Source: Candidatus Parcubacteria bacterium (lineage in GTDB: Bacteria > Patescibacteriota > Minisyncoccia > UBA6257 > JAGOQP01). From it: a stretch of 64,000 bases of DNA. Below the pieces are notes generated by a model that made no database searches, was not told the DNA's origin, and saw nothing but the letters and a program-made list of their open reading frames with translations. Numbering within the stretch: the stretch's first letter is position 1; the number at the start of each line of letters is the position of its first letter. Made by a program: the position numbers and the translations under genes. The stretch is taken from contig AP024682.1 of the NCBI GenBank assembly GCA_025999395.1, positions 301,638 through 365,637 of the forward strand, written 5' to 3'. This document shows, piece after piece, positions 1 through 64,000 of this stretch.

Positions 1-13
1 CTGCTGATTTTGG

Positions 14-66
14 CCCCCGCTTAATTTCCAGAAAAGTAAAAATTCTTGAAAAAGCGGGGGTTTTTT
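14..66 (+). terminator. Possible rho-independent terminator of the upstream (off-window) gene
   Basis: cccccgc (14-20) pairs with gcggggg (54-60), followed by a T-run at 61-66. The loop is unusually long (about 33 nt). Confidence 0.3.
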
Positions 67-108
67 ATCTTTCTTGTGATTTTTTGACTTTTATATTAAA
101 ATCGAAGT

Positions 109-453
109 ATGAAGATAACCATCAAAAACACTCAAATTTCTCCTTCACCAGCTTTAGCTGACTACATTCAGAAGAAATTCTCTTCTTTGTCAAAAATTAT
201 TAAGAAAATTGAGGAAAAATTTGTCCCTCATTTGAATATAGAAATAGCTCGAAGTACTAAACATCATCAGAAAGGGAACGTTTACTATGTGGAAATTAAT
301 TTGAAACTTCCCAAAAAAACTTTAAGAATAGAGCAATATGATAATCAGGTGAGAGTAGCGGTTGATAAAGCTAAAAAGAGATTGAAGGTGGCTTTGGAAA
401 GGTATAAGGAGGAGTTAGAGGAAGCTAAGGCAACTTCTTTAAAAGAAGAATAA
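109..453 (+). CDS. hpf: Ribosome hibernation promoting factor / ribosome-associated inhibitor A family protein
   Basis: 114 aa. The N-terminus MKITIKNTQISPSPALADYIQKKF matches the HPF/RaiA sigma-54 modulation protein pattern (MxIxIxGKNIELTxALREYVEKKL). Confidence 0.7.
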   Translation: MKITIKNTQISPSPALADYIQKKFSSLSKIIKKIEEKFVPHLNIEIARSTKHHQKGNVYYVEINLKLPKKTLRIEQYDNQVRVAVDKAKKRLKVALERYKEELEEAKATSLKEE

Positions 454-501
454 TAAATTTAATCCTTTTGAAATTATTTTTTTAGATTTCTTTACTTTTC
501 T

Positions 502-3126
502 ATGTCTTTATTCGACAGAGTCTTTTCTCCTTTAAAAAAATATCGCTCTTGGGTAAAGAAGATAAATGATTTAGAAAAAGAGGTTAGTTTCCTTTCTGAT
601 GAAGAATTAAAGAAGAAAAGTCTTGATTTAAAAGAAAAAATTCAACTTAAAAAAGTTTCTTTAGAAGAAGCTCTTCCTCAAGCTTTTGCTTTGGTAAGAG
701 AAGCAGCTAAAAGAACTCTTGGTCAAAGGCATTATGATGTTCAATTAATGGGAGGGATTGCTTTGTTTGAGGGAAAAATTGCTGAAATGGCAACGGGTGA
801 GGGAAAAACTTTAGCGGCCACCGCTCCCGCTTATCTTTATGGACTAACAGGGAAAGGAGTTCATGTTGTAACGGTCAATGATTATTTGGCTCAAAGAGAC
901 GCGGTTTGGATGGGGCAAATTTATAATTTTTTAGGGCTAACGGTTGGCTGTTTGAGTCATGACGCGGCTTATCTTTACGATGCAGACTATAAAAATCAGC
1001 AACTAGACAAAGAAAGAGACACCAAAGGAAGTTTTGAAGTAGTTCATGAATTTTTGCGACCCGTTTCTCGAAAAGAAGCTTATTTAGCAGATGTTCTTTA
1101 CGGAACCAATCATGAATTTGGTTTTGACTATTTGAGAGATAATTTAGCTTATCACACCGCCGATCAAGTTCAGCGGCGCCTCAGCCAAGAAGAAAAGCCC
1201 TTCTTTTACGCCATTATTGATGAAGTAGATAGCATTCTTATCGATGAAGCGCGTACTCCCTTGATTATTTCTGCTCCTGATACCCAAGCGGCTGATTACT
1301 ACAAGGTTTTTGCCAAAGTAGTTAGTTTTTTGAAGAAAGATGAAGATTATTTGGTGGATGAGAAAAATCATTTTGTTCAAATCACTGAGGCCGGCATTTC
1401 GAAGGTGGAGAAAATGCTGAATCTAAAAGATCTTTACGGTCCTCAAAATATTAAACTAGTTCATTACTTAGAGGAATCTTTAAAGGCTAAAGCGCTTTTT
1501 TTTAGGGATAAACATTACATTGTCAAAAATGGGGAGGTGGTGATAGTTGATGAATTTACTGGTCGGCTAATGTATGGCCGACGCTATTCGGGTGGTCTTC
1601 ATCAAGCCCTAGAGGCAAAAGAAGGAGTAAAAATTCAGGAAGAGTCAAAAACCTTTGCTCAAATCACTATTCAAAACTACTTTAGGCTTTATCAAAAGAT
1701 TGCCGGAATGACTGGAACGGCTCTTACTTCTAAAGAGGAATTTGAGAAAGTTTATGGTTTAGAAGTAGTAGTAATTCCTCCTAATAAACCTTTAATAAGA
1801 AAAGATCATCCCGATTTTATTTTCAAAACTAAAGAGATAAAGTATCGCCAAATAGTAGAAGAAGTAAAAAAGAGAGTTAAAAAAGGGCAGCCAGTTCTTG
1901 TGGGGACTACTTCAATTGAGGAAAACGAAACTCTTTCTTTATATTTTTCTCGAGCAGGGATTAAGCATCAAGTTTTGAATGCTAAGAATCACGAAAAGGA
2001 AGCTGAAATTATTGCTCAAGCGGGAAGAAAGGGAGCGGTGACTTTGGCTACCAATATGGCGGGAAGGGGAGTGGATATTATTTTAGGCGGCAACCCCCCT
2101 GATCCTAAAGAAGCTGAAGAAGTAAGGAAAGCAGGAGGATTGTTTGTATTGGGAACTAACCGTCACGAAGCTCGAAGAATTGACAATCAACTTCGCGGAC
2201 GAGCCGGCAGACAAGGAGATCCGGGAGAAACTCAATTTTTTCTTTCTTTGGAGGATGATTTATTAAGAATTTTTGGGGGAGAAAGAATTCAGCGGCTGAT
2301 GAGCAATTTTAATTTTCCAGAGGATCAGCCGATTCAATCCTCTTTAATTTCTAAAGTTGTTGATGAAGCCCAGAAAAAAGTAGAAGGGATTAATTTTGAT
2401 ATTCGTAAACATCTTTTTGAATTCGATACGGTTTTAAACAAGCAAAGACAAACTATTTATCGCCGTCGGCAGAATCTTTTAGAAAGAATAGAAAAAGGAG
2501 AAACAATTCAGATTGTAAAGGAGTTTATTGGAGATGTGCTGTTTAAAATAATTTCCGAAGAAGACTTTTCTTTTGAAACTAAAGAGGAAGATTTTTCTAA
2601 GGAGCCTCAAGAATCTCGGCCGGACCTTTCTCAAAAAGTTCAAAACTTTCTCTTGTCTTTGGGATTAGTTGAAGAAAAGGCCGAGCCTTTTAAAGAAGAT
2701 GAGTTAGAAAAAATAATAAGCGAAAAAATTTTTCCTGATTCTTTAGAAAAATCAATAGAAGCAAAAGTTTTGGCGGATAATCAGGCAGGATTAAAGATTT
2801 TATCGGCTTTGGATTTTCTCTGGATTGATCACTTAGAAAATTTAGAAGCGCTTTTAGAGGGAGTAAAAATTAGAGCTTATGGACAAAAAGATCCATTAGT
2901 AGAGTATAAAAGAGAAGCTTTTGAAATGTTTAAGGATTTGATTTTTAATTCGGAAATGATTGCTTTAACAAATATTTTTAAAAATGATAAAAAAGTAGAA
3001 GCAAACTTAAATAAAAAAGATTTTTCATTAAACAAAGATATCAACAAAAATTTTAAAAAAGTAGGTAGAAATGAATTATGCCCTTGTGGCTCCGGTAAAA
3101 AATTTAAAAAGTGTCACGGAACATAG
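502..3126 (+). CDS. secA: Preprotein translocase ATPase SecA
   Basis: 874 aa. Has the Walker A motif MATGEGKTL, DEAD-like motor motifs, and a C-terminal zinc-binding tail CPCGSGKKFKKCHG typical of SecA. Confidence 0.95.
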   Translation: MSLFDRVFSPLKKYRSWVKKINDLEKEVSFLSDEELKKKSLDLKEKIQLKKVSLEEALPQAFALVREAAKRTLGQRHYDVQLMGGIALFEGKIAEMATGEGKTLAATAPAYLYGLTGKGVHVVTVNDYLAQRDAVWMGQIYNFLGLTVGCLSHDAAYLYDADYKNQQLDKERDTKGSFEVVHEFLRPVSRKEAYLADVLYGTNHEFGFDYLRDNLAYHTADQVQRRLSQEEKPFFYAIIDEVDSILIDEARTPLIISAPDTQAADYYKVFAKVVSFLKKDEDYLVDEKNHFVQITEAGISKVEKMLNLKDLYGPQNIKLVHYLEESLKAKALFFRDKHYIVKNGEVVIVDEFTGRLMYGRRYSGGLHQALEAKEGVKIQEESKTFAQITIQNYFRLYQKIAGMTGTALTSKEEFEKVYGLEVVVIPPNKPLIRKDHPDFIFKTKEIKYRQIVEEVKKRVKKGQPVLVGTTSIEENETLSLYFSRAGIKHQVLNAKNHEKEAEIIAQAGRKGAVTLATNMAGRGVDIILGGNPPDPKEAEEVRKAGGLFVLGTNRHEARRIDNQLRGRAGRQGDPGETQFFLSLEDDLLRIFGGERIQRLMSNFNFPEDQPIQSSLISKVVDEAQKKVEGINFDIRKHLFEFDTVLNKQRQTIYRRRQNLLERIEKGETIQIVKEFIGDVLFKIISEEDFSFETKEEDFSKEPQESRPDLSQKVQNFLLSLGLVEEKAEPFKEDELEKIISEKIFPDSLEKSIEAKVLADNQAGLKILSALDFLWIDHLENLEALLEGVKIRAYGQKDPLVEYKREAFEMFKDLIFNSEMIALTNIFKNDKKVEANLNKKDFSLNKDINKNFKKVGRNELCPCGSGKKFKKCHGT

Positions 3127-3227
3127 GGATAAAGCAATAATGAAAATTATAATAGTTGGATATTCAAAATTTAGAAAAAATTACCGTTTTTAAATTTAAA
3201 AGGTTTTGTTAATTTTAATTAATCTTT

Positions 3228-4031
3228 TTATGGCTTAATAACACATTCTCCTGTTCCAGAAGCAATCGAACCACAAAGACGATTAGTGGGTGAGATTATT
3301 AAGGAGGAATATAAAGTTCCTGTAGCATTTACACAGGTTCCAGTAGGTGTTCTATAACTTTGGTAAGAACGATTAGCCATTAAAGAAGAGCCAGAATCAT
3401 TATAAACACATGAAGGATAATTATTATAATCTCTTCCCCCTCTCCAGAAAGCTTTTTGATTATGATTTAAAGAAAGACAGTAATAGTAAGAAGGAACTCC
3501 AGCATTATTTCCTGTATAACCTTCTGTTGCGCTAAGTGTTGGCATAGTATAGAAGCCGTTATTTGGAAGATAAACAGTTCCAGAACAATTAGTTGAGGAA
3601 TAATACCATGTAGAAGAAGCTCTTCCTTGAAAGGTGCTGCAATCTCCGGTTATCATATGCTTTTTTTGAAAGTTATTGATATATATTGTGCTATCACAAA
3701 AATTATCTGTTCCGGAGTCATAAAGAAGAACATTATTGGTTGGCATATAATCATATGAATTTCTTTCTCCGAAAATAACAATGGCGATTGTATTTAAAGT
3801 TTGTCCTCCAGCATTAATTCTGCCCCAAAAATCATAAATTCCAAGTACTCCTCCTATTCCTCCAAACTTTCCTACTAGCGTTGTTCCATCTGATTGGTAT
3901 ACATTTAATCGTTTATCGTAAATTGTATAAGAGAAAACTAGATGAGAAAAGAAAATAAAGGTTAAAATAAGGAAAAATAAAAAAATATATCTGATTTTTT
4001 TATTATCTATAAACTTTTTTTTAAATAACAT
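3228..4031 (-). CDS. Secreted/membrane-anchored Cys-rich protein; paralog of the C-terminal domain of the adjacent pilin-like protein
   Basis: Has an N-terminal hydrophobic anchor. Residues about 40-267 align with the C-terminal ~250 aa of ORF 4040..5965, for example LNVYQSDG, KHMITGDCSTFQGRASSTWYYS, YCLSLNHNQKAFWRGG and the ending NRLCGSIASGTGECVIKP. Confidence 0.6.
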   Translation of the reverse strand: MLFKKKFIDNKKIRYIFLFFLILTFIFFSHLVFSYTIYDKRLNVYQSDGTTLVGKFGGIGGVLGIYDFWGRINAGGQTLNTIAIVIFGERNSYDYMPTNNVLLYDSGTDNFCDSTIYINNFQKKHMITGDCSTFQGRASSTWYYSSTNCSGTVYLPNNGFYTMPTLSATEGYTGNNAGVPSYYYCLSLNHNQKAFWRGGRDYNNYPSCVYNDSGSSLMANRSYQSYRTPTGTCVNATGTLYSSLIISPTNRLCGSIASGTGECVIKP

Positions 4032-4039
4032 AAAATATT

Positions 4040-5965
4040 TTAAGGCTTAATAACACACTCTCCTGTGCCAGAAGCAATTGAGCCACAAAGGCGATTAGTG
4101 GGCGAGATTATTATTCCATTATATAAAGTTCCGGTAGCATTAATACAGGTTCCAGTGGGGGTTCTATAACTTTGATAAGAACGATTAGCCATTAAAGAAC
4201 CTCCATAATCGTTATAGAAACATGAAGGTGTATCTTGATAACGATATTCTCCTGGTGGATTACAGTATTTAAGATATGTACTATAACCGCCTCTCCAGAA
4301 AGCTTTTTGATTATGATTTAAAGAAAGACAGTATAAATAGTAGTTGTTTGCGTTATTGTTTATATCTGTACAAACATCATCTCCCCACCCTTCCCAGCCA
4401 CTATTAACTGCCATTTGGAATAAACTATTAATATAAACTGAACCGGTACAATTTGTTCCTGAATAATACCATGTAGAAGAAGCTCTTCCTTGAAAAGTGC
4501 TACAATCTCCGGTTATCATATGCTTTATTTGATTAGTTGATGAGGAAAGGTAGACGGTAAAATCACAAAGATTATCTACTACTCCACTGTAAATAAGAGC
4601 TTGATTAGTTGGCATCCCATTAGAAGAATCCCTTGTTGAATAAACAGCTCGGGCTTGTTGAGAGTTTCCAGCAGCAGTAAAATCATAAAGAATTGGTCTT
4701 CCTAGATCAATTAACTGTCCCACCAAATTTAATCCATCTGACTGATAAACATTTAAAATTCCTTCACCTACTGAATTATCAACATATCCTTTTGTTGCTA
4801 CATCGCTACTGGCAGTTGGAGAGGCGACATTGGTGATTTTGTAAGTAGGAGTTGCTCCCGAAAGCTTGATGTTGCCTGCTACCTCTAGCTTTTCTCCCGG
4901 TGTTCCTGTTCCAATGCCGACATTACCCGAGGCATCAATTTTTATTCCTCTTGCTGAACTACTCCATTGGCCGATCATAAGACTACCAGTATTTGATCCT
5001 CCCGATCCATAATAAATAAGACCAATATCTCCTGCTGATGACATTGGATTATATCCACCACTACCCAATTCAGCAATTGAAAATATTCTTGCCCCCCCAT
5101 CATCTCTTAAAAGAAGACCAATTTCGTTGGCATTTGAAGTATAAATATCTAATTTTGTTCCTCCTGCTGGAGTTGCTACTCCAATCCCAACATTGCCACT
5201 AACAATTAATCCGTTGGAGGGGGCGGTGTTAACTCCAGCATAACTTCCAATGGCTACTCCGCCGGCAACATCAAGTTTGTTTAAAAGAGTAGTCACACCA
5301 ATACCAACATTTCCAGAGAAGGAAGCATTCTTCCAGCGGTTCGAGGTTCCCACAGAGTAGGTATTGTCAACTCCGGGAATTAAATCAGAATCAAAGGTGG
5401 CTGCAGAAACACGAGAAACAGCAGAGCGCAAAGAACGGCGAATAGTGCTTCCCTCCACTTTATTAGCGGCTGACATTGCTAAATCGATTTGAACAATATC
5501 TTTGCCGGGGTATTGGGTAAGTTTCTTAAATTCAAGAGAATCAATAACAACTTTATCGCTGGTAATGGATTGAGGAGTACCACTGGCTCCTTCTTTTACA
5601 TAAATTCTGCCATTTTCCAAATAAATAGTAGTGGGATCAACGGCGCTATCTTTCATTCTTAGAGTTAAAGAGGTGGTTGGTGTGCCGGGAGTTATATCTA
5701 CCAAACTTGAGTTTCTAATAAGCCTTTGAATAGTTTGCATAGCAAAATTAAGCTGTCCTGAAATTTCTACTTGAGCGCTTTGTTCGGTTTGCACTTTGGT
5801 GACGCTTAAGAAAATGCCGGTAGCAACTGAGGCAACAATTCCCAAAATTCCTACATAAATAAGCATCTCCATCAAGGAAAATCCCTGATTGTTTTTGAAA
5901 AAACAAGAAGCAGAGGTTTTTTTCATGTTTTTAAAACCTTCTTTTTTAATTACATTGGGAGACAC
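4040..5965 (-). CDS. Large type IV pilin-like protein with Gly-rich fibre-like repeats and a Cys-rich C-terminal (putative adhesin/lectin-like) domain
   Basis: Has a class III signal: MKKTSASCFFKNNQG then FSLMEMLIYVGILGIVA, with Glu at +5 (the prepilin peptidase motif). The likely true start is the Met at about 5926. Repeated GNVGIGV...KLDV units resemble tail-fibre/glycoprotein repeats. The C-terminal domain is duplicated in 3228..4031. Confidence 0.65.
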   Translation of the reverse strand: MSPNVIKKEGFKNMKKTSASCFFKNNQGFSLMEMLIYVGILGIVASVATGIFLSVTKVQTEQSAQVEISGQLNFAMQTIQRLIRNSSLVDITPGTPTTSLTLRMKDSAVDPTTIYLENGRIYVKEGASGTPQSITSDKVVIDSLEFKKLTQYPGKDIVQIDLAMSAANKVEGSTIRRSLRSAVSRVSAATFDSDLIPGVDNTYSVGTSNRWKNASFSGNVGIGVTTLLNKLDVAGGVAIGSYAGVNTAPSNGLIVSGNVGIGVATPAGGTKLDIYTSNANEIGLLLRDDGGARIFSIAELGSGGYNPMSSAGDIGLIYYGSGGSNTGSLMIGQWSSSARGIKIDASGNVGIGTGTPGEKLEVAGNIKLSGATPTYKITNVASPTASSDVATKGYVDNSVGEGILNVYQSDGLNLVGQLIDLGRPILYDFTAAGNSQQARAVYSTRDSSNGMPTNQALIYSGVVDNLCDFTVYLSSSTNQIKHMITGDCSTFQGRASSTWYYSGTNCTGSVYINSLFQMAVNSGWEGWGDDVCTDINNNANNYYLYCLSLNHNQKAFWRGGYSTYLKYCNPPGEYRYQDTPSCFYNDYGGSLMANRSYQSYRTPTGTCINATGTLYNGIIISPTNRLCGSIASGTGECVIKP

Positions 5966-6039
5966 AACTTTTCTTTATTAATTTTACCAGCTTTAAAAAT
6001 AAAAACAAAGCAAGGTGTGGATAAACAAGAGAGAAGGAA

Positions 6040-6723
6040 TCAGAAGGATTTTAAAAGAATTACCTTGCCAATTATTTCTTTTTTGTCTATTAATCCAAAG
6101 CGAGTGGAATCCAGAGAACCTTCAATTTTATTTCCTAAAATTAAGTAGGTATTTTCTGGAATCACTGGATAATCTCTCAGATAAAGCTTTAAGATGGCTG
6201 ATCTTTCTTTAGGAATAAAATAAGGGATTTGTTGAGCGTTAGTTAAAATTTGATCGTTAACAAGGATTTGATAACCATCCTCTTCTTCTTTTAGTTGCCA
6301 TTTATCGTTGGGAAGAGCTTTTACAATTTTAATTAACCTTTGACCGTTAGGGTGCTGGTAAATAATTATATCGTTTCTTTGGACTGGGTGACATTGGTAA
6401 TAATTTTCAAGAACTTTTATTTTTTCTCCGCTTTCTACAATTCCTGACATTGAATCTCCTATTACTTCTTCTAAAAGAGTTTTAATTTGGCAATCTTTTT
6501 CTAAGGGGGCCTGATTTTTCTCTTCTGAATTGAAATTTTCTTTGGCGACTGAGGCAGATTTATTTTCGACTAATTTATCGGAGTTATCTTGGAAAGAAAT
6601 TTTATTGTCAGAAAAGGCGTCATCTTTTTGGCTAACTTTTAGAGAGAGGAAAAATAAGCCAAATAAGGCAATTAAAATCAAGGTCAAACTTCCTACTAAA
6701 ATCAGAATTGTCTTCAATTTCAT
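6040..6723 (-). CDS. lepB: Signal peptidase I
   Basis: Has an N-terminal TM segment. Shows the S26 boxes: GDSM (Ser box), IKIVKALPNDK (Lys box) and GNKIEGSLDSTRFG (E box, GDNxxxSxDSR-like). Confidence 0.8.
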   Translation of the reverse strand: MKLKTILILVGSLTLILIALFGLFFLSLKVSQKDDAFSDNKISFQDNSDKLVENKSASVAKENFNSEEKNQAPLEKDCQIKTLLEEVIGDSMSGIVESGEKIKVLENYYQCHPVQRNDIIIYQHPNGQRLIKIVKALPNDKWQLKEEEDGYQILVNDQILTNAQQIPYFIPKERSAILKLYLRDYPVIPENTYLILGNKIEGSLDSTRFGLIDKKEIIGKVILLKSF

Positions 6724-6803
6724 ATTTATTTTATAAGCTTGCGATAAGCGATTATTGTCATTATACTCTGAAAAAGAAGAGAGAGGTAGTTTTTATTTAT
6801 CTT

Positions 6804-8681
6804 ATGGATATTCGAAATTTTTGTATTATTGCTCATATCGATCACGGTAAGTCCACTTTAGCTGATCGCTTGTTAGAAATCACAAACACAGTTGATAAAA
6901 GACAGATGAAGTCTCAGTATTTAGATCAGTTGGAGCTAGAAAGAGAAAGAGGGATTACTATAAAGATGGCTCCCGTAAGAATGAAATATTTTTTTCGGGG
7001 GCAGGAGTATTGTTTAAATTTGATAGATACCCCTGGTCATCCTGATTTTGGATATGAGGTTTCTCGGGCTTTAGCGGCAGTAGAAGGAGCAATCCTTTTG
7101 GTTGATGCTACTCAAGGAATTCAAGCACAGACTCTTTCTAACTTTTATGCAGCTCAAAAAGCAGGCTTAAAAATTATTGGAGCGGTAAATAAGATTGATT
7201 TGGGAAGTTTTGATGTAGAAAAAGCGGTCAAAGAAACCGCTTCTCTTTTAGGAGTAGATGAAAGCGAAATTTCAAGAATTTCAGCTAAAACAGGAGCGGG
7301 AGTAAAGGAATTATTGGAAAGATTAATCGAAGAAGTTCCTCCCCCCCAGATTCAAAATCATCAGCAAATTTCTCGAGCTTTAATTTTCGATTCCTTTTAT
7401 GATAATCATAAAGGGATTGTTGCTACGGTAAGAGTTTTTGAGGGAAGTTTTAAAGCTAATCAGGAAGTTTTTTTGATCGCCGCTAAGGAAAAATTTAAGA
7501 TCAAGGAGGTGGGTTATTTTACTCCTCATCTTTCAGCTACCGACTCTTTGTCGGAGGGAGAAATTGGTTATTTAGTAACTGGTATAAGAGATCCTCATCA
7601 AGTAAAAATTGGAGATACCGTTATTTCGCTGAAAGCGAAATTGCAGACAAATAAAATTGGTGTTAGTGCTAATCAACATTTTGATTCACATCAGGCTGCA
7701 CTCTGGGCCCTGCCAGGTTATCGAGAACCCAAGCCAGTAGTTTTTGTTTCTTTTTATCCTGATAATCCTGACGAATACGAAAACTTAAAGAAGTCTTTGG
7801 AACGCCTTAAACTAAATGATTCTTCTTTTACTTTTGAACCGGACGCTAACGAAGTTTTGGGAAGGGGATTTAAAGGAGGATTTTTGGGGAAGCTTCATTT
7901 TGAAATTGTTCTCCAACGTTTGGAAAGAGAATTTGGAGTGAAAACAGTTACTTCTTTTCCTTCAGTGGCTTATAAAGTTAAATTACCCCCAGCTTCTTTA
8001 AAAAAGGATAATCTATCTAGGTTAGAAAAAGATGAAGAAGGTTTTTTGATTATTCGCAATCCCAAAGACTTGCCCGATAACTTTTTAGAGATTTGGGAGC
8101 CGATGATTAGGGTAGAAATTATTGCTCCTCATCATTTATTAGGAAGTCTTCTTCAATTAAAAGAAGCTTTTCGTTGGCAAGAAGTAAATACTAAGTTGAT
8201 AGGAGAAAAGGTTATTATCGAAACAAAAATGCCTTTGGCAGAATTAATTTCTGACTTCGATGATAGGTTAAAGTCGGTTTCGGGTGGGTTTGCTTCTTTT
8301 AGTTATCAAGAAGAAGGTTACCAAAAATCAGATCTGGCGAAATTAGAGATTCTGGTGGCTGGTGAAGTGGTCCCCGGGCTTTCTCGAATTTTACCTAAAG
8401 AAACTCTGGAAAAAGAAGCGCGAAAAATGGTTTTGCGTCTTAAAGAAATACTTCCTCGTCAGCAATTTAGCCAAGCTCTTCAAGCAAAAGCACAAGGAAG
8501 AATTATTGCTCGAGAAACTATCCCCGCTTTAAAAAAAGATGTGACTGGTTATCTTTACGGAGGTGATCGAACTCGGAAGATGAAGCTTTGGAAAAAACAA
8601 AAGGAAGGGAAAAAGAAGCTTTTGTCTTTGGCGCGGGTAAGAATTTCTCCTCAAGACTTTAAAAAGATTTTGTCTAAATAG
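6804..8681 (+). CDS. lepA: Translation elongation factor 4 (LepA)
   Basis: Starts NFCIIAHIDHGKSTLADRLL (G1 motif) and continues with DTPGHPDF. About 625 aa. The annotated ORF starts at 6708, but the conserved start is the Met at 6804. Sits in the classic lepA/lepB neighbourhood. Confidence 0.9.
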   Translation: MDIRNFCIIAHIDHGKSTLADRLLEITNTVDKRQMKSQYLDQLELERERGITIKMAPVRMKYFFRGQEYCLNLIDTPGHPDFGYEVSRALAAVEGAILLVDATQGIQAQTLSNFYAAQKAGLKIIGAVNKIDLGSFDVEKAVKETASLLGVDESEISRISAKTGAGVKELLERLIEEVPPPQIQNHQQISRALIFDSFYDNHKGIVATVRVFEGSFKANQEVFLIAAKEKFKIKEVGYFTPHLSATDSLSEGEIGYLVTGIRDPHQVKIGDTVISLKAKLQTNKIGVSANQHFDSHQAALWALPGYREPKPVVFVSFYPDNPDEYENLKKSLERLKLNDSSFTFEPDANEVLGRGFKGGFLGKLHFEIVLQRLEREFGVKTVTSFPSVAYKVKLPPASLKKDNLSRLEKDEEGFLIIRNPKDLPDNFLEIWEPMIRVEIIAPHHLLGSLLQLKEAFRWQEVNTKLIGEKVIIETKMPLAELISDFDDRLKSVSGGFASFSYQEEGYQKSDLAKLEILVAGEVVPGLSRILPKETLEKEARKMVLRLKEILPRQQFSQALQAKAQGRIIARETIPALKKDVTGYLYGGDRTRKMKLWKKQKEGKKKLLSLARVRISPQDFKKILSK

Positions 8682-8734
8682 ATTAAGGGGTTATTTTCTT
8701 TTGGAGAAAAATTATTTGGAGTATAATAAAAACA

Positions 8735-9007
8735 ATGACTAGTTTTAAGAAATTGATTTTAGTGGTTTTTTTGGGGCTGATGGTAGCGGGATTAATGACG
8801 AGTGCTTTTTTATTAACCAAAAAAGTAAAAGAGTTCTCAAAAACTTACAAAGATCTTTCCGCTCAGATTAATAATTTAGCGGAAGAAAATTTGATTATTG
8901 AAAGGGATATAAAGTACTATCTTAACCCGCGCAATTTGGAAAAGAAGTTAAGAGAAAAGTTTAATTATAAGCATCCTTCAGAAAAAATGATTATTGTTGT
9001 GCCTTAA
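8735..9007 (+). CDS. ftsB: Septum formation initiator (FtsB/DivIC-like) protein
   Basis: 90 aa with a single N-terminal TM segment and then a coiled coil. The C-terminal NPRNLEKKLREKFNYKHPSEKMIIV resembles the FtsB DPxYIEExAR..PGE motif. Confidence 0.6.
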   Translation: MTSFKKLILVVFLGLMVAGLMTSAFLLTKKVKEFSKTYKDLSAQINNLAEENLIIERDIKYYLNPRNLEKKLREKFNYKHPSEKMIIVVP

Positions 9008-9088
9008 ATTTAAAAATCTAATGTTGAGTATTATTAGCAACAAAAACAACAAAATTTATTTTGATTTAAAATTAAATTACTTTTTAAA

Positions 9089-9673
9089 ATGAAGTTTGAA
9101 TTATCTGAATTTTTAAAAAACAAAAAAGTTATCGGGTTAGCGTTGGGATTAGGTGGAATTTTAATTGTTTTTTTAATAGTTTTTACTTTTGGTTTGTGGC
9201 CGGTAGCCTTTGTAAATGGAGCGCCAATTTTTGCTTTTCAGTATCAAAAAGCTACTGACTTAGCCTTTAATTATTTTGCAAACTATTCTTCCAATGACCA
9301 AAGTAAAGAGAAATTAAAGGAAGGTTCAAGGGCAATTGCTTTGGAAGGCTTAATCGACGAAATTCTAATCGATAAAAAATTAAAATCAGAAATGAAAAAG
9401 AGTGAATTGGAAGAAAAAATAGAAAATCACATAAAGCCATTTTTAGATGATCAAGAGGCTCGTCGCTTGCTTTCCAAGCTGATTCGGTTGCCTGAAAAAG
9501 ATATCATTCGCTACTTTCTAAGAATTCAGGCCAAGAATCAAATTTTGGATAGCCGACTAAGATTAGAAAAAAAAGATTTGATCTCTTGGTTGATTGAAGA
9601 AAGAAAAAAGGCAAAAGTAATTATTCTTGTCCCCGGAATCAAATGGACCGAAGAGGGAGTAAAATTAATTTAA
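9089..9673 (+). CDS. Hypothetical membrane-anchored protein, possibly a SurA N-terminal-like chaperone domain
   Basis: N-terminal TM segment followed by a Lys/Glu-rich helical domain. The assignment is weak. Confidence 0.3.
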   Translation: MKFELSEFLKNKKVIGLALGLGGILIVFLIVFTFGLWPVAFVNGAPIFAFQYQKATDLAFNYFANYSSNDQSKEKLKEGSRAIALEGLIDEILIDKKLKSEMKKSELEEKIENHIKPFLDDQEARRLLSKLIRLPEKDIIRYFLRIQAKNQILDSRLRLEKKDLISWLIEERKKAKVIILVPGIKWTEEGVKLI

Positions 9674-9723
9674 TTTATTTTTTAAATTTAGATTTTTTAA
9701 AAAAGTTTTAAAAGGATAGGAAG

Positions 9724-9794
9724 AGCGAGTGAGGGGAATCGAACCCCCGCCTGTTCCTTGGGAAGGAACTGTTCTACCACTAAACTACACTCGC
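9724..9794 (-). tRNA. tRNA-Gly (anticodon CCC)
   Basis: A manual cloverleaf works on the minus strand. Acceptor GCGAGTG/CACTCGC, D-stem GTTT/GAAC, anticodon stem GTTCC/GGAAC with loop TTCCCAA, and T-loop TTCGATT. No encoded CCA. Confidence 0.8.
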
Positions 9795-9821
9795 GCATTA
9801 GATCATAGGATAGTTTAGTTT

Positions 9822-10988
9822 ATGAAGTTTATAAGTCAAATTAAAAAAGAAACAATTAAGGGGAAAACAGCTCTTCTTCTCTTGGATTTAAATATCGAAA
9901 AAAGCGAATGGAAAAACTCTCTCCGGCTGGAAAGAGCAATTAGAGCTATTGATTTTCTTTTAAAAAAAGAAGCTCGAGTAGTGGTTTTGTCTTTTAAAGG
10001 AAGGCCGGATTTGAAGTTGGTTAAAAATAAAGATTATCGCGCTTCCTTTAGTCTTTTTTCAATTGCTCAAGAGATCTCGAAAAGATTAAGAACTTCTTTT
10101 GATTTTGTTGATGATTTTAATTTTAAAAATTGGAAGGAAAAAGTTAAAAAGTCATCTCGGTCATTAATTTTTTTGGAGAATTTAAGATTTTTTAAAGAAG
10201 AAAGAGAAAATTCCTTATCTTTTGGAAAACTTTTAGCGAGTTTGGGAGATTTTTATGTAAATGATGCTTTCTCAGTTTGTCATCGCCAACAAGCTTCGAT
10301 AACGAGAATTCCCAAATTTGTGCCTGCTTATGGAGGTATGGGAATGGAGATAGAACTAAATTCTTTAAAAAGAATTTTTCAAAATCCTCTAAGGCCCGTA
10401 ACTTTGATTGTTGGGGGAGCTAAAGTAGATGATAAGATGAGGGTTATAGAAAATCTTTATCCCAAAGTTGATTCTATTCTTTGTGGGGGAGGAGTGGCCA
10501 ATACTTTGCTGTTTTTTCAAAATCTTCCCGTGGGTTCTTCTTTGGTGGAAAAGGATTTATCTTTCAGAGATTTTTATTTTCGGTTTAAAGAGAAAATAGT
10601 TCTTCCGGTTGATTTTCTTTGGGAAAGGGGAGCAATTTTTGATATTGGTCCCAAAACGATAAAGAAATTTTCTTCTATTATTGATGACTCAAAAACAATT
10701 ATTTGGAGTGGACCGATGGGATTTTTTGAAAAGAAAAATTTTGCTGCTGGGACAAAGGCTTTGGTAAAAAAGATTTTGAAAAGCAAAGCTTTTTGTGTAA
10801 TTGGCGGAGAGCAAACCACCTCTGCTTTTTTAAAGTTTTCAAAAACTGCTTCTAAAAAGATTTCTCGAAATCCTTTTTATTTTAGAAAAAATATCTTTTT
10901 ATCCAGTGGGGGAGGAGCAATGCTTTACTATTTATCATCAGAAAAACTTCCGGGTTTAGTGGCTTTAGAAAATTCTTCTCGCCGTTAG
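9822..10988 (+). CDS. pgk: Phosphoglycerate kinase
   Basis: 388 aa. Has the GGAKVDDK hinge motif and SGPMGFFE near the C-terminus, in a PGK-like arrangement. Confidence 0.85.
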   Translation: MKFISQIKKETIKGKTALLLLDLNIEKSEWKNSLRLERAIRAIDFLLKKEARVVVLSFKGRPDLKLVKNKDYRASFSLFSIAQEISKRLRTSFDFVDDFNFKNWKEKVKKSSRSLIFLENLRFFKEERENSLSFGKLLASLGDFYVNDAFSVCHRQQASITRIPKFVPAYGGMGMEIELNSLKRIFQNPLRPVTLIVGGAKVDDKMRVIENLYPKVDSILCGGGVANTLLFFQNLPVGSSLVEKDLSFRDFYFRFKEKIVLPVDFLWERGAIFDIGPKTIKKFSSIIDDSKTIIWSGPMGFFEKKNFAAGTKALVKKILKSKAFCVIGGEQTTSAFLKFSKTASKKISRNPFYFRKNIFLSSGGGAMLYYLSSEKLPGLVALENSSRR

Positions 10989-11058
10989 AGTTTTTAGTTT
11001 TTATTTAAGTTCTTATTTAAGTTCTCAATTTTAAAATAAATTTCAAAAATTTAAATCA

Positions 11059-11499
11059 ATGAAAAATTTTTCTTCTGATAAAAAAATCGTAATTTATACC
11101 GATGGTGGCTCGCGGGGGAATCCGGGCCCTTCCGCTTTAGGGGTTTATTTTAAAGATTTCGAAAAGAAGTATTCTTTTTATTTGGGAGAAGGAACTAATA
11201 ATCAAGCAGAGTACAAGGCAATTATATTTGCTTTAAAAAAGGCTAAGCAATTAATAGGAAAAGAAAAAGCCAAAAAAACTTTGGTAGAAATCAGAGCTGA
11301 TAGTCAACTGGTGGTTAATCAACTCAATGGTGTTTTTAAGTTAAAGGAAAAGGAACTCTGGCCTCTTTTCATAGAAATTTGGAATTTAAAGCAAGATTTT
11401 TTGGGTGTTGAATTCAAATTTGTACCTCGTCAGGAAAATAAAGTGGCTGATTTTTTGGTTAATCAGGCTCTAAACATTGAAGCTCAGAAATTATTTTAA
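11059..11499 (+). CDS. rnhA: Ribonuclease HI
   Basis: 146 aa. Has IYTDGGSRGNPGPSALG (the DEDD catalytic Asp/Glu region) and a C-terminal DFLVNQA. Confidence 0.85.
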   Translation: MKNFSSDKKIVIYTDGGSRGNPGPSALGVYFKDFEKKYSFYLGEGTNNQAEYKAIIFALKKAKQLIGKEKAKKTLVEIRADSQLVVNQLNGVFKLKEKELWPLFIEIWNLKQDFLGVEFKFVPRQENKVADFLVNQALNIEAQKLF

Positions 11500-11514
11500 C
11501 AGTCGATTGATAGT

Positions 11515-11543
11515 TGACAAAAATTTTATTTAGTTTCAAAATA
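11515..11543 (+). promoter_or_regulatory. Putative sigma70-type promoter for rnpB
   Basis: TTGACA at 11515-11520, a 17-nt spacer, then a weak -10 caaaat about 10 nt upstream of the RNase P RNA 5' end. Confidence 0.3.
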
Positions 11544-11554
11544 TTTAAAAGGTA

Positions 11555-11915
11555 GAGATAAGCGGGTAGTTGCTCTAATCCTTTTGGATTAGAGAGGAAA
11601 GTCCGGACACCCTACCTTGATTTTTCAAGGTACAAACGCCTCCGCTAACAGCGGACCGCCGAAAGGCGAGAGGTGCGAACAGAGACGTCGAAAACAGCAA
11701 TGTTTTCGACATCCAAAGATTTTTCTTTGGATGAGTCCTGATGGTAACATCAGGGGTGAAACGGCTAAATCCTGGCGGGGTGCAAGACCGTGCCTTTTCT
11801 GCAGTTTTTGCAGAAAAGGAGAGTCGCTTGAGCCTGAGAGCAATCGATGGCCCAGATAAATAACTACCACTCTGATTTTTTCAGAGTACAGAATCCGGCT
11901 TACAGCTTATCTCTA
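11555..11915 (+). ncRNA. rnpB: RNase P RNA (bacterial type)
   Basis: Contains the universally conserved GAGGAAAGTCCGGAC (P4 5' strand) and ACAGAATCCGGCTTA (P4 3' strand). A P1 helix closes the molecule (agagataagc at the 5' end pairs with gcttatctct at the 3' end). Confidence 0.9.
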
Positions 11916-11978
11916 CTTTTTTTATTTTTAAAAGTTGTTTGTTGGTGATTTTTGCTTTATAGTGTATTTTAGAAAAAT

Positions 11979-12410
11979 ATGGGCAAGATTTTTTTAGAGA
12001 AAAAAGAGAAAGATTTTTTCTCTGATTCTTTTTGGAGATTTTTAACTAATTTTTGGACTCTTCTTTTTATGGGGTTTTTAATTTTTGATTTTATTTTTGA
12101 GGGTAAATTTTCTTATTTAGTAGCTGCTTTTTCGGTAATTTATGCCTCTATTTTAAGTGTTTTTGCTGGGACCAAAGAATTTCGTCGCTGGCAAAACGCC
12201 TATCAATCAAAAAATCATCCGGGAGAAATTTTTGTTTTTGTTTGGACGCTAGTTTTAGTATTTTTACTTTTAGCTCCTTGGATTTTTAAGAAGAACTATC
12301 AAATCTCTTCTGAAGTTGTTTCTGTTTATATTATGGTTTTAACGATTTTCGCTTTAACTCAAGGTTCTAAAAAAATTTATTCTCGACAAAAAAACACTCT
12401 TTCGGATTAA
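11979..12410 (+). CDS. Hypothetical integral membrane protein
   Basis: 143 aa with 3-4 hydrophobic helices. No recognisable motif. Confidence 0.4.
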   Translation: MGKIFLEKKEKDFFSDSFWRFLTNFWTLLFMGFLIFDFIFEGKFSYLVAAFSVIYASILSVFAGTKEFRRWQNAYQSKNHPGEIFVFVWTLVLVFLLLAPWIFKKNYQISSEVVSVYIMVLTIFALTQGSKKIYSRQKNTLSD

Positions 12411-12537
12411 GCTTCCAAGATTTTAAGAGTTCTTAATCTTAATTTTTGATTAGAAACCAGAAAGTTATTGGTTTTTGATTGCTTGTATGTTAAAATGAAA
12501 GTATAGCTTTCAATTTGTTTTGAAAAGATTAAAAAAG

Positions 12538-12570
12538 AAAATCCGCCTTCAAAGACGGATTTCCTTTTTT
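12538..12570. terminator. Bidirectional rho-independent terminator
   Basis: aaatccg/cggattt hairpin flanked by an A-run upstream and a T-run downstream. Lies between convergent genes and overlaps the stop of 12569..13195. Confidence 0.6.
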
Positions 12571-13195
12571 ATGAATTAGAGGGGCTAGAAGAAACACCTC
12601 TTTTCTTTCTTAAGAGAAAGAAATAAATTCCCCCAGCTATTAGAAGAACGGCTATTCCGCTACTGATAAACAAAGTGAGGCGATTATTTTTAAATGATTT
12701 TATTAACCCCAAGGCTGCTAATTTTTCGGCAAAGGCGGATGTTTTTGAATTTTCTTCTTGAGAAGACGGTGTTGCTGAGGTAACAGCGGAAAGTTCTTGA
12801 GAAAGTTCTTGGGGTGGGAGAATCGGAGCTTGAGCGGCTAATTCTTCCTGAGACTCAGAAGAAAGGCTAAGATTTTTTAAAGAATAATCAATAGAAACCA
12901 GAGTGGTTTCAATTTTTTCCAAGTGATTATTGAAAACACTCTTTTTCTCTAAAACTACTTTGTCTTGATTGTTTAGTTTGGTCTGCAGTTGCTGAAGAAT
13001 AACCTCTAATCTATCTAATCCTTCTTTTAATCTGGTAGCATCTTGCGGACCGAGAGCATCAGTCGATATCTGAGAGGGGTTAGCTTGAGGAGAATTTATT
13101 TCTTGAGCTTGGACAAAACTGCTTTCTTTTATTAATCCTATTCCTGTCAATAGGAAAATCACCCACAATATTTTTTTTGTCATATTTGACTCCAT
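12569..13195 (-). CDS. Hypothetical secreted coiled-coil protein with a C-terminal TM anchor
   Basis: N-terminal signal peptide, a Gln/Glu/Leu-rich middle section, and a C-terminal hydrophobic segment followed by LLRKKRG. Confidence 0.4.
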   Translation of the reverse strand: MESNMTKKILWVIFLLTGIGLIKESSFVQAQEINSPQANPSQISTDALGPQDATRLKEGLDRLEVILQQLQTKLNNQDKVVLEKKSVFNNHLEKIETTLVSIDYSLKNLSLSSESQEELAAQAPILPPQELSQELSAVTSATPSSQEENSKTSAFAEKLAALGLIKSFKNNRLTLFISSGIAVLLIAGGIYFFLLRKKRGVSSSPSNS

Positions 13196-13403
13196 TTTAC
13201 TGATAAAAATAAGAATCTTAGTTTAAAATGCTTTTAGTAAATGGAGTGCTTTTGTAGAGTGCTAATTTTATAAGAAGTTTTGTAAAAGGTGCTAAAAATA
13301 GCATACAACAAGATTTTTAAATGTAAATAAGGTTTGTTTTTTGCTTTTTTTGAGTTAAAATAAAAAAGATTTAGAAATTAACGCTTTAAAATTTAATTTA
13401 AAA

Positions 13404-14849
13404 ATGGCTAAAAAAAGGATTCAGGAAGGCCTCACCTTTGATGATGTTTTACTTAAGCCTCAATATTCTCAAGTTGATTCTCGTCGTCAAGTTAGTCTAA
13501 AAACAAAAATTTCCCCTCATATCACCCTCAATCTTCCTATCATTTCCGCTAATATGGACACGGTTACTGAATCGGCGATGGCGATTGCAATGGCAAGGGC
13601 GGGAGGATTAGGAATTATTCATCGGTTTTTACCGATTGAAAAGGAGGTGGAAGAAGTTCAAAAAGTTAAAAGAGCGGAAAATTTTGTTGTTGAGGAACCT
13701 TTTGTGGTAGAACCAAACTTTACCTTAAGAAAAGTGAAAGAATTATCGAAAAAGCACGATGTTCAAACTTTTGTAGTAGTTAATAAGGAAAGAAAAGTTT
13801 TGGGAATTTTAACTAAAAGAGATTATTTGTTTGAAAAAGACGAAACTAAATTAGTTAAGGAACTAATGACTCCTCGTTCTCGTTTGATTGTGGCTGATAG
13901 GGGAACTTCTTTAGAAAAAGCTCAGGAAATTTTTAAGAAAAATAAAGTTGAGAAATTGCCGCTGGTGGATAAAAATGATCGCTTACTGGGCTTAATTACC
14001 GCTAAAGATATTTTAAATCATCTTAATTCTTTAGCGGTGAGGGATAAAAAGGGAAGGCTAATGGTAGGAGCGGCAGTAGGGATTAAAGATGACTATTTAG
14101 AAAGAGCTCAAGAGTTAGTAAAAGCAGAAGTGGACTTATTGGTAGTAGATGTAGCTCATGGTCATTTAGATGCTTGCTTGAAGGCAGTTCAAACTCTTAA
14201 AAAAAGATTCCCTCACATTGATTTAATGGCAGGCAATGTGGCTACTAAAGAAGGAGCGCTTGATTTAAAAAGAGCCGGCGCTGATTCGATTAAAGTAGGA
14301 GTAGGCGGTGGCAGTGTTTGTTTGACAAGAATAAAAACTGGTGCTGGTGTTCCTCAATTGAGCGCTGTTTTTGAGACAAAAAAGGGAGCCGGAGAAACTC
14401 CTATTATTTCCGATGGCGGAATTAGAAATTCGGGAGATATTGTAAAAGCATTAGCAGCGGGAGCCAGCGCGGTGATGGTAGGAATGCTTTTGGCGGGTAC
14501 CGATGAATCTCCTGGAGAAGTAATCAACTGGAATGACAAGCGAGTTAAAATTTATCGGGGAATGGCTTCTTTTGGAGCTAAGATGGAAAGAGAAGCCAAG
14601 ATTAAAAGATCTTCTGGTGAGAATTTTTCAATGACTGATTTTGTTTCTGAGGGAGCAGATCAGGTTTTTATCCCTTATCGAGGAAGAGTAGAAGAAATTC
14701 TTTCTCAATTAGCCGGCGGAATTCGCTCGGGTTTTAGTTATTGCGGAGCAAAAGACTTAAAAGAACTTTGGCAGAAAGCGGAGTTTATTAAAATCACCGG
14801 TGCTGGTTTAAGAGAAAGTGGTCTTCACGATGTTTTTCTTGCTAATTAG
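13404..14849 (+). CDS. guaB: Inosine-5'-monophosphate dehydrogenase
   Basis: 481 aa. N-terminus [14 protein letters not shown], tandem CBS domains, catalytic Cys loop [11 protein letters not shown], and the GxGS phosphate-binding region. Confidence 0.95.
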
Positions 14850-14876
14850 TGAGCTTTAATTTTTTAAGGTTTATCA

Positions 14877-15599
14877 ATGAAGACAAGAAGATTTTTTCTT
14901 CCTTTTTCATTATCGGGAAAGAAAGAGTTGTTAGTAGCTGATTGGCCAACCTTTAATCGATTAAAGAATGTTTTAAGAATTGAACCGGGAGAGGAAATTA
15001 ATGTTTTTAATTCTCGGGAAGGAGAATACAGGGCAAGAGTAAATCTGTTATCAAAAGAAAAGATAGTTTTGGAAATCTTGGAAAAAAAAGAAAACAAGAG
15101 CGAGCCGGAAATAAAGGTTAATCTTTTTCAGTCAGTGATAAAGAAAGATAAGTTTGAATGGGTGGTAGAAAAATCAACTGAAGCCGGCGTTTCTTCGATT
15201 ACTCCAATTATTACTCAAAGAACTGTTAAAACTAACCTTAACTTTGAAAGATTAAAAAAAATTGCTCAAGAAGCCACCGAGCAATCGGGTAGAATTTTAG
15301 TTCCTCAAATAAATGAAATTTTAGATTTTGAGGATTTAATGAAGAAGAAAAGTTTATCTTTAAAAAACAATTCTTTTTCTTTTCTTTTGGATTTTTCTGG
15401 TAAGCCGATAAGAGAGGTAATTTCTAAGATTAAAAAATTTGAAGAAGTTAATTTTTTTGTTGGTCCAGAGGGAGGATTTAGCGAGGAAGAAATTGATTTG
15501 GCAAAAAACGAAGGAGTGGAGATCTTAAGTTTTGGTCCGAGAATTTTTAGAAGTGAAACAATAGGAGCAGTGGTAACTGCTTTTATTTTAAATGTTTAG
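14877..15599 (+). CDS. rsmE: 16S rRNA (uracil1498-N3)-methyltransferase RsmE family
   Basis: 240 aa. Has an N-terminal PUA-like region and a C-terminal SPOUT knot region (VGPEGGFSEEE). Confidence 0.75.
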   Translation: MKTRRFFLPFSLSGKKELLVADWPTFNRLKNVLRIEPGEEINVFNSREGEYRARVNLLSKEKIVLEILEKKENKSEPEIKVNLFQSVIKKDKFEWVVEKSTEAGVSSITPIITQRTVKTNLNFERLKKIAQEATEQSGRILVPQINEILDFEDLMKKKSLSLKNNSFSFLLDFSGKPIREVISKIKKFEEVNFFVGPEGGFSEEEIDLAKNEGVEILSFGPRIFRSETIGAVVTAFILNV

Positions 15600-15616
15600 T
15601 ATTTTTTAAAAATTCT

Positions 15617-17107
15617 TTAAGTACCTGATTTACTTTCCAAGTTTTTTTTATTTATTTTTTCTAACTTAGATATTAATAGTTCAATAGCGCTCTTTGGAAA
15701 AAAGTTTTTTATTTTCCCTTTTTCAAAAAAAAGATCTTTTTTTCTTATATTTTGCCAAAAGATGGGTATTGAATATGAAGCTATTTCTTTTGTTTCATAA
15801 CTAATAATTTTTTCTAGATTTTCATTACTTATAAGATGGTTTTTTTTGCTATTTTCTCGAAGTATTTTTTTTATTTTTCTTTTAAATTTATTTAACTGCA
15901 AATTAAATGGTTGGATAAGATTTTGTTCGATAAGGGTATAGAGTGAAGTTCTTCTTACTATTACTCTTGTAAGAGTATCTTGATAGGAATCTATAATCTT
16001 GTAAATTTTTTCCTTGTTTTTTTCTATCCAAAGATAAGAATCTTTAAATCCTTTTATCATCTCGTTTTTAAAACTTTCTGGTTTCCATAATTTTCTATTT
16101 TTTTTAAAGATTCTGTTTTCTAATTTTATTTTACTGTAAGTTCTGTATTTTATTCTCATGAGATCAGTATTTTTAAATAGGATTATTGGATTTGCCAGAC
16201 TTATTATTTTCTTGTTTCCACCAAAAATAGCACTTGTTAACTGTTTACTTTTTCTTTTTTCGATTATTCCGGTAGATTCTAAGCTGTTTTCTATTTTTTT
16301 GTTTTTGTAGAAAGAAAAATTTGTGAATAAACTTTCAAAATCTAAAATGATTGGCTTTTCTTTGGAAGCGATTAAATTTTCCATATGGAAATCAGATCCA
16401 TTAAGTGAGTAAATCAAAGCTAAAATCTGCCCCAGTTGATAATAAAATTTTTTTGCTTGAAGAAAAGAAATGTTTTTATTTTTTGTTTGAATAAATTCTG
16501 AATACCACCCATCTTTTGTTTCTAAACTTTTAGGTATTTTAATTTGGATCTCGTTTTCTTTGTTGAATCTATTTATTATTTCAATAAAACTTTTTGCTTT
16601 TGAAAATTGATGCGGATTATATTTGATTATTTTTTGATTATCGAGAATGAAAAAAATTACTCTTCTCCCTTTTGTGTGTCTATCTGATTGGGTGGGTATT
16701 TTTATATATTTTATTTTTTTGAATTTTACTTTGAAAAAGTCGGAAATTAAATTTTTGTTGTTTAAAAATTTTTCTAACGAATCAAATAAAAAAAGAACGT
16801 CTTCTTCAAGAATTTTTTTTATTAATTTATAAAGTGAGGGAAAATTTTTTAAAAAGGTTTCTTTTTTTGAGAAGATAAAATTCTTAAATCTCTCCCTTGT
16901 ATTTTTTCCTAATATCGAACCTTTCGATTTATCTAAATAAAGTTGCCAACAGAGAGTAGGTAAAATAATTTTTTCTACTTCGTTATTCAGATATTTTTTT
17001 ATTTCTTTGTTGAAAAGATCTTGATTTTCGATTATTCCTCTGAGTAAGACCGAAAAGTGTTTATTAATTATTTTCTGTATCAATTCTTGGTAAAGAATTT
17101 TTATCAT
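15617..17107 (-). CDS. Standalone LanM-type dehydratase-domain (DUF4135-like, lipid-kinase-like) protein
   Basis: 496 aa and very AT-rich. Contains DFHMEN with an Asp 12 residues further on (LDFESLF). This reproduces the D-x-H-x-x-N...D catalytic/activation-loop spacing reported for class II lanthipeptide synthetase dehydratase domains. No LanC cyclase domain is present. Confidence 0.5.
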   Translation of the reverse strand: MIKILYQELIQKIINKHFSVLLRGIIENQDLFNKEIKKYLNNEVEKIILPTLCWQLYLDKSKGSILGKNTRERFKNFIFSKKETFLKNFPSLYKLIKKILEEDVLFLFDSLEKFLNNKNLISDFFKVKFKKIKYIKIPTQSDRHTKGRRVIFFILDNQKIIKYNPHQFSKAKSFIEIINRFNKENEIQIKIPKSLETKDGWYSEFIQTKNKNISFLQAKKFYYQLGQILALIYSLNGSDFHMENLIASKEKPIILDFESLFTNFSFYKNKKIENSLESTGIIEKRKSKQLTSAIFGGNKKIISLANPIILFKNTDLMRIKYRTYSKIKLENRIFKKNRKLWKPESFKNEMIKGFKDSYLWIEKNKEKIYKIIDSYQDTLTRVIVRRTSLYTLIEQNLIQPFNLQLNKFKRKIKKILRENSKKNHLISNENLEKIISYETKEIASYSIPIFWQNIRKKDLFFEKGKIKNFFPKSAIELLISKLEKINKKNLESKSGT

Positions 17108-17131
17108 TTCTTAATCTTTTTGTTGGATTTT

Positions 17132-17296
17132 TTAACTGCAGGTTCCTGTACCACAACATTTGGTTGAGCTAAACGATCCTATTTCTTTCAGGATTTTTTT
17201 ACTGTTTATGTTTATTTGATCAAATCCGGTTGGATGATATCCTTGGAATTTTTTTCCTTTCTTCCAAACTTTAATTGCTTTTTTTATTTTTTTCAT
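17132..17296 (-). CDS. Unannotated 54-aa ORF with a Lys-rich leader and a Ser/Thr/Cys-rich C-terminus: candidate RiPP precursor
   Basis: Manual translation of the minus strand gives MKKIKKAIKVWKKGKKFQGYHPTGFDQININSKKILKEIGSFSSTKCCGTGTCS. The stop lies 24 nt upstream of the dehydratase-like gene on the same strand. The ORF is below the cutoff of the supplied ORF track. Confidence 0.4.
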   Translation of the reverse strand: MKKIKKAIKVWKKGKKFQGYHPTGFDQININSKKILKEIGSFSSTKCCGTGTCS

Positions 17297-17379
17297 TTTG
17301 TTAGAATTGTTAGTGATAAACTATAATTGCAAACTAAATACAAATCTCTGATGATTTTAGTAGTCTTACTGAATTTAGT

Positions 17380-17871
17380 ATGCCAAAAATTTCTAAAATT
17401 TCAAGTTGCTTGAGATTGGTGAAATTAAAAAAAACTATTGTTGATAACAAAAACGACTTAGAGAAATTGGTTAACTTTGTTTATTCTTATTTTACTAAAA
17501 TAGAGAAAAAGAAAATATCTTTAGAAAGGATAAAGGACGGAATTTTAAAAAATTTAAAGAATCATCGTCACGTTTATTTTTTTATTCTTTGGGATAATTA
17601 CCCAATAGGAATGCTTCATCTTTTTTTAGGCGAAAAGTTTACAGATTTGTGCTTAATTTATCTTGAAAAAGAATTTAGAAGAAAGGGTTTAGGATCTTTT
17701 GTTTTTAATCTTTTAAAGAATTTTCTTGAAGAAAATAGATTAACTAAGAAGCCTTTGTGCATTGAAATAAACAAAAATAACAAAGCTTCTCAAAGGTTTT
17801 TTTCTAAAATGGGGGCAAAATTAGAGAGCGTGATTTACTTTTATCAGCTTTCTTCTAAAAATAACATTTAG
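17380..17871 (+). CDS. GNAT family N-acetyltransferase
   Basis: 163 aa. Has an acetyl-CoA binding motif RRKGLGS and a C-terminal FFSKMGAK. Confidence 0.7.
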   Translation: MPKISKISSCLRLVKLKKTIVDNKNDLEKLVNFVYSYFTKIEKKKISLERIKDGILKNLKNHRHVYFFILWDNYPIGMLHLFLGEKFTDLCLIYLEKEFRRKGLGSFVFNLLKNFLEENRLTKKPLCIEINKNNKASQRFFSKMGAKLESVIYFYQLSSKNNI

Positions 17872-17972
17872 ATACCTTTTGGTTATTAGTTGCCATTAGC
17901 TGCTGGCTATCAATTGAATAACTTAAAAAATTACTCTTTGTGTTTGTGGAAGGTAGAAAATGTACTAATTAG

Positions 17973-18043
17973 CTGCGGGGCTAGGATTCGAACCTAGATA
18001 CCAGCGTCCAGAGCGCTGTGTCCTACCATTAGACGACCCCGCA
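17973..18043 (-). tRNA. tRNA-Gln (anticodon CUG)
   Basis: Acceptor UGCGGGG/CCCCGCA with a U1-A72 pair and G73 discriminator, as in bacterial tRNA-Gln. Anticodon stem CAGCG/CGCTG with loop CTCTGGA. T-arm CTAGG-TTCGAAT-CCTAG. Confidence 0.8.
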
Positions 18044-18122
18044 ATTTTTATTTGTTTATCTTATAATCATTTTTTTTGAATTGCAAATTTCTTGGTTTTC
18101 TAAATTTTTGTTATAATCTTAC

Positions 18123-19529
18123 TTGCTTATGAAAGATAGCTTTCCTGAATTAGAAAAGAGAGAACTACCTTCCCCTTTATCTTGGAAAAAAGCGTTAGGG
18201 GTAGGGGTGGTAGTAATGGGAATGGCGGTAGGCACAGGAGAAATAATTCTCTGGCCTCATTTGGTCACAAAACATGGCTTAAACATTCTTTGGATGGCTC
18301 TTTTGGGGATTACTTCTCAATATTTTATCAACAAAGAGGTGGCTCGTTACACTTTAGCAACGGGGGAAAGTTTTTTTACTGCCTCGGCAAGAGTTTTTAA
18401 ATGGCTTGTTCCTTTTTGGTTTTTTTCGGCGATTATTCTTTACATTTGGCCGGGTTGGGCGGCAGCGTTAGGAACAATCTTAAAAGAACTTTTTAATTTT
18501 GGAAGTTATTACTTTTGGTCGCTGATTGTTTTGGGTTTAGTGCTTTTGATTACTTTTTTGGGAAGAGTAGCTTACAATGTTTTGGAAAAAAGCTTAAAAA
18601 TTGTTGTTCCCACCTTTATTTTAATGCTTTTGGTGATTAGCTTTTTTAACTTAAACTGGTCTCTTTTAATGGAAGCCTTAAGAGGCCTTTTTAGTTTTGG
18701 AAGTTTTCCTAAAGAGATTGATATCAATGTTTTGCTGGGAGCTATTGTTTTTACCGGTGCGGGAGGAATGTTGAATCTCTGCGTTTCTTTGTGGTATCGA
18801 GACAAACAATTAGGAATGTGTGCTTACGGAGAAAAAATTACCAATCCGATTTCCGGGAAAACCACTTCTTCTTTGACGAAGGGTTATATTTTTGAAACTA
18901 ATCCTCAAAATTTAGAAAAATGGAGGGGGTGGATGAAGTATGTAAAAGTGGATCAGGGAATTATCTTTTGGCTAACAGGACTGATTGCGCTTTTTCTTTT
19001 GGTGGTCAATGCTTATGCAGTTTTAAAACCGCAAGGAATAGTACCAGAAGGTCTTCAATTGGCGGTGGTTCAAGCTCATATTTTTGGGCAGAAACTAGGA
19101 AAGTTTGGCTTCGATTTGTTTTTAATAATGACTTTTTTGATGCTTTTTTCGGTAATGTGGACAGTGATCGATGCTTTAACTCGGATTATTAGTGATATTC
19201 TTTATACTAATTCCCGAATCGGCCCTTTTTCTCGTTTTTTGAAATTTTTTAGCAATATTCCGCTAAATTTTTTCTACTATGGAATTATTGTTTTGATAGT
19301 AATTGCGGGAGCTCTCTTAATCCCTCTAAAACAACCTTTGGCTTTTTTGGTTCTTTCTGGAGCCTTGGGAGGACTTTCAATGGCGATTTATACACCTCTT
19401 TTGATTTATATTAACAATCGTCTTTTGCCTAAAGAAATTAGACCAGATTGGAAAACTAATTTGGTAATGACAATCATCTCTATTTTTTATATAATCTTTT
19501 CACTAAGAATTATCGAAAGCTATTTTTAG
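18123..19529 (+). CDS. Polytopic membrane transporter of unknown specificity (APC/Nramp-fold-like)
   Basis: 468 aa with about 11-12 hydrophobic helices. No diagnostic motif was seen. Confidence 0.4.
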   Translation: MLMKDSFPELEKRELPSPLSWKKALGVGVVVMGMAVGTGEIILWPHLVTKHGLNILWMALLGITSQYFINKEVARYTLATGESFFTASARVFKWLVPFWFFSAIILYIWPGWAAALGTILKELFNFGSYYFWSLIVLGLVLLITFLGRVAYNVLEKSLKIVVPTFILMLLVISFFNLNWSLLMEALRGLFSFGSFPKEIDINVLLGAIVFTGAGGMLNLCVSLWYRDKQLGMCAYGEKITNPISGKTTSSLTKGYIFETNPQNLEKWRGWMKYVKVDQGIIFWLTGLIALFLLVVNAYAVLKPQGIVPEGLQLAVVQAHIFGQKLGKFGFDLFLIMTFLMLFSVMWTVIDALTRIISDILYTNSRIGPFSRFLKFFSNIPLNFFYYGIIVLIVIAGALLIPLKQPLAFLVLSGALGGLSMAIYTPLLIYINNRLLPKEIRPDWKTNLVMTIISIFYIIFSLRIIESYF

Positions 19530-19588
19530 GTAAATCTTTAAAGGTCGTCCCTTGTCCTTTTATTAAAAAGTAAATTAATAAGAACAGT

Positions 19589-19984
19589 ATGAGTCTAATA
19601 GATTTCCTTTTTGTTTTGGGAAGGATTATTTACGGCGGCTTTTTTATCTATAACGGCATTGCTCACTTTGTTAATCGCAAAGAATTGGTTAATTACGCTT
19701 CCTTTAAGAAAGTAATAGCTCCTAACCTTGCTGTTTTGGTTACAGGTTTGCTTTTGATTTTGGGTGGAGTAGGCATAATCACTGGCGCTTATATTGTTTG
19801 GGCCGTTATTTTTCTTTCTCTTTTTCTTTTCTTTGTTTCTTTAAAGATGCATAACTTCTGGAAAGCTACTAGTCCTGAGGAAAAGATGAGAGAAAAAGTT
19901 AATTTCTTTAAAAACATGGCTCTTTGGGGAGCAGCATTGATGTTACTTTCAATTCCTACTCCTTGGCCGTATTCTTTGTTCTGA
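19589..19984 (+). CDS. DoxX family membrane protein
   Basis: 131 aa with four TM helices, DoxX-like topology and length. Confidence 0.5.
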   Translation: MSLIDFLFVLGRIIYGGFFIYNGIAHFVNRKELVNYASFKKVIAPNLAVLVTGLLLILGGVGIITGAYIVWAVIFLSLFLFFVSLKMHNFWKATSPEEKMREKVNFFKNMALWGAALMLLSIPTPWPYSLF

Positions 19985-20005
19985 TTATTAATTAGTTAAA
20001 AATTT

Positions 20006-20593
20006 ATGTATCAGGCACAAGATTTTAGTTCTCTTTTAGGGTTAAAAGGATTTAGTGATCAAGCTCTCAGTCTTCATTTTTCTCTTTATCAAGGTTATGT
20101 GAATAATGTCAATAAAATTTTGGAAAGACTTGCTTTTCTAAGAAAAGAAAACCAAGCCGATTCTTTGGAATTTGCCGAATTAGCTCGACGCTTGGGGTGG
20201 GAGTTTAATGGAATGAGATTACACGAGTACTATTTTAGTGGTCTTTCCAAGAATCCTTCTTCTCTTAATTCCGATTCGGCTTTAGCGAAAAAAATAGTTC
20301 AGGATTTTGGTAGTTTTCAAGAATGGGAGAAGGATTTTAAATCATTGTCACTAATGCGAGGGATTGGTTGGGTTATTCTTTACTACGATCAGAAAGAGGA
20401 AAGATTAATAAATTTTTGGATTAATGAGCACCAAAGCGGACATCCGGCTGGTTTAAAACCTCTTTTAAACATTGATCTTTTTGAACACGCCTACTTGATC
20501 GATTATGGTACCAAAAAGGCAGATTATCTTCAGGCTTTTTTGGAAGCGGTTGATTGGCAAGTAATTGAAAAAAGGTTTTCTGAAAATAGTTAG
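20006..20593 (+). CDS. sodA: Superoxide dismutase, Fe/Mn family
   Basis: The C-terminus DLFEHAYLIDYGTKKADYLQAFLEAVDW matches the Fe/Mn-SOD signature D-x-W-E-H-A-Y-Y. The N-terminus contains YQGYVNNVN (the HHxKHHxxYVNNLN region). Confidence 0.75.
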   Translation: MYQAQDFSSLLGLKGFSDQALSLHFSLYQGYVNNVNKILERLAFLRKENQADSLEFAELARRLGWEFNGMRLHEYYFSGLSKNPSSLNSDSALAKKIVQDFGSFQEWEKDFKSLSLMRGIGWVILYYDQKEERLINFWINEHQSGHPAGLKPLLNIDLFEHAYLIDYGTKKADYLQAFLEAVDWQVIEKRFSENS

Positions 20594-21489
20594 TTTAAGA
20601 CAAAATCTTCTTTGAGGGGGAGGGGAATAAAACACTTTCTTTCTTTTTTTCCGGCTGGAATAATTTTGGTGATAGCTACTTGATCATCATAAACAGTTGC
20701 TTCGAGAAGTTTGATTCTTTCTCCCCGAAGGAAGGTAAAAACGCCGGGATTAGGATTAAGAGCTCTGATTTTTCTTTCGATTAAAAGAGGATCGTCTTTT
20801 TCTAAATCCACAAAACCATCTTGAGTAGTAAACTTTTTAGTAAAGGTAGCTTTTGAATGATCTTGATTAATTAGCTTTATTTTCTTTTTTAAAAAAAGGG
20901 AAAGGTTTTCTCTTAAGAGTTCTCCTGCGAGTTGAGCTAATTCTTTTTCTAATTCTTCAAAAGACGGACGCCAAGCTTCTTCTTTTTTTAATGTTTCTGA
21001 AGCGATAATTGGTCCGTGGTCTAATTCTTCATCAAGGAGAAAAAGGGTAACTCCAATATTTTTCTCATCTTCTAAAATCATTGTTTGAATAGGCGAAGGT
21101 CCACGATATTTGGGCAAAAGCGAAGGATGAACTCCAATTACTCCCAAGGGAAAGGCTTTTAAAACTTTTGAAGAAATAATTTGAGAGAAGGCAGCCACAA
21201 TTCCCAATTGGATTTCTTTAAAAAGATTTTTTTCTGCAAGTTCTTCCAGTTCTTTTTTTGAAGCGGGTTGAATGATTTTTACTTTTTCTTGTATCTCTTT
21301 TTTTTGAGAGAGAATAAGTTTTTTGGTGGCTGGAGGAGTAATTATTTTTTTGCGCCCAAAGGGTTTGTCGGGGTTACAAATTAAAAGCGAGGGAATCCAC
21401 TTATTTTCGATAAGTTTTTCTAAGACAATTTTGGCAAAATTAGGCGAGCCAAAAAAAGCAAAATTGATTTTTTCTTCATCTTTTTCCAT
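20590..21489 (-). CDS. fmt: Methionyl-tRNA formyltransferase
   Basis: 299 aa. Has FFGSPNFA at the N-terminus, the SLLPKYRGPSPIQ motif, and a C-terminal Fmt domain. Confidence 0.85.
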   Translation of the reverse strand: MEKDEEKINFAFFGSPNFAKIVLEKLIENKWIPSLLICNPDKPFGRKKIITPPATKKLILSQKKEIQEKVKIIQPASKKELEELAEKNLFKEIQLGIVAAFSQIISSKVLKAFPLGVIGVHPSLLPKYRGPSPIQTMILEDEKNIGVTLFLLDEELDHGPIIASETLKKEEAWRPSFEELEKELAQLAGELLRENLSLFLKKKIKLINQDHSKATFTKKFTTQDGFVDLEKDDPLLIERKIRALNPNPGVFTFLRGERIKLLEATVYDDQVAITKIIPAGKKERKCFIPLPLKEDFVLN

Positions 21490-21553
21490 TTAGTGGTTGA
21501 AAGCAATTAATTTATTCTGAGGTTGTTTTCCTTTTAGTTTCATTATATCATCT

Positions 21554-21901
21554 TTGAAAATGAATAAGGAAGAATATCTTAAGCTGTTGAAAAAAAGAGC
21601 TTTTGTCAGTCGAATCTATCGCTCTTATCAATTAGTAGGACTGACTTTAGCTTCTCTGTTGTCTGATAGAAAACATAAAACTCTTTATATTAAGTTGGCC
21701 AAAGAAATAGATAATCAATTGCTTTTGGAGTTGGCGAAAGATATTGCTCAAAGAAATTTAAAAAAACCGGCAGCCTATTTTATGGCGGTTTTAGAAAAGA
21801 AGGGATTGATTCCAAAAGGAGTAAAAAAACCAAAACAAGGAAGAATAAAGCTAAAATATAAAAAATCTTCTCAAGGAAACAAAACAAACAAAAGTAAATA
21901 A
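21554..21901 (+). CDS. Hypothetical Lys-rich protein
   Basis: 115 aa. No recognisable domain. Confidence 0.3.
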   Translation: MKMNKEEYLKLLKKRAFVSRIYRSYQLVGLTLASLLSDRKHKTLYIKLAKEIDNQLLLELAKDIAQRNLKKPAAYFMAVLEKKGLIPKGVKKPKQGRIKLKYKKSSQGNKTNKSK

Positions 21902-21907
21902 AAAATT

Positions 21908-22444
21908 ATGATTAGTGAGGAAAATAAAAAAATTTGGACTCTTTTTAATAAAGATGAGGAAAAAATTTTAAGAAAGAAAGTGAGTGATTTTGATTTTTCC
22001 CGCTATTCGAAGAAAGAAATTGAAGAATTAATTAGATTTTTAAGGAGAATGATGGTGGCTCACAAAGGAATTGGTTTGGCAGCTAATCAGGTAGGCTTAG
22101 ATTTGAGAGTTTTTGTTGCTCAGTTGCCTTCAAGAAAAGGCCAAGGAGGCGGCTATCAAGGTAAGTTTTATGCTATTTTTAATCCTAAAATCGTTTCTTT
22201 GTCTGGAAAAAAGATTAAGGAAGAGGAAGGTTGTTTAAGTGTACCGGGGTTTTGGGGAGAAGTAGAAAGAGCAGAAAAAATAGAGATAGAAGGGTTTGAT
22301 AAAAATCAGCGCCCGATTAGGTTAAAGGCTACTGGGTTACTAGCAAGAATTTTTCAACACGAGATTGATCATTTGGAAGGAAAGCTTTATATCGATAAGG
22401 CAAAAAATCTTTTTTCAATAAATCAAGAGGAAGAAGAAAAATAA
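21908..22444 (+). CDS. def: Peptide deformylase
   Basis: Shows the three PDF motifs: GIGLAANQVG, EGCLSVPG and QHEIDHLEG. Confidence 0.9.
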   Translation: MISEENKKIWTLFNKDEEKILRKKVSDFDFSRYSKKEIEELIRFLRRMMVAHKGIGLAANQVGLDLRVFVAQLPSRKGQGGGYQGKFYAIFNPKIVSLSGKKIKEEEGCLSVPGFWGEVERAEKIEIEGFDKNQRPIRLKATGLLARIFQHEIDHLEGKLYIDKAKNLFSINQEEEEK

Positions 22445-22449
22445 TTTCT

Positions 22450-23046
22450 ATGCGTCTTTTTATTGCTATAGATTTACCCGCTGAAATTAAAGATTCTCTC
22501 TGGCAGCAATTAGCTTATTTAAGGGATTATCTTGAATTTGCTCGCTTTGTTGAAAAAGAAAATCTTCATCTCACCTTGGCTTTTTTAGGAAATCAGCCAG
22601 AAAAATCTTTGAACTTAATTAAAGAAGCAATAAAAGATACCGCTTTAAATTTTACTTCTCAAAAGTTGGTTATTGACAAAATATCTCTTGGGCCCTCTGA
22701 ACTTAAACCTAGAATGATTTGGTTGGGGTTTGATAAAGCTTCTCAAGGTTATTTGGAATCTTTGACTAATCATTTAAGAAAGAATTTAAAAAAAGCTGCT
22801 CTTGATTTTGATGAAAAGGATTTTTCTAGCCATATTACGCTTGCCCGTTTTGATAATCGCTGGCAATTGAAGTTTCAAAAAAAGCTTTCTTTGTCAGAAA
22901 AAAATCGCGAAATTAAAAGGATTAAGGAAGACTTTTCGCCTTTCAAGTTGGAATTTTGGGTTGAAAAAATTACTCTTTTTGAATCAAATTTAACCCCTAC
23001 CGGTCCTCTTTACAAAAAAATTTTTGAATTTGAATTAAAGAAGTGA
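22450..23046 (+). CDS. thpR: RNA 2',3'-cyclic phosphodiesterase (2H phosphoesterase, ThpR/LigT family)
   Basis: Two H-x-T-x motifs: HLTLAF and HITLARF. Confidence 0.8.
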   Translation: MRLFIAIDLPAEIKDSLWQQLAYLRDYLEFARFVEKENLHLTLAFLGNQPEKSLNLIKEAIKDTALNFTSQKLVIDKISLGPSELKPRMIWLGFDKASQGYLESLTNHLRKNLKKAALDFDEKDFSSHITLARFDNRWQLKFQKKLSLSEKNREIKRIKEDFSPFKLEFWVEKITLFESNLTPTGPLYKKIFEFELKK

Positions 23047-23077
23047 TAAAATGGCCAAGTAAAGTTTTTATTATTTA

Positions 23078-24373
23078 TTGAAAGAAATGAATCTGAATTT
23101 TCTTAAAAAATTTAAAATTTCTCGCGATTCTATTTCTTATTTTGTTATTGCTTTGGTAGTGGTTGTTTTGATCGGCGGCTCTTATTGGCTGGGGTTTTTA
23201 AAGGGGATTCGGGAAACAAAAAAAATTGTGGTTGAAGGAGTAACCAATCCTCAAAAAGAGGGGATTGATTTTTCTCTTTTTTGGGAAGCTTGGAATGTTC
23301 TAAAATCCAAGTATGTTTCTCAAGAAAAAGTTAGCGATGATCGTTCTCTTTTGTACGGTTCAATTGCGGGCTTGCTTTCTTCTTTAAAAGATCCCAATAC
23401 TTCATTTTTTTCTCCTGAAGATGCGGAAAAGTTTAGTCAAGATATTAGTGGAGAATTTGGAGGAATTGGAGCGGAAATTGGCTTAAATAAAGACGGTCAG
23501 TTAATTGTTATTACTCCTTTAAAAGGAACCCCTGCTGAAAAAGCGGGGCTAAAACCTCAAGATAAAATTCTTAAAATAAATAATGAGAACACTTTTGGCT
23601 TAAGTGTGGAGGAGGCAGTAAGAAAAATTAGAGGGCCGAAAGGAACGGTGGTAACTTTAACTATTTTTCGTGAAGGGTGGGAAAAGGAGAAAGATTTTTC
23701 TATTACTCGTGACATCATTCAAATTCCTACTCTTGATTTCAAAACTTTGAACTTTGAGGGGAAGGAAGACAAAAAGGGAAAGATTGCTTACATTAAACTT
23801 AATAACTTTTATGAAAAAGCCCCTTCTCTTTTTTATCAAGCAGCTTTAAAGGCAATCTTTTCTCAAGCTGAGGGAATTATTTTGGATTTAAGAAATAACC
23901 CCGGTGGTTATTTGGAAGCAGCGGTCAATATTGGGGGCTGGTTTATTGAAAAAGGAAAAACTATTGTAGTTGAAGAATTTCGAGACAAAAGTCAAAATGA
24001 AACCTTTGTTTCTCGAGGGCCTTCTATTTTTAAAGATGTCCCTACCGTTGTTCTTATTAATAAAGGATCAGCTTCTGCTTCTGAAATTTTGGCTGGGGCC
24101 TTAAAGGAAAATAATGGAGCAATTATTATGGGAGAAAAAAGTTTTGGTAAGGGAACAGTTCAGGAGCTGGTTAATTTAAGTGATCAATCAATGCTTAAAA
24201 TTACCGTTGCTTATTGGCTAACTCCTCAAGGTCATCGGATTGATCAGAATGGTATTGAGCCGGATATAGAATTAAAATCACCTCAGGAGAACGAAAAAGA
24301 AGAATTTGATACTGATTCGTGGATAAAAGAAGCTACTCAAGTTTTAGTTAAAAAGATAAAAGGAGAAAACTAA
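23078..24373 (+). CDS. ctpA: Carboxyl-terminal processing protease (S41 peptidase with PDZ domain)
   Basis: Has an N-terminal TM segment, a PDZ region (GIGAEIG...DKILKINN) and the S41 catalytic region [13 protein letters not shown]...GKGTVQ. Confidence 0.85.
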
Positions 24374-24383
24374 GCTTTCAAAA

Positions 24384-24860
24384 ATGAAGGTTCTCTTGCT
24401 GCAGGACATTAAGGGAGTAGGTAAAAAGGGAGAGATTAAAGATCTAGCTGATGGTTATGTGCGCAATTTTCTGCTACCTAAGAAATTAGCAGTGCTTGCG
24501 ACACCTCAAAAAGAAAAAGAGGAACAACAAAGAAAGGAAAGAGAAGAAAAAGAAAAGTTAAAGAAGCTTCATTTTTTGGAAACTTTCTTGCCCCAGCTGG
24601 CTGCTACTACCTTTTCTTTTAAGGTTAAAGTTGGAAAGAATAAAGAAATTTTTAGCTCGGTTACTAGTCAGCAAATCAAGAAAAAAGTTTTGGATTTTTT
24701 AAATAGCCAAGATAAAGAAGTTGTTTTTCAAGAGGATGAGATTTTTTTGGAAATTAAGCCTTTAAGAGAGATTGGAGAAAAGAAAATCTCCCTTAAAATT
24801 GGCAAGGGAGAAGTTTCTAAAGAAGCAACAGTTAACCTTAAGATAGAGGCTGAAGAGTAA
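24384..24860 (+). CDS. rplI: 50S ribosomal protein L9
   Basis: The N-terminus [36 protein letters not shown] is the canonical L9 N-domain. Confidence 0.9.
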
Positions 24861-24862
24861 AT

Positions 24863-25141
24863 CTATTGAGGAAGAACGCTTACTTGAGTAGCGTAGCGAT
24901 GGTTGCCGTCGAATCTAATTTTCTTCACTCTTTTAAATTGAACCACTCCACTTTTTAGAGCGTAAAGAGTATCATCGGCACCCACTTTAACATTTTTTCC
25001 TGCTAAATAACGAGCTCCTCTTTGACGGACGAGAATTTCTCCACTTTTTACTAATTGGCCGTGCTGCCTTTTAATGCCTAACCGTTTAGCCTCTGAATCG
25101 CGACCTAATTTAGTTGAACCTAATTGCTTAGTATGAGCCAT
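24863..25141 (-). CDS. rpmA: 50S ribosomal protein L27
   Basis: [16 protein letters not shown]...[21 protein letters not shown] is the L27 signature. Confidence 0.9.
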
Positions 25142-25249
25142 AAGAAGATGTTTTTAATAAGTTAGATTTTAAAAGATTTGAAGTGCGCTTTATTATATCT
25201 TATAATGATAACCTGTGTCAATAATTTTTAAGAATCAAGGCAAATTTTT

Positions 25250-25948
25250 ATGGAAAGTAAAAAATTGGTTTTTGATATTGAAACGGCCGGTAAGGAATTT
25301 GAGTCACTGGATGTGATTTCTCAAGACTTTATGCTAAAGTATGCGGAAAGCGATGAGGAAGAGGAAAGAGTAAAGGAGGGGACAAGCTTTTATCCTTTAA
25401 CCGGGGAGGTGGTAGCAATTGGAGTGCTTAATCCAGATTCTGGACAAGGAGCGGTTTTTGTTCAAAGTGAAGATAAAAATCTTCCCTCGATCTTAGAAGA
25501 GGGAATTTCTTTAGAAAAAGGAAGCGAAAAGGAAATTTTGGAAAAATTTTGGGAAGTAGCAAAGTTTTATAATGTTTTTATTTCTTTTAATGGAAGAAGA
25601 TTTGATATTCCTTTTTTAATGATTCGCTCAGCAATTTTAGGAGTTAAACCTTCAAAAAATCTTTTAGCTAATCGATATCTTTCCAGCCAGCCTCAAGAAG
25701 CTAAACATATTGATTTGTTTGATCAACTTTCCTTTTATGGGGCTAGCCGCAAAAATTTTCCTCTTCATATGTGGACTAAAGCTTTTGGGATTAAAAGTCC
25801 CAAAGAAGATGGAATTAGCGGGAATGATATCACCGCTCTTTATCGAGAAGGGAAAATTTTAGAGATTGCCAAATACAATTTAGAAGATTTAAAATCAACT
25901 GCTGAATTGTATCGTTTTTGGGAAAAATATTTGAATTTTAATAATTAA
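25250..25948 (+). CDS. Predicted RNase H-like fold 3'-5' exonuclease (PolB-exo/YprB-like)
   Basis: The N-terminal LVFDIETAG is an Exo I-type DxE motif. No other domain was recognised. Confidence 0.4.
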   Translation: MESKKLVFDIETAGKEFESLDVISQDFMLKYAESDEEEERVKEGTSFYPLTGEVVAIGVLNPDSGQGAVFVQSEDKNLPSILEEGISLEKGSEKEILEKFWEVAKFYNVFISFNGRRFDIPFLMIRSAILGVKPSKNLLANRYLSSQPQEAKHIDLFDQLSFYGASRKNFPLHMWTKAFGIKSPKEDGISGNDITALYREGKILEIAKYNLEDLKSTAELYRFWEKYLNFNN

Positions 25949-25958
25949 TTATAAATCT

Positions 25959-26714
25959 ATGAGTTTATTTTTTTACTCTGTAGGGAGTGTTTTTTTAGTA
26001 AGCCTTATTTCCTTGATAGGGATTTTTACTCTTTATACCAACGAAGAGAAGTTGAGAAAAATTATTACTTTTCTTGTAAGTCTAGCAGCGGGGGGATTAC
26101 TGGGGGATACTTTTATCCATCTTATTCCTCAATCTTTTGAAAGATTAGATGGCGAACTTACTGTTCCAGCTTTAGTGTTGGTGGGAATTCTTTTGTTTTT
26201 TATTTTAGAAAAATTTATTCGTTGGCGTCATTGTCATATTAAAACTTCAGAAAATCATCTTCATCCGGTAGCTTTTATGAATATTGTGGGAGATAGCGTC
26301 CACAATTTTGCTGATGGGGTAGCTATTGGTGCTAGTTTCCTAGTTAGTTTGCCGGTAGGAGTTGCTACTACTTTAGCGGTAATTTTACACGAAATTCCTC
26401 AGGAGATGGGAGATTTTGGGATTTTGATTAAGTGGGGACTTTCTGCTAAAAAAGCTCTCTTTTTTAATTTTCTTACTGCTTTAACCTCCTTGGTGGGAGT
26501 AGGGTTGGTTTTTATGATAGGAGATTTGTCTAAATATCTTTCCTTAATTCTTTTGCCGGTGATTGCTGGAGGCTTTCTTTATATTGCTGGCTCCGATTTA
26601 ATTCCGGAACTTCACAATAATAAATGCGAAACTCACCTTTTTGAGTCTTTGGTTCAGTTAGCCGGCATTGTTTTAGGCTTGGTTTTAATGGCGCTTCTTT
26701 CTTTAATGGAATAA
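25959..26714 (+). CDS. zupT: ZIP family metal (zinc) transporter
   Basis: The HEIPQEMGDFGIL motif matches the ZIP signature HEIPHELGDF. Multiple TM helices. Confidence 0.8.
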   Translation: MSLFFYSVGSVFLVSLISLIGIFTLYTNEEKLRKIITFLVSLAAGGLLGDTFIHLIPQSFERLDGELTVPALVLVGILLFFILEKFIRWRHCHIKTSENHLHPVAFMNIVGDSVHNFADGVAIGASFLVSLPVGVATTLAVILHEIPQEMGDFGILIKWGLSAKKALFFNFLTALTSLVGVGLVFMIGDLSKYLSLILLPVIAGGFLYIAGSDLIPELHNNKCETHLFESLVQLAGIVLGLVLMALLSLME

Positions 26715-26754
26715 GAAAGAAATTTTAAAGGTTTGTTTTTTTAGTTTCAAAAAT

Positions 26755-27360
26755 CTAAAGGAATTGCTTAATCACTTGAAAATCTTTTTTTAACTCTTCT
26801 TTAACATTATTGTTATAAACGGCAACGGCTGGGTGATAAAGAGGAATAATTTTTACCGCATGCCCTAATAAAGGATTAGCCGAAAAAACCTTTCCTTTAA
26901 TTTGGCTAATTGGCTTAATTTCATTTTTAAGGCCAAACTTTTCTAAGATGTAAGCAGTGGAAAATCTTCCTAAAGTAACGATTACTTGAGGTTGAATTAT
27001 TTCTATTTGTCTATCAAGAAAAGGAGCATAAACCTTTATTTCTTCCGGTAAAGGATCGCGGTTTTCTGGCGGGCGATCCTTCAGGATGTTAGTAATGTAA
27101 ACTTCGCTTCGAGGAAGGCCAATACTTGCTAAGAGTTCATCTAAAATTTTGCCGGCAGCTCCGCAGAAAGGAATACCGCTTTCAGCCTCATTTCTTCCAG
27201 GGGCTTCGCCAATAAACATTATTTTGGCATCGTGATTGCCTTGGCCGATAACGGGATAATAGTTATTGGCTACTCTGTAAGAATAAAGAGGGGAGCTTTT
27301 TAAATTAAGCACTTCATCTCTGATTTGCTTAAGAAGTTCCTCTTTTTTTTGCTTATCCAT
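26755..27360 (-). CDS. Uracil-DNA glycosylase, family 4
   Basis: The GEAPGRNEAESGIPFCGAAGKILD motif is typical of family 4 UDGs. Confidence 0.8.
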   Translation of the reverse strand: MDKQKKEELLKQIRDEVLNLKSSPLYSYRVANNYYPVIGQGNHDAKIMFIGEAPGRNEAESGIPFCGAAGKILDELLASIGLPRSEVYITNILKDRPPENRDPLPEEIKVYAPFLDRQIEIIQPQVIVTLGRFSTAYILEKFGLKNEIKPISQIKGKVFSANPLLGHAVKIIPLYHPAVAVYNNNVKEELKKDFQVIKQFL

Positions 27361-27541
27361 TTTTATTAAGAATACAAAAAAGATTTCTCTTTGACAATTT
27401 AGCTTTGGTATTGAGGATTTCTTTATTTGACTTTTTCGAAATAAGGTTTATAGTTAAAAGGTGCTCTTTGGGTTCTTTAAAAATTAAAAAGAAGGTCCTT
27501 CCTAAAGTAGCGTTCAATAGTAAAAAAATATTGTAGTTGTC

Positions 27542-27829
27542 ATGGCTAAGAAATTGTATGTAGGAAACTTATCCTACAAAACTACAGGCGATCAGTTATC
27601 AGAAATGTTTTCTGAGGCTGGAGAAGTTTCTTCGGCTAATGTCATTGTTGACAAAATGTCCGGCCGTTCTCGCGGATTTGGTTTTGTCGAAATGGCTAAT
27701 GATGAAGAAGCAGACAAAGCTATCGAGATGTTTAACGGAAAAGAAGTAGACGGAAGAAGATTGGTGGTTAACGAAGCCCGACCTCTCAAAGAAAGAGGAA
27801 GTGGCTTTTCAAGGAATCGAAGAAGATAG
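27542..27829 (+). CDS. RNA-binding protein (RRM domain)
   Basis: RNP2 LYVGNL and RNP1 RGFGFVEM. Has a Gly/Arg-rich tail. Confidence 0.85.
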   Translation: MAKKLYVGNLSYKTTGDQLSEMFSEAGEVSSANVIVDKMSGRSRGFGFVEMANDEEADKAIEMFNGKEVDGRRLVVNEARPLKERGSGFSRNRRR

Positions 27830-27850
27830 TTTTGATAATCAGCCTTAAAA

Positions 27851-27880
27851 GCGTCCCTCTTTAAAAAGGGGCGCTTTTTG
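27851..27880 (+). terminator. Rho-independent terminator after the RRM protein gene
   Basis: gcgtccc/ggggcgc hairpin with one G-U pair, followed by TTTTT. Confidence 0.6.
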
Positions 27881-27893
27881 TTTAAGGGCTTTT

Positions 27894-28691
27894 TTGTTTT
27901 TTCTTTGCTTGGTTGTTATTTCTTTTGTTTTTATTTATACTAAAGCTTGTTTTAAAATTATGTCTTTTTCTTCAAATAAAAAATTTATTTCTGGTGAGGA
28001 TTTTAAATTGAGTCGTTCGAAACTGGAACTTTTTCTTCAGTGTCGACGCTGTTTTTATTTGGATAGGCGACTGAATATTGCTCAGCCAGCCTCAGCCCCT
28101 TTTACCCTTAATTCTGCAGTTGATTTTCTTTTAAAGAAAGAATTTGATATTTATCGTCAAAAGAAAGAGCCTCACCCCTTAATGAAGAAGCATAAAATAA
28201 AAGCCATTCCTTTTTGGCATCCGGAGATTGATGAGTGGAGAAATAACTTTAAAGGGATTTCCTTTTATCATTCTCCTACAAAAATAATTCTTCAGGGGGC
28301 GATTGATGATGTTTGGCAAAACGAAAAAGGGGAGTTAATTATTGTTGATTATAAAGCAACTAGCATTAATGGCGAAGTGTCTTTAGATTCTTCTTGGAAA
28401 GAATCTTACAAAAGACAGATAGAAATCTATCAATGGCTTTTTAAAATGAATGGTTTCAATGTTTCTCGGATGGGTTATTTTGTTTATGCTAATGGTAAGA
28501 AAGATGTGGCGGGTTTTGGAGAAAAACTCGAGTTTGATGTTCGGATTCTACCTTACGAAGGCAATTCTTTTTGGGTAGAGGAAGCTCTTTTTGAAGCGAG
28601 AAAATGCTTGGAGGATGAAAAAATTCCTCCCTTTAACGAGAAATGTCCTTTTTGTCTTTATTCTCAAAAAATTAAGGAAATCGAAAATTAA
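27894..28691 (+). CDS. PD-(D/E)xK nuclease superfamily protein with a Cys cluster (Cas4/RecB-nuclease-like fold)
   Basis: CRRC near the N-terminus, DDV...IIVDYK (the D..D/ExK core), and a C-terminal CPFC. The true start may be the Met at about 27960. Confidence 0.5.
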   Translation: MFFLCLVVISFVFIYTKACFKIMSFSSNKKFISGEDFKLSRSKLELFLQCRRCFYLDRRLNIAQPASAPFTLNSAVDFLLKKEFDIYRQKKEPHPLMKKHKIKAIPFWHPEIDEWRNNFKGISFYHSPTKIILQGAIDDVWQNEKGELIIVDYKATSINGEVSLDSSWKESYKRQIEIYQWLFKMNGFNVSRMGYFVYANGKKDVAGFGEKLEFDVRILPYEGNSFWVEEALFEARKCLEDEKIPPFNEKCPFCLYSQKIKEIEN

Positions 28692-28716
28692 AATTTTTTA
28701 AAAATTTCGAAGGCTT

Positions 28717-29139
28717 ATGAGGTGGTTTCTTTATGCGATTTTTTCTTCATTATTTGCGGCATTAGTGGCTATTTTTGGGAAGTTGGGATTAAAGAATACT
28801 GACTCGGTGCTTGCGACTACGATCCGAGGAGTAATTATGGCGATTTTTCTTTTAGTGACGAGTTTTTTTCTGAAGAAATTTAGTTTAAATAATTTTAACT
28901 CACTTTCCTGGAAGGATTGGGTTTTAATTGTGGCTGCGGGTTTAGCAGGAGCGCTTTCTTGGATTTTTTACTTTTTAGCTTTAAAAGAAGGAATGGCTTC
29001 TAAAGTCGCAGCGATCGATCGAACTAGTATTATCTTTGTAATTATTCTTTCAGTATTAATCTTAGGGGAAAAAATTAGCTGGAAAGCCTTTCTGGGGGCA
29101 ATTTTAATGGCGGCAGGAGCAATTATGGTTATTCTTTGA
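28717..29139 (+). CDS. EamA-like (DMT superfamily) small membrane transporter
   Basis: 140 aa with four TM helices. The Gly-rich C-terminal helix is typical of the EamA half-domain. Confidence 0.5.
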   Translation: MRWFLYAIFSSLFAALVAIFGKLGLKNTDSVLATTIRGVIMAIFLLVTSFFLKKFSLNNFNSLSWKDWVLIVAAGLAGALSWIFYFLALKEGMASKVAAIDRTSIIFVIILSVLILGEKISWKAFLGAILMAAGAIMVIL

Positions 29140-29620
29140 TTTTTCTAAATTCTATTAAATCTCCCTTTTTGAGATTTAATTTTTTAATTGTGCCGGCTTT
29201 TACTTCTAAGACTTTATCGACTTTTTCTTTGGGGTAAACAATTTGAGGGGAAAGAAAACGACTGGGCGGAGGAATGTTTTCTGCTAAATCAACGATTTGA
29301 TTTTGATTTATCCAGATAAAGTCTAAAGCGAATTTCATATCTTTCATCCAAAAGAAGGGAATTTGAGGTCTTTCGAAAACAAATATCATTCCTTGATTTT
29401 CTGAAAGCTCCTCTCTTTGAGAAAGCCCCTTTTCTTTTTTAAGAGAAGAAACTGCTGCCTCGGCTTGAATAGTTTTATCTTTAAAGATAACTTCGATAAT
29501 TTCCCCATCTTTTAGAGGATAAAGGAAATTTAAGCTGGGGGTTGAATGAGAGCCTTTAAAAATAAAGATGATTGGCCAACTAACTAATAAAAAGAAGGCT
29601 AAAATTAATATCTTGGTCAT
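29129..29620 (-). CDS. DUF192 domain protein
   Basis: Signal anchor plus MKDMKFALDFIWIN, characteristic of DUF192/COG1430. Confidence 0.5.
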   Translation of the reverse strand: MTKILILAFFLLVSWPIIFIFKGSHSTPSLNFLYPLKDGEIIEVIFKDKTIQAEAAVSSLKKEKGLSQREELSENQGMIFVFERPQIPFFWMKDMKFALDFIWINQNQIVDLAENIPPPSRFLSPQIVYPKEKVDKVLEVKAGTIKKLNLKKGDLIEFRKIKE

Positions 29621-29709
29621 TTTATTTTTGGTTAATGAATTATCCGCAGTTAATTTTAACAGAGTTGTTTATTATGATAAAATAAGATTAGAAAAATTTC
29701 ACTTTAACT

Positions 29710-29859
29710 ATGAGAAATTATTCAAAAGTAGGTAATCGTGTAGGAAAACCAGCTTACCGTACTCCAGCTTATTTTCGTCTTCTTCAAAATTTTAAAGTAA
29801 GAAAGTTAAAGGTTAGATTTTTGGAAGGAAGGAATTTTAAAAAGAAAAAATCTTCCTAA
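29710..29859 (+). CDS. Possible small basic protein (49 aa), unannotated
   Basis: Manual translation gives MRNYSKVGNRVGKPAYRTPAYFRLLQNFKVRKLKVRFLEGRNFKKKKSS. It sits in a 280-nt intergenic gap. Whether it is coding is uncertain. Confidence 0.2.
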   Translation: MRNYSKVGNRVGKPAYRTPAYFRLLQNFKVRKLKVRFLEGRNFKKKKSS

Positions 29860-29901
29860 ATTTTTATTTGAAAATTTAAATTAACTTTAGAAATCAAGAC
29901 T

Positions 29902-30345
29902 ATGAAATTTTTTATTTTCTTTGTTGGTTTGGTGGTGATTTTAGGGTTAATTTTTTGGAAACTAGTTAATCAACCCAATAATATTAGCGAGCAAAACCTC
30001 AATTTAGGAATAAAAGGACTTTCGGTGGTAGAGCTTAAGGCAGGAGAGGGAGAGGTGGCTCAAAAAGGAGATCGAGTTAGCGTTCACTATGTAGGTAAGT
30101 TAGCTAGTGACGGAAAGGAGTTTGATAACTCTTATAAAAGAGGAACTCCTTTCTCTTTTGTTTTAGGCTCTGGAGAGGTAATAAAGGGCTGGGAAGAAGG
30201 GATTGTCGGAATGAAGGTGGGAGGGAAAAGAAAATTAACTATTGCTCCGGATTTAGCTTATGGTGAAAGAGGATTTCCTCAAGCTGGTATTCCTCCTCAA
30301 GCAACTTTAATTTTCGAAGTAGAGTTGTTAAGGGTGGAAAAGTAA
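29902..30345 (+). CDS. FKBP-type peptidyl-prolyl cis-trans isomerase
   Basis: VHYVGKLASDGKEFDNSYKRGTPFSFVLGSGEVIKGWEEGIVGMKVGGKRKLTIAPDLAYG is the FKBP fold signature. Has an N-terminal signal anchor. Confidence 0.9.
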   Translation: MKFFIFFVGLVVILGLIFWKLVNQPNNISEQNLNLGIKGLSVVELKAGEGEVAQKGDRVSVHYVGKLASDGKEFDNSYKRGTPFSFVLGSGEVIKGWEEGIVGMKVGGKRKLTIAPDLAYGERGFPQAGIPPQATLIFEVELLRVEK

Positions 30346-30350
30346 TTTTT

Positions 30351-31217
30351 ATGGCTAAAAGAGCTTTAAAGAATAATGTAAAAATCGGAGCTCATGTCTC
30401 TGTAAGTGGAGGATTTTTAATGGCTTTGGAAAGAGCTAAAGAAATGGGAGCTAACTGTATTCAGATTTTTGGAGCTTCTCCAGTGCGCTGGCAAGCTCTC
30501 TTGCCTTCCCTAAAAGAAGCAAAGGAATTTAAATCTTTAGCTCAAAAGTTGGAAATTCGTCCCATTTTTCTTCACGCTCCTTACTTAATTAATTTAGCAA
30601 GTGCTAATGAGAGATTAGCCAAAATTTCTACTCAGCTGTTAAAAAGGCATTTGGAAATCGCTAACTTTTTAGGAACTCAAGGAGTAATTTTTCATATTGG
30701 TTCCAAAGGTCAAAGGCCTCAAGCAGAAGCGGAGGAATTAGTGGCAAAAAACATTAAAGAGATTTTTTCTTTGGTAAAGGAAGGGTTTTTGTTGATAGAA
30801 AATAGCGCGGGAGCGGGAAATTTAGTGGGAGATACTTTAGAAGAAATAGGAAGAGTTATAGAAAAAGTAGCTAATCCTCGTTTGGGTTTTTGTTATGATA
30901 CTGCTCATGGATTTGAGGCGGGAGTTCTGGTTGATTTTTCCAATGATTCTTTAGATTCTTTTGTTGAAAAAGTAGAAAAATTAATTGGCTTAGAAAGATG
31001 GCTGGCGATTCATGCCAACGACAGCGCTACTGCTGCTTTTTCTAATAAAGATCGGCACGAAAATATCGGTCAAGGTTATTTAGGAAAAGAAGCTTTTTAT
31101 AAGATGCTTCATCATCCCGAATTTAGAAAAAGGCCTTTTATTTTGGAGGTGCCGGGCTTTGATGATCAAGGACCAGACAAGGAAAACATCGATATTTTAA
31201 AGAGTTTAGCTTATTAA
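30351..31217 (+). CDS. nfo: Endonuclease IV (apurinic/apyrimidinic endonuclease)
   Basis: AHVSVSGG, HAPYLINLAS, and His/Asp/Glu metal ligands spaced as in the Nfo TIM barrel. Confidence 0.85.
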   Translation: MAKRALKNNVKIGAHVSVSGGFLMALERAKEMGANCIQIFGASPVRWQALLPSLKEAKEFKSLAQKLEIRPIFLHAPYLINLASANERLAKISTQLLKRHLEIANFLGTQGVIFHIGSKGQRPQAEAEELVAKNIKEIFSLVKEGFLLIENSAGAGNLVGDTLEEIGRVIEKVANPRLGFCYDTAHGFEAGVLVDFSNDSLDSFVEKVEKLIGLERWLAIHANDSATAAFSNKDRHENIGQGYLGKEAFYKMLHHPEFRKRPFILEVPGFDDQGPDKENIDILKSLAY

Positions 31218-31252
31218 TTTGCTTGAGTTTATTTTTAATTTAAAAGCGGGGT

Positions 31253-31660
31253 ATGTATAAAATCCTTCCTCATACGGCTGATGTAAGGATTTTAGTCTCC
31301 TCTTCAAAAGTTGAGGGACTTTTTAAAGAAGCTTTGAAGGGGTTAGCAGAAATTCTTTCTCCTTTTTGGAAAGAAAGAAAAAGAAAAAAAATTCTTGGAA
31401 AAATTAAGATTTCTTCTTTAAATGAAACGACTCTTTTGATTGATTTTCTTTCAGAGGTTCTTTTAAATTCCTACGCTAAGAAAGCAGTTTTTAAAAAAGT
31501 TGATTTTAAGGAATTTAGAAATAATTTTTTGGAAGCAGAAATTGAAGGTTGGCTGGTGGATGGTTTTAGAAAAGATATTAAAGCCATCACTTATCATGAA
31601 GCCAAAATTAGCCGAGATAAAAAAGGGAGATTTGAAACGGTTATCGTTTGTGATATATAG
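31253..31660 (+). CDS. Archease
   Basis: 135 aa. N-terminal ILPHTADV and C-terminal KAITYHEAKI. Sits immediately upstream of rtcB, the conserved pairing. Confidence 0.8.
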   Translation: MYKILPHTADVRILVSSSKVEGLFKEALKGLAEILSPFWKERKRKKILGKIKISSLNETTLLIDFLSEVLLNSYAKKAVFKKVDFKEFRNNFLEAEIEGWLVDGFRKDIKAITYHEAKISRDKKGRFETVIVCDI

Positions 31661-31689
31661 AAAATATAATTAAAGTTTTTGAATGATTT

Positions 31690-33135
31690 ATGGACTTGAA
31701 GTTTTTAGAAAAAATTTCTGATTATATTTGGGAAATTCCTCAAAGCTTTTCTCCTCGAATGCTGGTGCCGGCAAGGGTTTTTGCTAATCGGCCAATGTTG
31801 GAAAAAATTTCCTCGGATCGTTCTTTAGATCAATTGGTAAATGTAGCAACTTTGCCGGGAATAAAAAAGTATGCTTTAGCAATGCCGGATGCTCATGAAG
31901 GTTATGGGTTTCCGGTAGGAGGGGTGGCGGCTATTTCTTATTCTGAGGGAGTAATTTCTCCAGGAGGAATCGGTTATGATATTAATTGCGGAGTGCGTTT
32001 ACTTTTAACACCGCTGGATTTTTCGCAGGTAAAAAATAGTTTAGAGCGTCTCGCAAAAGAGCTTTACAAAAATATTCCTTCAGGAGTAGGAAGAGGAGGA
32101 AAGATAAAATTATCCAAAAAAGAATTCGATGAAGTTTTAAATGAGGGAGTTCCCAAAGTGATTAAATGGGGCTACGGTTTAGAAAGTGATCTTGATTTTA
32201 TTGAGTCTCGAGGTTTTCTTAAGGAGGCCGAGGCTTTCTGCGTCTCTGAAGTGGCGAAAAGAAGAGGTTTTGATCAATTAGGAACCATGGGAGCAGGAAA
32301 TCATTTTGTAGAGGTGGGCAGAGTAGAAAAAATTTTTGATAAAGAAAAAGCTCGAATTTTTGGTTTAAAAGAAGATCAGGTGACTATTTTAATTCATACG
32401 GGTTCGCGAGGATTAGGTCATCAAGTGGCCACTGATTATATTCGGGAAATGATTAGAGTTTTGGAAAAATATAAAATTAATCTCAACGATTTGGAATTAG
32501 CTTGTGCTCCCTTTAATTCTCCAGAGGGAAAAAACTACTTTAAGGCAATGTCAGCAGCGGCTAACTTTGCTTGGTCTAACCGGCAAGTAATCACTCATTT
32601 AGTAAGAAATGTATTGGTTGAAATGTTTGATTTAGATTACGAAGAAGTAAAAATTCTTTATGATGTTGCTCACAATATTGCTAAAATTGAGGAGTACTCA
32701 TTAGAAAACGAAAAAAAGGAAAAGTTTATTATTCACCGCAAAGGAGCTACTCGAGCTTTTGGTCCGGGCAATAAAGAGATTCCTTCTTTTTACCAAGAAA
32801 CTGGTCAGCCAGTAATTATTCCGGGAAGCATGGGAACCGCCTCCTATGTTTTAGCGGGAACAAAAAAGTCAGAAGAAGTTTCTTTTGGCTCAACTTGCCA
32901 TGGAGCTGGCCGAATGATGTCTCGGCACGCTGCTAAAAAAACAGTTTCCGGAAAAAAAATTAAAGACGAGCTAAGGAAAGAGGGGATTTTTTTAGAAGCC
33001 GGATCTTTATCGGGAATCGCCGAAGAAGCTCCCTTAGCTTATAAAGATGTTGATCAAGTAGTGGAGGTAGTAGAAAAGGTGGGCATTGCTTTAAGGGTAG
33101 CAAGGTTAAAACCAATAGCGGTAGTCAAAGGTTAA
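31690..33135 (+). CDS. rtcB: RNA-splicing ligase RtcB
   Basis: 481 aa. Has GYDINCGVR, GAGNHFVEV, HNIAKIEEY and CHGAGR motifs. Confidence 0.9.
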   Translation: MDLKFLEKISDYIWEIPQSFSPRMLVPARVFANRPMLEKISSDRSLDQLVNVATLPGIKKYALAMPDAHEGYGFPVGGVAAISYSEGVISPGGIGYDINCGVRLLLTPLDFSQVKNSLERLAKELYKNIPSGVGRGGKIKLSKKEFDEVLNEGVPKVIKWGYGLESDLDFIESRGFLKEAEAFCVSEVAKRRGFDQLGTMGAGNHFVEVGRVEKIFDKEKARIFGLKEDQVTILIHTGSRGLGHQVATDYIREMIRVLEKYKINLNDLELACAPFNSPEGKNYFKAMSAAANFAWSNRQVITHLVRNVLVEMFDLDYEEVKILYDVAHNIAKIEEYSLENEKKEKFIIHRKGATRAFGPGNKEIPSFYQETGQPVIIPGSMGTASYVLAGTKKSEEVSFGSTCHGAGRMMSRHAAKKTVSGKKIKDELRKEGIFLEAGSLSGIAEEAPLAYKDVDQVVEVVEKVGIALRVARLKPIAVVKG

Positions 33136-33326
33136 GAGAGAGTTGAAAAAAAGGTAAAATTTTGCTTGGATTTAAAGGGAGTTTCTCTAATTTTCTTCTT
33201 TTTGAGAAATCAATTTTATGATGGTCTATGAACAAAAAGAAGAAGATTGTAAGAAAAAAACACGCTAAAAAGGCTGGCAAGACAATTAGGTCTTTGCGCT
33301 ATCGATGATTAATATTTGTTTTTTAA

Positions 33327-34022
33327 ATGAAAATTAAAGCCACTTCAAAAACAAAACCGTTGGCTATCTTTGACATTGATGGAACTATTTTTAGAAGTTC
33401 TCTAACAGTAGAATTAACTTGGGCGTTAGTAGATTACGGAATTTTTCCTCCTATTGTAAAAAAAGAAATAGAACACTACTATTTGCGTTGGGTTAATCGA
33501 AAAGGAAGTTATGAAGATTATATTAATCAAGTAGTTAAAACCTTTAATAAAAGAATCGAAGGCTGTTTGGTGAAGGATGTTTGTAAGGTTAGCGAGATTG
33601 TTATTAAAGAGCAAAAAGATAAAGTCTATCGATTTAGTCGAGATTTAATTCAGCGTCTAAAGAAGACTCACATTTTAGTAGCTCTCTCAGGTTCTCCTTT
33701 GGAGATTGTGAAAATTTTTGCCAAAAAATGGGGTTTTCAGATATATTTCGGTACTTATTATTTCTCTTCGCAGGGAAAATACAGCGGAGAGATCAAGCCT
33801 ATTCTTAATGATAAGGGAAAGATTATTCTTGATTTAAAAGAAAAAATGGGCTGGAGTTTAAAAAAATCAATTGGGGTGGGAGATACTGAAACTGATGCTA
33901 AATTTTTAGAATTAGTTGAGAAACCGATTTGTTTTAATCCTAACCAAAAGCTTTACAATTTAGCTAAAAAGTTTGGCTGGCAAGTGGTGGTAGAAAGAAA
34001 AGATGTCATTTATTATTTGTAG
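33327..34022 (+). CDS. HAD-superfamily hydrolase (subfamily IB-like)
   Basis: Motif I IFDIDGTIF and a C-terminal GDTETD (motif IV). Confidence 0.7.
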   Translation: MKIKATSKTKPLAIFDIDGTIFRSSLTVELTWALVDYGIFPPIVKKEIEHYYLRWVNRKGSYEDYINQVVKTFNKRIEGCLVKDVCKVSEIVIKEQKDKVYRFSRDLIQRLKKTHILVALSGSPLEIVKIFAKKWGFQIYFGTYYFSSQGKYSGEIKPILNDKGKIILDLKEKMGWSLKKSIGVGDTETDAKFLELVEKPICFNPNQKLYNLAKKFGWQVVVERKDVIYYL

Positions 34023-34038
34023 TTAGACTATCTTTATT

Positions 34039-35883
34039 TTGAGTATGTGTGGGATTGTTGGTTATGTTGGTAAAAGAGAAGCTCTGCCCATTCTTCTTGA
34101 TGGAATTAAAAATCTTGAATATCGAGGTTATGATTCGGCTGGCATTTTAGTTGTTGATTCTAAAGGAAAACTTTCTTTAGCTAAAAGCGTCGGGAAAATT
34201 TCTAATCTTGAGAAAAAAATAACCAACCAAAATTTTTCTGGTTCTTGGGGGATAGTTCACTCGCGCTGGGCAACTCATGGAGGAGTAACAGAGGCTAATG
34301 CTCACCCTCATTGTGATTGTTCTAAAAATATTTGGTTGGTTCACAATGGTATTATAGAAAACTTCCAAGAGTTGAAGGAAGCTTTATTAAAAAGGGGTCA
34401 TCACTTTCGCTCTCAAACGGATACCGAGGTAATTGCTCACTTAATTGAAGAAATAAAAAAAGAAAAAGGCCTTTCTCTAAAAGAAGCGGTGCCTTTGGCT
34501 TTGAAAAAGATTCAAGGAACTTACGGTTTAGTAATTTTGGATAGAAGAGAGCCTCATCTTTTGGTGGCGGCTCGTAATTTTAGCCCCTTGCTTATTGGTG
34601 TTGGAAATCAGGAAAATATTGTTGCCTCAGATGTAGCAGCCATTCTTTCTCATACTCGAAAAGTAGTTTACTTGAATGATAGAGAATACGCTCTTATTAC
34701 TCCTCAGGATTTTGAAATTTTTAATTTAGATAGTCAGCCTATTTCTTGGAGAGTTCAGGAAATTGATTGGGATTTAAAGGCGGCTAAAAAGGAAGGCTTT
34801 CCTCATTTTATGCTAAAGGAGATTTTTTCTCAGCCTCAATCTTTAGAAGATTCTTTAAGGGGAAGGCTTTTAATTGAAGAAGGAAATGCTAAGTTGGGAG
34901 GATTAGAAAGAATCAAAGAAACCTTAAGAAAGATAAATCGTCTTTATTTAGTTGGTTGTGGAACTGCTTACTTTGCTGCTAAGGTAGGGGAATATATGCT
35001 AGAAGAATATGCTCAAATTCCTACCAAAGCAGAAATTGGTTCTGAGTTTAGATACAAAAAACCCGTTTTTTTAAAAGGTGATGCTTTGGTAGCAATTTCT
35101 CAATCAGGGGAAACCGCTGATACTTTAGCAGCGGTAAGAGAGGCTAAAGAAAAAGGCGTGCTTACCTTAGGAATTGTTAATGTGGTAGGATCCTCAATTG
35201 CTCGTCAAACAGACGCAGGAGTTTATCAACACATTGGCCCAGAGATTAGTGTAGCTTCTACTAAAGCTTTTACTTCTCAGATAGCTATTTTGGCACTGCT
35301 AACTCTTTTTTTAGGAAGACAAAGAAATCTTTCTTTGGTAATGGGTAAAAGAATTGCTCAAGAATTATCGAAAATTCCTTCTTTAGTGAAAAAAGTTTTA
35401 AGCCAAGCTGATTTAATAAAAAATTTAGCTAATAAATATGCTGGCTATAAGAACTTTCTTTTTTTAGGGAGAAAATACAATTTTCCTGTGGCTTGTGAGG
35501 GAGCTTTAAAATTAAAAGAAATTTCTTATGTTCATGCTGAAGGTATCGGATCAGGAGAGATGAAACACGGAACCATTGCTATGATTGATAAAAATTTCCC
35601 TTCAATTGTTCTTGCTTTTCAAGATTCAGTTTATGAAAAAAATCTTTCTAATATTCAGGAAATTAAAGCTCGTCAAGGAAAGGTAATAGCCTTAGCTACT
35701 CAAGGCGACAAAAAAATAAAGAAAATAGCTGACGATGTTATTTATTTACCTAAAACTTTAGAGATGTTAATGCCTATTTTAGCCGTTATTCCTCTTCAGT
35801 TGTTTGCTTATTATTTTGCTGTTTTAAAAGGTCTGGACGTTGATCATCCAAGAAATTTAGCTAAATCAGTTACTGTAGAATAA
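34039..35883 (+). CDS. glmS: Glutamine--fructose-6-phosphate aminotransferase
   Basis: N-terminal nucleophile MCGIVGY, two SIS domains, and a C-terminal end VTVE. Confidence 0.95.
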   Translation: MSMCGIVGYVGKREALPILLDGIKNLEYRGYDSAGILVVDSKGKLSLAKSVGKISNLEKKITNQNFSGSWGIVHSRWATHGGVTEANAHPHCDCSKNIWLVHNGIIENFQELKEALLKRGHHFRSQTDTEVIAHLIEEIKKEKGLSLKEAVPLALKKIQGTYGLVILDRREPHLLVAARNFSPLLIGVGNQENIVASDVAAILSHTRKVVYLNDREYALITPQDFEIFNLDSQPISWRVQEIDWDLKAAKKEGFPHFMLKEIFSQPQSLEDSLRGRLLIEEGNAKLGGLERIKETLRKINRLYLVGCGTAYFAAKVGEYMLEEYAQIPTKAEIGSEFRYKKPVFLKGDALVAISQSGETADTLAAVREAKEKGVLTLGIVNVVGSSIARQTDAGVYQHIGPEISVASTKAFTSQIAILALLTLFLGRQRNLSLVMGKRIAQELSKIPSLVKKVLSQADLIKNLANKYAGYKNFLFLGRKYNFPVACEGALKLKEISYVHAEGIGSGEMKHGTIAMIDKNFPSIVLAFQDSVYEKNLSNIQEIKARQGKVIALATQGDKKIKKIADDVIYLPKTLEMLMPILAVIPLQLFAYYFAVLKGLDVDHPRNLAKSVTVE

Positions 35884-35896
35884 TTAATTTTTTCTT

Positions 35897-36568
35897 ATGC
35901 TTTATATTGTTTCTACTCCCATTGGTAATTTAAAAGATATTTCTCAGCGCGCTTTGGAAGTTTTGGAAAAAGTAAAGGTTATTATTGCCGAAAGCCCTTC
36001 GGATTCCTTGGTTTTATTAAGAGCTTATAATCTTTTGGGTAAGAAAATTATCAAATATAACGACAAAAACAAACATCGAATAACGGAAAGAATTTTAGAA
36101 ATTTTATCGAAAGAAGATGCAGCTTATATTACTTCGGCTGGTACTCCTACGATTAGTGATCCGGGAGCAGATTTAGTAAGAGCGGCTCGAGAAAAAAAGA
36201 TAGAAATCAGAATAATTCCCGGTCCCTCAGCCTTAATAAGTGCCTTGGCGGCTTCAGGAATTAGAGCTAGAGAATTTACTTTTGTGAGCTTTTGCCCTCG
36301 AAAAAAAGGGCAATTGAAAAATTTCTTTACTCGTTTTCAAGAACAAGAAAGTGTTTTGGTTTTTTTTGAATCTCCTTTTCGGATTCTTAAAACTCTGGAG
36401 GTTTTAAAAGAAGTAGCTCCTTCTTGTTATTTATGTGTTGCCAAAGAAATGACAAAAATTTTTGAAAATTATTTTTGTGGCTCTCCCGAAGAAGTTTTAG
36501 CTCAAATTAATCAATCTCCTAAAAATTTAAAGGGGGAATTTAGTGTAGTAGTTGATTTTAGAAAATAA
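35897..36568 (+). CDS. rsmI: 16S rRNA (cytidine1402-2'-O)-methyltransferase
   Basis: LYIVSTPIGNLKDISQRALEVL and the tetrapyrrole-methylase-like fold pattern. Confidence 0.85.
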   Translation: MLYIVSTPIGNLKDISQRALEVLEKVKVIIAESPSDSLVLLRAYNLLGKKIIKYNDKNKHRITERILEILSKEDAAYITSAGTPTISDPGADLVRAAREKKIEIRIIPGPSALISALAASGIRAREFTFVSFCPRKKGQLKNFFTRFQEQESVLVFFESPFRILKTLEVLKEVAPSCYLCVAKEMTKIFENYFCGSPEEVLAQINQSPKNLKGEFSVVVDFRK

Positions 36569-37621
36569 GCATTCCATCTCCAAACGAAAAGAAGCGAAAT
36601 CTTTCTTTGATGGCAATTTGATAAAGTTTAAGTAAATTTTTCCTTCCTACTAAAGCCGCTACTAACATTAGAAGGCTAGAACGAGGAAGATGAAAATTAG
36701 TGATTAAACCATCAATAAATTTAAAACGATAGCCTTCTTTAATAAAAAGTCGACTGTAACCGTGAGTTTTTATAATTTTTTCCCCAGTAGCGGCACTTTC
36801 TAAAGCTCGAACAACTGTAGTTCCCACAGCGATAATGGGCTTTTGTTCTTTTTTAGCTTGATTAAGAAATTGAGCGGTTTTTTTATCAATTTCATACCAT
36901 TCTGGGTGAAGTTGGTTTTTCTTGAGATTTTCTTCGCTTAAGGGAGCAAAGGTCCCCAGTCCAACATGTAAAGTAAGATAAGCTATTTTGTGGCCTGATT
37001 TTTTTAATTTTTTTAAAAGTCTTTTTGTGAAATGAAGAGAAGCGGTGGGAGCAGCTACAGATCCGATTTTTTGAGCAAAGACTGTTTGATATTTTTCTCT
37101 AAGTTCTTTTTCGGAAAGGGGAGGGTTTTTTTATTATAAGGAGGTAGAGGAGTATGGCCGTATTTTTCTAAGATTTTTAAAATATCCAAGGAGGAACGAG
37201 AATTAATTCTCAGAGAGTAGATCTTTTCTTTTTGACTAATAACAGTAAAAGAAATTTTGGAGTTTAAAAAAAGTTTGGTGCCTATTTTTAGCTTTTTGTT
37301 GGCTAAGGCTTCTATTTTTTTTACCCGGTTTTATCTTTTTTGAGGTAAAGAAGAGCTACTCTCCCTCCCGTTTCTTTTTTTAAGAAAAAGTCGGGCAGGA
37401 ATAACTTTAGTTTTATTGAAAAACCAACACTGAATTGAGGAGGGAGATATTTATTTAAATTTTTTAAAAGTGGTCTAAAAAAACATTTCTACCTTCTTGA
37501 GGAGATTTTTTTATCTTTTTTTGTAAACAAGAAGCCGTGCTTGATCGCGAGGGCGGCTGGGCTCTTGAGCAATCAATTCTTTGGGAAGAAAATAGTCATA
37601 CTTCTTTAAAATTTTTTTCAA
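36558..37621 (-). pseudogene. queA: S-adenosylmethionine:tRNA ribosyltransferase-isomerase QueA, disrupted by multiple frameshifts
   Basis: The C-terminal 89-aa ORF carries VGTTVVRALES, LITNFHLPRSSLLMLVAA and YRFFSFGDGMLIF. Upstream QueA-like segments (N-terminal [13 protein letters not shown], middle LTLHVGLGTFAPL) occur in other frames, separated by stops at A/T homopolymer runs. Confidence 0.7.
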
Positions 37622-37840
37622 TTTCCATAATTTTTATAAATTTCCTTTCTTTATTTCCTTTCTAATTTTTTCAAGATATTTATTAAAAAAATAAAGATTA
37701 TGAAAAGTAAGAAGAGAAAGGGCGGTTATTTCTTTAGCTTTTAGCAGATGGCAAATATAGCTGCGGCTGTAGTTCTGGCAAAACAAAGCAGTTACAATAT
37801 TTGTCTAAGGGTTTGTTTTCTTTTAAATATTTTCTTTTGT

Positions 37841-38839
37841 TTAAAATCTATTTTTATTTTTTCTCATGGAAAGACCAGCTCCTTTTAAGTTTTCAGGAAT
37901 TTTTCCTACAAAAGCATAGCCATGGCGAGCATAATGAGTGGGGACGATACAATCAAAAGTATCCACTCCTTCTTTAACGGCTAAAAGGATATCTTCTAAA
38001 TGACCAATTCCTAAGAGATGGCGAGGTTTGTTTGAGGGAAGTTCGTTGATGGTAACTTTAAGAATTGCCCTCATTGATTTTTTATCAATCCCAAATTCTC
38101 CGCCGATTCCAAAGCCATCAAAATCTAGCGAACCAATAAAGTTAGCGCTTGTTTTTCTCAAGTCTTTATATTTTCCTCCCTGAACAATACCAAAAAGAGC
38201 TTGGTTGGTTTTTTTGGTTTTTAAAGCAAATTTTTGCCCAAGTGTGAGTTCTCTCTAAGGCTTTTTGATTGTAATAATAATCCGCCAAGGGAGAAGGACA
38301 TTCATCAAAAGCAAAAATAATATCGGCGCCTAGTTTTTCTTGAATTCTTATTGATTCTTGAGGGCCAATGAAAATTTCTTTTCCATCTAAGGGTGATTGA
38401 AAATAAACTCCTTGATTTGTAATTTTAATTTTTTTGAGGTTTGTGAAAAACAGTGATTTTTTGGAGAGAAGATTTATGAGAGGGAATTTTGATTTTTTAA
38501 GCACCTTTCCCGTTTCATAATCTCTTCCAAAACCAAAACTAAAAACTTGAAAGCCAGCAGAATCAGTCATTAAAGGTTTGGGCCAGTTCATAAATTTGTG
38601 CAGCCCGCCGTTTTTTTTTGATAATTTCTTCTCCCGGCTTTAGATGAAGATGAAAAGTGTTAGCAATAAGAATTTGAGTACCTGTTTCTCGGACTCTTAA
38701 GCTGTCTAAGGTTTTTACTGTGGCTTGAGTGGCTACGGGAACAAAAGCTGGAGTTTCTACTTCTCCGTGAGGAGTTTTAATAACTCCTAATCGAGCAGAA
38801 GAATTTTTTGACTTTTTTTAGTACTCGAAAGCTAATCAT
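37841..38839 (-). pseudogene. tgt: Queuine tRNA-ribosyltransferase Tgt, split by at least two frameshifts/stops
   Basis: N-terminal segment (about 38839-38610) RLGVIKTPHGEVETPAFVPVATQATVK. Middle ORF MTDSAGFQVFS...FAFDECP. C-terminal ORF HLLGIGHLEDILLAVKEGVDTFDCIVPT. The three pieces lie in different frames, with a poly-A run at the first break. Confidence 0.7.
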
Positions 38840-38917
38840 AAAGATGTTTTTTTATTAAAAATCAATTATAATGAGGATTATCTTAAATGCCAAGTTTTAG
38901 AATTAAAAAATTTTAAC

Positions 38918-39473
38918 ATGACGCGCCAAGAAGCCTTAAAAATTTTAGACGAGTGGGTAAAAAATCCCAATCTTAAAAAAACATATGCTGGCAGTTGCCA
39001 ATGCTATGGCTTATTATGCAAAAAAGTTTAACGAGGATGTAGAAAAATGGTACGTTACAGGATTGCTTCATGATTTGGATTATGAAAAATATCCCCATCC
39101 TCAAGAAGGCGGTCATCCTTACAAGGCGATTGAGTTTTTGAAAGACAAATTAGATGAAGAGTCTTTGAAAGCTATTTTAGCTCACGCTTCTTACACTGGA
39201 GCACCGCGGGAGAGTTTGATGGCAAAAACGCTTTTTGCGGTTGATGAGTTGGTTGGATTTATTGTGGCAGTAGCTTTAATCAAACCTGATAAATCTTTAA
39301 ACTCGGTTGATGTCGAGTCGGTTAAAAAAAGATTTAAGGAAAAAAGATTTGCGGCTGGAGTAAATCGCGAAGAAATTTTTCAGGGAGCGGCGGAATTAGG
39401 AATAGGATTGGAAGAACACATTCAAAATGTAATCAATTCAATGAAAGAAATTTCTAATCAGTTAGGGATTTAG
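38918..39473 (+). CDS. HD-domain phosphohydrolase (YqeK/HDIG-like) with an N-terminal frameshift at an A7 run
   Basis: The intact ORF 38985..39473 carries the HDLDY motif. The expected N-terminus MTRQEALKILDEWVKNPNLKK is in a different frame, starting at 38918 and joined across cttaaaaaaacat. Confidence 0.6.
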
Positions 39474-41425
39474 CGCTTGGATTTTTTTAATTTTTCGATT
39501 AATTCTTTGATTTCAACTACTTTTTCAAATTGAAGATTTCTTTGAGCTAGTTCTAATCTTTGCTTAAGCTCTCGCAGGTAATCTTTTTTGAATTCCTCTT
39601 GAATAGTGAGTTTAGAAACGGCTTCTTTTTTCTTTAAGGGGAGAGTGCTAATAATTTCTTTGATAATTGGCTGAGGATTTTTGTGATGTTTTTGATTATA
39701 TTTTTCTTGAATAGCTCTTCTTCTTTCCATTTCTTTTATAGCTTCTTTCATAGATTTAGTTATTTTATCAGCGTACATAATTACCTTACCATGCAAACTT
39801 CGAGCCGCTCGGCCCGCTACTTGAATAAATGATGTTTTATCCCTTAAAAATCCCTCTTTATCAGCATCTAAAATTGCTACCAAAGACACTTCTGGCAAAT
39901 CTAAACCTTCTCTAAGTAAATTTACTCCTACCAAAACATCATATTTTCCTTGTCTTAGATCAAAAAGAATTTGCGGTCTTTCTAAGGTATCGATTTCTGA
40001 ATGAAGAAAAGCCGCTTTTATCTTTTTGTCTTTAAGATATTGAGCCAAAGTTTCAGAAAGTTTTTTGGTAAGAACGGTTACTAATACTCTTTCTTTGTTT
40101 TTAATTCTTTGAAGGATTTCTTTAACGAGATCGGGTATTTGGTTTTTAGTTTTTCTTACTTCTACCTCTGGATCTAAGATAAAAGTGGGTCTAACAATTT
40201 GCTCTACCACTAAATCTGATTTCTTTATTTCGTACTCGGCTGGAGTAGCTGAAGAAAAAAGACATTGAGCTTGGGAAGTTTTTTCAAGAAATTCCTGAAA
40301 AGTAAGGGGTCGATTATCTAAAGCGGAAGGAAGTCGAAAGCCGTGTTCAATCAGAGCTTTTTTTCTCGATTTATCTCCTTCAACCATTCCTCTTAATTGA
40401 GGAATGGTAATGTGGGATTCGTCGATTACTAAAAGAAAGTCTGAAGGAAAATAATCGATTAAAGTAAAGGGAGGACTATTTGGTTGTCGGCCATCAAAAT
40501 AACGAGAATAGTTTTCTATTCCTTTACACCAGCCCACCTCAGCAATTAGAGCTAAGTCATAAAGAGTTCTTCTTTTTAATCGCTCAGCCTCTAAAAATTT
40601 CTTTTGTTTTTGAAGATTTTGGATTTGTTCTTCCAGCTCTAACTTTATATTGGAAATAGCGATTTCTCTAACACTTTCTTCGGAAAGCCAAAATTTAGCC
40701 GGGAAAAGATCAATTTCTTTAACTTCTTTGCTTTTTCCCCAAGGAGCTTCCATTTCAATGATTTTTTTAACTTGATCATTGGTAATTTGAACTCGGTAAA
40801 TTAAATCTTTTCCTGAGGGCCAGACATCGATAAACTCTGCTCGCTGACGAAATTTTCCTCGCCAAAAATCGTACTCATTTCTTTCAAATTGAAGTGCTAA
40901 TAATTTTTTTAAGAATTCTCTTTTGGAGATTTTTTGATTAAGTTTAATTTTTAAGGAGAGATTTTGGTAAGTTTGAGGGGAGCCTAAATTGTAAATACAG
41001 GAAACCGAAGCCACAATAATAGTGTTTCGATTTTTTAAAACAGATTGGACAGCAGCGTGCCTAAGCTTTTCGATTTCTTCATTGATTTGAGCTTCTTTTT
41101 CAATATAAGTATCTGAAGCGGGCAAATAAGCTTCTGGTTGATAGTAATCGTAATAGGAAACGAAGTAGTGAACATAATCTTGAGGAAACAATTCTTTAAA
41201 CTCTTCGTAAAGTTGAGCGGCTAAGGTTTTATTATGAGAAATCACCAAAGTTGGCTTGTTTAAAGCTTGAATTACATTAGCAATGGTAAAAGTTTTACCA
41301 CTGCCGGTTACTCCTAGCAGCGTTTGAAATTTATTTCCCTTTTTGAATCCTTTTACAAGTTTTTGGATAGCCTGAGGCTGATCTCCGCTAGGTTTTAATC
41401 TTTTTGAAAGATGGAAGACTGACAT
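39470..41425 (-). CDS. uvrB: Excinuclease ABC subunit B
   Basis: 651 aa. Has GVTGSGKTF (Walker A), helicase motifs, and a C-terminal UVR domain. Confidence 0.95.
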   Translation of the reverse strand: MSVFHLSKRLKPSGDQPQAIQKLVKGFKKGNKFQTLLGVTGSGKTFTIANVIQALNKPTLVISHNKTLAAQLYEEFKELFPQDYVHYFVSYYDYYQPEAYLPASDTYIEKEAQINEEIEKLRHAAVQSVLKNRNTIIVASVSCIYNLGSPQTYQNLSLKIKLNQKISKREFLKKLLALQFERNEYDFWRGKFRQRAEFIDVWPSGKDLIYRVQITNDQVKKIIEMEAPWGKSKEVKEIDLFPAKFWLSEESVREIAISNIKLELEEQIQNLQKQKKFLEAERLKRRTLYDLALIAEVGWCKGIENYSRYFDGRQPNSPPFTLIDYFPSDFLLVIDESHITIPQLRGMVEGDKSRKKALIEHGFRLPSALDNRPLTFQEFLEKTSQAQCLFSSATPAEYEIKKSDLVVEQIVRPTFILDPEVEVRKTKNQIPDLVKEILQRIKNKERVLVTVLTKKLSETLAQYLKDKKIKAAFLHSEIDTLERPQILFDLRQGKYDVLVGVNLLREGLDLPEVSLVAILDADKEGFLRDKTSFIQVAGRAARSLHGKVIMYADKITKSMKEAIKEMERRRAIQEKYNQKHHKNPQPIIKEIISTLPLKKKEAVSKLTIQEEFKKDYLRELKQRLELAQRNLQFEKVVEIKELIEKLKKSKR

Positions 41426-41426
41426 T

Positions 41427-42521
41427 TTATTCTTCTAAAATTTCTTTTTTTCTTTTAAGACGATGATAACTTATAGCAAAACGATGAGCTTCGTCTCTTA
41501 TTTGAAGAAGGACGCTTTTAATATTAAAAGGAATTTCTTTTAAATCCAAGCGATTTCGAGAATAAGGGGAATAAAGAAAGCCTTCGCTTTTTATCCTTTG
41601 GAAAGATCCTTCTTTTTTTGAAAGGTTTAATTTAGCTAAAGCAATGACGGGTATTTCTAGGTTCTTTAGCAAAGCCAATTGTGACTTTCCTCCGTCAATT
41701 ATAATTAAATCAGGGTAAGGCCATTCTTTGTGTTTGAGGCGTCTTTCAATAATTTCTTTGAGAGAAGCGGGATCATTTATTCCCTTCACCCTTTTTATTT
41801 GGAAGCGGCGATAGTATTTTTTAAAGGGTTTTTTGCCAATAAAAGTAACCATTGAACCAACCGTTAATTTTCCTTGAGTATGAGAAACATCAAAACATTC
41901 AAGATGAGGAGAAGGCGAGATCGGCTCATTATAAAGTCTTAAAAAAACCTTTATTCCTTTAATAACTTGAGGATAGGTTTTAGTTTTTTTAAGATGAGCA
42001 TTACAAAACCCTAAGTGGTACTCGAGACACGGAGTTGAGGGTTTATTTTTACAAGTGCGGTAAGGGAAAATTTTTCTTAGGAGTTTTAAAAATTGTTTAA
42101 TTGCTTTGACTTGAGGAAAGGGGCCTTCTAAATCAGCCATTACTTTTTTTGTTTGATGAATTAAAGAAAGACGGGGTAGCTCTTCTTGGCTAAAAGCTAC
42201 ATACAAAAAATCTTTATCGTCTTTTAATTCGATATTGTATTTGGGTTGATATTTTTTTACTAATTTTCTTTCTAAAATTAAAGCTTCTGCCTCAGAATTA
42301 GTTTCTATGAATTCCAAGTCAGCTATTTTTTTGTAATTTATTAAAGTTCCTTGAAGAAAGTTGCTTTTTTGGAAATTTGATTGTCGAAAATGAGAAAGAA
42401 CTCTTTTTTTTAAGTTAGCCGACTTGCCAATATAAATAATTTCCCCTTTTTTATCTTGAAAAAGATAAACTCCGGGATTTTGAGGAAGCTTGTTGATTTT
42501 TTCTTTTAATTCTTTTTTCAT
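41427..42521 (-). CDS. uvrC: Excinuclease ABC subunit C, compact form (GIY-YIG plus RNase H-like endonuclease domain)
   Basis: N-terminal GIY-YIG (GVYLF...IYIGKS), then DVSHTQG and RDEAHRFAISYHR. At 364 aa it appears to lack the (HhH)2 domain and the central UvrB-binding region of canonical UvrC proteins (about 600 aa). Confidence 0.75.
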   Translation of the reverse strand: MKKELKEKINKLPQNPGVYLFQDKKGEIIYIGKSANLKKRVLSHFRQSNFQKSNFLQGTLINYKKIADLEFIETNSEAEALILERKLVKKYQPKYNIELKDDKDFLYVAFSQEELPRLSLIHQTKKVMADLEGPFPQVKAIKQFLKLLRKIFPYRTCKNKPSTPCLEYHLGFCNAHLKKTKTYPQVIKGIKVFLRLYNEPISPSPHLECFDVSHTQGKLTVGSMVTFIGKKPFKKYYRRFQIKRVKGINDPASLKEIIERRLKHKEWPYPDLIIIDGGKSQLALLKNLEIPVIALAKLNLSKKEGSFQRIKSEGFLYSPYSRNRLDLKEIPFNIKSVLLQIRDEAHRFAISYHRLKRKKEILEE

Positions 42522-42574
42522 ATATACTAACTAAATTATAGAATATTTTAATTGGTTGCTTAATTAAGATTTTT

Positions 42575-45493
42575 ATGAACAAATCATTGGAATCAAAAGA
42601 TTTTATCGAAATCAGAGGGGCGCGGGTTCATAACTTAAAAAATGTTAACCTTCTTTTGCCCAAAAATAAACTTATTGTTATTTGCGGAGTTTCTGGTTCG
42701 GGGAAGTCTTCGTTAGCTTTTGATACTCTTTATGAGGAGGGGCAAAGAAGGTATTTAGAAAGCTTATCTTCTTATGTGCGTCAGTTTTTAGGGGGTTTCA
42801 AAAAGCCGGAGGTGGATAAAATTGTTGGTCTTTCTCCTACTATTGCCATTAATCAGAAAAGCGTCTCTTCTAATCCGCGCTCGACGGTAGGAACAATTAC
42901 CGAAATTTACGATCATTTACGCCTTCTTTTTGCCAGAGTCGGGGTTCCTTATTGTCCTTTTGATAACTTGCCAATCGTTGCTCAAACTCCTCAAGAAATT
43001 GCCCAAAAGATTATCGATTTAGCGAATTTAGGAGAAGTAATTTTGTTGGCACCGGTGATTGTTGGTAAAAAGGGTCAACATCAGGCAGTCTTTGAGGAAA
43101 TAAGAAGAGGGGGCTATCTTCAGGTAAGGGTAGATGGATACTTTTACTCTGTAGACGAAGCCAAAGAGCTTTCTTTAGAAAAAAATAAAAAGCATACTAT
43201 TGAAGTGGTAGTGGGCAGGTTTTTTACCGGTGTTAAAGTAAATATCGAGAAAAATCTCTCGCGTTTAGAAAAAAAGGCCTTAAAAAATAAGAAAAGAAAG
43301 ATTGAAAGTTTAATCAAAGAAGAAAAACTGGAGATTTTAGAAGCAGTTCGTAAAGGTTTAATGATAGGTTCGGGGAATATTGTTGCTTTATTTAAAAATA
43401 AAGAAATTTCTTTTTCAGAAAATTATGCTTGTCAGAAATGCGGTTTTTCTCTTCCCAAAATTGAGCCCCGAACCTTTTCTTTTAATAGTCCTTTTGGGGC
43501 TTGTTCGGCTTGCCAAGGATTAGGGACAAAATTGGAGATTGATTTAAACTTAATTATTAATCCGGAAATTTCACTAGAAGCGGGAGCCATAAAACCTTGG
43601 TTTTTCTTAAGTCGGGTTGCGAAAAGAGCTTTAGGGGTCAATTGGCAGCGTTTTGTTACTTTAAATATTTTAGAAGATTTAGGAATTTCTCCGCGAACAC
43701 CTTTTGGAAAACTTCCTTTAGAAGTTCAGCAGAAGATTCTTTATGGTGATAAAAATAACTACATCTACTTAAAAGATGGTGATTGGGAGGGAAAAACTTT
43801 GTTTGAAGGAATTATTCCTCGTTTGGAGCGGCTGTATTATGAAACCGATTCCGATTTTATTCGCAGCGAGCTTTCCAAATATATGACCGAAAAAGTATGC
43901 ACTGTTTGTGAGGGTTCGCGTTTAAGAAAAGAGGCTTTAGCGGTAAAAATAGCCTCTCAGAATATTTTTCAAATTTCTTTGATGCCAATCTCTGACTTAA
44001 TTAAGTTTTTTGAAAATAAAGTTTATCAAGGAATGTCGGAAAGCCAAAAAGAAGTTGCTGAACCAATTGTGAAGGAAATTTTAAGTAAGGCTAATTTTTT
44101 AAAAGATGTTGGACTTGAATATATTAATTTAGCTCGTTCAGCCAGCAGTTTATCAGTAGGAGAAAATCAAAGGATTCGTTTGGCTACTCAATTGGGTTCC
44201 GGACTTTCGGGAGTAATTTATGTCTTGGATGAACCTACGATTGGACTTCATGCTCGAGACACAGAAAGATTAATAAAAACTCTTAAGGAATTAAGAGATC
44301 TCCAAAATACCGTGATTGTGGTTGAACATGATCAAAAAGTAATTGAAAACGCGGATTGGGTAGTGGAAATTGGTCCGGAAGCTGGAGAAAACGGAGGAAG
44401 AATTGTTTTTCAGGGAACTCCTCTTCAGTTAAAAAAATCAAAAACTTTAACCGGAGTTTACTTTTCAGGTAAGAAAAAAGTTAGTTCTAACCTTACTAAA
44501 GTCTCTCATGCCTCGGGGGTAATAAAACTTTGGGGAGCTTCTCAATTTAATTTAAAAAATGTGAATCTGAAAGTTCCTTTGGGAAAGTTTGTTTGTGTTG
44601 CCGGAGTTTCGGGTTCGGGAAAAAGTACTTTAGTTTTAGAAGTTTTAGCCAAAGCTTTAGAAAAAGAAGTTTTAAAGGCAAATATTTCTGTTTCTAATTA
44701 TCGAAAATTGGAGATTGAAGGAAAATTAGATAAAGTTATTGTAGTTGATCAAAGTCCAATCGGAAGAACCCCGCGCTCGAATCCGGCTACTTACACCGGT
44801 ATCTTTACTCCGATTCGTCAATTTTTTGCTCGCTTACAGGAATCTCAAATTAGAGGTTACAGCCCCTCTTACTTTAGTTTTAATGTGAAGCCGGGAAGAT
44901 GCGAAGCTTGTAAAGGAGAAGGCTTTAAAAAAGTAGAAATGTATTTTTTGCCGGATATGTATGTGGAATGCGAAGTTTGTAAAGGGACTAGATTTTCTCC
45001 CGAGGTCTTGGAGGTTAAGTTTAAAGATAAAAATATTGCTGAAGTTTTAAATTTGAGTATTAAAGAAGCCTTAGATTTTTTTGCTCATTTTCCCCCAATC
45101 GCTGATAAATTAAGAGTTCTGGATGAAATTGGTTTAGGTTATATGAAATTAGGTCAGCCGGCTACTACTTTATCGGGGGGAGAGGCTCAAAGAGTTAAGC
45201 TTTCTCAAGAATTAGCCAGAAGAGATACGGGAAAAACTCTTTACATTCTTGATGAGCCAACGGTTGGCCTTCATTTTGAAGATGTAAGAAAACTTCTCTA
45301 TCTTTTGCGTTCTTTGGTTTTAAAAGGCAACACCGTTTTAGTTATCGAACATAATCTTGATGTTTTAAAAGAAGCTGACTGGATCATAGAACTAGGGCCA
45401 GAGGGAGGGGAAAGAGGGGGAAAAATTATTTTTGAAGGGACACCCGAGGAAATGAAAAAGAAAAAAACCGTGACCGGACGATTTTTGCAATAA
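42575..45493 (+). CDS. uvrA: Excinuclease ABC subunit A
   Basis: 972 aa. Two ABC ATPase modules (GVSGSGKSSL and GVSGSGKSTL), zinc-finger Cys pairs, and LSGGE signature motifs. Confidence 0.95.
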   Translation: MNKSLESKDFIEIRGARVHNLKNVNLLLPKNKLIVICGVSGSGKSSLAFDTLYEEGQRRYLESLSSYVRQFLGGFKKPEVDKIVGLSPTIAINQKSVSSNPRSTVGTITEIYDHLRLLFARVGVPYCPFDNLPIVAQTPQEIAQKIIDLANLGEVILLAPVIVGKKGQHQAVFEEIRRGGYLQVRVDGYFYSVDEAKELSLEKNKKHTIEVVVGRFFTGVKVNIEKNLSRLEKKALKNKKRKIESLIKEEKLEILEAVRKGLMIGSGNIVALFKNKEISFSENYACQKCGFSLPKIEPRTFSFNSPFGACSACQGLGTKLEIDLNLIINPEISLEAGAIKPWFFLSRVAKRALGVNWQRFVTLNILEDLGISPRTPFGKLPLEVQQKILYGDKNNYIYLKDGDWEGKTLFEGIIPRLERLYYETDSDFIRSELSKYMTEKVCTVCEGSRLRKEALAVKIASQNIFQISLMPISDLIKFFENKVYQGMSESQKEVAEPIVKEILSKANFLKDVGLEYINLARSASSLSVGENQRIRLATQLGSGLSGVIYVLDEPTIGLHARDTERLIKTLKELRDLQNTVIVVEHDQKVIENADWVVEIGPEAGENGGRIVFQGTPLQLKKSKTLTGVYFSGKKKVSSNLTKVSHASGVIKLWGASQFNLKNVNLKVPLGKFVCVAGVSGSGKSTLVLEVLAKALEKEVLKANISVSNYRKLEIEGKLDKVIVVDQSPIGRTPRSNPATYTGIFTPIRQFFARLQESQIRGYSPSYFSFNVKPGRCEACKGEGFKKVEMYFLPDMYVECEVCKGTRFSPEVLEVKFKDKNIAEVLNLSIKEALDFFAHFPPIADKLRVLDEIGLGYMKLGQPATTLSGGEAQRVKLSQELARRDTGKTLYILDEPTVGLHFEDVRKLLYLLRSLVLKGNTVLVIEHNLDVLKEADWIIELGPEGGERGGKIIFEGTPEEMKKKKTVTGRFLQ

Positions 45494-45497
45494 TTTT

Positions 45498-46202
45498 TTA
45501 GCGAGTGTGATGAAAGACATCGATAATTAGTCTTTCATCGGGTTTAATTTCTTCTTTGATGCTTTTAATAATAACCTCAGCCACCTCTTCGGCTGAATGA
45601 AAAGCCTTTCTTTCTCCAAAGAGCTTTCTAAACATTTGAGTATCGGTGGAGCCTGGGGTAATAGTAAAAACTTTGATTCCATAGTCAGAAAGTTCTTGAC
45701 TAAGAGATTGAGAGAAATTAATCAACGCAGCTTTAGTGAGAGAATAAAGAGAAAGTTCTCCAATACCCAAAACTCCTGCACCGGAAGCAATATTGATAAT
45801 CATTCCTCCCTTCGGATTAGCAGTCATTTCTTTTAGCACTTCTTTAGTAACTGTTAAAGTTCCTTTAATATTAACATCGATAAGAAAATCCCAATCTTTT
45901 TTAGTGGTTTGAATGAATTTTTTTCTTTGAGCAACGGCAGCGTTATTAATAAGAACATCTATTCTTTGAAATTTAGAGAGGGTAGCTGAAACCGCCTTGG
46001 CTACTTCTTGAGCTTTACAAATGTCACCTTTGATAATTAGGGCGTTTTCGTTGGCGGCAATCTTTTTTATTTCTTCATCTTTAGGAATTTCTAAGGAATA
46101 GATGGTAACTTTAGCTCCTTCTAAAAGAAGTTTTTTAGCAGTAGCAAGACCAATTCCCGAAGAGCCGCCAGTGAGAAAGACTACTTTGTTTTTTAAGTTC
46201 AT
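45498..46202 (-). CDS. Short-chain dehydrogenase/reductase (SDR) family oxidoreductase
   Basis: TGGSSGIG Rossmann motif, NNAA, and the catalytic S...YxxxK pattern. Confidence 0.8.
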   Translation of the reverse strand: MNLKNKVVFLTGGSSGIGLATAKKLLLEGAKVTIYSLEIPKDEEIKKIAANENALIIKGDICKAQEVAKAVSATLSKFQRIDVLINNAAVAQRKKFIQTTKKDWDFLIDVNIKGTLTVTKEVLKEMTANPKGGMIINIASGAGVLGIGELSLYSLTKAALINFSQSLSQELSDYGIKVFTITPGSTDTQMFRKLFGERKAFHSAEEVAEVIIKSIKEEIKPDERLIIDVFHHTR

Positions 46203-46283
46203 ATCATCAAAGGATCAGGTTTTTGTAGCCAAGGACACTTAAATATAGTATAATGAAAAAAATAAAAAATTAAAGTTCCTAAA

Positions 46284-47324
46284 ATGAATTCTTGGATTTT
46301 CTTTGTTTTTCTTATTTTACAAGCTATTTTTTTAGTGGCTTTTTATTTTCTTTTCAAAAAAAGTTTTAAAAAGGAGGAAAATAACGCGCCTCTTTTAATG
46401 CTTCAAAATCAAATCAACGAGCTTTCAAAGATTATTGATTTAAAATTAGGTGAATCCTATAAAGCAGTTCAACATCAGTTTTCTGAAAGCGCTAAAATTA
46501 TTCGAGATGTTACCGAACGCTTAACCCGATTGGATGAAACTAATAAGCAGGTAATTAGTATTACTGATCAGCTGAAAAGTTTACAGGATATTTTAAAAAA
46601 TCCTAAACAACGAGGAGTGTTGGGGGAGTATTATTTAGAAACAGTTCTAAAAAATGTCTTGCCTCCTCATGTTTATCAAATGCAGTATGAGTTTGCTAAT
46701 GGAGACACAGTGGATGCAGTGGTTTTTGTTAAAGACAAAATTATTCCCATCGATTCCAAGTTTAGTTTGGAAAATTATAACCGTGCTCTGGAGGCTCAAT
46801 CGGAAGAAGAGCGGAAGAGATATGAGAATGCTTTTTCTCAAGATTTAAAAAATCGAATTGATGAAACCGCCAAGTATGTTCGCCCTGAAGAAGGAACGAT
46901 GGATTTTGCTTTTATGTTTATTCCTTCAGAGGCAGTTTTCTATGACTTATTAATTAACAAAGTTGGGGTAATTCAATCCAATACTCGGGATTTAATTAGT
47001 TACGCCGCTGCTGAAAAGAAAGTTATTATTGTTTCTCCCACTACCTTTTTGGCTTATCTTCAAACGGTTTTACAAGGATTAAGAGCTTTACAAATAGAAG
47101 AATCAGCTAAAGAAATAAAAAAAAGAGTGATTGATTTAGGAAAACATCTTCTGAATTACGAAAATTATTTTCGTAAGATTGGTAATCACTTAGCAACAAC
47201 GGTAAATGCTTATAATTCAGCCTATAAAGAATTGGGAAAAATAGATAAGGATATTGTAAAAATTTCGGGTAAATCTCCTGAAATTGAAGTAGAAGAAATA
47301 GAAGGACCAAGGCTCGAGGATTAA
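46284..47324 (+). CDS. rmuC: DNA recombination protein RmuC
   Basis: N-terminal TM segment, a long coiled coil, and a C-terminal RmuC-like region (DAVVFVKDKIIPIDSKF). Confidence 0.7.
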   Translation: MNSWIFFVFLILQAIFLVAFYFLFKKSFKKEENNAPLLMLQNQINELSKIIDLKLGESYKAVQHQFSESAKIIRDVTERLTRLDETNKQVISITDQLKSLQDILKNPKQRGVLGEYYLETVLKNVLPPHVYQMQYEFANGDTVDAVVFVKDKIIPIDSKFSLENYNRALEAQSEEERKRYENAFSQDLKNRIDETAKYVRPEEGTMDFAFMFIPSEAVFYDLLINKVGVIQSNTRDLISYAAAEKKVIIVSPTTFLAYLQTVLQGLRALQIEESAKEIKKRVIDLGKHLLNYENYFRKIGNHLATTVNAYNSAYKELGKIDKDIVKISGKSPEIEVEEIEGPRLED

Positions 47325-47349
47325 GAAAAAAAAGATTAATTGAAGTTTT

Positions 47350-47439
47350 TTGTCAAGTATTTTTACGATCGTCAAATCCTTGACAAAGAAAAGCAAATTT
47401 AATATTTCTTCTTGACAGAAGCTTTTCTTTAAATAGAAT
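47350..47439 (+). promoter_or_regulatory. groESL upstream regulatory region: inverted repeat plus tandem TTGACA promoters, with no canonical CIRCE
   Basis: IR ttgtcaag (47350-57) / cttgacaa (47379-86). A second CTTGACA at 47411-17 is followed 16 nt later by TAGAAT (47434-39). The CIRCE consensus TTAGCACTC-N9-GAGTGCTAA is absent. Confidence 0.35.
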
Positions 47440-47533
47440 TCTTTTAAGAAAAAATAAGAGAAAAGGAAAATGGTCGATTTTCCATTTTTTTTGTGATTCT
47501 GAAAATTTAGAAGTAATCTTTTATCAAAGAACT

Positions 47534-47824
47534 ATGAATCTAAAACCACTTTCTAATCATATTGTCATTCAACCTTTAGAGGAAGAAAAAATTACTAAAG
47601 CCGGAATAGTTCTTCCGGAAAGCGCAGAAGAAAAACCTTTCAAAGGTAAAATTGTTGCTGTTGGTCCGGGAAAAAAGAACGAAAAAGGAGAATTAATTCC
47701 TCTCTCAGTTAAGGTAGGGGATCTGGTGCTTTTTAAGAAATATGGTCCTGATGAAATAGAGATCGATGGACAAAAGTATCTGATCGGAGACGAAGATGAT
47801 GTTTTAGCAATTATAGAGGAATAA
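47534..47824 (+). CDS. groES: Co-chaperonin GroES
   Basis: 96 aa. IKPLSNHIVIQPLEEEKITKAGIVLPESA is the Hsp10 mobile loop region. Confidence 0.95.
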   Translation: MNLKPLSNHIVIQPLEEEKITKAGIVLPESAEEKPFKGKIVAVGPGKKNEKGELIPLSVKVGDLVLFKKYGPDEIEIDGQKYLIGDEDDVLAIIEE

Positions 47825-49519
<1,695 letters not shown>

Positions 49520-49550
49520 GCCTTTAATTTATTAGTGGAAAAAATTGAGA

Positions 49551-49580
49551 CGACCTGCTATAATAAAGCAGGTCGTTTTT
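49551..49580 (+). terminator. Rho-independent terminator after groEL
   Basis: acgacctgc/gcaggtcgt hairpin followed by a T-run. Confidence 0.7.
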
Positions 49581-49616
49581 GTATGGTTTTTTTAAAATTA
49601 ATTAATTTTTAGGAAT

Positions 49617-50183
49617 ATGAATATTTTGGGTTTTCTGAGTTCAAATTTTATCTGGATTATTTTGGTTTTGGTGGTTGGCTGGCTGATTTTAACTTATAAC
49701 TCTTTGGTGAGAACCAGAAATCGGGTAAGAGAGGGGTGGTCGGATATTGAGGTTCAGCTTAAAAGAAGACATGATTTGATCCCTAATCTGGTAAATACAG
49801 TTAAGGGCTATATGGCTCATGAAAGAACTGTTTTTGAAAATGTAACTCAAGCTCGAGCCAGAGCGTTAGGAGCGCAAAATAAACAAGAGAGAGCAGAAGC
49901 AGAAGGAGAGCTTTCTAATACTTTGAAAACTCTTTTTGCAGTTGCTGAAAACTATCCCGAACTTAAAGCCAACGCCAATTTCTTAGATCTTCAAAGAGAA
50001 ATTGCTGATACCGAAAACAAGATTCAAGCCGCTCGTCGTTTTTACAACAGTATGGTTTTGGAGCTTAACACTAAAATTCAAGTTTTTCCCACTAACTTAA
50101 TTGCTCGGCTTTTAGGATTTAAGGAAGAAGAATTCTTTAAAGCGGAAGAAGAGGAAAAAGAAAATGTAAAAGTTGAGTTTTAA
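49617..50183 (+). CDS. lemA: LemA family protein
   Basis: N-terminal TM segment and the LemA signature [33 protein letters not shown]. Confidence 0.85.
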
Positions 50184-50204
50184 TTTTTTAATTATCCTTT
50201 TACT

Positions 50205-50498
50205 ATGAATACTAGCCTTAACAATTTCTTGACTTTGTTAGAGCAAAATACTTTGCTGTTCTATCTTTTTTTGGCTTGGAGTCTTTTTTGGAAAGGAATT
50301 GCGTTATGGAAAGCCGCCCGCAATAATCATCGCTACTGGTTTTTGGCTTTGCTGATTTTGAATTTTGGAGGGGTTTTGGAGATTCTTTATGTTTTTGTTT
50401 TCAGTAAAGGAAAAAAGGAGGATCAGCAAAAAGTTAGTCAAGAGGTAGAGCACTCGGAAGAAAAATCAGAAGAGAAAGACGATTCTTCGTCTCAGTAA
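50205..50498 (+). CDS. Small hypothetical membrane protein with an acidic tail
   Basis: Two TM helices and an acidic C-terminal tail (EEKSEEKDDSSSQ). Confidence 0.4.
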   Translation: MNTSLNNFLTLLEQNTLLFYLFLAWSLFWKGIALWKAARNNHRYWFLALLILNFGGVLEILYVFVFSKGKKEDQQKVSQEVEHSEEKSEEKDDSSSQ

Positions 50499-50549
50499 GG
50501 AGAAAATTAAAAGAAAAGTTAAAATTAACTCGCCTTCGAATTAGTTCTT

Positions 50550-51446
50550 ATGACTAACAATCTTTATAGTTTTCGAGACGCTAACATTAGAAAGACTTGG
50601 CTGATTTTTTCTTTGTTTTTGTTAGTCATTATTGGATTGGGATGGTTTTTTTCTTATTTCTACAACGATCCTCAAATCCTTTACTTTGCGGTAGCTTTTA
50701 GTCTTTTTTTCAATCTTTTAGCTTACTGGAAATCTGATAAGGTAGCCTTAGCGATTGCGAAAGCAAAAGAAGCGGATAAAAATAATTTTTTAGAAATTTA
50801 CAGAATTGTTGAAAATCTTTCTATCACCGCTGGAATTCCAACCCCTAAAATTTATATTATCGAAGATCCTTCACCGAATGCTTTTGCTACCGGTAGAAAT
50901 CCTCAAAATGCTGCTATTGCTTTAACTACCGGATTAATTGAAAGATTAAACCGGAGCGAAATTGAAGGAGTGGTGGCTCATGAGCTTTCTCATATTAGAA
51001 ACTACGATATTTTACTTTCAACGGTTGTGGTAGTGTTGGTGGGTATTATTTCTTTACTGGCAGACTTTTTTATTAGGCTTACTTGGTTTAGGAAAAACGA
51101 TGATAGGGAAAGAAATCCTCTTCTTATGATGATAGGATTAATTTTTGCTATATTAGCTCCTTTAATTGGCACCCTTATTCAGTTGGCTATTTCTCGGAAG
51201 CGAGAATTTTTAGCAGATGCCTCGGGCGCTCTTTTAACTCGTTACCCGGAAGGATTAGCTAGCGCCTTGGAAAAAATTGCTTCTGCTCCTCCTTTGCGAA
51301 GAGCTTATAACGCGACTGCTCATCTTTTTATTGCCAATCCTTTTAAAGCAGATGCAGAAAAGAAAGAAAAAATTCCTTTGCTGGTAAGATTGTTTTCTAC
51401 TCATCCTCCTATTCAGGAAAGGATAAGAATACTAAGAGAAATGTAA
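50550..51446 (+). CDS. htpX: Zinc metalloprotease HtpX (M48 family)
   Basis: HELSHIRN (the HExxH motif), four TM helices, and a downstream Glu ligand region (REFLADASGA). Confidence 0.85.
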   Translation: MTNNLYSFRDANIRKTWLIFSLFLLVIIGLGWFFSYFYNDPQILYFAVAFSLFFNLLAYWKSDKVALAIAKAKEADKNNFLEIYRIVENLSITAGIPTPKIYIIEDPSPNAFATGRNPQNAAIALTTGLIERLNRSEIEGVVAHELSHIRNYDILLSTVVVVLVGIISLLADFFIRLTWFRKNDDRERNPLLMMIGLIFAILAPLIGTLIQLAISRKREFLADASGALLTRYPEGLASALEKIASAPPLRRAYNATAHLFIANPFKADAEKKEKIPLLVRLFSTHPPIQERIRILREM

Positions 51447-51470
51447 AAAAAAATTAAAGGTTTTTAAAAT

Positions 51471-51506
51471 AAAAAACCCATCGAAAAAAGATGGGTTTTT
51501 GTTTTT
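51471..51506. terminator. Bidirectional rho-independent terminator
   Basis: cccatc/gatggg hairpin with a flanking A-run and T-run. Lies between convergent htpX and 51528..51923. Confidence 0.65.
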
Positions 51507-51527
51507 GTGGGGAAACTTTATTTTCTA

Positions 51528-51923
51528 TTATATTTTGAGATTGTTTTCTACAAATTTTCCAATAATGGGCAAGGGCTTTTCCTCTCCTTTAAGAGCGTGA
51601 ATAACACCGATAATCCAAATGACGAAAAGGATTAATTGAAGAGGAAAGAAAAGTAGCCAACCAATGATAGGAACAAAAGTCCCAAAAACGCTAACCAAAA
51701 TAGCGGCGATTAGAAATCCTAACCCCTGTCTTACATGATATCTGACAAAAGGATCATTTTTGTCTTCGGTAAGGAGGGGGACAAAAAAGAGTAGGTAGGC
51801 CACTACTGCCATTAGCTTATTTTTTTCTTCTTTTTTCTGAGATTCTGGGGGTTGATTTTCTTTTTCGGTTGCTTCTGCCTTTAACTCTTCTTGGTGTTGG
51901 TGATTATGTTCTTTGTGATTCAT
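51528..51923 (-). CDS. DUF4870-like small membrane protein with a His/Glu-rich N-terminus
   Basis: N-terminal MNHKEHNHQHQEE, then three TM helices with YHVRQGLGF, typical of the DUF4870 family. Confidence 0.5.
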   Translation of the reverse strand: MNHKEHNHQHQEELKAEATEKENQPPESQKKEEKNKLMAVVAYLLFFVPLLTEDKNDPFVRYHVRQGLGFLIAAILVSVFGTFVPIIGWLLFFPLQLILFVIWIIGVIHALKGEEKPLPIIGKFVENNLKI

Positions 51924-51957
51924 ATTTTTAATTTTATCTTTTAATTTCGACTTTTAT

Positions 51958-51986
51958 TTGAATATTTTGACTTTATTGAGTATAAT
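51958..51986 (+). promoter_or_regulatory. Strong sigma70-like promoter upstream of the GIY-YIG gene and tRNA-Ser
   Basis: TTGAAT (51958-63), a 17-nt spacer, then TATAAT (51981-86). Confidence 0.5.
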
Positions 51987-52087
51987 CTTTTTGATTTTTT
52001 TTTACAATAGAGAGCGGCTGTTTTGGAGAGTTCTCATGGTGGTCTAGCCCCGAAGGGGACCCTTCGGGTTGCGCGTTATTGTGAAGA

Positions 52088-52361
52088 ATGAGGTATTTTC
52101 GTTTATTTTCTTAAAAGTGAAAGTACTGGAAGATTTTACATAGGATGTACGCGGGATATTGATAAAAGATTGAGATATCATAATAGTGGTAAAAATAAAT
52201 CAACCAAACCATACAGGCCTTGGAAGTTAATCTACTTTGAGAGTTATGATAGTATAAAAGATGCTTATAGGAGAGAGTGGTATTTAAAACATTCTAAGGG
52301 GTATTTAGAAAAAAAGGTTTATAATAAAAAAATATGGAGGAGGGTTCGCATAGTGGTCTAG
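52088..52361 (+). CDS. GIY-YIG nuclease family protein (YhbQ-like), interrupted by a +1 frameshift in a T-run
   Basis: ATG at 52088 reads MRYF, then shifts at tattttcg. The continuation reads VYFLKSESTGRFYIGCTRDIDKRLRYHNSGK...RPWKLIYFESY, the classic GIY...YIG...R...N pattern. The 3' end runs into the tRNA-Ser 5' end. Confidence 0.55.
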
Positions 52362-52428
52362 TGCGCGGCTCTGGAGAAGCCGTAGGTCCGAAAGGGCCTC
52401 GTGGGTTCGAATCCCACCCCCTCCGCCA
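52336..52428 (+). tRNA. tRNA-Ser (anticodon GGA), class II with a long variable arm
   Basis: Anticodon stem CGGCT/AGCCG with loop CTGGAGA. Variable arm TAGGTCCGAAAGGGCCTCG. T-arm GTGGG-TTCGAAT-CCCAC. 3' GCCA is encoded. There is one A-C mismatch in the acceptor stem as drawn, so the exact 5' end is uncertain. Confidence 0.7.
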
Positions 52429-52441
52429 GTTGGAAAAAGAA

Positions 52442-52540
52442 GGTTGCTGGCTCGCCCTCTGCGAGGGCTCGCCAGCCGATTTTAGGCGCAAAATTGAATT
52501 TTTTGTCTTTCAAAATAAAGTTCGAGCCGACATTTTTTAG
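52442..52540 (+). repeat. Island-flanking direct repeat, copy 1 (att-like)
   Basis: About 75% identical to 63051-63160 in the same orientation (shared ttgctggct, ctctgcgaggg, and aattttttgtcttt...ttcga.c.gacattttt). An inverted partial copy lies at 53887-53957. Confidence 0.6.
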
Positions 52541-53834
52541 AAATTCCCGGATTTGATAATTGTCGCCCTGCGACAATAGAATTTTGGCTTGTTTCTGCCT
52601 CAAAAATCATTTCTTTCATCGGTTCGAGCCAATTATTTCCCGATTGTTCAAAATCTCTGATTTTCTGCTCAATATCCAGTTTTTCGTTGAGCAGTTTTTG
52701 TTTCTTGGCTTGGTATTCTCCAAGTGTCAAAGCTCCTGCCGGCGATATAGAGGTCTAACAGTTTTTCAATTTTCTGCTCAACTCTCTGCCTTTTGCTCGC
52801 TGGAGATTTTGAACAATAATTTCGCTTTCTCTTTTCAGCTTGCTCTTTTTCTTTGTCTAACTCCAAAATCATATTTTCCGCCCACTCATCAGGCAAAGAA
52901 ACCTTTTTGAATAAAATCTCTTCATCTGCTCAACAAGGTTTTCTTCCCTTAAATACCTTTCATCGCATTTTTGCTTTTTCTTGGTGCACCGGTAGTAGTT
53001 ATGCCCTTTTTGCTTTTCAGCGGTTATCATACAGCCGCAATTTCCGCAACGCATAAAGCCGGAAAAAGCAAATTCATGCTTTCTTTTTCTCTTTTTCTTG
53101 CCTCGGTTATTCATTACTTGCTGGACAGAATCAAAAAGTTTCTTGGAAATAATTGGCTCGTGAGCTTCCCTGATAAACTTCTCCGTTAAACTTAAAAACT
53201 CCGTAGTAGAAATGATTTTTGAGCATTCGCTGGACACAGGAAACAGAGAGCGGTTTGTTGCGGTAGCTTGTTATTCCGCTGTCCGCCAAAAACTGCTTTA
53301 TGGCTTTTAGGGTATAGTCGCCGGTGGCGTAAAGCTCAAACGCTTTTCTGATAAACGGTGCTTTGCCTTTGTCCAAATCTATTTCTTTTGTCATGGTGAT
53401 TATTAAGATAGCCAAGCGGAGCAAAGCCTGGCCAAATTCCTTTTCGCAGTTTTTAGCGGTGTCCTCGCTTGATGTTTTCTGAAAGGTTGTCAACATAATA
53501 CTTGCTTTGCCCAAAAGCGATGGAGAGCATAAATTTTCCCTGCGGCGTGTTTTCAAACCTGAAAGTCGGAAATTTCAAATCTAAAATTTTTCCTGTGTCC
53601 AGCAGATAAATGATTTTCCCGCCGTCAACAGAATTTCTTGCTAACCTGTCCGGGTGCCAAGCCAAAATTCCGCTGGCTTCGCCGAGCGCAAATCCGGTCT
53701 AACATTTCTCCGAAAACTTTTCGGCCAGGTTCCTTGGCGGCAAATTCTTTTAGCTCAGCAAGCTGAGCTTCAATAGACAAAACCTGCTTTTCTTCTGAAT
53801 CTGTTGATTTTCTGCAATAGATAAAGTATTTCAT
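52482..53834 (-). pseudogene. Large serine recombinase, decayed copy (multiple frameshifts)
   Basis: Five overlapping minus-strand ORF fragments align in order to the intact recombinase at 55945..57537. Matching segments include MKYFIYCRKSTDSEEKQ, AWHPDRLARNSVDGG...FGQSKYY..NLSENIKRGHR, HEPII.KKLFD.VQ and MRCGNCGC...GHNYYRCTK. Confidence 0.8.
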
Positions 53835-53858
53835 AATCCCTCTTTGGTTAAAAATTTA

Positions 53859-54152
53859 GAAAAGCCCGCTTCTGGCGTCCCGCTTTGCGGAACAAAGACA
53901 AAAAATTCAATTTTGCGCCTAAAATCGGCTGGCGAGCCCTCGCAGAGGGCGAGCCAGCAACCTCTTTTTCTGACTGGCGATGTGTATTGGAAAAAATCCG
54001 AACTGATTTTATTAACGGGCTCGGCTGGCGGAAGGCAAAGACCGACCCCACTTTCCGCCCGCCTCGCCCTGAACCGGAAGCGAAAAGGCAAACCGCCAAA
54101 GAACCTGAAAAAATGTCGGCTCGAACTTTATTTTAGTCAGAAGCGGGCTTTT
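53859..54152. mobile_element. MITE-like non-coding element (~294 bp) with 16-bp terminal inverted repeats
   Basis: TIRs gaaaagcccgcttctg (53859-74) and cagaagcgggcttttc (54137-52). The interior shares blocks with the repeats at 52442-52540 (inverted) and 55900-56040. Confidence 0.5.
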
Positions 54153-54231
54153 CTTTACTGAATTGAAATTTTTTGATATCATATATTTGAAATCACCCTT
54201 TATGGTTTAATGATATCAAAGTTTTGAAACT

Positions 54232-54429
54232 ATGGCAACAATAGGCGAAAATATCAAAAAATACCGCAACAAACTTGGCTTAACGCAGGACGATTTGGTG
54301 AGAAAGTCTGGTGTAAAACACACTACCCTTACCAAAATAGAGGGCGATTTTGTTAAAAAACCGAGCGTTCAAATTATGGCCAAAATTGCCAAAGCATTAG
54401 GCGTTTCGGTTGAGGATTTATTGAAATAA
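54232..54429 (+). CDS. XRE-family helix-turn-helix transcriptional regulator
   Basis: 65 aa. IKKYRNKLGLTQDDLVRKSGVKHTTLTKIE is a Cro/CI-type HTH. Confidence 0.8.
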   Translation: MATIGENIKKYRNKLGLTQDDLVRKSGVKHTTLTKIEGDFVKKPSVQIMAKIAKALGVSVEDLLK

Positions 54430-54430
54430 T

Positions 54431-54793
54431 ATGGAACTGATTTTTCATGAAATTTTTAGAGCACTTGGCTACCTGTTAATCGCAGGTGTTGTGTTGTTTG
54501 CTTGGAAGACAGCACGCGACAACTCAAAAGACGGAAAACTTAAAGAAGTTTTATGGAAAGGACTTTTGTGGTGTGCTGGGATTGCTTTATTCGCGAGCTT
54601 CACTTTAGGAAATCCCTCTTGTATAGAACAATCTGATCCAGTATATGGCGGTTGCGAACAATATGCTGATGATGGTTTTGAGCCAACCACCGAACAAAGA
54701 GTCGCAAATTTTGCTTACTTCATGACGCTGTTATATATTCCTGTCGTTTTTGGTGCTTTCAGTGGTAATAAATTAACAACGAACAAAGAATAA
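54431..54793 (+). CDS. Hypothetical membrane protein (island cargo)
   Basis: 120 aa, three predicted TM helices and Cys residues. The start is 2 nt after the HTH gene stop. Confidence 0.35.
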   Translation: MELIFHEIFRALGYLLIAGVVLFAWKTARDNSKDGKLKEVLWKGLLWCAGIALFASFTLGNPSCIEQSDPVYGGCEQYADDGFEPTTEQRVANFAYFMTLLYIPVVFGAFSGNKLTTNKE

Positions 54794-54794
54794 T

Positions 54795-55505
54795 ATGGAA
54801 ATATTTCGTTTTATATTTTCAATTATTTTCGCCCCAATCAGATGGTTGGCAAATTTATTTACTCAACGAAAGGACAACATTTTAGAGTGGCATTTTAATT
54901 ATGGCCCCTCGTTTATAAAAATTGAAACAAAATACAAAGAGCAATTTTTACCCGATGACTTATTGATCGCTGGTTATATCCTATTTTTAGCCCGATATTT
55001 TTTCATCTGCGATGATAGACAAATAGAGGTTGTTAGAAAGTTTCTTTTAAACGAAATCGAAAAATCAAAATCTAATGAGATTACACTAAAGTTGTATGAG
55101 GCCGTTTTTCAAACCTTAAATCAAATGGAAAAAGATGCAACGCTTGGCTTATTCAAAATCTATAATAGATTTTTACCAATGCCACCCCTAACTTTTTCAG
55201 AAGATGAAGAACCGCGTCATTCGTTGGCAAAATATAGTTTCTTAGTTTTTGAGCGTTCCGGCGGCAATGGCTTTGGTCATATCTTCTATATGTCTGCCGG
55301 ACCCGATATTATTTTGCTTCCGCTTACGGTCGGAATTCTATACGAATATGTAGTGAACAAATTGCGAAACAAGGATAAAAAAGAAAAACTAGATAATTCA
55401 ATCATTGATTTATTAAAAGGCCATTCAGCAGTAGATTGTCGCTCTATAGCAGGTCAAACAGAATTGCCAAATGAGGTTATTATTAAAAATAATTTAAACT
55501 ACTAA
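54795..55505 (+). CDS. Hypothetical protein (island cargo)
   Basis: 236 aa with no recognisable motif. Sits in a tightly packed operon. Confidence 0.35.
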   Translation: MEIFRFIFSIIFAPIRWLANLFTQRKDNILEWHFNYGPSFIKIETKYKEQFLPDDLLIAGYILFLARYFFICDDRQIEVVRKFLLNEIEKSKSNEITLKLYEAVFQTLNQMEKDATLGLFKIYNRFLPMPPLTFSEDEEPRHSLAKYSFLVFERSGGNGFGHIFYMSAGPDIILLPLTVGILYEYVVNKLRNKDKKEKLDNSIIDLLKGHSAVDCRSIAGQTELPNEVIIKNNLNY

Positions 55506-55506
55506 T

Positions 55507-55854
55507 ATGGGAATTGTAATTTTTATTATCGGTTTAGTTTTCGGGCTTTTCGCATTTAGCCAAATTATTTATCCGCTTTTCTCGGCTTGGCCTAGAGCGA
55601 AAAAATTAGAGCGCGAAGGAAAATTGAAAAGACCAATTCCGATTTCTACATTTCTAATTGCACCAATTATTTGGGGCGTCCTTATGTGGGCTTCTGTTTT
55701 GGTCATCGGAAAATTTTGGCCTGAAAACTTAAACACTTATTACATAAGTTTGGTGATAATTTTGTTTGTGGTAATTATTCAGATTCCAAAGCAAAACCGA
55801 GATTTAGAAGCGGATTTCAAAGATTCTTGGAAACAGTATTTGAAAGAAGAATAA
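55507..55854 (+). CDS. Hypothetical membrane protein (island cargo)
   Basis: 115 aa with three TM helices. The start is 2 nt after the upstream stop. Confidence 0.35.
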   Translation: MGIVIFIIGLVFGLFAFSQIIYPLFSAWPRAKKLEREGKLKRPIPISTFLIAPIIWGVLMWASVLVIGKFWPENLNTYYISLVIILFVVIIQIPKQNRDLEADFKDSWKQYLKEE

Positions 55855-55944
55855 AAGAATTTGTCGCCAAAGAACAAAATCTGTAAGATTTTGTTAGTGG
55901 GCTACGCCCGCGAAAAACTTGAAATCGTCCTTTTCGCTTCCGCT

Positions 55945-57537
55945 TCAGGGCGAGGCGGGCGGAAGGGGGGTTCGGGGGGAATTCCGCCCGCCGAGCCAAT
56001 CGGTCGCGAAATCGGTTCGGATTTTTTCAAATGCACACCGCCAATATTCAATTTCAGAGTTTTTGAAGGTTCTTGCCTCGCCCTCGCTTCGCTCGGGCTC
56101 GGCAAAAGCAACGATTTTATACGGATTTTTGAAATCAAAAAACAATTTCTGCCCGCTCAAAAGAAAGTTCGAACCAATCTTTTTTAGAAAATCCCGGCTT
56201 TGCTCAGGATTTTCTTGCAAAGTGACAATTTCGGCTTGTTTTACGGAGTTTATGAATTTGGCGGCGAGTTCGAACCGATTATTGCCTTTTTGCTCAAAAG
56301 CCTTCAGTTTGTCTTTCAAAAGTTGTTTTTGATTGACGAGTTTGTTTTTGGCCTCTCTGTATTCATCCAAAGACAAAGCGTTTTCAAGATAAGCGTTCAT
56401 CAGCTTGTCTAACTTTTCGTCAATTGCTTTTATTTCGTTTTCTATCTTTTGAGCAAAAAAGCACGATGATTGGGCTTTTTGTTCTTTTTCTTTTTCAAGT
56501 TCTTTTATCATCCAATCAGCCCAATCATCGGGCAAAGAAACTTTTTGAATCTCCTTTTTGATTTGCTCGGCGATTATTTCTTCGCGAACATATCTTTGAG
56601 AACAAGGGATTTTCCTTTTGGTGCAACGCAAATAATTGTGTCCTTTCTGTGTCTCGGTGGTGATAAAGCAACCGCATTTTCCGCAACGGAACATTCCTCT
56701 GTAAATGTATGGCTTTAATTCTCTTGTCTTTGGTTTGCTTTTTTGTCTCATCACTTCCTGAACTTGGTCAAAAAGTTTCTTTGCGATAATCGGTTCGTGC
56801 TTTCCTTCGTAATATTCGCCGTTGTATCTCATCACTCCGTAGTAAAAAGGATTTTGAAGAAGGTATTGATAATTTGAAACAGAAAGTAATTTACCTTTTC
56901 TTCCTCTCAATCCCAGATTGTTGACAATCTTTCGGATCTCTTTAAGAGCGTATTTGCCGGTGGCGTAAAGCTTAAAGGCTTTTTTGATAAGAGGAGCTTT
57001 TTCTTTGTCTATATAGATTTGTTTTGTCTTGGGGTCGTTGAAGTAGCCAAGAGGCGCCATTTGAGGCCATAGACCTTGTTTTAGTTTTTGGCGATGTCCC
57101 CGCTTTATATTTTCCGAAAGATTGTCAATATAGTATTTTGACTGCCCAAAAGCGATAGACAACATAAACTTTCCTTGAGGCGTGTTTTCAAACCAAAAAG
57201 TCGGGAATTTTAGCTCTTTGATTACTCCGGTATCAACAAGGTAAATTATTTGTCCGCCGTCAACAGAATTACGAGCGAGACGGTCAGGATGCCAAGCCAA
57301 AATCCCTTCTGCTTCGCCCGCTTCAATTCTCTTTAGCATTTCTGCAAAAACAGGTCTTCCCGGCTTCTTGGCAGTTTGTTTTTCAACGAGAACATCAACG
57401 ATTTCCAGATTTTCTTTTTTCGCTAATTCTTTGAGTTCCGCTATTTGGTCCTGAATACTCCTTACTTGCCGATCTTCTGAATCGGTTGATTTTCGGGCGT
57501 AGATGAAAAATTTTCTTGTTTTGTTGTCTTTTTTCAT
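55945..57537 (-). CDS. Large serine recombinase (resolvase domain, recombinase domain, zinc ribbon and coiled coil)
   Basis: The probable start is MKKDNKTRKFFIYARKSTDSEDRQ, with the catalytic Ser in the YARKST motif. Has WHPDRLARN and the zinc ribbon CGKCGC...GHNYLRCTKRKIPC. The ORF track extends the N-terminus to 57609 and the C-terminus into the flanking repeat. The true C-terminus probably lies before about 56190. Confidence 0.8.
   Translation of the reverse strand: MKKDNKTRKFFIYARKSTDSEDRQVRSIQDQIAELKELAKKENLEIVDVLVEKQTAKKPGRPVFAEMLKRIEAGEAEGILAWHPDRLARNSVDGGQIIYLVDTGVIKELKFPTFWFENTPQGKFMLSIAFGQSKYYIDNLSENIKRGHRQKLKQGLWPQMAPLGYFNDPKTKQIYIDKEKAPLIKKAFKLYATGKYALKEIRKIVNNLGLRGRKGKLLSVSNYQYLLQNPFYYGVMRYNGEYYEGKHEPIIAKKLFDQVQEVMRQKSKPKTRELKPYIYRGMFRCGKCGCFITTETQKGHNYLRCTKRKIPCSQRYVREEIIAEQIKKEIQKVSLPDDWADWMIKELEKEKEQKAQSSCFFAQKIENEIKAIDEKLDKLMNAYLENALSLDEYREAKNKLVNQKQLLKDKLKAFEQKGNNRFELAAKFINSVKQAEIVTLQENPEQSRDFLKKIGSNFLLSGQKLFFDFKNPYKIVAFAEPERSEGEARTFKNSEIEYWRCAFEKIRTDFATDWLGGRNSPRTPLPPASP
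56032..56190. repeat. Imperfect terminal inverted repeat, left, of the recombinase element
   Basis: Matches the reverse complement of 57596-57808 over about 125 bp (caccgccaatattcaatttcagagtttttgaaggttcttgcctcgccctcgcttcgctcgggctcggca...). Both inner ends read accaatcttttttag. Confidence 0.6.
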
Positions 57538-57595
57538 AATCGCTTTTGGACAGTTAGTCCCGCTTCGCGGGACAAATTGCCGCTTTGCGTTCCGC

Positions 57596-57808
57596 CAAAG
57601 GCGGAACAAAAAAGATTGGTTAACCCCGCCCTTTTAACAGGAAGGGCGGGGTGTTCGCCTTCGGCGAACCGAACCTCCAAATTCTGGAGCAAAAATTGTT
57701 TTTTGATTTCAAAAATCCCTATAAAATCGTGGTTTCTGCCGAGCCCGAGCGAAGCGAGGGCGAGGCAAGAACCTTCAAAAACTCTGAAATTGAATATTGG
57801 CGGTGTCT
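57596..57808. repeat. Imperfect terminal inverted repeat, right, of the recombinase element
   Basis: See the partner at 56032-56190. It carries an extra insertion of about 50 bp with two GC-rich hairpins. Confidence 0.6.
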
Positions 57809-58090
57809 TTTGGACAAAATTCGAACCTATTTTGAACAAAATCCTGATGCCGACTTCTGATTGTCGCCCTGCGGGCGACAATCCCGCCCCGCGTTTCCGC
57901 ACGGCGTCCGCTTCGTTTCCGCCGAACAAAACAGAAAAATTTTCTAAACATTTATTTAATCGCGCCCCCGACAAAATTTTTTCTATTAAGGAAAAGAAAA
58001 TTTTTCTGTTTTGACATTCTACTAACGCAGAATTGCGGAAACGCTTCCCACCCCCAGTCCCGCTTCGCGGGACAGCAGGCGGGCTATGGT
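57799..58090. repeat. Perfect 292-bp inverted repeat, left copy, flanking the RM/HEPN cassette
   Basis: The reverse complement is identical to 62758-63049 as read by eye over the full length. It contains the hairpins gattgtcgccctgcgggcgacaatc and gtcccgcttcgcgggac. Confidence 0.85.
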
Positions 58091-58161
58091 ATTTTTTATA
58101 TTCGCCCTTGCCCCACCCGTACCGTGCGCGGGCGGTAGAGTAAAACTCCCTAAAAATAATC

Positions 58162-58195
58162 ATAACCTATTTTGGGATATTCTACAATAGGTTAT
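58162..58195 (+). promoter_or_regulatory. C-box-like operator upstream of the controller gene
   Basis: 10-bp inverted repeat ataacctatt / aataggttat with a 14-nt spacer. It ends 18 nt before the C gene ATG. Confidence 0.4.
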
Positions 58196-58212
58196 ACCAT
58201 AAAAATAAAGAT

Positions 58213-58434
58213 ATGCCAAAGTCAATTTATACAAAAGAGTATAAGAAGATCCTCGCACGGCTTAAAAAAGCCAGGCAGGATGCTGGCTTAAAACAGACAG
58301 AGGTCGCCAAAAAGTTAAATAGGCCTCAGTCTTATATTTCAAAAATAGAAAGAGGAGAAAGAAGAATTGATGTAGCAGAACTAAAAGAGTTAGCAAAGAT
58401 TTATAAAAAAGACATAAATTATTTTATTGAATAA
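58213..58434 (+). CDS. Controller (C) protein-like XRE HTH regulator of the RM system
   Basis: 73 aa with HTH LKQTEVAKKLNRPQSYISKIERGERR. Lies 17 nt upstream of the putative endonuclease gene, the classic C-R arrangement. Confidence 0.7.
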   Translation: MPKSIYTKEYKKILARLKKARQDAGLKQTEVAKKLNRPQSYISKIERGERRIDVAELKELAKIYKKDINYFIE

Positions 58435-58451
58435 AAATTAAATCACACAAT

Positions 58452-59426
58452 ATGGGTAAGTATGAAAGAGAACAAATCGAAGAGGCTGAGAAAATAATTG
58501 TTAAGATTATTAATTCTCAGAAGGTGTCCGATTTAGATAAACAAAATCGGTGGTTTAAACATGCGATCGCTATTGCTGAAAGAATTAAAAAGGATTTTCC
58601 CAATATTAAAAAAGCACAACATTTAGGTAATCGTTATGATAATACGGGAGATATATTATTAATTACCTCTGATAAAAGAGAAATTTTTATTGAAGTTAAA
58701 ATGAGCGACACAAGATTAGGTGTGGGGACTAAAGCAAATGTCAGTCAAGATGCGCTTACAGAAAATTATCTTTTTGTGGGCAAAGTTAAAAGTTGGAGTA
58801 AATTTCGCAAGGAGAAAAAACATAATGAGTGGGTTGATAGTTATTTAGACCTTTTTACTAGATATCCAAAAAAGATTTTAAATATCTCAAATTCCATAAT
58901 TAGAAGAGAGGAGAAAGCAAGGTATTTAAGAGGTTTAAAACAAAAAGGAAGTAGAAAAGCCAAAGAAATTCTCGATAAAATTCACGAGAGAGATAAAAAA
59001 GAAAAAATAGAATATTTGGTTTATCTTAGCAAACAACCGCAAAGAGAAGAAATGATTAAAAGATTTTTTATTTTAATTACATTAGGTATCCATAAAAAAG
59101 AAGAATTACAGGCTCTAATAAAAAAAGATAATTTTTTTCAAGAAATTCAAGATCTTTTGGTGTATTATGGGAATTCTTACAATGATAAAATTATTGTAAG
59201 GCAAGAAAACGCAGGTGAGAAAATTAAAAAAGTTCTCGAAGAGTTTTCAGGTTTTAAAATTATCTTTCCTTCCGGAACTACCCACTGTAAATTAGTAGGA
59301 ATAAAGGGAAAGAAAAATATACCTTTATTACAAATAGTTTTACATTGGAAAAATATTGCTCAAGGAATTAAAACTCCGTGCCTTAATATTTTTGATCTAA
59401 CTCCAAAATTTATTAATCCTTATTAA
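58452..59426 (+). CDS. Putative type II restriction endonuclease (PD-(D/E)xK)
   Basis: GDILLITSDKREIFIEVK gives a D...E-x-K catalytic core. It is convergent with the MTase gene, overlapping it by 4 bp. Confidence 0.5.
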   Translation: MGKYEREQIEEAEKIIVKIINSQKVSDLDKQNRWFKHAIAIAERIKKDFPNIKKAQHLGNRYDNTGDILLITSDKREIFIEVKMSDTRLGVGTKANVSQDALTENYLFVGKVKSWSKFRKEKKHNEWVDSYLDLFTRYPKKILNISNSIIRREEKARYLRGLKQKGSRKAKEILDKIHERDKKEKIEYLVYLSKQPQREEMIKRFFILITLGIHKKEELQALIKKDNFFQEIQDLLVYYGNSYNDKIIVRQENAGEKIKKVLEEFSGFKIIFPSGTTHCKLVGIKGKKNIPLLQIVLHWKNIAQGIKTPCLNIFDLTPKFINPY

Positions 59427-61066
59427 TTTGGGTCAATTGGGAATAATTTCTCTAGCTCAGTTTTAGAGATCTGCGTATTTCCTGTAATACTTCTTACCAC
59501 TTTCAATTTCTCTTCCGAGGAAAGCTGTTTAGCAATATCCTTAAGAGTTAAGTTTGTTTTTGGTAAATTTTTTCCGAAATCCATCTTAAGTTGTTCCTGT
59601 TTAGAGGGAGGAAAAATAACATTGACATGGTTTTCAGCAATAAACTTCATTCCCGAAGGGATAACAGCTGCTTTTAGTGTCGCTGTTTTCACTGAACCTG
59701 TGATTCTATTTACAACAATAGCAGGGCCAATATCAAAATCTTTTCTTTTTACATATTGAGGTTTTGTTTTATCTATAATTGGAAATTTTAGTCCTGTTGG
59801 AGTTATATTATGGGCCCATATTAAAGGGATTCCTTCTTCCGGGTTGTTTGTCAATAAATGCTTATTTTGGTTCCAGACTAATCTGCCAGTTTTTACCTCA
59901 TATCCGAGATCATATAGTGTTAATTTATTTTCGAAGGCTTTTTCTAGAAATTTTGGATTTTCGCTAAATATTAAAATTCCATTTTTTTTGAATAAATAGT
60001 TTCCCTTGTTTCTACCTTTTTTAAGGATAATTAGCATTGTTGATTGTAGCGCCCCGTGGAATATTTTAGGGTCATCTAGAATATGTAAATATTCAATATT
60101 GGAATTCTCTACAATAAATTTTCTTAGTTTTAAAAAGTATGCTCCGTTATTCATAGAAGGGGGAACAACATAAGCTAAATATCCTCCTTCTTTTAACCAT
60201 TTTAATCCCTGACAAATGAACAGGCTAAATATGTTTAATCTACCGTTTATAATACTCCCGAATTTTTTTCTTATATTTTCTGGAGGAGTAAATTCAAAAT
60301 AAGGCGGATTACCAATTACAAAGTCATATTTACCATAATCTTCGTTTAAAAGAGCATCTAGCTGTTTGAGTTTTGCTTCAGGAACTACTTCTTTAGCGAT
60401 CTTTACTAGTTTTTTGTCTATATCCCATCCATAAAGTTGAGGGTTTTTGAAATATTTTTTTGCTGTGATTAAAAATTCTCCTGTTCCACAAGCAGGATCT
60501 AGTATTTTTGGGTTTTTAATGTTGGTTGGTAATTTACTAAGGAGTGCTTCTCTTATTGATCTTGGGGTAAAATATTGCCCTAAAGATTTTCTATATTCTA
60601 TATCTGTTTCTTCCATATACCTAATTGTAGCCTCGGTGAATTCCTCTTTTTCTTTTATTTTTTCTTTTAACTCGCCAAAACTTCTAATTACACTTATTAC
60701 TTTTCCTTGAATTATTAATTCTTTTGTAAAAATCGGTTTTATTTTTGGATTTGCTGGTTGAAGCCGGAAACCATTTTTTTCTCTATAAATCTTTTTGAGT
60801 GTAACTTCATTATCATTTATTAGAGCCACTACCGTTTCTCCATTTTCAGCAATTGGTTGTTTCCTAATTATTACGATATCTCCATCGTAAATTCCTTCGT
60901 CAATCATGCTATCTCCTTGAACCCTTAAAGCGTAATGTTCGCCTGATTTAGATAATTGTGATTTGGGAACCTCAATCATTTCAGGATCTTCTATTGCTTC
61001 AATTGGTTGACCAGCAGCAATAGTGCCAAGTAGTGGAATTTCTACTGTCTCTTTCTTTTCTCCCAC
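59423..61066 (-). CDS. Fusion protein: LexA-like S24 autopeptidase domain plus N6-adenine DNA methyltransferase (gamma-class, TaqI/Eco57I-like)
   Basis: The N-terminal 130 aa read IPLLGTIAAGQP (the Ala-Gly cleavage site), GDSM (Ser nucleophile) and VTLKK (Lys). The C-terminal MTase has QYFTPRSI, ILDPACGTGEFL (motif I) and GNPPYF (motif IV). Confidence 0.8.
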   Translation of the reverse strand: MGEKKETVEIPLLGTIAAGQPIEAIEDPEMIEVPKSQLSKSGEHYALRVQGDSMIDEGIYDGDIVIIRKQPIAENGETVVALINDNEVTLKKIYREKNGFRLQPANPKIKPIFTKELIIQGKVISVIRSFGELKEKIKEKEEFTEATIRYMEETDIEYRKSLGQYFTPRSIREALLSKLPTNIKNPKILDPACGTGEFLITAKKYFKNPQLYGWDIDKKLVKIAKEVVPEAKLKQLDALLNEDYGKYDFVIGNPPYFEFTPPENIRKKFGSIINGRLNIFSLFICQGLKWLKEGGYLAYVVPPSMNNGAYFLKLRKFIVENSNIEYLHILDDPKIFHGALQSTMLIILKKGRNKGNYLFKKNGILIFSENPKFLEKAFENKLTLYDLGYEVKTGRLVWNQNKHLLTNNPEEGIPLIWAHNITPTGLKFPIIDKTKPQYVKRKDFDIGPAIVVNRITGSVKTATLKAAVIPSGMKFIAENHVNVIFPPSKQEQLKMDFGKNLPKTNLTLKDIAKQLSSEEKLKVVRSITGNTQISKTELEKLFPIDPN

Positions 61067-61070
61067 TATT

Positions 61071-61265
61071 TCAATAGACCTGGGTTCGTTTTTTTTCTCT
61101 TTTGATATATCCTTCTTTTTCGAGTCTTAAGAGATGATGATGAATAGTGGATACTGAAGAAAGTCGAAAATGTTTTTTAATTTCTTCTATAGAGGGAGCG
61201 TAACCTCTTTTTTCTTTGAAGGACTTTATAAAATCTAAGACTTGTTTTTGCCGTTTTGTAATCAT
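61071..61265 (-). CDS. LexA-type winged-helix DNA-binding domain, upstream segment of the same LexA-MTase gene, separated by an A8-run frameshift
   Basis: ITKRQKQVLDFIKSFKEKRGYAPSIEEIKKHFRLSSVSTIHHHLLRLEKEGYIKR is the canonical LexA N-domain. Removing one A from the A8 run at about 61085-61092 fuses it in frame with IEIVGEKKETVEIPLLG. Confidence 0.75.
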   Translation of the reverse strand: MITKRQKQVLDFIKSFKEKRGYAPSIEEIKKHFRLSSVSTIHHHLLRLEKEGYIKREKKRTQVY

Positions 61266-61269
61266 AGTA

Positions 61270-61330
61270 TTGACTTTCTATTTATTTTCGATTATACTTT
61301 AAATATAAACAAGACATCTAAAAAAGTCAA
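61270..61330. promoter_or_regulatory. Divergent promoters with a near-palindromic candidate operator
   Basis: Plus strand: TTGACT, 17 nt, TATACT, leading toward the 61357 gene. Minus strand: TTGACT (61330-25), 17 nt, TATATT, leading toward the LexA-MTase gene. A 15-bp near-palindrome TATAcTTTAAAtATA overlaps both -10 elements. Confidence 0.4.
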
Positions 61331-61356
61331 TCAGTCTAATTAATTTATACCCAACC

Positions 61357-61656
61357 ATGGCTACATCAAAACACGATGAAATTGCAAAAAAACTTGCCAA
61401 AAAATTCGGCACAGAATATAAATCTAATGAGGGCATAGATATTGTACTGCCTGATCGCGTTATAGAAGTTGAGACTAAAAAAGACGGAATACGCCAAGGT
61501 ATAAATCAAGTGATAAGATCGTCTAAAGCCAGATATATAGCTGTTAACAAAAAGAATGTACAAAATGCTCTTGACGCCACACAAGGCACCGGAATTGGAG
61601 TAATGAGTGAAACGGGCCATATTATAAAACGCGCCAGCAGAAGCAGGAAGAAGTAA
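61357..61656 (+). CDS. Small PD-(D/E)xK-like (YraN/UPF0102-like) putative endonuclease
   Basis: 99 aa. GIDIVLPDRVIEVETKK fits D-x(n)-E-V-E-x-K. Confidence 0.35.
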   Translation: MATSKHDEIAKKLAKKFGTEYKSNEGIDIVLPDRVIEVETKKDGIRQGINQVIRSSKARYIAVNKKNVQNALDATQGTGIGVMSETGHIIKRASRSRKK

Positions 61657-61681
61657 AAATAAAAGATTTCTAGAAAGTTAT

Positions 61682-62356
61682 ATGGAGGAGATACTTACAA
61701 AAATTAAACAACTAATAGAAGGATTTAGGGATAAATATACAATCAGATTAGAAGAAATTGTTGTTAATGCTGATAAGTTAAAGAAAGCCTGCAGAAGAAT
61801 TGAGCGCTCTTGGAGCGGTTCGTTTGCTGGTTGGCATGGCCGTATGTACTTTCGTGATTTTCAGATTCCATCAATACATGAAAGATTTAGTGGAGAATGG
61901 GGAGGAATACATGGCATACCTGAAGGATGGGAAGAAAAACAGCCTGAAGAAGTACGAGAAAAAATTGAAGAATTAGTTGGTGATGAATTTTCAGCTGATG
62001 ATTTTGAAAAAGAATTAGGGAAGTTAAAAAAAGAGGCAATCCAGCTTAAAGACGAAATAGTAATAACTCTTTCGGTCTTTAATTTTGACACCCACGCTGA
62101 AAAAGAAAAAGAATTATTTTCTCAAATAGAAAATTTTGAATTTGGCAAAACAAAGGGTGAATTTATAAACGATGGGTTGCCAAAAACAATGATGTCAAGA
62201 GATACGGAAGCCTTGCGGCAAGGAATTTGTATCGCTTCGTGGTTGTATTATGAAGGAGTAGCACTTGAAGCTAAGAGTTTTTATGAGGCGATAAATAATT
62301 TTTTCGGATTGGTTAATAAATTAGTAAGGCTACTTGAACAAAAAATCAAAACTTAA
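61682..62356 (+). CDS. Hypothetical protein, likely partner of the downstream HEPN protein
   Basis: 224 aa with no recognisable motif. It overlaps the next ORF by 23 nt, which suggests translational coupling. Confidence 0.35.
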   Translation: MEEILTKIKQLIEGFRDKYTIRLEEIVVNADKLKKACRRIERSWSGSFAGWHGRMYFRDFQIPSIHERFSGEWGGIHGIPEGWEEKQPEEVREKIEELVGDEFSADDFEKELGKLKKEAIQLKDEIVITLSVFNFDTHAEKEKELFSQIENFEFGKTKGEFINDGLPKTMMSRDTEALRQGICIASWLYYEGVALEAKSFYEAINNFFGLVNKLVRLLEQKIKT

Positions 62357-62753
62357 TACTAAAACAATCCATACCATAGATAATCAGTTAAATAATTTGC
62401 ACCAAGAAATATATAATAAATGTTTTGACTTGTATCAAAAGGGGGCATACGCGGAGGCAGTTGAAAAGAGTTTTAAGGTTGTACGAGATAGATTAAGAAA
62501 ATTGACAGGGTATGAGACAGGTTCAGAGGCATTTGGTAAGGGAAAATTACATATTAAGGGTGCTGCTGCTCAAAATGTTGACCAAGATTTTAATGACGCG
62601 GTTAAGTTCTTAACCATGGCAATTGATCGATTCCGCAATGAAAAAAGCCATACCTCAGATGCTAAAATAGATGACCCTGTCCGTGCTTATGAATATTTAA
62701 GACTAAGTAGTCTTGCGATGAATTTACTTGAAGATAGTGAGATTTTGTCGTAG
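62334..62753 (+). CDS. HEPN-like domain protein (TIGR02391-like), putative RNase toxin/abortive-infection component
   Basis: 139 aa. Has RNEKSH (the R-x4-H HEPN motif) near the C-terminus within a predicted helical bundle. Confidence 0.5.
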   Translation: MNKKSKLNTKTIHTIDNQLNNLHQEIYNKCFDLYQKGAYAEAVEKSFKVVRDRLRKLTGYETGSEAFGKGKLHIKGAAAQNVDQDFNDAVKFLTMAIDRFRNEKSHTSDAKIDDPVRAYEYLRLSSLAMNLLEDSEILS

Positions 62754-62757
62754 GCTT

Positions 62758-63049
62758 TACCATAGCCCGCCTGCTGTCCCGCGAAGCGGGACTGGGGGTG
62801 GGAAGCGTTTCCGCAATTCTGCGTTAGTAGAATGTCAAAACAGAAAAATTTTCTTTTCCTTAATAGAAAAAATTTTGTCGGGGGCGCGATTAAATAAATG
62901 TTTAGAAAATTTTTCTGTTTTGTTCGGCGGAAACGAAGCGGACGCCGTGCGGAAACGCGGGGCGGGATTGTCGCCCGCAGGGCGACAATCAGAAGTCGGC
63001 ATCAGGATTTTGTTCAAAATAGGTTCGAATTTTGTCCAAAAGACACCGC
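62758..63049. repeat. Perfect 292-bp inverted repeat, right copy
   Basis: Reverse complement of 57799-58090. Confidence 0.85.
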
Positions 63050-63050
63050 T

Positions 63051-63160
63051 AGTTGCTGGCTTACTCTCTGCGAGGGCGCAAAGAGCGCTCCAGCCAACTT
63101 TGAAGCAGAAATTTAATTTTTTGTCTTTTAAAGTGAAATTCGAACTGACATTTTTAAAAG
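63051..63160 (+). repeat. Island-flanking direct repeat, copy 3 (att-like, diverged)
   Basis: About 75% identical to 52442-52540. It is preceded by aggttcgaat, which resembles a tRNA T-loop remnant. Confidence 0.5.
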
Positions 63161-63216
63161 AGCAGAAATTTTTTAAGAGTAGTGGAAAAGTCAAATCATT
63201 AATTTTAAACAAGCTA

Positions 63217-63999
63217 ATGAATCAAAAAGAATTCACAATCGTTATTTTGGTTGCCGGGGTTATTGTGTTTCTGGGTATAGTTGGTTATTTTGTTTTTACT
63301 AAGAATTTGGAAATGGTTTCGCCTACTAACCCAATAAGTGTTGAATATGTAAATAATCAGTATGGTTTTAAATTTACTTTACCGTCAAGCTGGAAAGGCT
63401 ACTCCATTGTAACATCTAAATGGGAAGGTTATGCTCCAGCTGGCCCAGAGGGCGAGATAATAACTGAAGAAGGCCCCACAATTTCTATTAGACATCCTCA
63501 ATGGACTTCTCAAAATCCTCGACAAGACATTCCAATTATGGTTTTTACCAGTAGCCAATGGAATTCCTTGGAACAAGGTAAATTTCATATCGGTGCAGCG
63601 CCTATCAATCCCACTGAGCTTAGACGGAATTCTAAATATGTATTCGCTCTTCCAGCTCGCTATAATTATGCTTTTCCGGAAGGTTGGGAAGAGGTTGAGC
63701 AGATTTTGCAAAGTTATCCATTGCAAACATTCGAACCAGTGGAAAAGACAAATCTTCCTTCTTTTGAACAAAAGCTTGCTGCCTGCCACGCAATTCCGAA
63801 TAACTCCACTCAGAAAGTTGTGGAAACTACACGGCTTTTTATTAATCTTCCAAAAGATATATATCCTGATAAAGAAGATAATCTTCATTTTAAAACAATC
63901 AGTGGCAATGCTTCGGCAGGTTGGATTTCCAATGGCGGACCTCTCGGAGAAGCATGGGAAGCAACTCCAGACTGTTGGTCCTATTACTATGAATTTGAT
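63217..63999 (+). CDS. Hypothetical secreted/membrane-anchored protein (partial, continues beyond the window)
   Basis: The ATG at 63217 opens a stop-free frame to the window end: MNQKEFTIVILVAGVIVFLGIVGYFVF... It has an N-terminal TM anchor. It is absent from the ORF track because there is no stop inside the window. Confidence 0.5.
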   Translation, partial: MNQKEFTIVILVAGVIVFLGIVGYFVFTKNLEMVSPTNPISVEYVNNQYGFKFTLPSSWKGYSIVTSKWEGYAPAGPEGEIITEEGPTISIRHPQWTSQNPRQDIPIMVFTSSQWNSLEQGKFHIGAAPINPTELRRNSKYVFALPARYNYAFPEGWEEVEQILQSYPLQTFEPVEKTNLPSFEQKLAACHAIPNNSTQKVVETTRLFINLPKDIYPDKEDNLHFKTISGNASAGWISNGGPLGEAWEATPDCWSYYYEFD

Positions 64000-64000
64000 G

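Follow-up and report, generated by a model that had tools for sequence, protein, structure and literature searches.

Host recognition in CPR/Patescibacteria is largely unexplained, with type IV pili as its foremost candidate. In a 64,000-nucleotide stretch of the genome of a Candidatus Parcubacteria bacterium (hereafter the window), a tiny organism that is probably host-dependent, two co-oriented genes on the minus strand encode proteins ending in the same Cys-rich domain. Gene A (4040..5965, 641 amino acids; the annotated coordinates were confirmed) combines this domain with a pilin-like N-terminus and a fibre, while gene B (3228..4031, 267 amino acids, all codons intact), whose ATG lies 8 nt past the stop codon of A, carries it behind a hydrophobic segment. 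The first-pass annotation proposed that the pair works as a cassette system, in which B serves to vary the receptor-binding tip of A. The question raised by this locus is therefore whether the tip of A is really variable, and whether B is the source of this variation or a protein in its own right. The features on which the analysis is based are listed in Table 1.

Table 1. Features of the A/B locus (positions are those of the window)
Feature	Position	Strand	Description
secA	502..3126	+	conserved convergent downstream neighbour; 3' end inside the exchanged tract
Exchanged tract	~2781..4850	.	end of the stalk, tip of A, gene B, intergenic DNA, last ~115 secA codons
Tip domain of B	3231..3908	-	residues 42-267, 8 Cys
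N-terminus of B	3924..4031	-	positively charged n-region, ~20 hydrophobic residues, possible signal-peptidase site VFS|Y
Tip domain of A	4043..4756	-	residues 404-641, ~240 aa, 10 Cys
Stalk-tip junction VATKGYVD	4778..4801	-	residues 389-396 of A; conserved
Fibre stalk of A	4802..5380	-	residues ~196-388; three GNVGIG..P..KL.V repeats
Pilin module of A	5381..5881	-	residues 29 to ~195; hydrophobic alpha1-N helix with Glu5, then conserved globular part
Leader peptide of A	5882..5965	-	last residue Gly28; class III motif at 5884
LepB (signal peptidase I)	6040..6723	-	PF10502 E 1.9e-15, TIGR02227 7e-19; upstream of A, same strand as A

Architecture of protein A and its terminal domain

The N-terminus of A (...KNNQG|FSLMEMLIYVGILGIVASV) consists of a short hydrophilic leader, a Gly residue and about 20 hydrophobic residues, with Glu at position +5. 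Both PF07963 (26.7 bits, cut-off 21.2) and TIGR02532 (17.7, cut-off 16.3) scored above their cut-offs, which bears out the class III pilin signal G|FSLME proposed for this protein; it is the sole class III motif within the window. Since the close homologues P0003 and P0005 begin with MKKTSAS... at the equivalent of M14, translation of A probably begins with the ATG at 5926 (M14), which gives a leader of 14 amino acids. Among 25 homologues of A, residues F29, L31, E33 and Y37 were invariant and G28 was at least 90% conserved, and a class III motif was present within the first 80 amino acids in 59 of 120 homologue matches. The pilin matches of A among PDB sequences spanned the alpha1-N helix only. 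When the ORF translations of the 64-kb window were read by eye, neither pilus machinery genes nor a prepilin peptidase were seen; in CPR, the type IV pilus machinery (PilD, PilB, PilC, PilM-O) is widespread, as are MdbA-like disulfide oxidoreductases (PMC6744442). The sequence features described here support the assignment of A as a genuine pilin-type protein bearing a fibre and a Cys-rich terminal domain.

The Gly-rich fibre repeats attributed to A were confirmed as three repeats of the GNVGIG type, located at residues ~218, ~257 and ~347. A profile built on 25 homologues and compared with PDB sequences matched, over these repeats, the MAT (mosaic adhesive trimeric) fibre structures of Bdellovibrio (8ond, corresponding to Bd2133, with E 5e-14; 8ol4 with 5e-8; 8oml with 9e-8; also 8on4 and 8ojn). 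With protein A alone as the query, the match to MAT fibres among PDB sequences was weak (8oml, E 0.046). In 38 of 120 homologues, the tip comes after a junction of the ATKxYVD type, and the 37 tips that follow the conserved junction in homologues of A fell into 20 sequence clusters. Among the precomputed Pfam domains of these homologues are DUF1554, LamG, C-type lectin, C1q, Kelch, S74 and collar.

The Cys-rich C-terminal domain, for which about 250 amino acids and at least 8 Cys had been claimed, was found as expected (Table 1). The family to which it belongs comprises domains of ~130-240 aa, which begin with LNVYKSDGTTLLGKY and end with CGxGxCxIK(P). It is rare: 31 matches were obtained among 1.84 billion representatives, and an exhaustive profile search was needed to find them, as word-indexed protein searches yielded almost nothing, whether B or the tip alignment was the query. 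Pfam, NCBIfam and PHROGs contained no match to the tip or to B. An AF2 model of the tip, built from 21 sequences, was all-beta and of moderate quality (pLDDT 76, pTM 0.76), while a model of the A tip based on 6 sequences only reached a pLDDT of 33. Foldseek returned no significant structural neighbour of the tip model (best E 0.67 in the PDB and 0.38 in BFVD), so that the suggestion of a lectin-like fold was not confirmed. The tip is predicted to be a disulfide-rich, all-beta domain of a previously undescribed and unannotated extracellular family. Because the model is moderate and has no structural neighbour, we infer ligand binding by the tip from its position and from the architecture of the protein. 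The domain is found on pilins and also as a free, predicted secreted protein, and is in this respect autonomous of the pilin; a layout of signal peptide and tip was also found in the unrelated metagenomic proteins P0134, P0126 and P0124.

Gene B and its relation to the tip of A

The N-terminus of B (MLFKKKFIDNKKIRYIFLFFLILTFIFFSHLVFSY), which is followed by the tip domain, may be either a Sec signal peptide or a signal anchor. It is encoded, together with the start codon, by 123 nt of unique sequence, and neither the stalk nor the ATKGYVD junction has left any remnant upstream of the B tip. The presence of 41 open codons in this position, in DNA of ~20% GC, would be expected by chance with a p of roughly 0.02 (our own estimate). 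For this reason, and because the same layout recurs elsewhere, the possibility that the N-terminus of B is a chance ORF was rejected. The absence of an SD sequence at B is uninformative, since this genome rarely uses such sequences (9 of 72 ORFs).

Pairwise alignment of A (residues 404-641) and B (residues 42-267) gave 57% identity with E 2e-83. The similarity is thus that of a real domain and not of low-complexity sequence, and B carries the same domain as A behind a signal or anchor, as had been suggested. Homology begins exactly at the first tip residue. Both proteins end with NRLCGSIASGTGECVIKP, and the contrast between identical ends and diverged middles, already apparent to the first reading of the sequence, was verified: the last 18 residues are identical, whereas the middles have diverged, with indels. 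At the DNA level, however, these 18 codons carry 5 synonymous differences, and dS over the last 45 codons is 0.4-0.6. Since synonymous sites differ, the identical ends are kept by selection on the protein and not by recent gene conversion. In the conserved blocks, dS was 0.2-0.6 and dN 0.05-0.07, corresponding to a dN/dS of ~0.1-0.2, a ratio that covers the entire history of the pair, including the time that the ancestor of B may have spent as a pilin tip. Synonymous divergence is heterogeneous along the domain, ranging from 0.2 in some blocks to saturation in others, and four exact DNA runs of 24-44 nt common to A and B flank diverged, indel-rich blocks. The identity between A and B in each block correlates with the confidence of the structural model (rho 0.54, p 0.008); the two proteins have a common scaffold and their differences fall in poorly modelled, loop-like blocks. 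The closest relative of A is B and vice versa, and the two have lineage-specific insertions in common. A third tip copy was not found in the 64-kb window by tblastn. As judged from these comparisons, B is a predicted secreted paralogue of the tip.

A DGR was considered and rejected, as the 184 mismatches between A and B are distributed over all bases (A 52, C 48, G 36, T 48) with no adenine bias; no RT-like ORF was seen among the translations of the 64-kb window.

A tract of about 2 kb is replaced between strains

The order lepA-lepB-pilin-secA is conserved even in lineages that are 65-77% identical in DNA, and the synteny of LepB and A is kept in the related loci L001-L003, L006, L008, L011 and L013. 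Four different tips are found at this site in genomes whose flanking genes are 94-99% identical, and two of the four belong to L003 and L006. The limits of the replaced DNA could be located by comparison with near-identical strains, to which identity drops from 100% to 74% at ~4850. In L001, identity amounts to 98.97% over 9.2 kb and to 100% in the last stretch before ~4851; BLAST homology ends at 4778 and the strain contains no homology to tip A or gene B. On the opposite side, the 3' end of secA (2781-3130) is 56-86% identical in L001, and identity is again 100% from 2780. The edges of the tract are therefore sharp: L001 and L003 are 100% identical outside it and 74-86% identical at its homologous edges, and the middle is without homology. 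These data show that homologous recombination with diverged donors has replaced about 2 kb between strains, from the last stalk repeat into the 3' end of secA, and that the tip is the exchangeable part of A, with four tips at one conserved chromosomal site. The first-pass annotation was right in describing a variable tip module, as the 20 clusters and the four tips between strains demonstrate; the idea that B is a donor cassette that recombines with A is not supported.

A B-like gene was absent from 9 of 9 related loci, and of all loci recovered, only that of this genome contains B. A profile made from 6 tip sequences retrieved only two already known loci from the GTDB species genomes and none from the JGI metagenomes, an exact 35-mer common to A and B had no match in the JGI metagenomes, and exact-protein look-ups of A and B gave no other contigs. 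Limited as it is to one genome among those recovered, B could be a recent and dispensable by-product.

Orphan CdiA-CT and Rhs-CT modules keep a piece of the upstream conserved region and are without a translation start of their own. Since the locus demonstrably undergoes tip replacement, B might similarly be an earlier tip that was pushed downstream by an incoming one and is now decaying. Its position immediately 3' of the main gene, its uniqueness among the recovered loci and the fact that homology to A begins at the tip boundary are in line with such a history. We nevertheless regard it as unlikely, given that B has kept all its 267 codons and that the 41 codons upstream of its tip are open and encode a canonical n-region and h-region, where a remnant of the stalk or of the junction might have been expected. 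In addition, proteins made of a signal and a tip exist independently elsewhere. As A and B are mutual closest relatives with common lineage-specific insertions, local duplication followed by divergence fits better than displacement of a foreign tip.

Slightly less probable still is that B acts as a donor, from which gene conversion, anchored in the conserved blocks, would transfer variable blocks into A, so that a receptor-binding or antigenic surface varies within one lineage, as in pilE/pilS. The locus resembles this system in that a pilin gene has a partial homologous copy nearby, here directly downstream and homologous from the first tip residue, and in that conserved DNA blocks alternate with variable ones; the mosaic of four exact runs around indel-rich blocks and the heterogeneous dS would also agree with it. 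In Neisseria, the pilS copies are multiple and silent, they are without start codon and N-terminus, and conversion is begun by a G4 element. By contrast, B is equipped with a start codon and an export signal of its own, and it is the single extra copy found in the 64-kb window, although several donors would be expected. No G4 motif (G3+N1-7 x4) was found between 2900 and 6800 on either strand, and G4-initiated conversion was consequently rejected. Moreover, synonymous differences persist in the conserved blocks, the longest identical run measures 44 nt and no long converted tracts are visible. Finally, related loci contain no B-like gene, and the variation that was seen stems from replacement of the whole tract, B included. 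A cassette system that varies the tip through B is therefore not borne out.

It is highly improbable that A and B are two tip alleles of a mixed population joined in tandem during assembly, even though the source is a MAG and the locus is polymorphic in related populations, because a pilin-tip allele would follow a stalk, whereas B follows unique start and signal-coding sequence (on which ground misassembly was rejected), because the two proteins differ by 43%, with indels, which is far beyond strain-level bubbles, and because the contig measures 561,860 bp.

Proposed working and comparison with known systems

The explanation that we favour, and consider reasonably probable, is that A is a pilus-borne fibre adhesin with an exchangeable tip and that B is a separate secreted or surface paralogue of this tip. 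A is made of four parts, namely a prepilin leader with the pilin module, a stalk homologous to MAT fibres, which resemble phage tail fibres, the ATKGYVD junction and the disulfide-rich tip. After export by Sec and cleavage by a prepilin peptidase, the pilin module would insert the protein into the pilus, where, by analogy, A may occupy the pilus tip as a minor pilin of low abundance. It might be trimeric, by analogy with MAT fibres and CofB, and it would present its tip domain for binding to a structure on the surface of the host cell. A may thus be described as a modular pilin adhesin, probably tip-located, whose tip is replaced by inter-strain recombination. B travels inside the exchanged tract, and our reading is that it is expressed and acts as a receptor-binding protein, secreted or at the cell surface, and not as a silent donor cassette; it might, for instance, be a short-range adhesin complementing the pilus-borne A. 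This is the weakest step of the proposal.

A further-reaching reading, which we put forward as tentative, is that in this Paceibacteria/Parcubacteria lineage host range is set by a MAT-like trimeric fibre at the pilus tip, whose head and cognate secreted paralogue B are swapped between strains as one recombination cassette at a fixed hot spot of the chromosome between lepB and secA. If true, this would be a cellular counterpart of the swapping of receptor-binding proteins in phages. The locus in any case offers a candidate specificity determinant, in the form of a pilin with a MAT-type fibre and an unannotated disulfide-rich head, and a natural experiment, with four heads at one site in near-identical strains and a defined recombination tract. 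The analysis also defines a rare new extracellular domain family.

In phages Mu (S/U) and P2 (H/G), the distal fibre tip and the next downstream gene are swapped as a unit at a conserved junction, and the accessory proteins of phages (Tfa chaperones) are not known to be homologous to the fibre tip. Likewise, the tip of A and the downstream gene B are exchanged together; B differs from Tfa in being a tip paralogue with an export signal.

Among pilins, the large tip minor pilins of type IVb systems, such as CofB of ETEC and TcpB of V. cholerae, combine a pilin domain with a beta-repeat linker and a C-terminal beta-sandwich, and have the same overall layout as A. No sequence similarity between them and A was detected, and both the type of linker and the tip fold differ. 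A trimer of CofB is predicted at the pilus tip (PMC8179133). PilX2 of the saccharibacterium Nanosynbacter lyticus TM7x is an expanded minor pilin that was shown experimentally to contribute to host binding (PMC12206443). A is likewise a CPR pilin with an expanded C-terminal part; PilX2, unlike A, has a beta-propeller, no canonical PilD signal and no fibre stalk. More generally, modular pilins are a recognised class of more than 1,200 proteins with 264 architectures, many of them in CPR and one with a tail-fibre S74 domain (Raynaud et al., 2021, PMC8179133); in S. sanguinis, PilB carries a vWA module and PilC a lectin module (PMC8179133). A can be assigned to this class, as its class III signal and pilin module carry grafted modules that are not specific to pilus biology and would serve for display on the pilus. 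Unlike the listed modular pilins, its graft is a long fibre stalk followed by a Cys-rich domain without database signature, its tip is replaced at the strain level and a separate secreted copy of the tip adjoins it.

The closest comparison for the fibre is with the MAT proteins of Bdellovibrio bacteriovorus (Bd2133, Bd1334, Bd2439, Bd2734, Bd2740, Bd3182), trimeric surface adhesins with mosaic tips, in which a Sec signal is followed by a conserved beta-rich N-terminal domain of ~130 aa (Caulton et al., 2024, PMC10769870). The stalk repeats of A are homologous to those of MAT fibres, and the general plan is the same: the retention end is conserved and is followed by a fibre, whose diversified, independently folding tip can be swapped on a conserved stalk; the proposed use, recognition of another bacterium's surface, does not differ either. 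The two differ in the retention end, which in A is a type IV pilin with its globular part at residues ~53-195, in the fold of the tip and in the organism, a CPR bacterium and not a predator. We found no paper in the literature on pilin-MAT or pilin-tail-fibre fusions in Patescibacteria. The authors of the MAT study remarked that a link between fibre adhesins and type IV pili might be of interest (PMC10769870). The locus described here ties the MAT adhesin family to pilins and, if the tentative reading given above is true, would supply that link.

Gene A, gene B and the surrounding window

Proteins A and B match exactly the NCBI entries KatS3mg098_276 and KatS3mg098_275 of 'Candidatus Parcubacteria bacterium', from a contig of 561,860 bp. 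The stop codon of gene A (the pilin gene) is separated by 8 nt from the ATG of gene B, which encodes a signal or anchor sequence followed by a paralogue of the A tip. Since the genome seldom uses Shine-Dalgarno sequences (a similar motif lies upstream of only 9 of the 72 window ORFs), the lack of one in front of gene B is uninformative. The TTG or GTG starts of many mechanically listed ORFs are merely the first candidate start codon of each open frame.

Features of the window and domains of protein A
Feature	Position	Strand	Remarks
Gene A	4040..5965	minus	641 aa
Gene B	3228..4031	minus	267 aa, co-oriented with gene A
lepB (signal peptidase I)	6040..6723	as gene A	neighbour
lepA	6708..8681		neighbour
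secA	502..3126	convergent to gene A	neighbour
Exchanged tract	about 2781..4850		final stalk repeat, tip A and gene B, plus the 3'-terminal ~115 codons of secA
Pilin module of A	residues 29 to about 195
Stalk of A	residues about 196-388		three GNVGIG..P..KL.V repeats
Stalk-tip junction of A	residues 389-396		VATKGYVD, stalk end
RNase P RNA, bacterial class A	11554-11918	plus	148 bits
Truncated serine recombinase	53131..53556		75-78% identical to the full-size copy
Large serine recombinase	55945..57609	minus	in higher-GC region
Type IIG-like N6-methyltransferase/Eco57I gene	59423..61066		S24/LexA-like N-terminus; in 4.7-kb segment

The rest of the window contains housekeeping genes and, at 52-63 kb, a region resembling an integrated element; no pilus machinery genes were seen when the ORF translations of the 64 kb were read. 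This region (52339-63212) has a higher GC content (about 0.41) and adjoins tRNA-Ser(gga) at 52339-52428. In it, a perfect 292-nt inverted repeat (57800-58091 and 62758-63049) flanks a 4.7-kb segment, possibly invertible, in which small HTH genes are also found. Elsewhere, the RNase P RNA accounts for two overlapping opposite-strand 80-aa 'ORFs' at 11617-11870, and two adjacent ORFs of 106 and 141 aa at 37841-38591 (minus strand), both resembling by eye pieces of tRNA-guanine transglycosylase, could represent a split or frameshifted gene.

The first-pass annotation had described protein A as having a type IV pilin signal, Gly-rich fibre repeats and a C-terminal domain with at least 8 Cys, and all of these features were confirmed. 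The N-terminus (...KNNQG/FSLMEMLIYVGILGIVASV) carries a class III pilin signal, a motif that occurs nowhere else in the window, whatever the frame, and scored above the cut-offs of both PF07963 (26.7 bits, cut-off 21.2) and TIGR02532 (17.7, cut-off 16.3). Translation probably begins at the ATG at 5926 (M14), which corresponds to the start of close homologues. In an alignment of 25 homologues conservation was highest in the pilin module, with F29, L31, E33 and Y37 invariant and G28 conserved in at least 90% of the sequences. The profile of this alignment matched, in the stalk, structures of the mosaic adhesive trimeric (MAT) fibres of Bdellovibrio bacteriovorus (8ond/Bd2133, E 5e-14; 8ol4, 5e-8; 8oml, 9e-8; 8on4 and 8ojn) and, more weakly, a phage tail fibre and tailspikes; protein A by itself gave only E 0.046 against the MAT structures. 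In 38 of 120 homologues the C-terminal part follows this junction motif, and the 37 such tips with 60 aa or more form 20 sequence clusters. Pfam domains precomputed for the homologues include DUF1554, LamG, C-type lectin, C1q, Kelch, dockerin, collar and S74.

The tip domain shared by A and B

Gene B encodes essentially the same domain as the A tip, as first proposed: residues 404-641 of A and 42-267 of B are 57% identical (E 2e-83) and share the terminal sequence NRLCGSIASGTGECVIKP. A tblastn search for further tip paralogues found no third copy in the window. The contrast between identical ends and diverged middles also held. Over 225 aligned codons dS was 0.78 and dN 0.29; conserved blocks gave dS 0.2-0.6 and dN 0.05-0.07, and variable blocks were saturated, with indels. 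The 18 identical C-terminal residues contain 5 synonymous differences, and the longest identical DNA runs measure 24, 35, 44 and 24 nt. The identical ends are thus kept by protein-level selection and not by recent gene conversion. Neither an adenine bias among the A/B mismatches nor a G4 motif at the locus was found.

When 1.84 billion representatives were searched exhaustively with a profile of the domain, only 31 proteins came up at E<=1e-3 (7 at E<=1e-10), none of which matches any Pfam family; we consider the domain a new family. The canonical domain (130-150 aa, about 8 Cys) begins L-N-V-Y-K-S-D-G-T-T-L-L-G-K-Y and finishes C-G-x-G-x-C-x-I-K(P); the A and B versions (226-238 aa) are the largest and have lineage-specific insertions in common. 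Their even Cys numbers (10 in the A tip, 8 in B) would fit disulfides in an exported domain; MdbA-like oxidoreductases are enriched in CPR, the group that includes Parcubacteria (PMC6744442). The domain is C-terminal on the pilin-fibre proteins P0003, P0004, P0009, P0011, P0015 and P0122, and it also stands, immediately or via short linkers, behind plain signal peptides in P0134 (153 aa, MKLLLLILLEIASAQG/LKVY...), P0126 (183 aa) and P0124 (235 aa). An AF2 model of the B tip from 21 sequences, of moderate quality (pLDDT 76, pTM 0.76), was all-beta, without a significant structural neighbour in PDB (best E 0.67) or BFVD (best E 0.38), which leaves a lectin-like fold, the initial guess, as no more than a possibility. 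Computed in blocks of 10 residues, A/B identity correlated with model confidence (rho 0.54, p 0.008), and differences were concentrated in poorly modelled, insertion-prone segments, as would be expected of surface loops on a shared scaffold.

Gene B is best read as an expressed protein, secreted or membrane-anchored, with the scaffold of A and different loops. That it is a decaying orphan tip seems unlikely, and a pilS-like donor cassette slightly more so: B has its own start and signal sequence, the signal-plus-tip layout recurs elsewhere, the conserved A/B blocks have diverged synonymously, and the sequence upstream of B is unique. The initially suggested intragenomic cassette mechanism for varying a receptor-binding tip is not supported. 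The same four observations make it very improbable that the tandem is an assembly artefact.

Tip replacement between strains

The order lepA-lepB-pilin-secA was kept in nine related loci recovered from other genomes, even in lineages with no more than 65-77% DNA identity, and a B-like gene was absent from all nine. With respect to the window, which has tip A plus gene B, locus L001 is 98.97% identical in its flanks over 9.2 kb and has a Gly-rich tip of 353 aa (P0002); L003 has flanks 97.8% and 95.4% identical and a DUF1554 tip (P0005); L006 is 99.2% identical in lepA and 94.4% in lepB and stalk, and has a divergent Cys-rich tip (P0003). In sliding comparisons with L001 and L003, identity on the gene A side was 100% until about 4851 and 74% at 4801-4850, homology then being absent; on the other side it was 56-76% over the final ~150 nt of secA (2981-3130), 82-86% at 2781-2980 and exactly 100% from 2780 on. 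Such sharp steps are what results when a diverged donor recombines homologously with the locus. Since both lie in the exchanged tract, gene B was imported jointly with tip A; A and B diverged (dS about 0.8) long before the strains did (roughly 1%).

The related loci showed further differences. In L006 (4725-5992), the pilin gene is separated from what is left of secA by an IS200-type Y1 transposase and an NTPase gene, which is further evidence for the site as a recombination hot spot. Two tandem 89-aa genes lacking a Pfam match, on the opposite strand downstream of the DUF1554-tipped pilin of L003 (10493-11103), are missing in the window and L001 and enlarge the variable content of the tract. 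Identity between the window and L002 (MAG GCA_900175145.1) is 98.4% up to and including lepA (13456-7017) and only about 77% from lepB to the pilin stalk and in secA (6984-4729, 3120-1); L002 may contain a much longer recombination tract or be a chimeric MAG. LepA carries an inserted PDDEXK_3 domain in L002 (4786-7158, 790 aa) and L003 (4746-6914, 722 aa), whereas the window protein has 657 aa and that of L001 625 aa; a core gene may here have received a homing-endonuclease or intein-like insertion.

Comparison with known systems

Modular type IV pilins have been recognised as a class, and many of them come from CPR (PMC8179133). A is one of them, the grafted module being a MAT-type fibre plus the new tip domain; its pilin signal, the homology of its stalk, the modularity of its tip and the replacement of the tip between strains are demonstrated. 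A is presumably processed as a pilin. By analogy with the MAT fibres, to which its stalk is homologous, and with the CofB tip trimer, it may sit, perhaps in trimeric form, at the tip of the pilus and may bind a host surface structure as ligand; B could plausibly, if speculatively, act as a short-range adhesin complementing the long-range, pilus-borne A. Among the factors contributing to host binding in Saccharibacteria is an expanded minor pilin (PMC12206443). MAT proteins, which serve the predator's prey recognition, form trimeric fibres displayed on the surface; their retention end is conserved, and their tips are mosaic and fold independently. The authors themselves bring up 'tip swapping' as well as possible interplay with type IV pili (PMC10769870). 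The present locus extends this modular-pilin and MAT-fibre theme by a new family of tip domains and by a clear exchange of tips at strain level.

Follow-up and report, generated by a model that had tools for sequence, protein, structure and literature searches.

The window analysed here, a 64-kb stretch of a Candidatus Parcubacteria genome, contains a compact three-gene module whose flanking genes are, according to Pfam, housekeeping genes. A 54-aa peptide (17132..17296) and a 496-aa enzyme (15617..17107) are encoded on the minus strand, and a single-domain GNAT acyl/acetyltransferase of 163 aa (17380..17871; PF00583, E 5.7e-10) is transcribed divergently on the plus strand. All of the features claimed in the original prediction, including the divergent GNAT, were found at the positions given there. 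The 83-bp intergenic region separating the peptide operon from the GNAT gene (17297..17379) presumably carries both promoters, judging from its position; promoter-like matches within it were not more frequent than in shuffled sequences, so that a promoter in this region remains putative. A hairpin followed by a T-run, resembling a terminator, lies 36 nt 3′ of the stop codon of the enzyme gene (15566..15581, minus strand), which is weak evidence because one such site was found between 15400 and 18200 and ∼0.9 would be expected by chance. A tRNA-Gln(CTG) gene (17972..18043, minus strand; ARAGORN) adjoins the module, which does not imply that it belongs to it.

The GC content of the module is 0.247, compared with 0.351 in the remaining window, and of all loci compared, the one in the window differs most from its host in GC content. 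Horizontal acquisition, which had been proposed from the AT-richness and from the proximity to tRNA-Gln, is supported by the composition and by the variable flanks of the module; the tRNA part of the argument fell away, as no tRNA was found beside the module at other loci and no duplicated tRNA end at tRNA-Gln. An integrative element at this tRNA was considered and rejected: att-like direct repeats were absent, the matches being merely AT-rich sequence of low complexity, and no integrase was found among the neighbors of the window module. Once this idea is dropped, composition is the sole support for transfer.

Sequence, catalytic residues and predicted fold all identify the 496-aa protein, as had been predicted, as a dehydratase domain of the LanM type (class II lanthipeptide synthetase) to which no LanC domain is attached. 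PF13575 (DUF4135) matched residues 89–450 with an E-value of 4.7e-54, and no other Pfam domain was present. The TIGR03897 model for LanM also matched (E 3.3e-71), with a score of 240 that is below the cut-off of 304, and the match was confined to model positions 11–510 of 932, that is, to the N-terminal half; the enzyme therefore lacks the cyclase half. The 13 best matches in the representative library were all between 480 and 534 aa long. In phmmer comparisons, the enzyme aligned with LicM2 (6st5; E 1.4e-22) and CylM (5dzt; E 2e-19), and an AF2 model (pLDDT 77) retrieved the same two proteins with Foldseek (LicM2, E 1e-20; CylM, E 1e-19; TMq 0.71). The spacing between D239-F-H-M-E-N244 and D256 of LDFES, 12 residues past N244, on which the assignment had originally been based, recurs in the alignment with CylM, where the two residues correspond to N352 and D364. 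Altogether, the phosphorylation residues D239/H241/N244/D256 correspond to D347/H349/N352/D364 of CylM, and the elimination residues D142/H144/R381/T387 to D252/H254/R506/T512 (roles of the CylM residues according to PMC4550811). These eight positions, that is, the CylM catalytic positions other than K274, are invariant across the two DUF4135 subfamilies described below (alignments A1 and A5).

The small ORF lies directly upstream of the enzyme gene and is separated from its start by 24 nt. It encodes a precursor-like peptide, MKKIKKAIKVWKKGKKFQGYHPTGFDQININSKKILKEIGSFSSTKCCGTGTCS, with the Cys/Ser/Thr-rich C-terminal end SFSSTKCCGTGTCS. In one detail the original prediction needs correcting, as the ORF, absent from the ORF track, has been called elsewhere: an identical 54-aa protein (P0019) is already on record in gene calls from NCBI, JGI and Logan. 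When related genomes were searched for a conserved small ORF, one was found directly adjoining the enzyme gene at every related locus. The resulting peptide family comprises 12 clusters, and its codon pattern indicates purifying selection on the protein sequence. The pairing of peptide and enzyme is thus far beyond chance, as is evident from its recurrence at every related locus together with this selection. That the small ORF arose as a chance reading frame was rejected on the same grounds, the peptide being kept at all related loci and its core changing only synonymously. Within the core, S44-T45-K46-C47-C48-G49-T50-G51-T52-C53 (17138..17167, minus strand), residues S44, C47, C48, G51, T52 and C53 are invariant, and T45 and K46 nearly so; the Lys is invariant in all peptides linked to a GNAT. 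In the Patescibacteria tail, S-T-K-C-C-[AG]-[TS]-G-T-C, eight of ten codons show synonymous change only, and across the family the hydroxyl positions swap between Ser and Thr. Each core Cys has a Ser or Thr at position −3 (S44 to C47, T45 to C48 and T50 to C53), so that [ST]-x-x-C occurs three times. Conservation is higher in the core than in the leader or in the enzyme. These features support the view that the small ORF encodes the cognate precursor, consisting of leader and core, of the DUF4135 enzyme.

A GG/GA cleavage site before the core was not found in the peptide family, and no similarity of the leader to NHLP was found with Pfam. Residues 10–41 of the leader (17174..17269, minus strand) follow the pattern W..G....G.HP(S/T)GY.E(V/I)....V.(E/K)LE.L, which resembles a 30-residue stretch of archaeal eL32, a resemblance that the original prediction did not mention. 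When a profile of the peptide family was compared with the PDB, eL32 chains were matched with E-values between 2.7e-4 and 1.4e-3 and accounted for 17 of the 21 matches at E<10; in Pfam, PF01655 was the top family for nine of 13 members (best E 8.6e-4). The window peptide alone matched PF01655 at profile positions 43–74 of 108 with an E-value of 0.12, its score of 13 bits falling short of the cut-off of 25. In the alignment, 29–30 leader residues correspond to eL32 residues ∼62–93. In contrast to eL32 proper, the leader covers only ∼30 of the 108 Pfam positions, stays below the gathering threshold, occurs in a bacterial host, and has no predicted fold by itself (AlphaFold pLDDT for the peptide alone, 55). 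In the short-leader subfamily alone, eL32 similarity was not found, and it is therefore confined to the long, Patescibacteria-type leader.

At about ten independent Patescibacteria loci with unrelated flanks, the same trio of divergent GNAT, peptide and DUF4135 enzyme is found. A GNAT orthologue occupies the equivalent position at all of these loci (phmmer E 3e-31 to 2e-19), as a single domain of 147–163 aa, which supports its being the conserved third partner of the module. It carries the acyl-CoA P-loop R-R-K-G-L-G, and its nearest solved relatives are the N-alpha-acetyltransferases NAA40 and RimI (E 6e-4 to 3e-3).

The enzyme encoded in the window differs from its relatives at one catalytic position, to which the original prediction had not drawn attention. 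The codon AAT at 16616..16618 (minus strand) places Asn164 where CylM has K274, the invariant kinase lysine, and where every other family member has Lys in the alignments. In a leave-one-out test, K164N was a private substitution, one of 22 in this enzyme; it is also present in P0001, an independent protein that is 99% identical. Activity in this genome may thus be reduced, unless it is compensated by K162, which is two residues away on the same β-strand in the AF2 model; the K274A variant of CylM retains a small amount of activity (PMC4550811). It could be argued that the family is functional elsewhere but that the copy in the window was recently acquired, has lost its catalytic lysine and is decaying or inactive. 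K164N is unique to this lineage, the GC gap to the host is the largest of any locus, and the leader of the window peptide, the most divergent of all, deviates at otherwise conserved positions (INW to INI, and V.KLEKL to K.ILKEI). However, none of the ORFs is disrupted, the 22 private substitutions are for the most part conservative, near-identical copies persist in several independent assemblies, and both the core and the remaining catalytic residues have been retained. Taking into account also the proximity of K162 and the residual product formation by CylM K274A, we consider decay of this copy unlikely.

A second subfamily of stand-alone DUF4135 proteins, only 17–21% identical to the first, is encoded beside a peptide with the same core. 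In place of the GNAT gene, an ABC exporter gene follows directly downstream; its product is homologous over the full length to the exporter of a classical LanM locus (L014; E 2.5e-43), and a C39 domain was not found in it. The nearest other stand-alone DUF4135 proteins, from Bacteroidota (L015 and L018), are located behind NHLP-type RiPP precursors.

A cyclase was sought at the loci of both subfamilies. Neither the 64-kb window nor ∼20 loci, around which up to 10 kb were read, revealed a LanC-like ORF, and a LanC HMM of limited sensitivity, built from the C-termini of three full-length LanM proteins, yielded a best E-value of 0.9 across the window and all loci. The conserved partners are a GNAT or an ABC exporter, never a cyclase. 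At the Patescibacteria loci, neither a leader protease nor an exporter was found; a search of the window with the exporter matched a UvrA-like protein only, and that through its ATPase domains alone, so that the window contains no homologue of the exporter. One alternative is an ordinary class II-like lanthipeptide pathway, with an unlinked LanC or an unrecognized cyclase encoded elsewhere: the search covered 64 kb of a genome of ∼0.56 Mb and no more than 10 kb around each of the other loci, and biosynthetic genes are sometimes split or unlinked. This is countered by the lack of a LanC-like ORF in the window and at the ∼20 loci from two subfamilies, the nature of the conserved partners and the small size of the genomes concerned (∼0.56–0.68 Mb), which together make such a pathway very unlikely.

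On balance, we lean toward reading the locus as a three-gene RiPP-like module, an AT-rich island among housekeeping genes, whose product would be formed by dehydration, cyclase-free thioether formation and GNAT-dependent acylation. The 54-aa peptide would be the substrate, with its basic, conserved N-terminal ∼43 residues serving as recognition (leader) element and the C-terminal S-T-K-C-C-G-T-G-T-C as the core. With ATP, the enzyme would phosphorylate Ser/Thr residues of the core through D239/H241/N244/D256, and eliminate the phosphate through D142/H144/R381/T387, resulting in dehydroalanine and dehydrobutyrine; the sequence strongly suggests that the core Ser/Thr residues are dehydrated in this way. 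The Cys thiols would add to the dehydro residues to form three small (methyl)lanthionine rings, of which two would be intertwined. Because a Ser or Thr is located at −3 of each Cys, the thioethers could close without a dedicated LanC, whether spontaneously or with the enzyme as template; in thioether formation and in this ring pattern we have moderate confidence. The GNAT might then acylate the product, conceivably, and most plausibly, at the core Lys46 or an α-amine; acylation of a lanthipeptide core Lys by a GNAT has precedent. This reading is favored by the recurrence of the trio at loci with unrelated flanks, by the exporter that accompanies the same core in the second subfamily, and by the NHLP-type precursors ahead of the nearest other stand-alone DUF4135 proteins. 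For an antibiotic-type RiPP, such strong conservation of leader as well as core is unusual, which speaks against this mechanism, as do Asn164 in place of the kinase lysine, the divergent leader of the window peptide and the lack of a leader protease, a GG site or an exporter at the Patescibacteria loci.

The Cys residues may instead be considered as ligands. The spacing in CC-x-T-G-x-C is that of the As(III)-binding cysteines of ArsD, which suggests that the thiols might stay free. The small protein would then be a thiol-based binder of a metal(loid) such as As(III), Zn or Cu, using the tail and a conserved His, and the DUF4135 enzyme would phosphorylate or dehydrate the flanking Ser/Thr to modify or regulate it, without lanthionine being formed. 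In the PDB, the C-terminal 28 residues match solely ArsD N-termini, and F-D-x-x-x-C-C-x-T-G-x-C aligns with the As(III) ligands Cys12, Cys13 and Cys18. The near-invariance of the core across very divergent enzymes is what a fixed chemical function would require, and the failure to find cyclase, protease and exporter at the Patescibacteria loci is in line with it. However, the likeness to ArsD (PF06953) is a short, non-significant motif (E 0.11–2.5 in the PDB; 0.065 against Pfam ArsD, in two of 13 members); the ∼110-aa thioredoxin-like domain of ArsD is lacking, and ars genes were not found near the window module. Unlike ArsD, the peptide has an invariant Ser/Thr at −3 of each of its first two Cys, these residues co-occur with a dehydratase that has kept its elimination residues, and in the second subfamily the peptide is accompanied by an exporter. 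A metal binder is, hence, quite unlikely.

Alternatively, the enzyme could act as a kinase only, leaving phospho-Ser/Thr on the peptide without dehydro residues or rings, as EmbM does in the phospeptin system. EmbM documents that a cyclase-less, LanM-like enzyme can stop at phosphorylation, and LanM chemistry proceeds via phosphorylated intermediates (PMC4550811). EmbM and its cluster share with the module the lack of a cyclase, the minimal gene content and the origin from an uncultivated bacterium. However, it is the loss of the four elimination residues that makes EmbM a pure kinase, and its substrate, EmbA, is devoid of Cys, whereas both subfamilies described here keep D142, H144, R381 and T387 without exception and the core contains three invariant Cys. 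Phosphorylation as the final modification is, for these reasons, highly improbable.

Dehydration followed by cyclase-free ring closure, the reading preferred here, can be set against other known systems. The LanM enzymes CylM (5DZT) and LicM2 (6ST5) have a homologous dehydratase domain with a lipid kinase-like fold, the counterparts of the phosphorylation residues D239/H241/N244/D256 and of the four elimination residues, and substrates whose C-terminal core contains Ser/Thr and Cys. The enzyme of the module, by contrast, ends at 496 aa without the C-terminal LanC zinc cyclase domain, carries Asn for the kinase Lys in this copy, and is accompanied neither by a GG/GA leader site nor by a C39-ABC transporter (LanT). 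The view that a dehydratase without a cyclase would be an undescribed RiPP logic does not hold, as PoyF, EmbM (kinase only) and HomMD have been published. PoyF of the polytheonamides (proteusins) and HomMD, the “LanMD” of the daptide hominicin, likewise consist of DUF4135 only and act on a ribosomal precursor without a cyclase, but they belong to large multi-enzyme clusters and their dehydro residues are not captured by Cys. The module, in contrast, is minimal (peptide and enzyme plus GNAT or ABC exporter), has three invariant core Cys and no radical-SAM neighbors, and its leader is neither of the NHLP type (PoyF) nor of the daptide type (HomMD). In CcaM (LanMbC) of the dehydrazoles, a DUF4135 dehydratase also generates dehydro residues without lanthionine, but it requires a fused zinc-free cyclase domain of the class III type for activity as well as prior azole formation by a YcaO enzyme, and it acts independently of a leader.

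Nor is the combination of precursor, LanM and GNAT new, as three-gene clusters of this kind are known for the npu/nostolysamides and the selidamides, where the GNAT acylates the side chain of a Lys (or Orn) in the lanthipeptide core. These clusters encode a full-length LanM with cyclase, leaders of the NHLP or Nif11 type and a tandem-GNAT enzyme, whereas in the module the enzyme is a dehydratase only and the GNAT is a single domain of 147–163 aa closest to N-alpha-acetyltransferases. New are the invariant, Cys-rich core, for which none of the loci revealed a cyclase, and the eL32-like leader. The core motif (KCCATGTC or CCATGTCD) had no match in full-text literature, and in the literature on lanthipeptides or other RiPPs of Patescibacteria/CPR no description of the module was found.

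Patescibacteria have genomes of ∼0.6 Mb and very few recognizable natural-product genes. Persistence of the module across many genomes of this size suggests that its product is important for episymbiotic life, rather than being an accessory antibiotic, and the importance of the product is reinforced by the fact that the core is conserved above enzyme and leader. It is possible, though this is a tentative proposal, that the module represents an unrecognized RiPP family of host-dependent bacteria (Patescibacteria/CPR, and loci with chlamydial-type type III secretion genes), in which a cyclase-less LanM-type dehydratase acts on a near-invariant [ST]-T-K-C-C-A-T-G-T-C to give either cyclase-free thioether rings or a dehydro/thiol peptide that binds metal(loid)s, and in which the CPR leader is derived from a fragment of archaeal eL32. 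If so, this leader would be the third type of protein-derived leader, after NHLP and Nif11. For RiPP enzymology, the module offers a test case for how such an enzyme recognizes a leader resembling part of a ribosomal protein. It is also a minimal natural test of whether a LanM dehydratase domain alone can make lanthionine rings on Dhx-x-x-Cys units, and with a peptide of 54 aa, an enzyme of 496 aa and a GNAT of 163 aa, the system is small enough for direct reconstitution in E. coli to be feasible.

The 496-aa product of 15617..17107 (minus strand) matched PF13575 (DUF4135; E 4.7e-54, residues 89-450) and the N-terminal half of the LanM model TIGR03897 (E 3.3e-71). Because the latter match was confined to model positions 11-510 of 932 and, at 240 bits, lay under the family cut-off of 304, the enzyme represents only the dehydratase half, and not the cyclase half, of a class II lanthipeptide synthetase. 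In the PDB, LicM2 (1.4e-22) and CylM (2e-19) were the sole sequence matches, and these two were also the best structural matches of the enzyme's AlphaFold model (pLDDT 77, pTM 0.79), at E 1.7e-20 and 3.4e-19 (TMq 0.71), PI3K-type lipid kinases being the next, distant ones. A shallow LanC HMM, for which three full-length LanMs supplied their C-terminal LanC domains, gave a best E of 0.9 over all loci and the window (64 kb out of a genome of about 0.56 Mb), and PF05147 was not found in the Pfam lists of the loci. Since the defining cyclase domain was looked for and is absent, the enzyme was not filed as LanM. The original prediction of a LanM-type dehydratase domain without a LanC domain was thus borne out by profile and structure alike. 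The features it had named were likewise all present: the 54-aa peptide ORF (17132..17296, minus strand; ending ...SFSSTKCCGTGTCS) 24 nt from the enzyme ORF, the divergent GNAT ORF (163 aa, 17380..17871, plus strand; PF00583, E 5.7e-10), tRNA-Gln(CTG) (17972..18043, minus strand) and a block GC of 0.247 versus 0.351 for the remainder of the window. Its gene identities were largely right, but novelty was overstated.

Catalytic residues were mapped by HMMER alignment to CylM, with roles taken from the CylM paper (PMC4550811). Enzyme residues D239/H241/N244/D256, the D-F-H-M-E-N ... D motif recognized in the original prediction, align with the phosphorylation residues D347/H349/N352/D364 of CylM, and D142/H144/R381/T387 align with its phosphate-elimination residues D252/H254/R506/T512. 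All eight positions are invariant in the enzyme family (alignment A1) and in a distant second subfamily (alignment A5). Retention of the elimination residues matters because their loss makes EmbM, a cyclase-less relative, a pure kinase (PMC9505594). The position of CylM K274, the kinase lysine of the family, is occupied by Asn164 (codon AAT, 16616..16618, minus strand) in the window enzyme and its 99%-identical relatives, and by Lys in all other members of both subfamilies. A sequencing error is ruled out, since an independent sequence of 99% identity has this Asn as well. CylM K274A retains a small amount of activity (PMC4550811), and K162, two residues from Asn164 on the same strand of the AlphaFold model, might compensate. 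Altogether, 22 columns that are otherwise invariant carry a private substitution in the window enzyme, mostly a conservative one. The 99%-identical P0001 has 500 aa and ends ...KIRYLK..., versus 496 aa and ...SKSGT in the window (15617..15640), which suggests a small 3′-end indel or frameshift between strains.

A word search of 5.8 billion proteins returned nine close homologues (42-48% identical), all of about 500 aa and DUF4135-only; with the family profile, the best 13 matches in a 1.84-billion representative library were all of 480-534 aa, followed by full-length LanMs. BCX16058.1 ("hypothetical protein KatS3mg098_287", Candidatus Parcubacteria bacterium) has the same length as the window enzyme (496 aa) and belongs to the same 90% cluster. 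A copy 100% identical to enzyme residues 95-493 lies on a short contig (L008; JAWAET010000069.1, 4094 bp) filed under a "Candidatus Pacearchaeota archaeon" MAG; given that Fmt, Def and RsmE mark the window as bacterial, this contig is probably mis-binned. The order divergent GNAT, 54-67-aa ORF, DUF4135 gene was found in every locus with upstream DNA available (syntenic loci: the window, L001=L002=L011, L003=L004~L026, L005, L007, L009, L010~L022, L023-25 and L027), the GNAT being a conserved third partner. In L009 (bacterium HR35), large proteins of repeated "KDNKWYVQINDKSYGPYD" units (1802..3769 and 9936..10811) flank the module region.

The genes surrounding this three-gene module vary by locus (RsmE, VKOR, MFS, SfsA, DUF488, a reductase, MacB) and, in the window, are housekeeping genes (PGK, RNase H, IMPDH, RsmE, DoxX, SOD, Fmt, Def). 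Just past tRNA-Gln, the window also encodes a clearly polytopic 468-aa membrane protein (18123..19529, plus strand) without a Pfam match at E<1, which is not kept beside the module in other loci. Because module GC (0.20-0.25) is lower than that of the flanks in 10 of 10 loci, with the widest gap in the window, and flanks are unrelated between loci, the data fit lateral spread among Patescibacteria. The proposed horizontal acquisition gains from both observations, but not from the tRNA-Gln adjacency, which is peculiar to the window genome; neither an att-like repeat nor an integrase was found at the module in the window.

The peptides could be aligned end to end (alignments A2 and A3). Their leaders combine a basic N-terminus with W-x-x-G-x-x-x-x-G-[FY]-H-P-T-G-[FY]-x-x-I and L-E-K-L, and their tails read S-T-K-C-C-[AG]-[TS]-G-T-C. 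Across 11 loci, eight of the ten core codons differ only synonymously (e.g., Ser AGT/TCA, Cys TGC/TGT) and the other two vary A/G and T/S only. Judged by these codons, the ORF is under protein-level purifying selection, which rules out a chance reading frame and, together with conservation over the full length beside the enzyme, substantiates the small ORF as its real partner. The leader is similar to a segment of archaeal ribosomal protein eL32 (residues about 62-93; WkkGkkykgfhPtGYneinwstvrkLekl in an example alignment): the peptide family profile matched four archaeal eL32 chains in the PDB at E 2.7e-4 to 1.4e-3, eL32 made up 17 of 21 PDB matches below E 10, and among Pfam families PF01655 ranked first in 9 of 13 members (best E 8.6e-4). 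The precursor-like peptides P0014, P0016 and P0017 (59-60 aa) bear the JGI label "ribosomal protein L32E", very probably a mis-annotation due to this short stretch. No fold was predicted for the peptide alone (pLDDT 55). By its sequence, the stretch may be a leader that arose from a protein, as with NHLP and Nif11, or else reflect convergence.

Homology, the kept kinase and elimination residues and the S/T interchange at hydroxyl positions strongly argue that the enzyme would dehydrate the core Ser and Thr. Since each Cys is preceded, exactly three residues upstream and in all members, by Ser or Thr (S44→C47, T45→C48, T50→C53), three Dhx-x-x-Cys (methyl)lanthionine rings are proposed, the first two intertwined, which would form without a dedicated cyclase. 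In biomimetic lanthionine chemistry, spontaneous closure is possible for small rings with this spacing. Non-enzymatic cyclisation competes, with loss of stereocontrol (PMC13060382). That the peptide is instead a free-thiol metal(loid) binder, the main rival reading, is unlikely: the core does resemble the ArsD N-terminus F-D-P-A-M-C-C-[SP]-T-G-[VL]-C, its sole PDB match, whose Cys12/13/18 bind As(III), but at E 0.11 this match falls short of significance, and the ArsD motif lacks the Ser/Thr three residues before the first two Cys. Besides lanthionine formation, acylation is conceivable. The GNAT carries an R-x-x-G-x-G acyl-CoA loop, and its nearest solved relatives are the protein N-alpha-acetyltransferases NAA40 and RimI; in known three-gene precursor, LanM and GNAT clusters, the GNAT acylates core Lys of the lanthipeptide (PMC13060382). 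By analogy, the GNAT would acylate the peptide, Lys46, which is invariant in GNAT-linked peptides and K, M or Q in GNAT-less ones, being a tentative candidate site.

The claim that a dehydratase-only LanM relative is an undescribed logic did not hold, because such cyclase-less relatives are known: the dehydratase PoyF of polytheonamide biosynthesis and EmbM (PMC9505594), from whose kinase-only type the window enzyme is set apart by its elimination residues, and HomMD ("LanMD") of the hominicin daptide cluster. In CcaM, DUF4135 is joined with a zinc-free cyclase-like domain, whereas the window enzyme is DUF4135-only. Two Bacteroidota relatives with stand-alone DUF4135 genes (485-490 aa), in Chryseobacterium ginsenosidimutans (L015, 6859..9218) and a Flavobacteriaceae member (L018, 5009..8903), each follow two NHLP-type precursors that carry a GG cleavage motif (...ELTxEQLExxAGG), and in L018 the start of a C39-peptidase-like gene comes next; by gene content, both loci are proteusin-like clusters whose LanM dehydratase has no cyclase. 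In the literature, no description was found of a Cys-rich, near-invariant core without a cyclase, of the minimal gene set, of the eL32-like leader, or of the distribution in Patescibacteria and loci with chlamydial-type genes.

The peptide profile also returned short-leader peptides (e.g., MSGIEQMTGYDELLNHVSLGEFSHLASVASTKCCATGTCDD) ending [ST]T[KM]CCATGTCD.., in which the eL32 likeness was not found. They lie either upstream or downstream of stand-alone DUF4135 proteins of 533-559 aa, which are 17-21% identical to the window enzyme and keep every catalytic residue (L019, 6356..9846; L029, 8001..11723; L030, 3895..7627; L032, 7247..10991). Directly after follows an ABC half-transporter (610-636 aa), whose homology to the ABC protein encoded at a classical LanM locus (L014; E 2.5e-43) spans its entire length; neither GNAT nor LanC was found in these loci. 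L029 contains chlamydial-type type III secretion genes (CdsD, CesT) and L019 UPF0137/ParA, which suggests that use of this core peptide extends beyond Patescibacteria. Two unrelated loci of the short-leader or intermediate kind (L019, 2549..4471; L020, 1..462) have a threonyl/alanyl-tRNA-synthetase-type gene (tRNA_SAD domain) near their DUF4135/peptide pair, which may be coincidence. The core is more conserved than either enzyme or leader. The two subfamilies thus have one conserved unit in common, a stand-alone dehydratase with a [ST]-T-[KM]-C-C-A-T-G-T-C peptide, and its accessory partner is an acyltransferase or an exporter.

Follow-up and report, generated by a model that had tools for sequence, protein, structure and literature searches.

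The described systems closest to the locus analysed here are the staphylococcal SCC elements (CcrAB/CcrC). Like our island, SCC is a cassette that a large serine recombinase (LSR) inserts at the very 3' terminus of a conserved housekeeping gene; it builds up in tandem at one site and carries accessory or defence cargo. The island differs in having a single integrase, an attP within the integrase ORF and a second, inverted attP. CcrB is the best NCBIfam match of the intact integrase of the island (integrase 2), with 116.6 bits far under the cut-off of 900, and the target is a tRNA and not rlmH, so we rejected membership of the SCC (CcrA/B/C) group.

Phage serine integrases such as those of A118/LI, Bxb1, phiC31 and SPbeta have the same domain architecture as integrase 2, and their site logic looks alike, the motif of attP lying 5 bp farther out from the core than that of attB. 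In contrast to these phages, identity to integrase 2 is 30% at most, the island has neither phage genes nor a recognisable directionality factor, its attP is present as inverted twins and tRNA T-loop DNA is apparently its zinc-ribbon-domain motif. Its tandem arrays furthermore imply that occupied sites are used again, unlike those of phage serine integrases.

The small serine invertase Hin has hix sites of 26 bp and an enhancer that is bound by Fis and lies in the hin gene. As in Hin-type invertible segments, the recombinase gene here lies between inverted recombination sites, and conserved DNA boxes in the integrase coding sequence of the family recall the enhancer within hin. In the island, however, the enzyme is an LSR, the sites are the att sites of a mobile element and inversion is read solely from comparison between genomes. 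Mycobacteriophage integration-dependent immunity and the SSV-type integrases split by integration are systems with attP within a gene, and both use tyrosine integrases. In these systems and in the island, attP lies within the ORF of a protein that the element encodes, so that integration alters the 3' end and hence the C-terminus of this protein; in the island it is the serine integrase that changes in this way, and an inverted spare of its native end is kept. tRNA islands with tyrosine integrases share the insertion at the tRNA 3' end, the tandem accretion and the small accessory cargo. They belong to another recombinase superfamily, and the island differs from them in a crossover at the very last tRNA bases and in having no tRNA 3' half duplicated as a direct repeat, its attP carrying only a pseudo-T-arm. 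To our knowledge, very few mobile elements have been described in the tiny genomes of CPR/Patescibacteria.

The window is a stretch of 64,000 nucleotides of a Candidatus Parcubacteria bacterium (contig AP024682.1). At 52429-63160, 3' of tRNA-Ser(GGA), it holds a series of two small mobile elements and a third that is reduced to a stump, with three directly oriented junctions (tRNA|b1, X1|b2 and X2|b3). The features are as follows, with att arms named after their proposed roles and P2 standing for the second attP copy of an element.

52339-52428, plus strand: tRNA-Ser(GGA); its 3' end CCGCCA (52423-52428) is the attL B arm and crossover region
52429-56043: element 1, with a decayed LSR
52429-52510 (b1) and 52512-52538 (a1), minus strand: P' arm, the 3' coding end of decayed integrase 1
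about 52448-53831, minus strand: integrase 1, an LSR pseudogene broken by several frame changes and by stop codons, some of them in the tail
53860-54155, plus strand: P2 of element 1 (inverted attP copy, from self-BLAST repeats), in the order S 53860-53875, b' 53894-53979, X' 53980-54088, g-a box 54089-54134, S' 54140-54155
54232-55854, plus strand: cargo of element 1, an XRE-type HTH gene (54232-54429) and three ORFs (120, 236 and 115 aa)
55929-56043, plus strand: X1, far-end P arm of element 1, with a pseudo-tRNA 3' end (GGTTCGGATTTTTTCAAATGCACACCGCCA) and a GC-rich hairpin
56044-63049: element 2, with an intact LSR and restriction-modification cargo
55945-57537, minus strand: integrase 2, intact LSR of 530 aa, with b2 at 56044-56152 and a2 at 56157-56190
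57557-58091, plus strand: region upstream of integrase 2, with GC hairpins (57557-57669) followed by P2 of element 2
57689-58091: P2 of element 2, with b2' 57689-57797, core TGGCGG 57798-57803 and X2' to 58091; it encodes ..EIEYWRCLLDKIRTYFEQNPDADF*
58092-62757, mixed strands: cargo of element 2, comprising the next six lines
58213-58434, plus strand: C-protein-like HTH gene
58452-59426, plus strand: 324-aa ORF, possibly the nuclease
59423-61066, minus strand: S24-peptidase/N6-adenine methyltransferase
61071-61265, minus strand: LexA DNA-binding part, in a frame separate from the S24-peptidase/methyltransferase
61357-61656 and 61682-62356: two ORFs
62334-62753: Hypoth_Ymh
62758-63049, minus strand: X2, far-end P arm of element 2, which matches 57800-58091 perfectly in inverted orientation and ends ..CACCGC at 63049
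63050-63160 (110-nt), minus strand: remnant 3 (b3-a3), what is left of the 3' end of a third integrase gene (..FKNVSSNFTLKDKKLNF..), with 74% identity to b1-a1

Integrase 2 has an N-terminal catalytic resolvase domain (PF00239, E 4.5e-21, residues 35-180 of the 554-aa ORF) with the serine nucleophile in the motif YARKSTDSEDRQ, followed by the Recombinase (PF07508, E 2.1e-17) and Zn_ribbon_recom (PF13408, E 5.8e-8) domains, and the zinc-ribbon cysteines are visible as CGKCGC...CTKRKIPC. Its predicted domains place it among the large serine recombinases. An IS607-family serine transposon was rejected with a model score of 31.6 bits against a cut-off of 110 and over the catalytic domain only, and a Hin/Gin/Pin-type serine invertase was rejected as integrase 2 is an LSR of 530 aa that has att copies of 75-400 nt as its sites. 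Integrase 1 matches integrase 2 by tblastn in pieces, in frames -1, -2 and -3 and with 34-71% identity. The earlier note had described one decayed and one intact large serine recombinase, and both are borne out. Profile searches found no family match for the three cargo ORFs of element 1. Searches with domain and family profiles found no phage structural or replication genes in the island, and no recognisable candidate for a directionality factor among its genes, which include small HTH and family-less ORFs.

Self-BLAST and a repeat finder recovered all repeats that had been noted before. Around integrase 1, inverted matches pair 52424-52510 with 53894-53979 (96.5%, E 1e-34) and 52512-52538 with 54108-54134 (100%); X1 has 79.5% identity to the reverse complement of 53975-54088. 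Around integrase 2, an inverted match pairs 56009-56152 with 57689-57832 (92%, E 9e-55). The inverted repeats reported around the recombinases exist, with slightly generous but right coordinates. They are not transposon ends; each is the inverted second attP copy of its element, a feature conserved in the family. Likewise, the block at 53859-54152 that had been called MITE-like is the inverted attP copy of element 1 and is not multicopy. Direct repeats of about 100 bp at the boundaries are real as well (52443-52537 against 63052-63155, 74%, E 7e-12), their identity being that of the 3' coding ends of integrase genes (P' arms), with a gene stump on the right. The strongest repeat was absent from the earlier note: 57800-58091 and 62758-63049 form a 292-nt inverted repeat that is 100% identical and flanks the 4.67-kb cargo. 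One Logan contig (L082) consists of the element 2 cargo segment with 30 nt on each side. The GC-rich palindromes, hairpins such as GTCCCGCTTCGCGGGAC, are present and found solely inside the island. GC content is raised to 0.40-0.43 over the recombinase and att blocks only; the cargo, at 0.30-0.38, does not stand out from the flanks of about 0.34, so the composition is distinctive only locally and the proposed GC plot singles out the recombinase/att blocks but not the cargo. A MITE or an IS with terminal inverted repeats was rejected, since the motifs and hairpins occur only in the island and its boundaries are att junctions, not repeats.

We propose that each element would insert by attP x attB recombination with the crossover at CCGC|CA, the last tRNA bases around the discriminator position. 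Here attB would be the tRNA 3' end with the DNA downstream and attP would be X|b, with the 3' end of the integrase coding sequence as b and X coding for the native last ~18 residues (..WRCLLDKIRTYFEQNPDAxF*). The products would be attL (tRNA|b-integrase) and attR (X|flank). Since attP lies within the integrase ORF, integration would exchange the last ~18 residues of the enzyme, swapping its native C-terminus for residues read antisense through the tRNA. The window junctions match this scheme base for base. The tail of integrase 1 (..SNWRRGWDSNPRGP) runs antisense through the tRNA, and the P2 of element 1 encodes the native tail ..DWRCVLEKIRTDF. The final 33 codons of integrase 2 cross the X1|b2 junction at 56043/56044 into X1, and the tail encoded by its P2 is the X-type C-terminus conserved in homologues. 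Comparison of the junctions indicates that the terminal CA of tRNA-Ser(GGA) is element-derived; the unoccupied tRNA-Gly and tRNA-Gln in the window are without an encoded CCA, a comparison with tRNA-Ser by analogy only.

The junctions tRNA|b, X|b and X|native have only CCGC(CA) or CAG(CCA) in common. Such hybrid junctions with a short common core are those predicted for an LSR integrative element. X also carries a T-loop-like motif, which lies 5 bp farther from the core than the genuine tRNA T-loop. This offset was found by script in 30 of 41 loci (13 vs 18) and read by eye in a further 10 after discounting a spurious earlier GAAC match, with one locus at +4; it is seen on the tRNA-side arm only and the window's own sites share it. 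In LSRs a shift of the zinc-ribbon-domain motif separates attP from attB (PMC3783163), and the putative sites match this canonical geometry.

About 100 related loci formed the comparison set for the family design. The integrase clade comprises at least 120 clusters at 65-89% identity, with 499 confirmed integrase matches in GTDB species genomes. Of 55 loci, about 43 have a tRNA for Ser, Gln, Asn, Leu, Glu, His, Gly or Ala that is convergent with the integrase and abuts its 3' end, and most of the loci that are negative in ARAGORN still have an antisense tRNA 3' end there. A second X copy in direct orientation is found 0.8-5 kb off in about 25 loci, with 92-100% identity to the X of P2; the identity ends at GCGG or GCTG, beside unrelated native DNA or a b-like stump. 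An X-encoded C-terminus with stop codon is found in about 13 of 60 close homologues, the others having tRNA-antisense tails; the X-type tails are compatible with circles or with tandem arrays. We looked for a circular junction of the source genome's elements and recovered none, nor was an empty tRNA-Ser(GGA) site found in any close relative of the source genome.

With three direct junctions in the window and related loci that have the same attL and attR beside native DNA, we consider it highly probable that the array is a tandem tRNA-targeting LSR island. This upholds the earlier note in its view of successive integration of related serine-recombinase elements at one tRNA-Ser, while the elements it had called nested are arranged in tandem. 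Later arrivals would recombine with the occupied site to give tRNA|b1..E1..X1|b2..E2..X2|b3. Against this explanation stand the empty site and circular junction that were looked for and not found, and the fact that tandem accretion requires an arriving attP to recombine with the attL already in place, in conflict with canonical LSRs, which disallow attP x attL without a directionality factor (PMC3783163). The full reading, in which the array is LSR-built, integration runs through attP in the ORF and P2 is a working att site, we hold with moderate confidence.

Every element of the family design has the second, inverted and near-identical attP upstream of the integrase, between its promoter and a divergent HTH gene. 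Inverted b arms consequently flank the integrase, and inverted X arms flank the cargo. Inverted repeats around the integrase were found in about 60 of 80 loci, about half of them 100% identical. The P2 layout of element 1 recurs in four loci (L050, L020, L011 and L052); homologues of its HTH adjoin P2 in 16 related loci and are there divergent from the integrase. Permuted a/g boxes and S/S' repeats were observed around P2.

That P2 is a functional recombination site is possible rather than probable. Its role may lie in switching by inversion, in letting the element integrate either way round or in autoregulation. P2 would permit integration in either orientation, or inversion of the integrase or the cargo segment, and an inverted integrase segment would regain its native C-terminus and sit downstream of the tRNA promoter. 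In one locus (L169) tRNA-Ser(gga) lies upstream of and co-directional with an integrase that has the native tail. The HTH gene adjoins the integrase 3' end in two others (L034 and L168), the cargo is inverted in L015, and in L065 the integrase is at the far end of the cargo and co-directional with the HTH. None of the 41 GTDB loci carrying the repeat has the integrase flipped relative to the tRNA, so any inversion is rare or strongly biased, or the variants arose at integration. The orientation variants could also come from RecA-driven recombination between long inverted repeats, with no part for the integrase. Of the codon differences that separate the repeat arms, 26 are synonymous and 41 non-synonymous, which indicates only weak purifying selection.

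Alternatively, P2 may be an operator or decoy and no recombination substrate, an intact high-affinity attP for autoregulation by the integrase, perhaps with the HTH protein via S/S', the variants then stemming from occasional RecA recombination. The Tn3 resolvase autoregulates at res in this way. P2 lies precisely in the gap from the start of the integrase to the divergent HTH gene and is flanked by the palindromic S/S' pair of 16-35 nt, and the lack of flipped GTDB loci and the canonical bar on attP x attL (PMC3783163) fit this alternative too. We nevertheless regard it as rather unlikely, since 100-400 nt of near-perfect identity with the full core and both arms is more than an operator needs, the native-tail reading frame is kept open in P2 and the alternative orientations seen are exactly those expected from exchange at the att core.

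It is very improbable that each recombinase and the inverted repeats around it make up an IS-like transposon inserted in a pre-existing island, in line with the bracketed or nested picture of the earlier note, even though the repeats flank the gene closely and many homologues are on ~2-kb contigs that end at them. The repeat arms are not insertion boundaries: one lies within the ORF and abuts the tRNA, and the other runs on into X, which recurs at the far end of the cargo beside native DNA. The cargo belongs to the unit, no integrase was seen inserted alone between stretches of native DNA, and ~2-kb contigs are what assemblers yield at perfect inverted repeats. We give almost no credence to an assembly artefact or a decaying prophage: misassembly does arise at perfect inverted repeats, one contig (L170) is palindromic with 2056-nt arms and the Logan assembly of DRR290133, the only collection sample with identical proteins, breaks at the repeat borders, but the architecture is repeated in dozens of independent assemblies and taxa, phage structural and replication genes are missing, IMG/VR gave only 4 weak matches, and identity to any phage or plasmid integrase is 33% at most.

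Going beyond the LSR-built tandem array, this clade, found mostly in CPR bacteria, might have replaced the directionality factor with DNA architecture, a self-invertible integrase cassette with T-loop DNA as recognition motif, a proposal we consider improbable as it stands. If true, flipping at the spare inverted attP would restore the native C-terminus and bring the gene to lie downstream of the tRNA promoter, excision or transfer would thereby gain an on/off switch that limits itself, and the T-loop as zinc-ribbon-domain motif would explain the many tRNA targets of one clade. The attP in the integrase ORF, the T-loop mimic at +5 bp and the twin inverted attP are unusual and together make a testable case of possible direction control by a serine integrase without a separate factor. 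Natural integrases aimed at a near-universal tRNA sequence are of practical interest for genome engineering, and for genome curators the family accounts for breaks of CPR assemblies at tRNA genes and for ~2-kb recombinase-only contigs.

The family is widespread in tiny-genome (CPR) bacteria and apparently undescribed. It appears to be a major carrier of restriction-modification and other defence genes in CPR/Patescibacteria, and the cargo of the relatives includes HinfI, TaqI and Pab1 nucleases, Dam-type methylases and ThsB-TIR.

The 10.7-kb block directly 3' of tRNA-Ser(GGA) contains a decayed and an intact large serine recombinase (LSR) and two cargo modules. In the following list a and b are boxes of the 3' coding end of the integrase gene, and X is the att arm after b.

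Genes, repeats and junctions of the tRNA-Ser block (window positions)
52339-52428, plus strand: tRNA-Ser(GGA)
~52448-53831, minus strand: decayed LSR (integrase 1), with fragments that align to the intact copy in three frames and a tail with stop codons
55945-57537, minus strand: intact LSR (integrase 2), 530 aa, with Resolvase, Recombinase and Zn_ribbon_recom domains
52424-52510 and the reverse complement of 53894-53979: inverted repeat, 96.5%
52512-52538 and the reverse complement of 54108-54134: inverted repeat, 100%
56009-56152 and the reverse complement of 57689-57832: inverted repeat, 92%
52443-52537 and 63052-63155: direct repeat, 74%
57800-58091 and 62758-63049: inverted repeat, 292 nt, perfect
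52428/52429: junction T1, tRNA end ..CCCTCCGCCA joined to GTTGG.., then b1, a1 and integrase 1
56043/56044: junction T2, X1 end ..GGTTCGGATTTTTTCAAATGCACACCGCCA joined to ATATTC.., then b2, a2 and integrase 2
63049/63050: junction T3, X2 end ..GGTTCGAATTTTGTCCAAAAGACACCGC joined to TAGTTGC.., then b3 and a3, without gene body

Every repeat named in the earlier note was found in the window. The strongest repeat, the 292-nt perfect inverted one which brackets 4.67 kb of cargo, was absent from that list. The note had also set the island apart from the housekeeping DNA, which holds for part of it: GC content is raised (0.40-0.43) only in the recombinase and att blocks and not across the whole island. 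The window has ~34% GC and a CPR/Patescibacteria-like appearance, with a gene set of the same kind (DUF5652, GroEL, LemA, M48 peptidase and RNase P RNA). The RNase P RNA belongs to bacterial class A (11554-11918, 148 bits) and is a housekeeping gene not linked to the island; an Rfam scan of the island found nothing except the tRNA. Just upstream of tRNA-Ser there are a GC-rich hairpin (~52040-52075) and a small ORF (~52081-52319) which is GIY-YIG nuclease-like by eye.

The repeated unit is the final ~100-150 nt of the integrase gene (a and b), and X comes after it. T1, T2 and T3 share one direct orientation, and their order, tRNA/b1, element 1, X1/b2, element 2, X2/b3, indicates tandem accretion of element 1 (52429-56043), element 2 (56044-63049) and a 110-nt stump (63050-63160). 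The first host gene beyond the stump starts at 63217. Such accretion would re-use occupied (attL- or attR-like) sites, which is disfavoured by the canonical LSR rules, and the recombination events were presumably catalysed by the integrase itself. We searched for an empty tRNA-Ser site. An exact-protein look-up of the integrase gave no match, and the Logan contig with the upstream flank (L081) stops at ~52099, short of the tRNA. With the downstream gene as query, a metagenome scan gave only relatives which are at most 57% identical over most of the protein and have no synteny in common.

The integrase has relatives in at least 120 protein clusters, 65-89% identical to it, almost all of them from Patescibacteria where the source names them and many on ~2-kb contigs. 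In the GTDB species genomes there are 499 confirmed integrase matches. For the family comparison we used 80 related loci (L001-L080), all turned so that the integrase reads on the plus strand. An inverted repeat of 75-190 nt is found around the integrase gene in ~60 of the 80 loci and is 100% identical in about half of them. The 3' end of the gene itself forms one arm, and the other is positioned 40-250 nt upstream of the start. A scan of 55 loci found a tRNA in convergent orientation in ~43 of them, which starts at the end of arm b with ~5 nt overlap; the types found are Ser, Gln, Asn, Leu, Glu, His, Gly and Ala. As the integrase ORF continues into the T-arm on its antisense strand, tails like ..WRRGRDSNPR.. 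result. Where ARAGORN called no tRNA, most loci nevertheless have an antisense tRNA 3' end, which appears to be interrupted or truncated. Three of the related loci (L027, L036 and L039) have clear antisense tRNA 3' ends just 3' of the integrase, with no ARAGORN tRNA, and look interrupted past the anticodon-side stem. This is consistent with group I introns, which PMC13011429 reports for tRNA genes of Patescibacteria.

At the far end, ~25 loci have a second, directly oriented X copy, which is 0.8-5 kb farther upstream and 92-100% identical to the X at the upstream arm. The identity ends at GCGG or GCTG and is followed by unrelated native DNA (L010, L011, L020, L051 and L069); in L050, L074 and L015 the far-end X adjoins a b-like stump. 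Together, the tRNA-adjacent and far-end junctions define the elements as units of 2.6-6.5 kb with tRNA/b as attL, X/flank as attR and X/b as attP. The crossover is predicted around the discriminator base, within a shared sequence which is CCGC at Ser-type and CAG at Gln-type sites, with a putative exact 2-bp core. A palindromic core permitting both orientations was rejected, as the CG of Ser-type sites fits and the AG of Gln-type sites does not. The terminal CA of tRNA-Ser is supplied by the element, where it is the integrase Trp codon TGG on the opposite strand. The unoccupied tRNA-Gly and tRNA-Gln of the window (9723-9794, 17972-18043) encode no 3' CCA; the occupied tRNA-Ser (52339-52428) has CCA.

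In X there is always a motif resembling the T-loop, which reads A(A/T)ATCCGAAC on the strand of the integrase. Its distance to the junction is 18 nt, compared with 13 nt for the real T-loop (GGATTCGAACC). By script scoring, this +5 bp offset was found in 30 of 41 loci and a +4 offset in one, and 10 further loci read as +5 from the printed sequences after dropping a spurious earlier GAAC match. In the window, TTCGAAT and CCGCCA are separated by 10 nt in the tRNA; in X1, X2 and the second attP copy (P2) of element 1 the separation is 15 nt. Rutherford et al. reported that the zinc-ribbon-domain motif is 5 bp nearer to the centre in attB than in attP (PMC3783163). The +5 bp offset matches this rule and supports X/b as attP and the tRNA end as attB. 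It also supports the T-loop DNA as the likely zinc-ribbon motif, which would explain the variety of tRNA targets. A symmetric motif was sought in b and none was found; the +5 geometry is present only on the tRNA-side arm.

A conserved X-encoded C-terminus, ..NWRCLLDKIRTYFEQNPDAE followed by F or I and a stop codon, was found in ~13 of the 60 closest homologues, and in the remaining ones the tail is tRNA-antisense, unrelated and of differing length. X2 of the window encodes the peptide WRCLLDKIRTYFEQNPDADF and a stop. On the opposite strand the W-R codons (TGGCGG) read CCGCCA, indicating that the native last ~18 residues are replaced on integration. Integrase 2 reads through into X1 and thus keeps a native-like tail (..WRCAFEKIRTDF..). 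The tail swap may have a functional effect.

Synonymous-site conservation in 59 genes peaks at the a box (KKIGSNF, ATCGGCTCGAAC), at NNRFEL (AATCGGTTCGAAC) and at IAKKLFDQ, with third-position information of 1.0-1.07 bits at the three peaks versus a median of 0.46. The a box and the NNRFEL box are T-loop-like as DNA, suggesting a DNA-level constraint. The NNRFEL box (codons ~417-424, window ~56270-56290) and the KKIGSNF box (codons ~452-458, window ~56160-56185) are ~105 nt apart within the integrase ORF. These boxes may serve as accessory sites for binding, or be fossil att sites which the ORF has absorbed.

Besides the attP at the integrase 3' end (P1), the upstream repeat arm reads in reverse complement as b/X, which is an entire attP; its partner was always X-type (+5). 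This is P2. Other readings were considered. The P2 block is opened at the a/b border and not at the core, so it was not accepted as a mini-circle integrated via its own core. Entire inverted tRNA genes were rejected for the 75-90 nt arms, which reach only ~5 nt into the tRNA 3' end and otherwise consist of integrase coding sequence. A transposon end was rejected for the upstream arm because it is a complete attP. Serine recombinases make concerted double-strand breaks, and a CTX phage-like single-stranded fold-back attP was ruled out on mechanism by reasoning. In one subfamily, which includes element 1 of the window, the P2 block has the order S', hairpin, b/X, g, a, S.

Components of P2
g box, 20-30 nt: copy of integrase codons ~40-51
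a box, 27 nt: encodes KKIGSNF
S and S', 16-35 nt: inverted pair
57689-58091: P2 of element 2; its X part and the far end are the two arms of the 292-nt perfect repeat

Owing to the inverted attP copy, inverted b arms enclose the integrase segment and inverted X arms enclose the cargo. The arms are near-identical even across deeply diverged lineages, and the simplest guess is that gene conversion keeps them so. An XRE HTH gene adjoins P2, divergent from the integrase, in 16 loci. P2 may take part in recombination, either in place of or in addition to a role as operator. One related contig without integrase (L178, 2900-3130) has a and g boxes in reverse complement, which a long GC palindrome separates from g and a boxes in forward orientation. 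By its boxes this remnant looks like a P2 region after loss of the att part and the integrase, which suggests that P2 blocks decay to hairpin-rich intergenic DNA.

Among the 41 GTDB loci with the repeat none has a flipped integrase; the partner is tRNA-type at the gene end and X-type upstream. Both orientations are present in relatives. The megahit k141 contig L169, with an integrase 81% identical to that of the window and arms of only 101 nt at 96%, has the order tRNA-Ser(gga) (+), b, hairpin, integrase (+) with native tail. In L034 and L168, X follows the integrase 3' end and then co-directional HTH and cargo. The cargo between the X arms is inverted in L015, and L181 has its cargo downstream of the integrase in opposite orientation. 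L065 has a P2-type block, then HTH and co-directional cargo, and its integrase (+) is at the far cargo end, not beside P2. These variants are the products expected from exchange between inverted att sites, or from integration via P2 instead of P1; they point to neither an enzyme nor a frequency.

DRR290133 is the only sample in the collection with identical proteins. Its Logan assembly breaks at the repeat borders (contigs L082, 58062-62787, and L083, 54127-55941), for which the perfect repeats alone would be a sufficient cause. The contig L170 (JGI Ga0209508_1004595, 7311 nt) was rejected as a circular form, its 2056-nt perfect palindrome being an assembler artefact of the X repeats. It has an integrase in each 2056-nt arm, around 3.2 kb of cargo (HTH, Dam-type methylase, ThsB-TIR). 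Such palindromic contigs should not be taken for duplicated genes. L181 was checked as a circle, and its contig ends have no overlap.

The closest behavioural analogue is SCC/Ccr, in which an LSR likewise inserts cassettes at a housekeeping gene's 3' end and the cassettes stand in tandem. However, the window integrase is below the Ccr family cut-off, with 116.6 bits versus 900. Within the serine-integrase integrative elements, the attP in the integrase ORF, the +5 T-loop mimic and the conserved inverted spare attP are distinctive. An architecture-directed full-text literature search found no description, which is weak negative evidence. In phage and plasmid collections there was no close relative, the integrase being at most 33% identical to any protein there. 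For a viral origin only 4 weak matches were found in IMG/VR. In two viral-labelled IMG/VR contigs, L164 and L165, a 70%-identical integrase is limited to its residues 9-124 and lies at a contig end; these may be truncated copies or repeat-induced breaks.

The cargo of element 1 consists of an HTH and three ORFs without family match. That of element 2 resembles a type II restriction-modification module.

Cargo of element 2
59423-61265, minus strand: LexA-type S24 peptidase fused to N6-adenine methyltransferase, with the DNA-binding part (61071-61265) in another frame
C-protein-like HTH
324-aa ORF without assignment, possibly a nuclease candidate
Two ORFs without assignment and a Ymh-family protein

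The other frame of the LexA DNA-binding part indicates a frameshift or sequencing error in the window. The fusion hints at a methylase under self-cleavage control within restriction-modification cargo. L181 has a single intact ORF (4084-5616) with LexA DNA-binding, S24 autopeptidase and N6-adenine methyltransferase domains, and L034 has at the matching position a 526-aa ORF (2770-4350) with an S24-like start. The cargo of relatives includes HinfI, TaqI, Pab1, Dam-type methylases, ThsB-TIR and EMARD.
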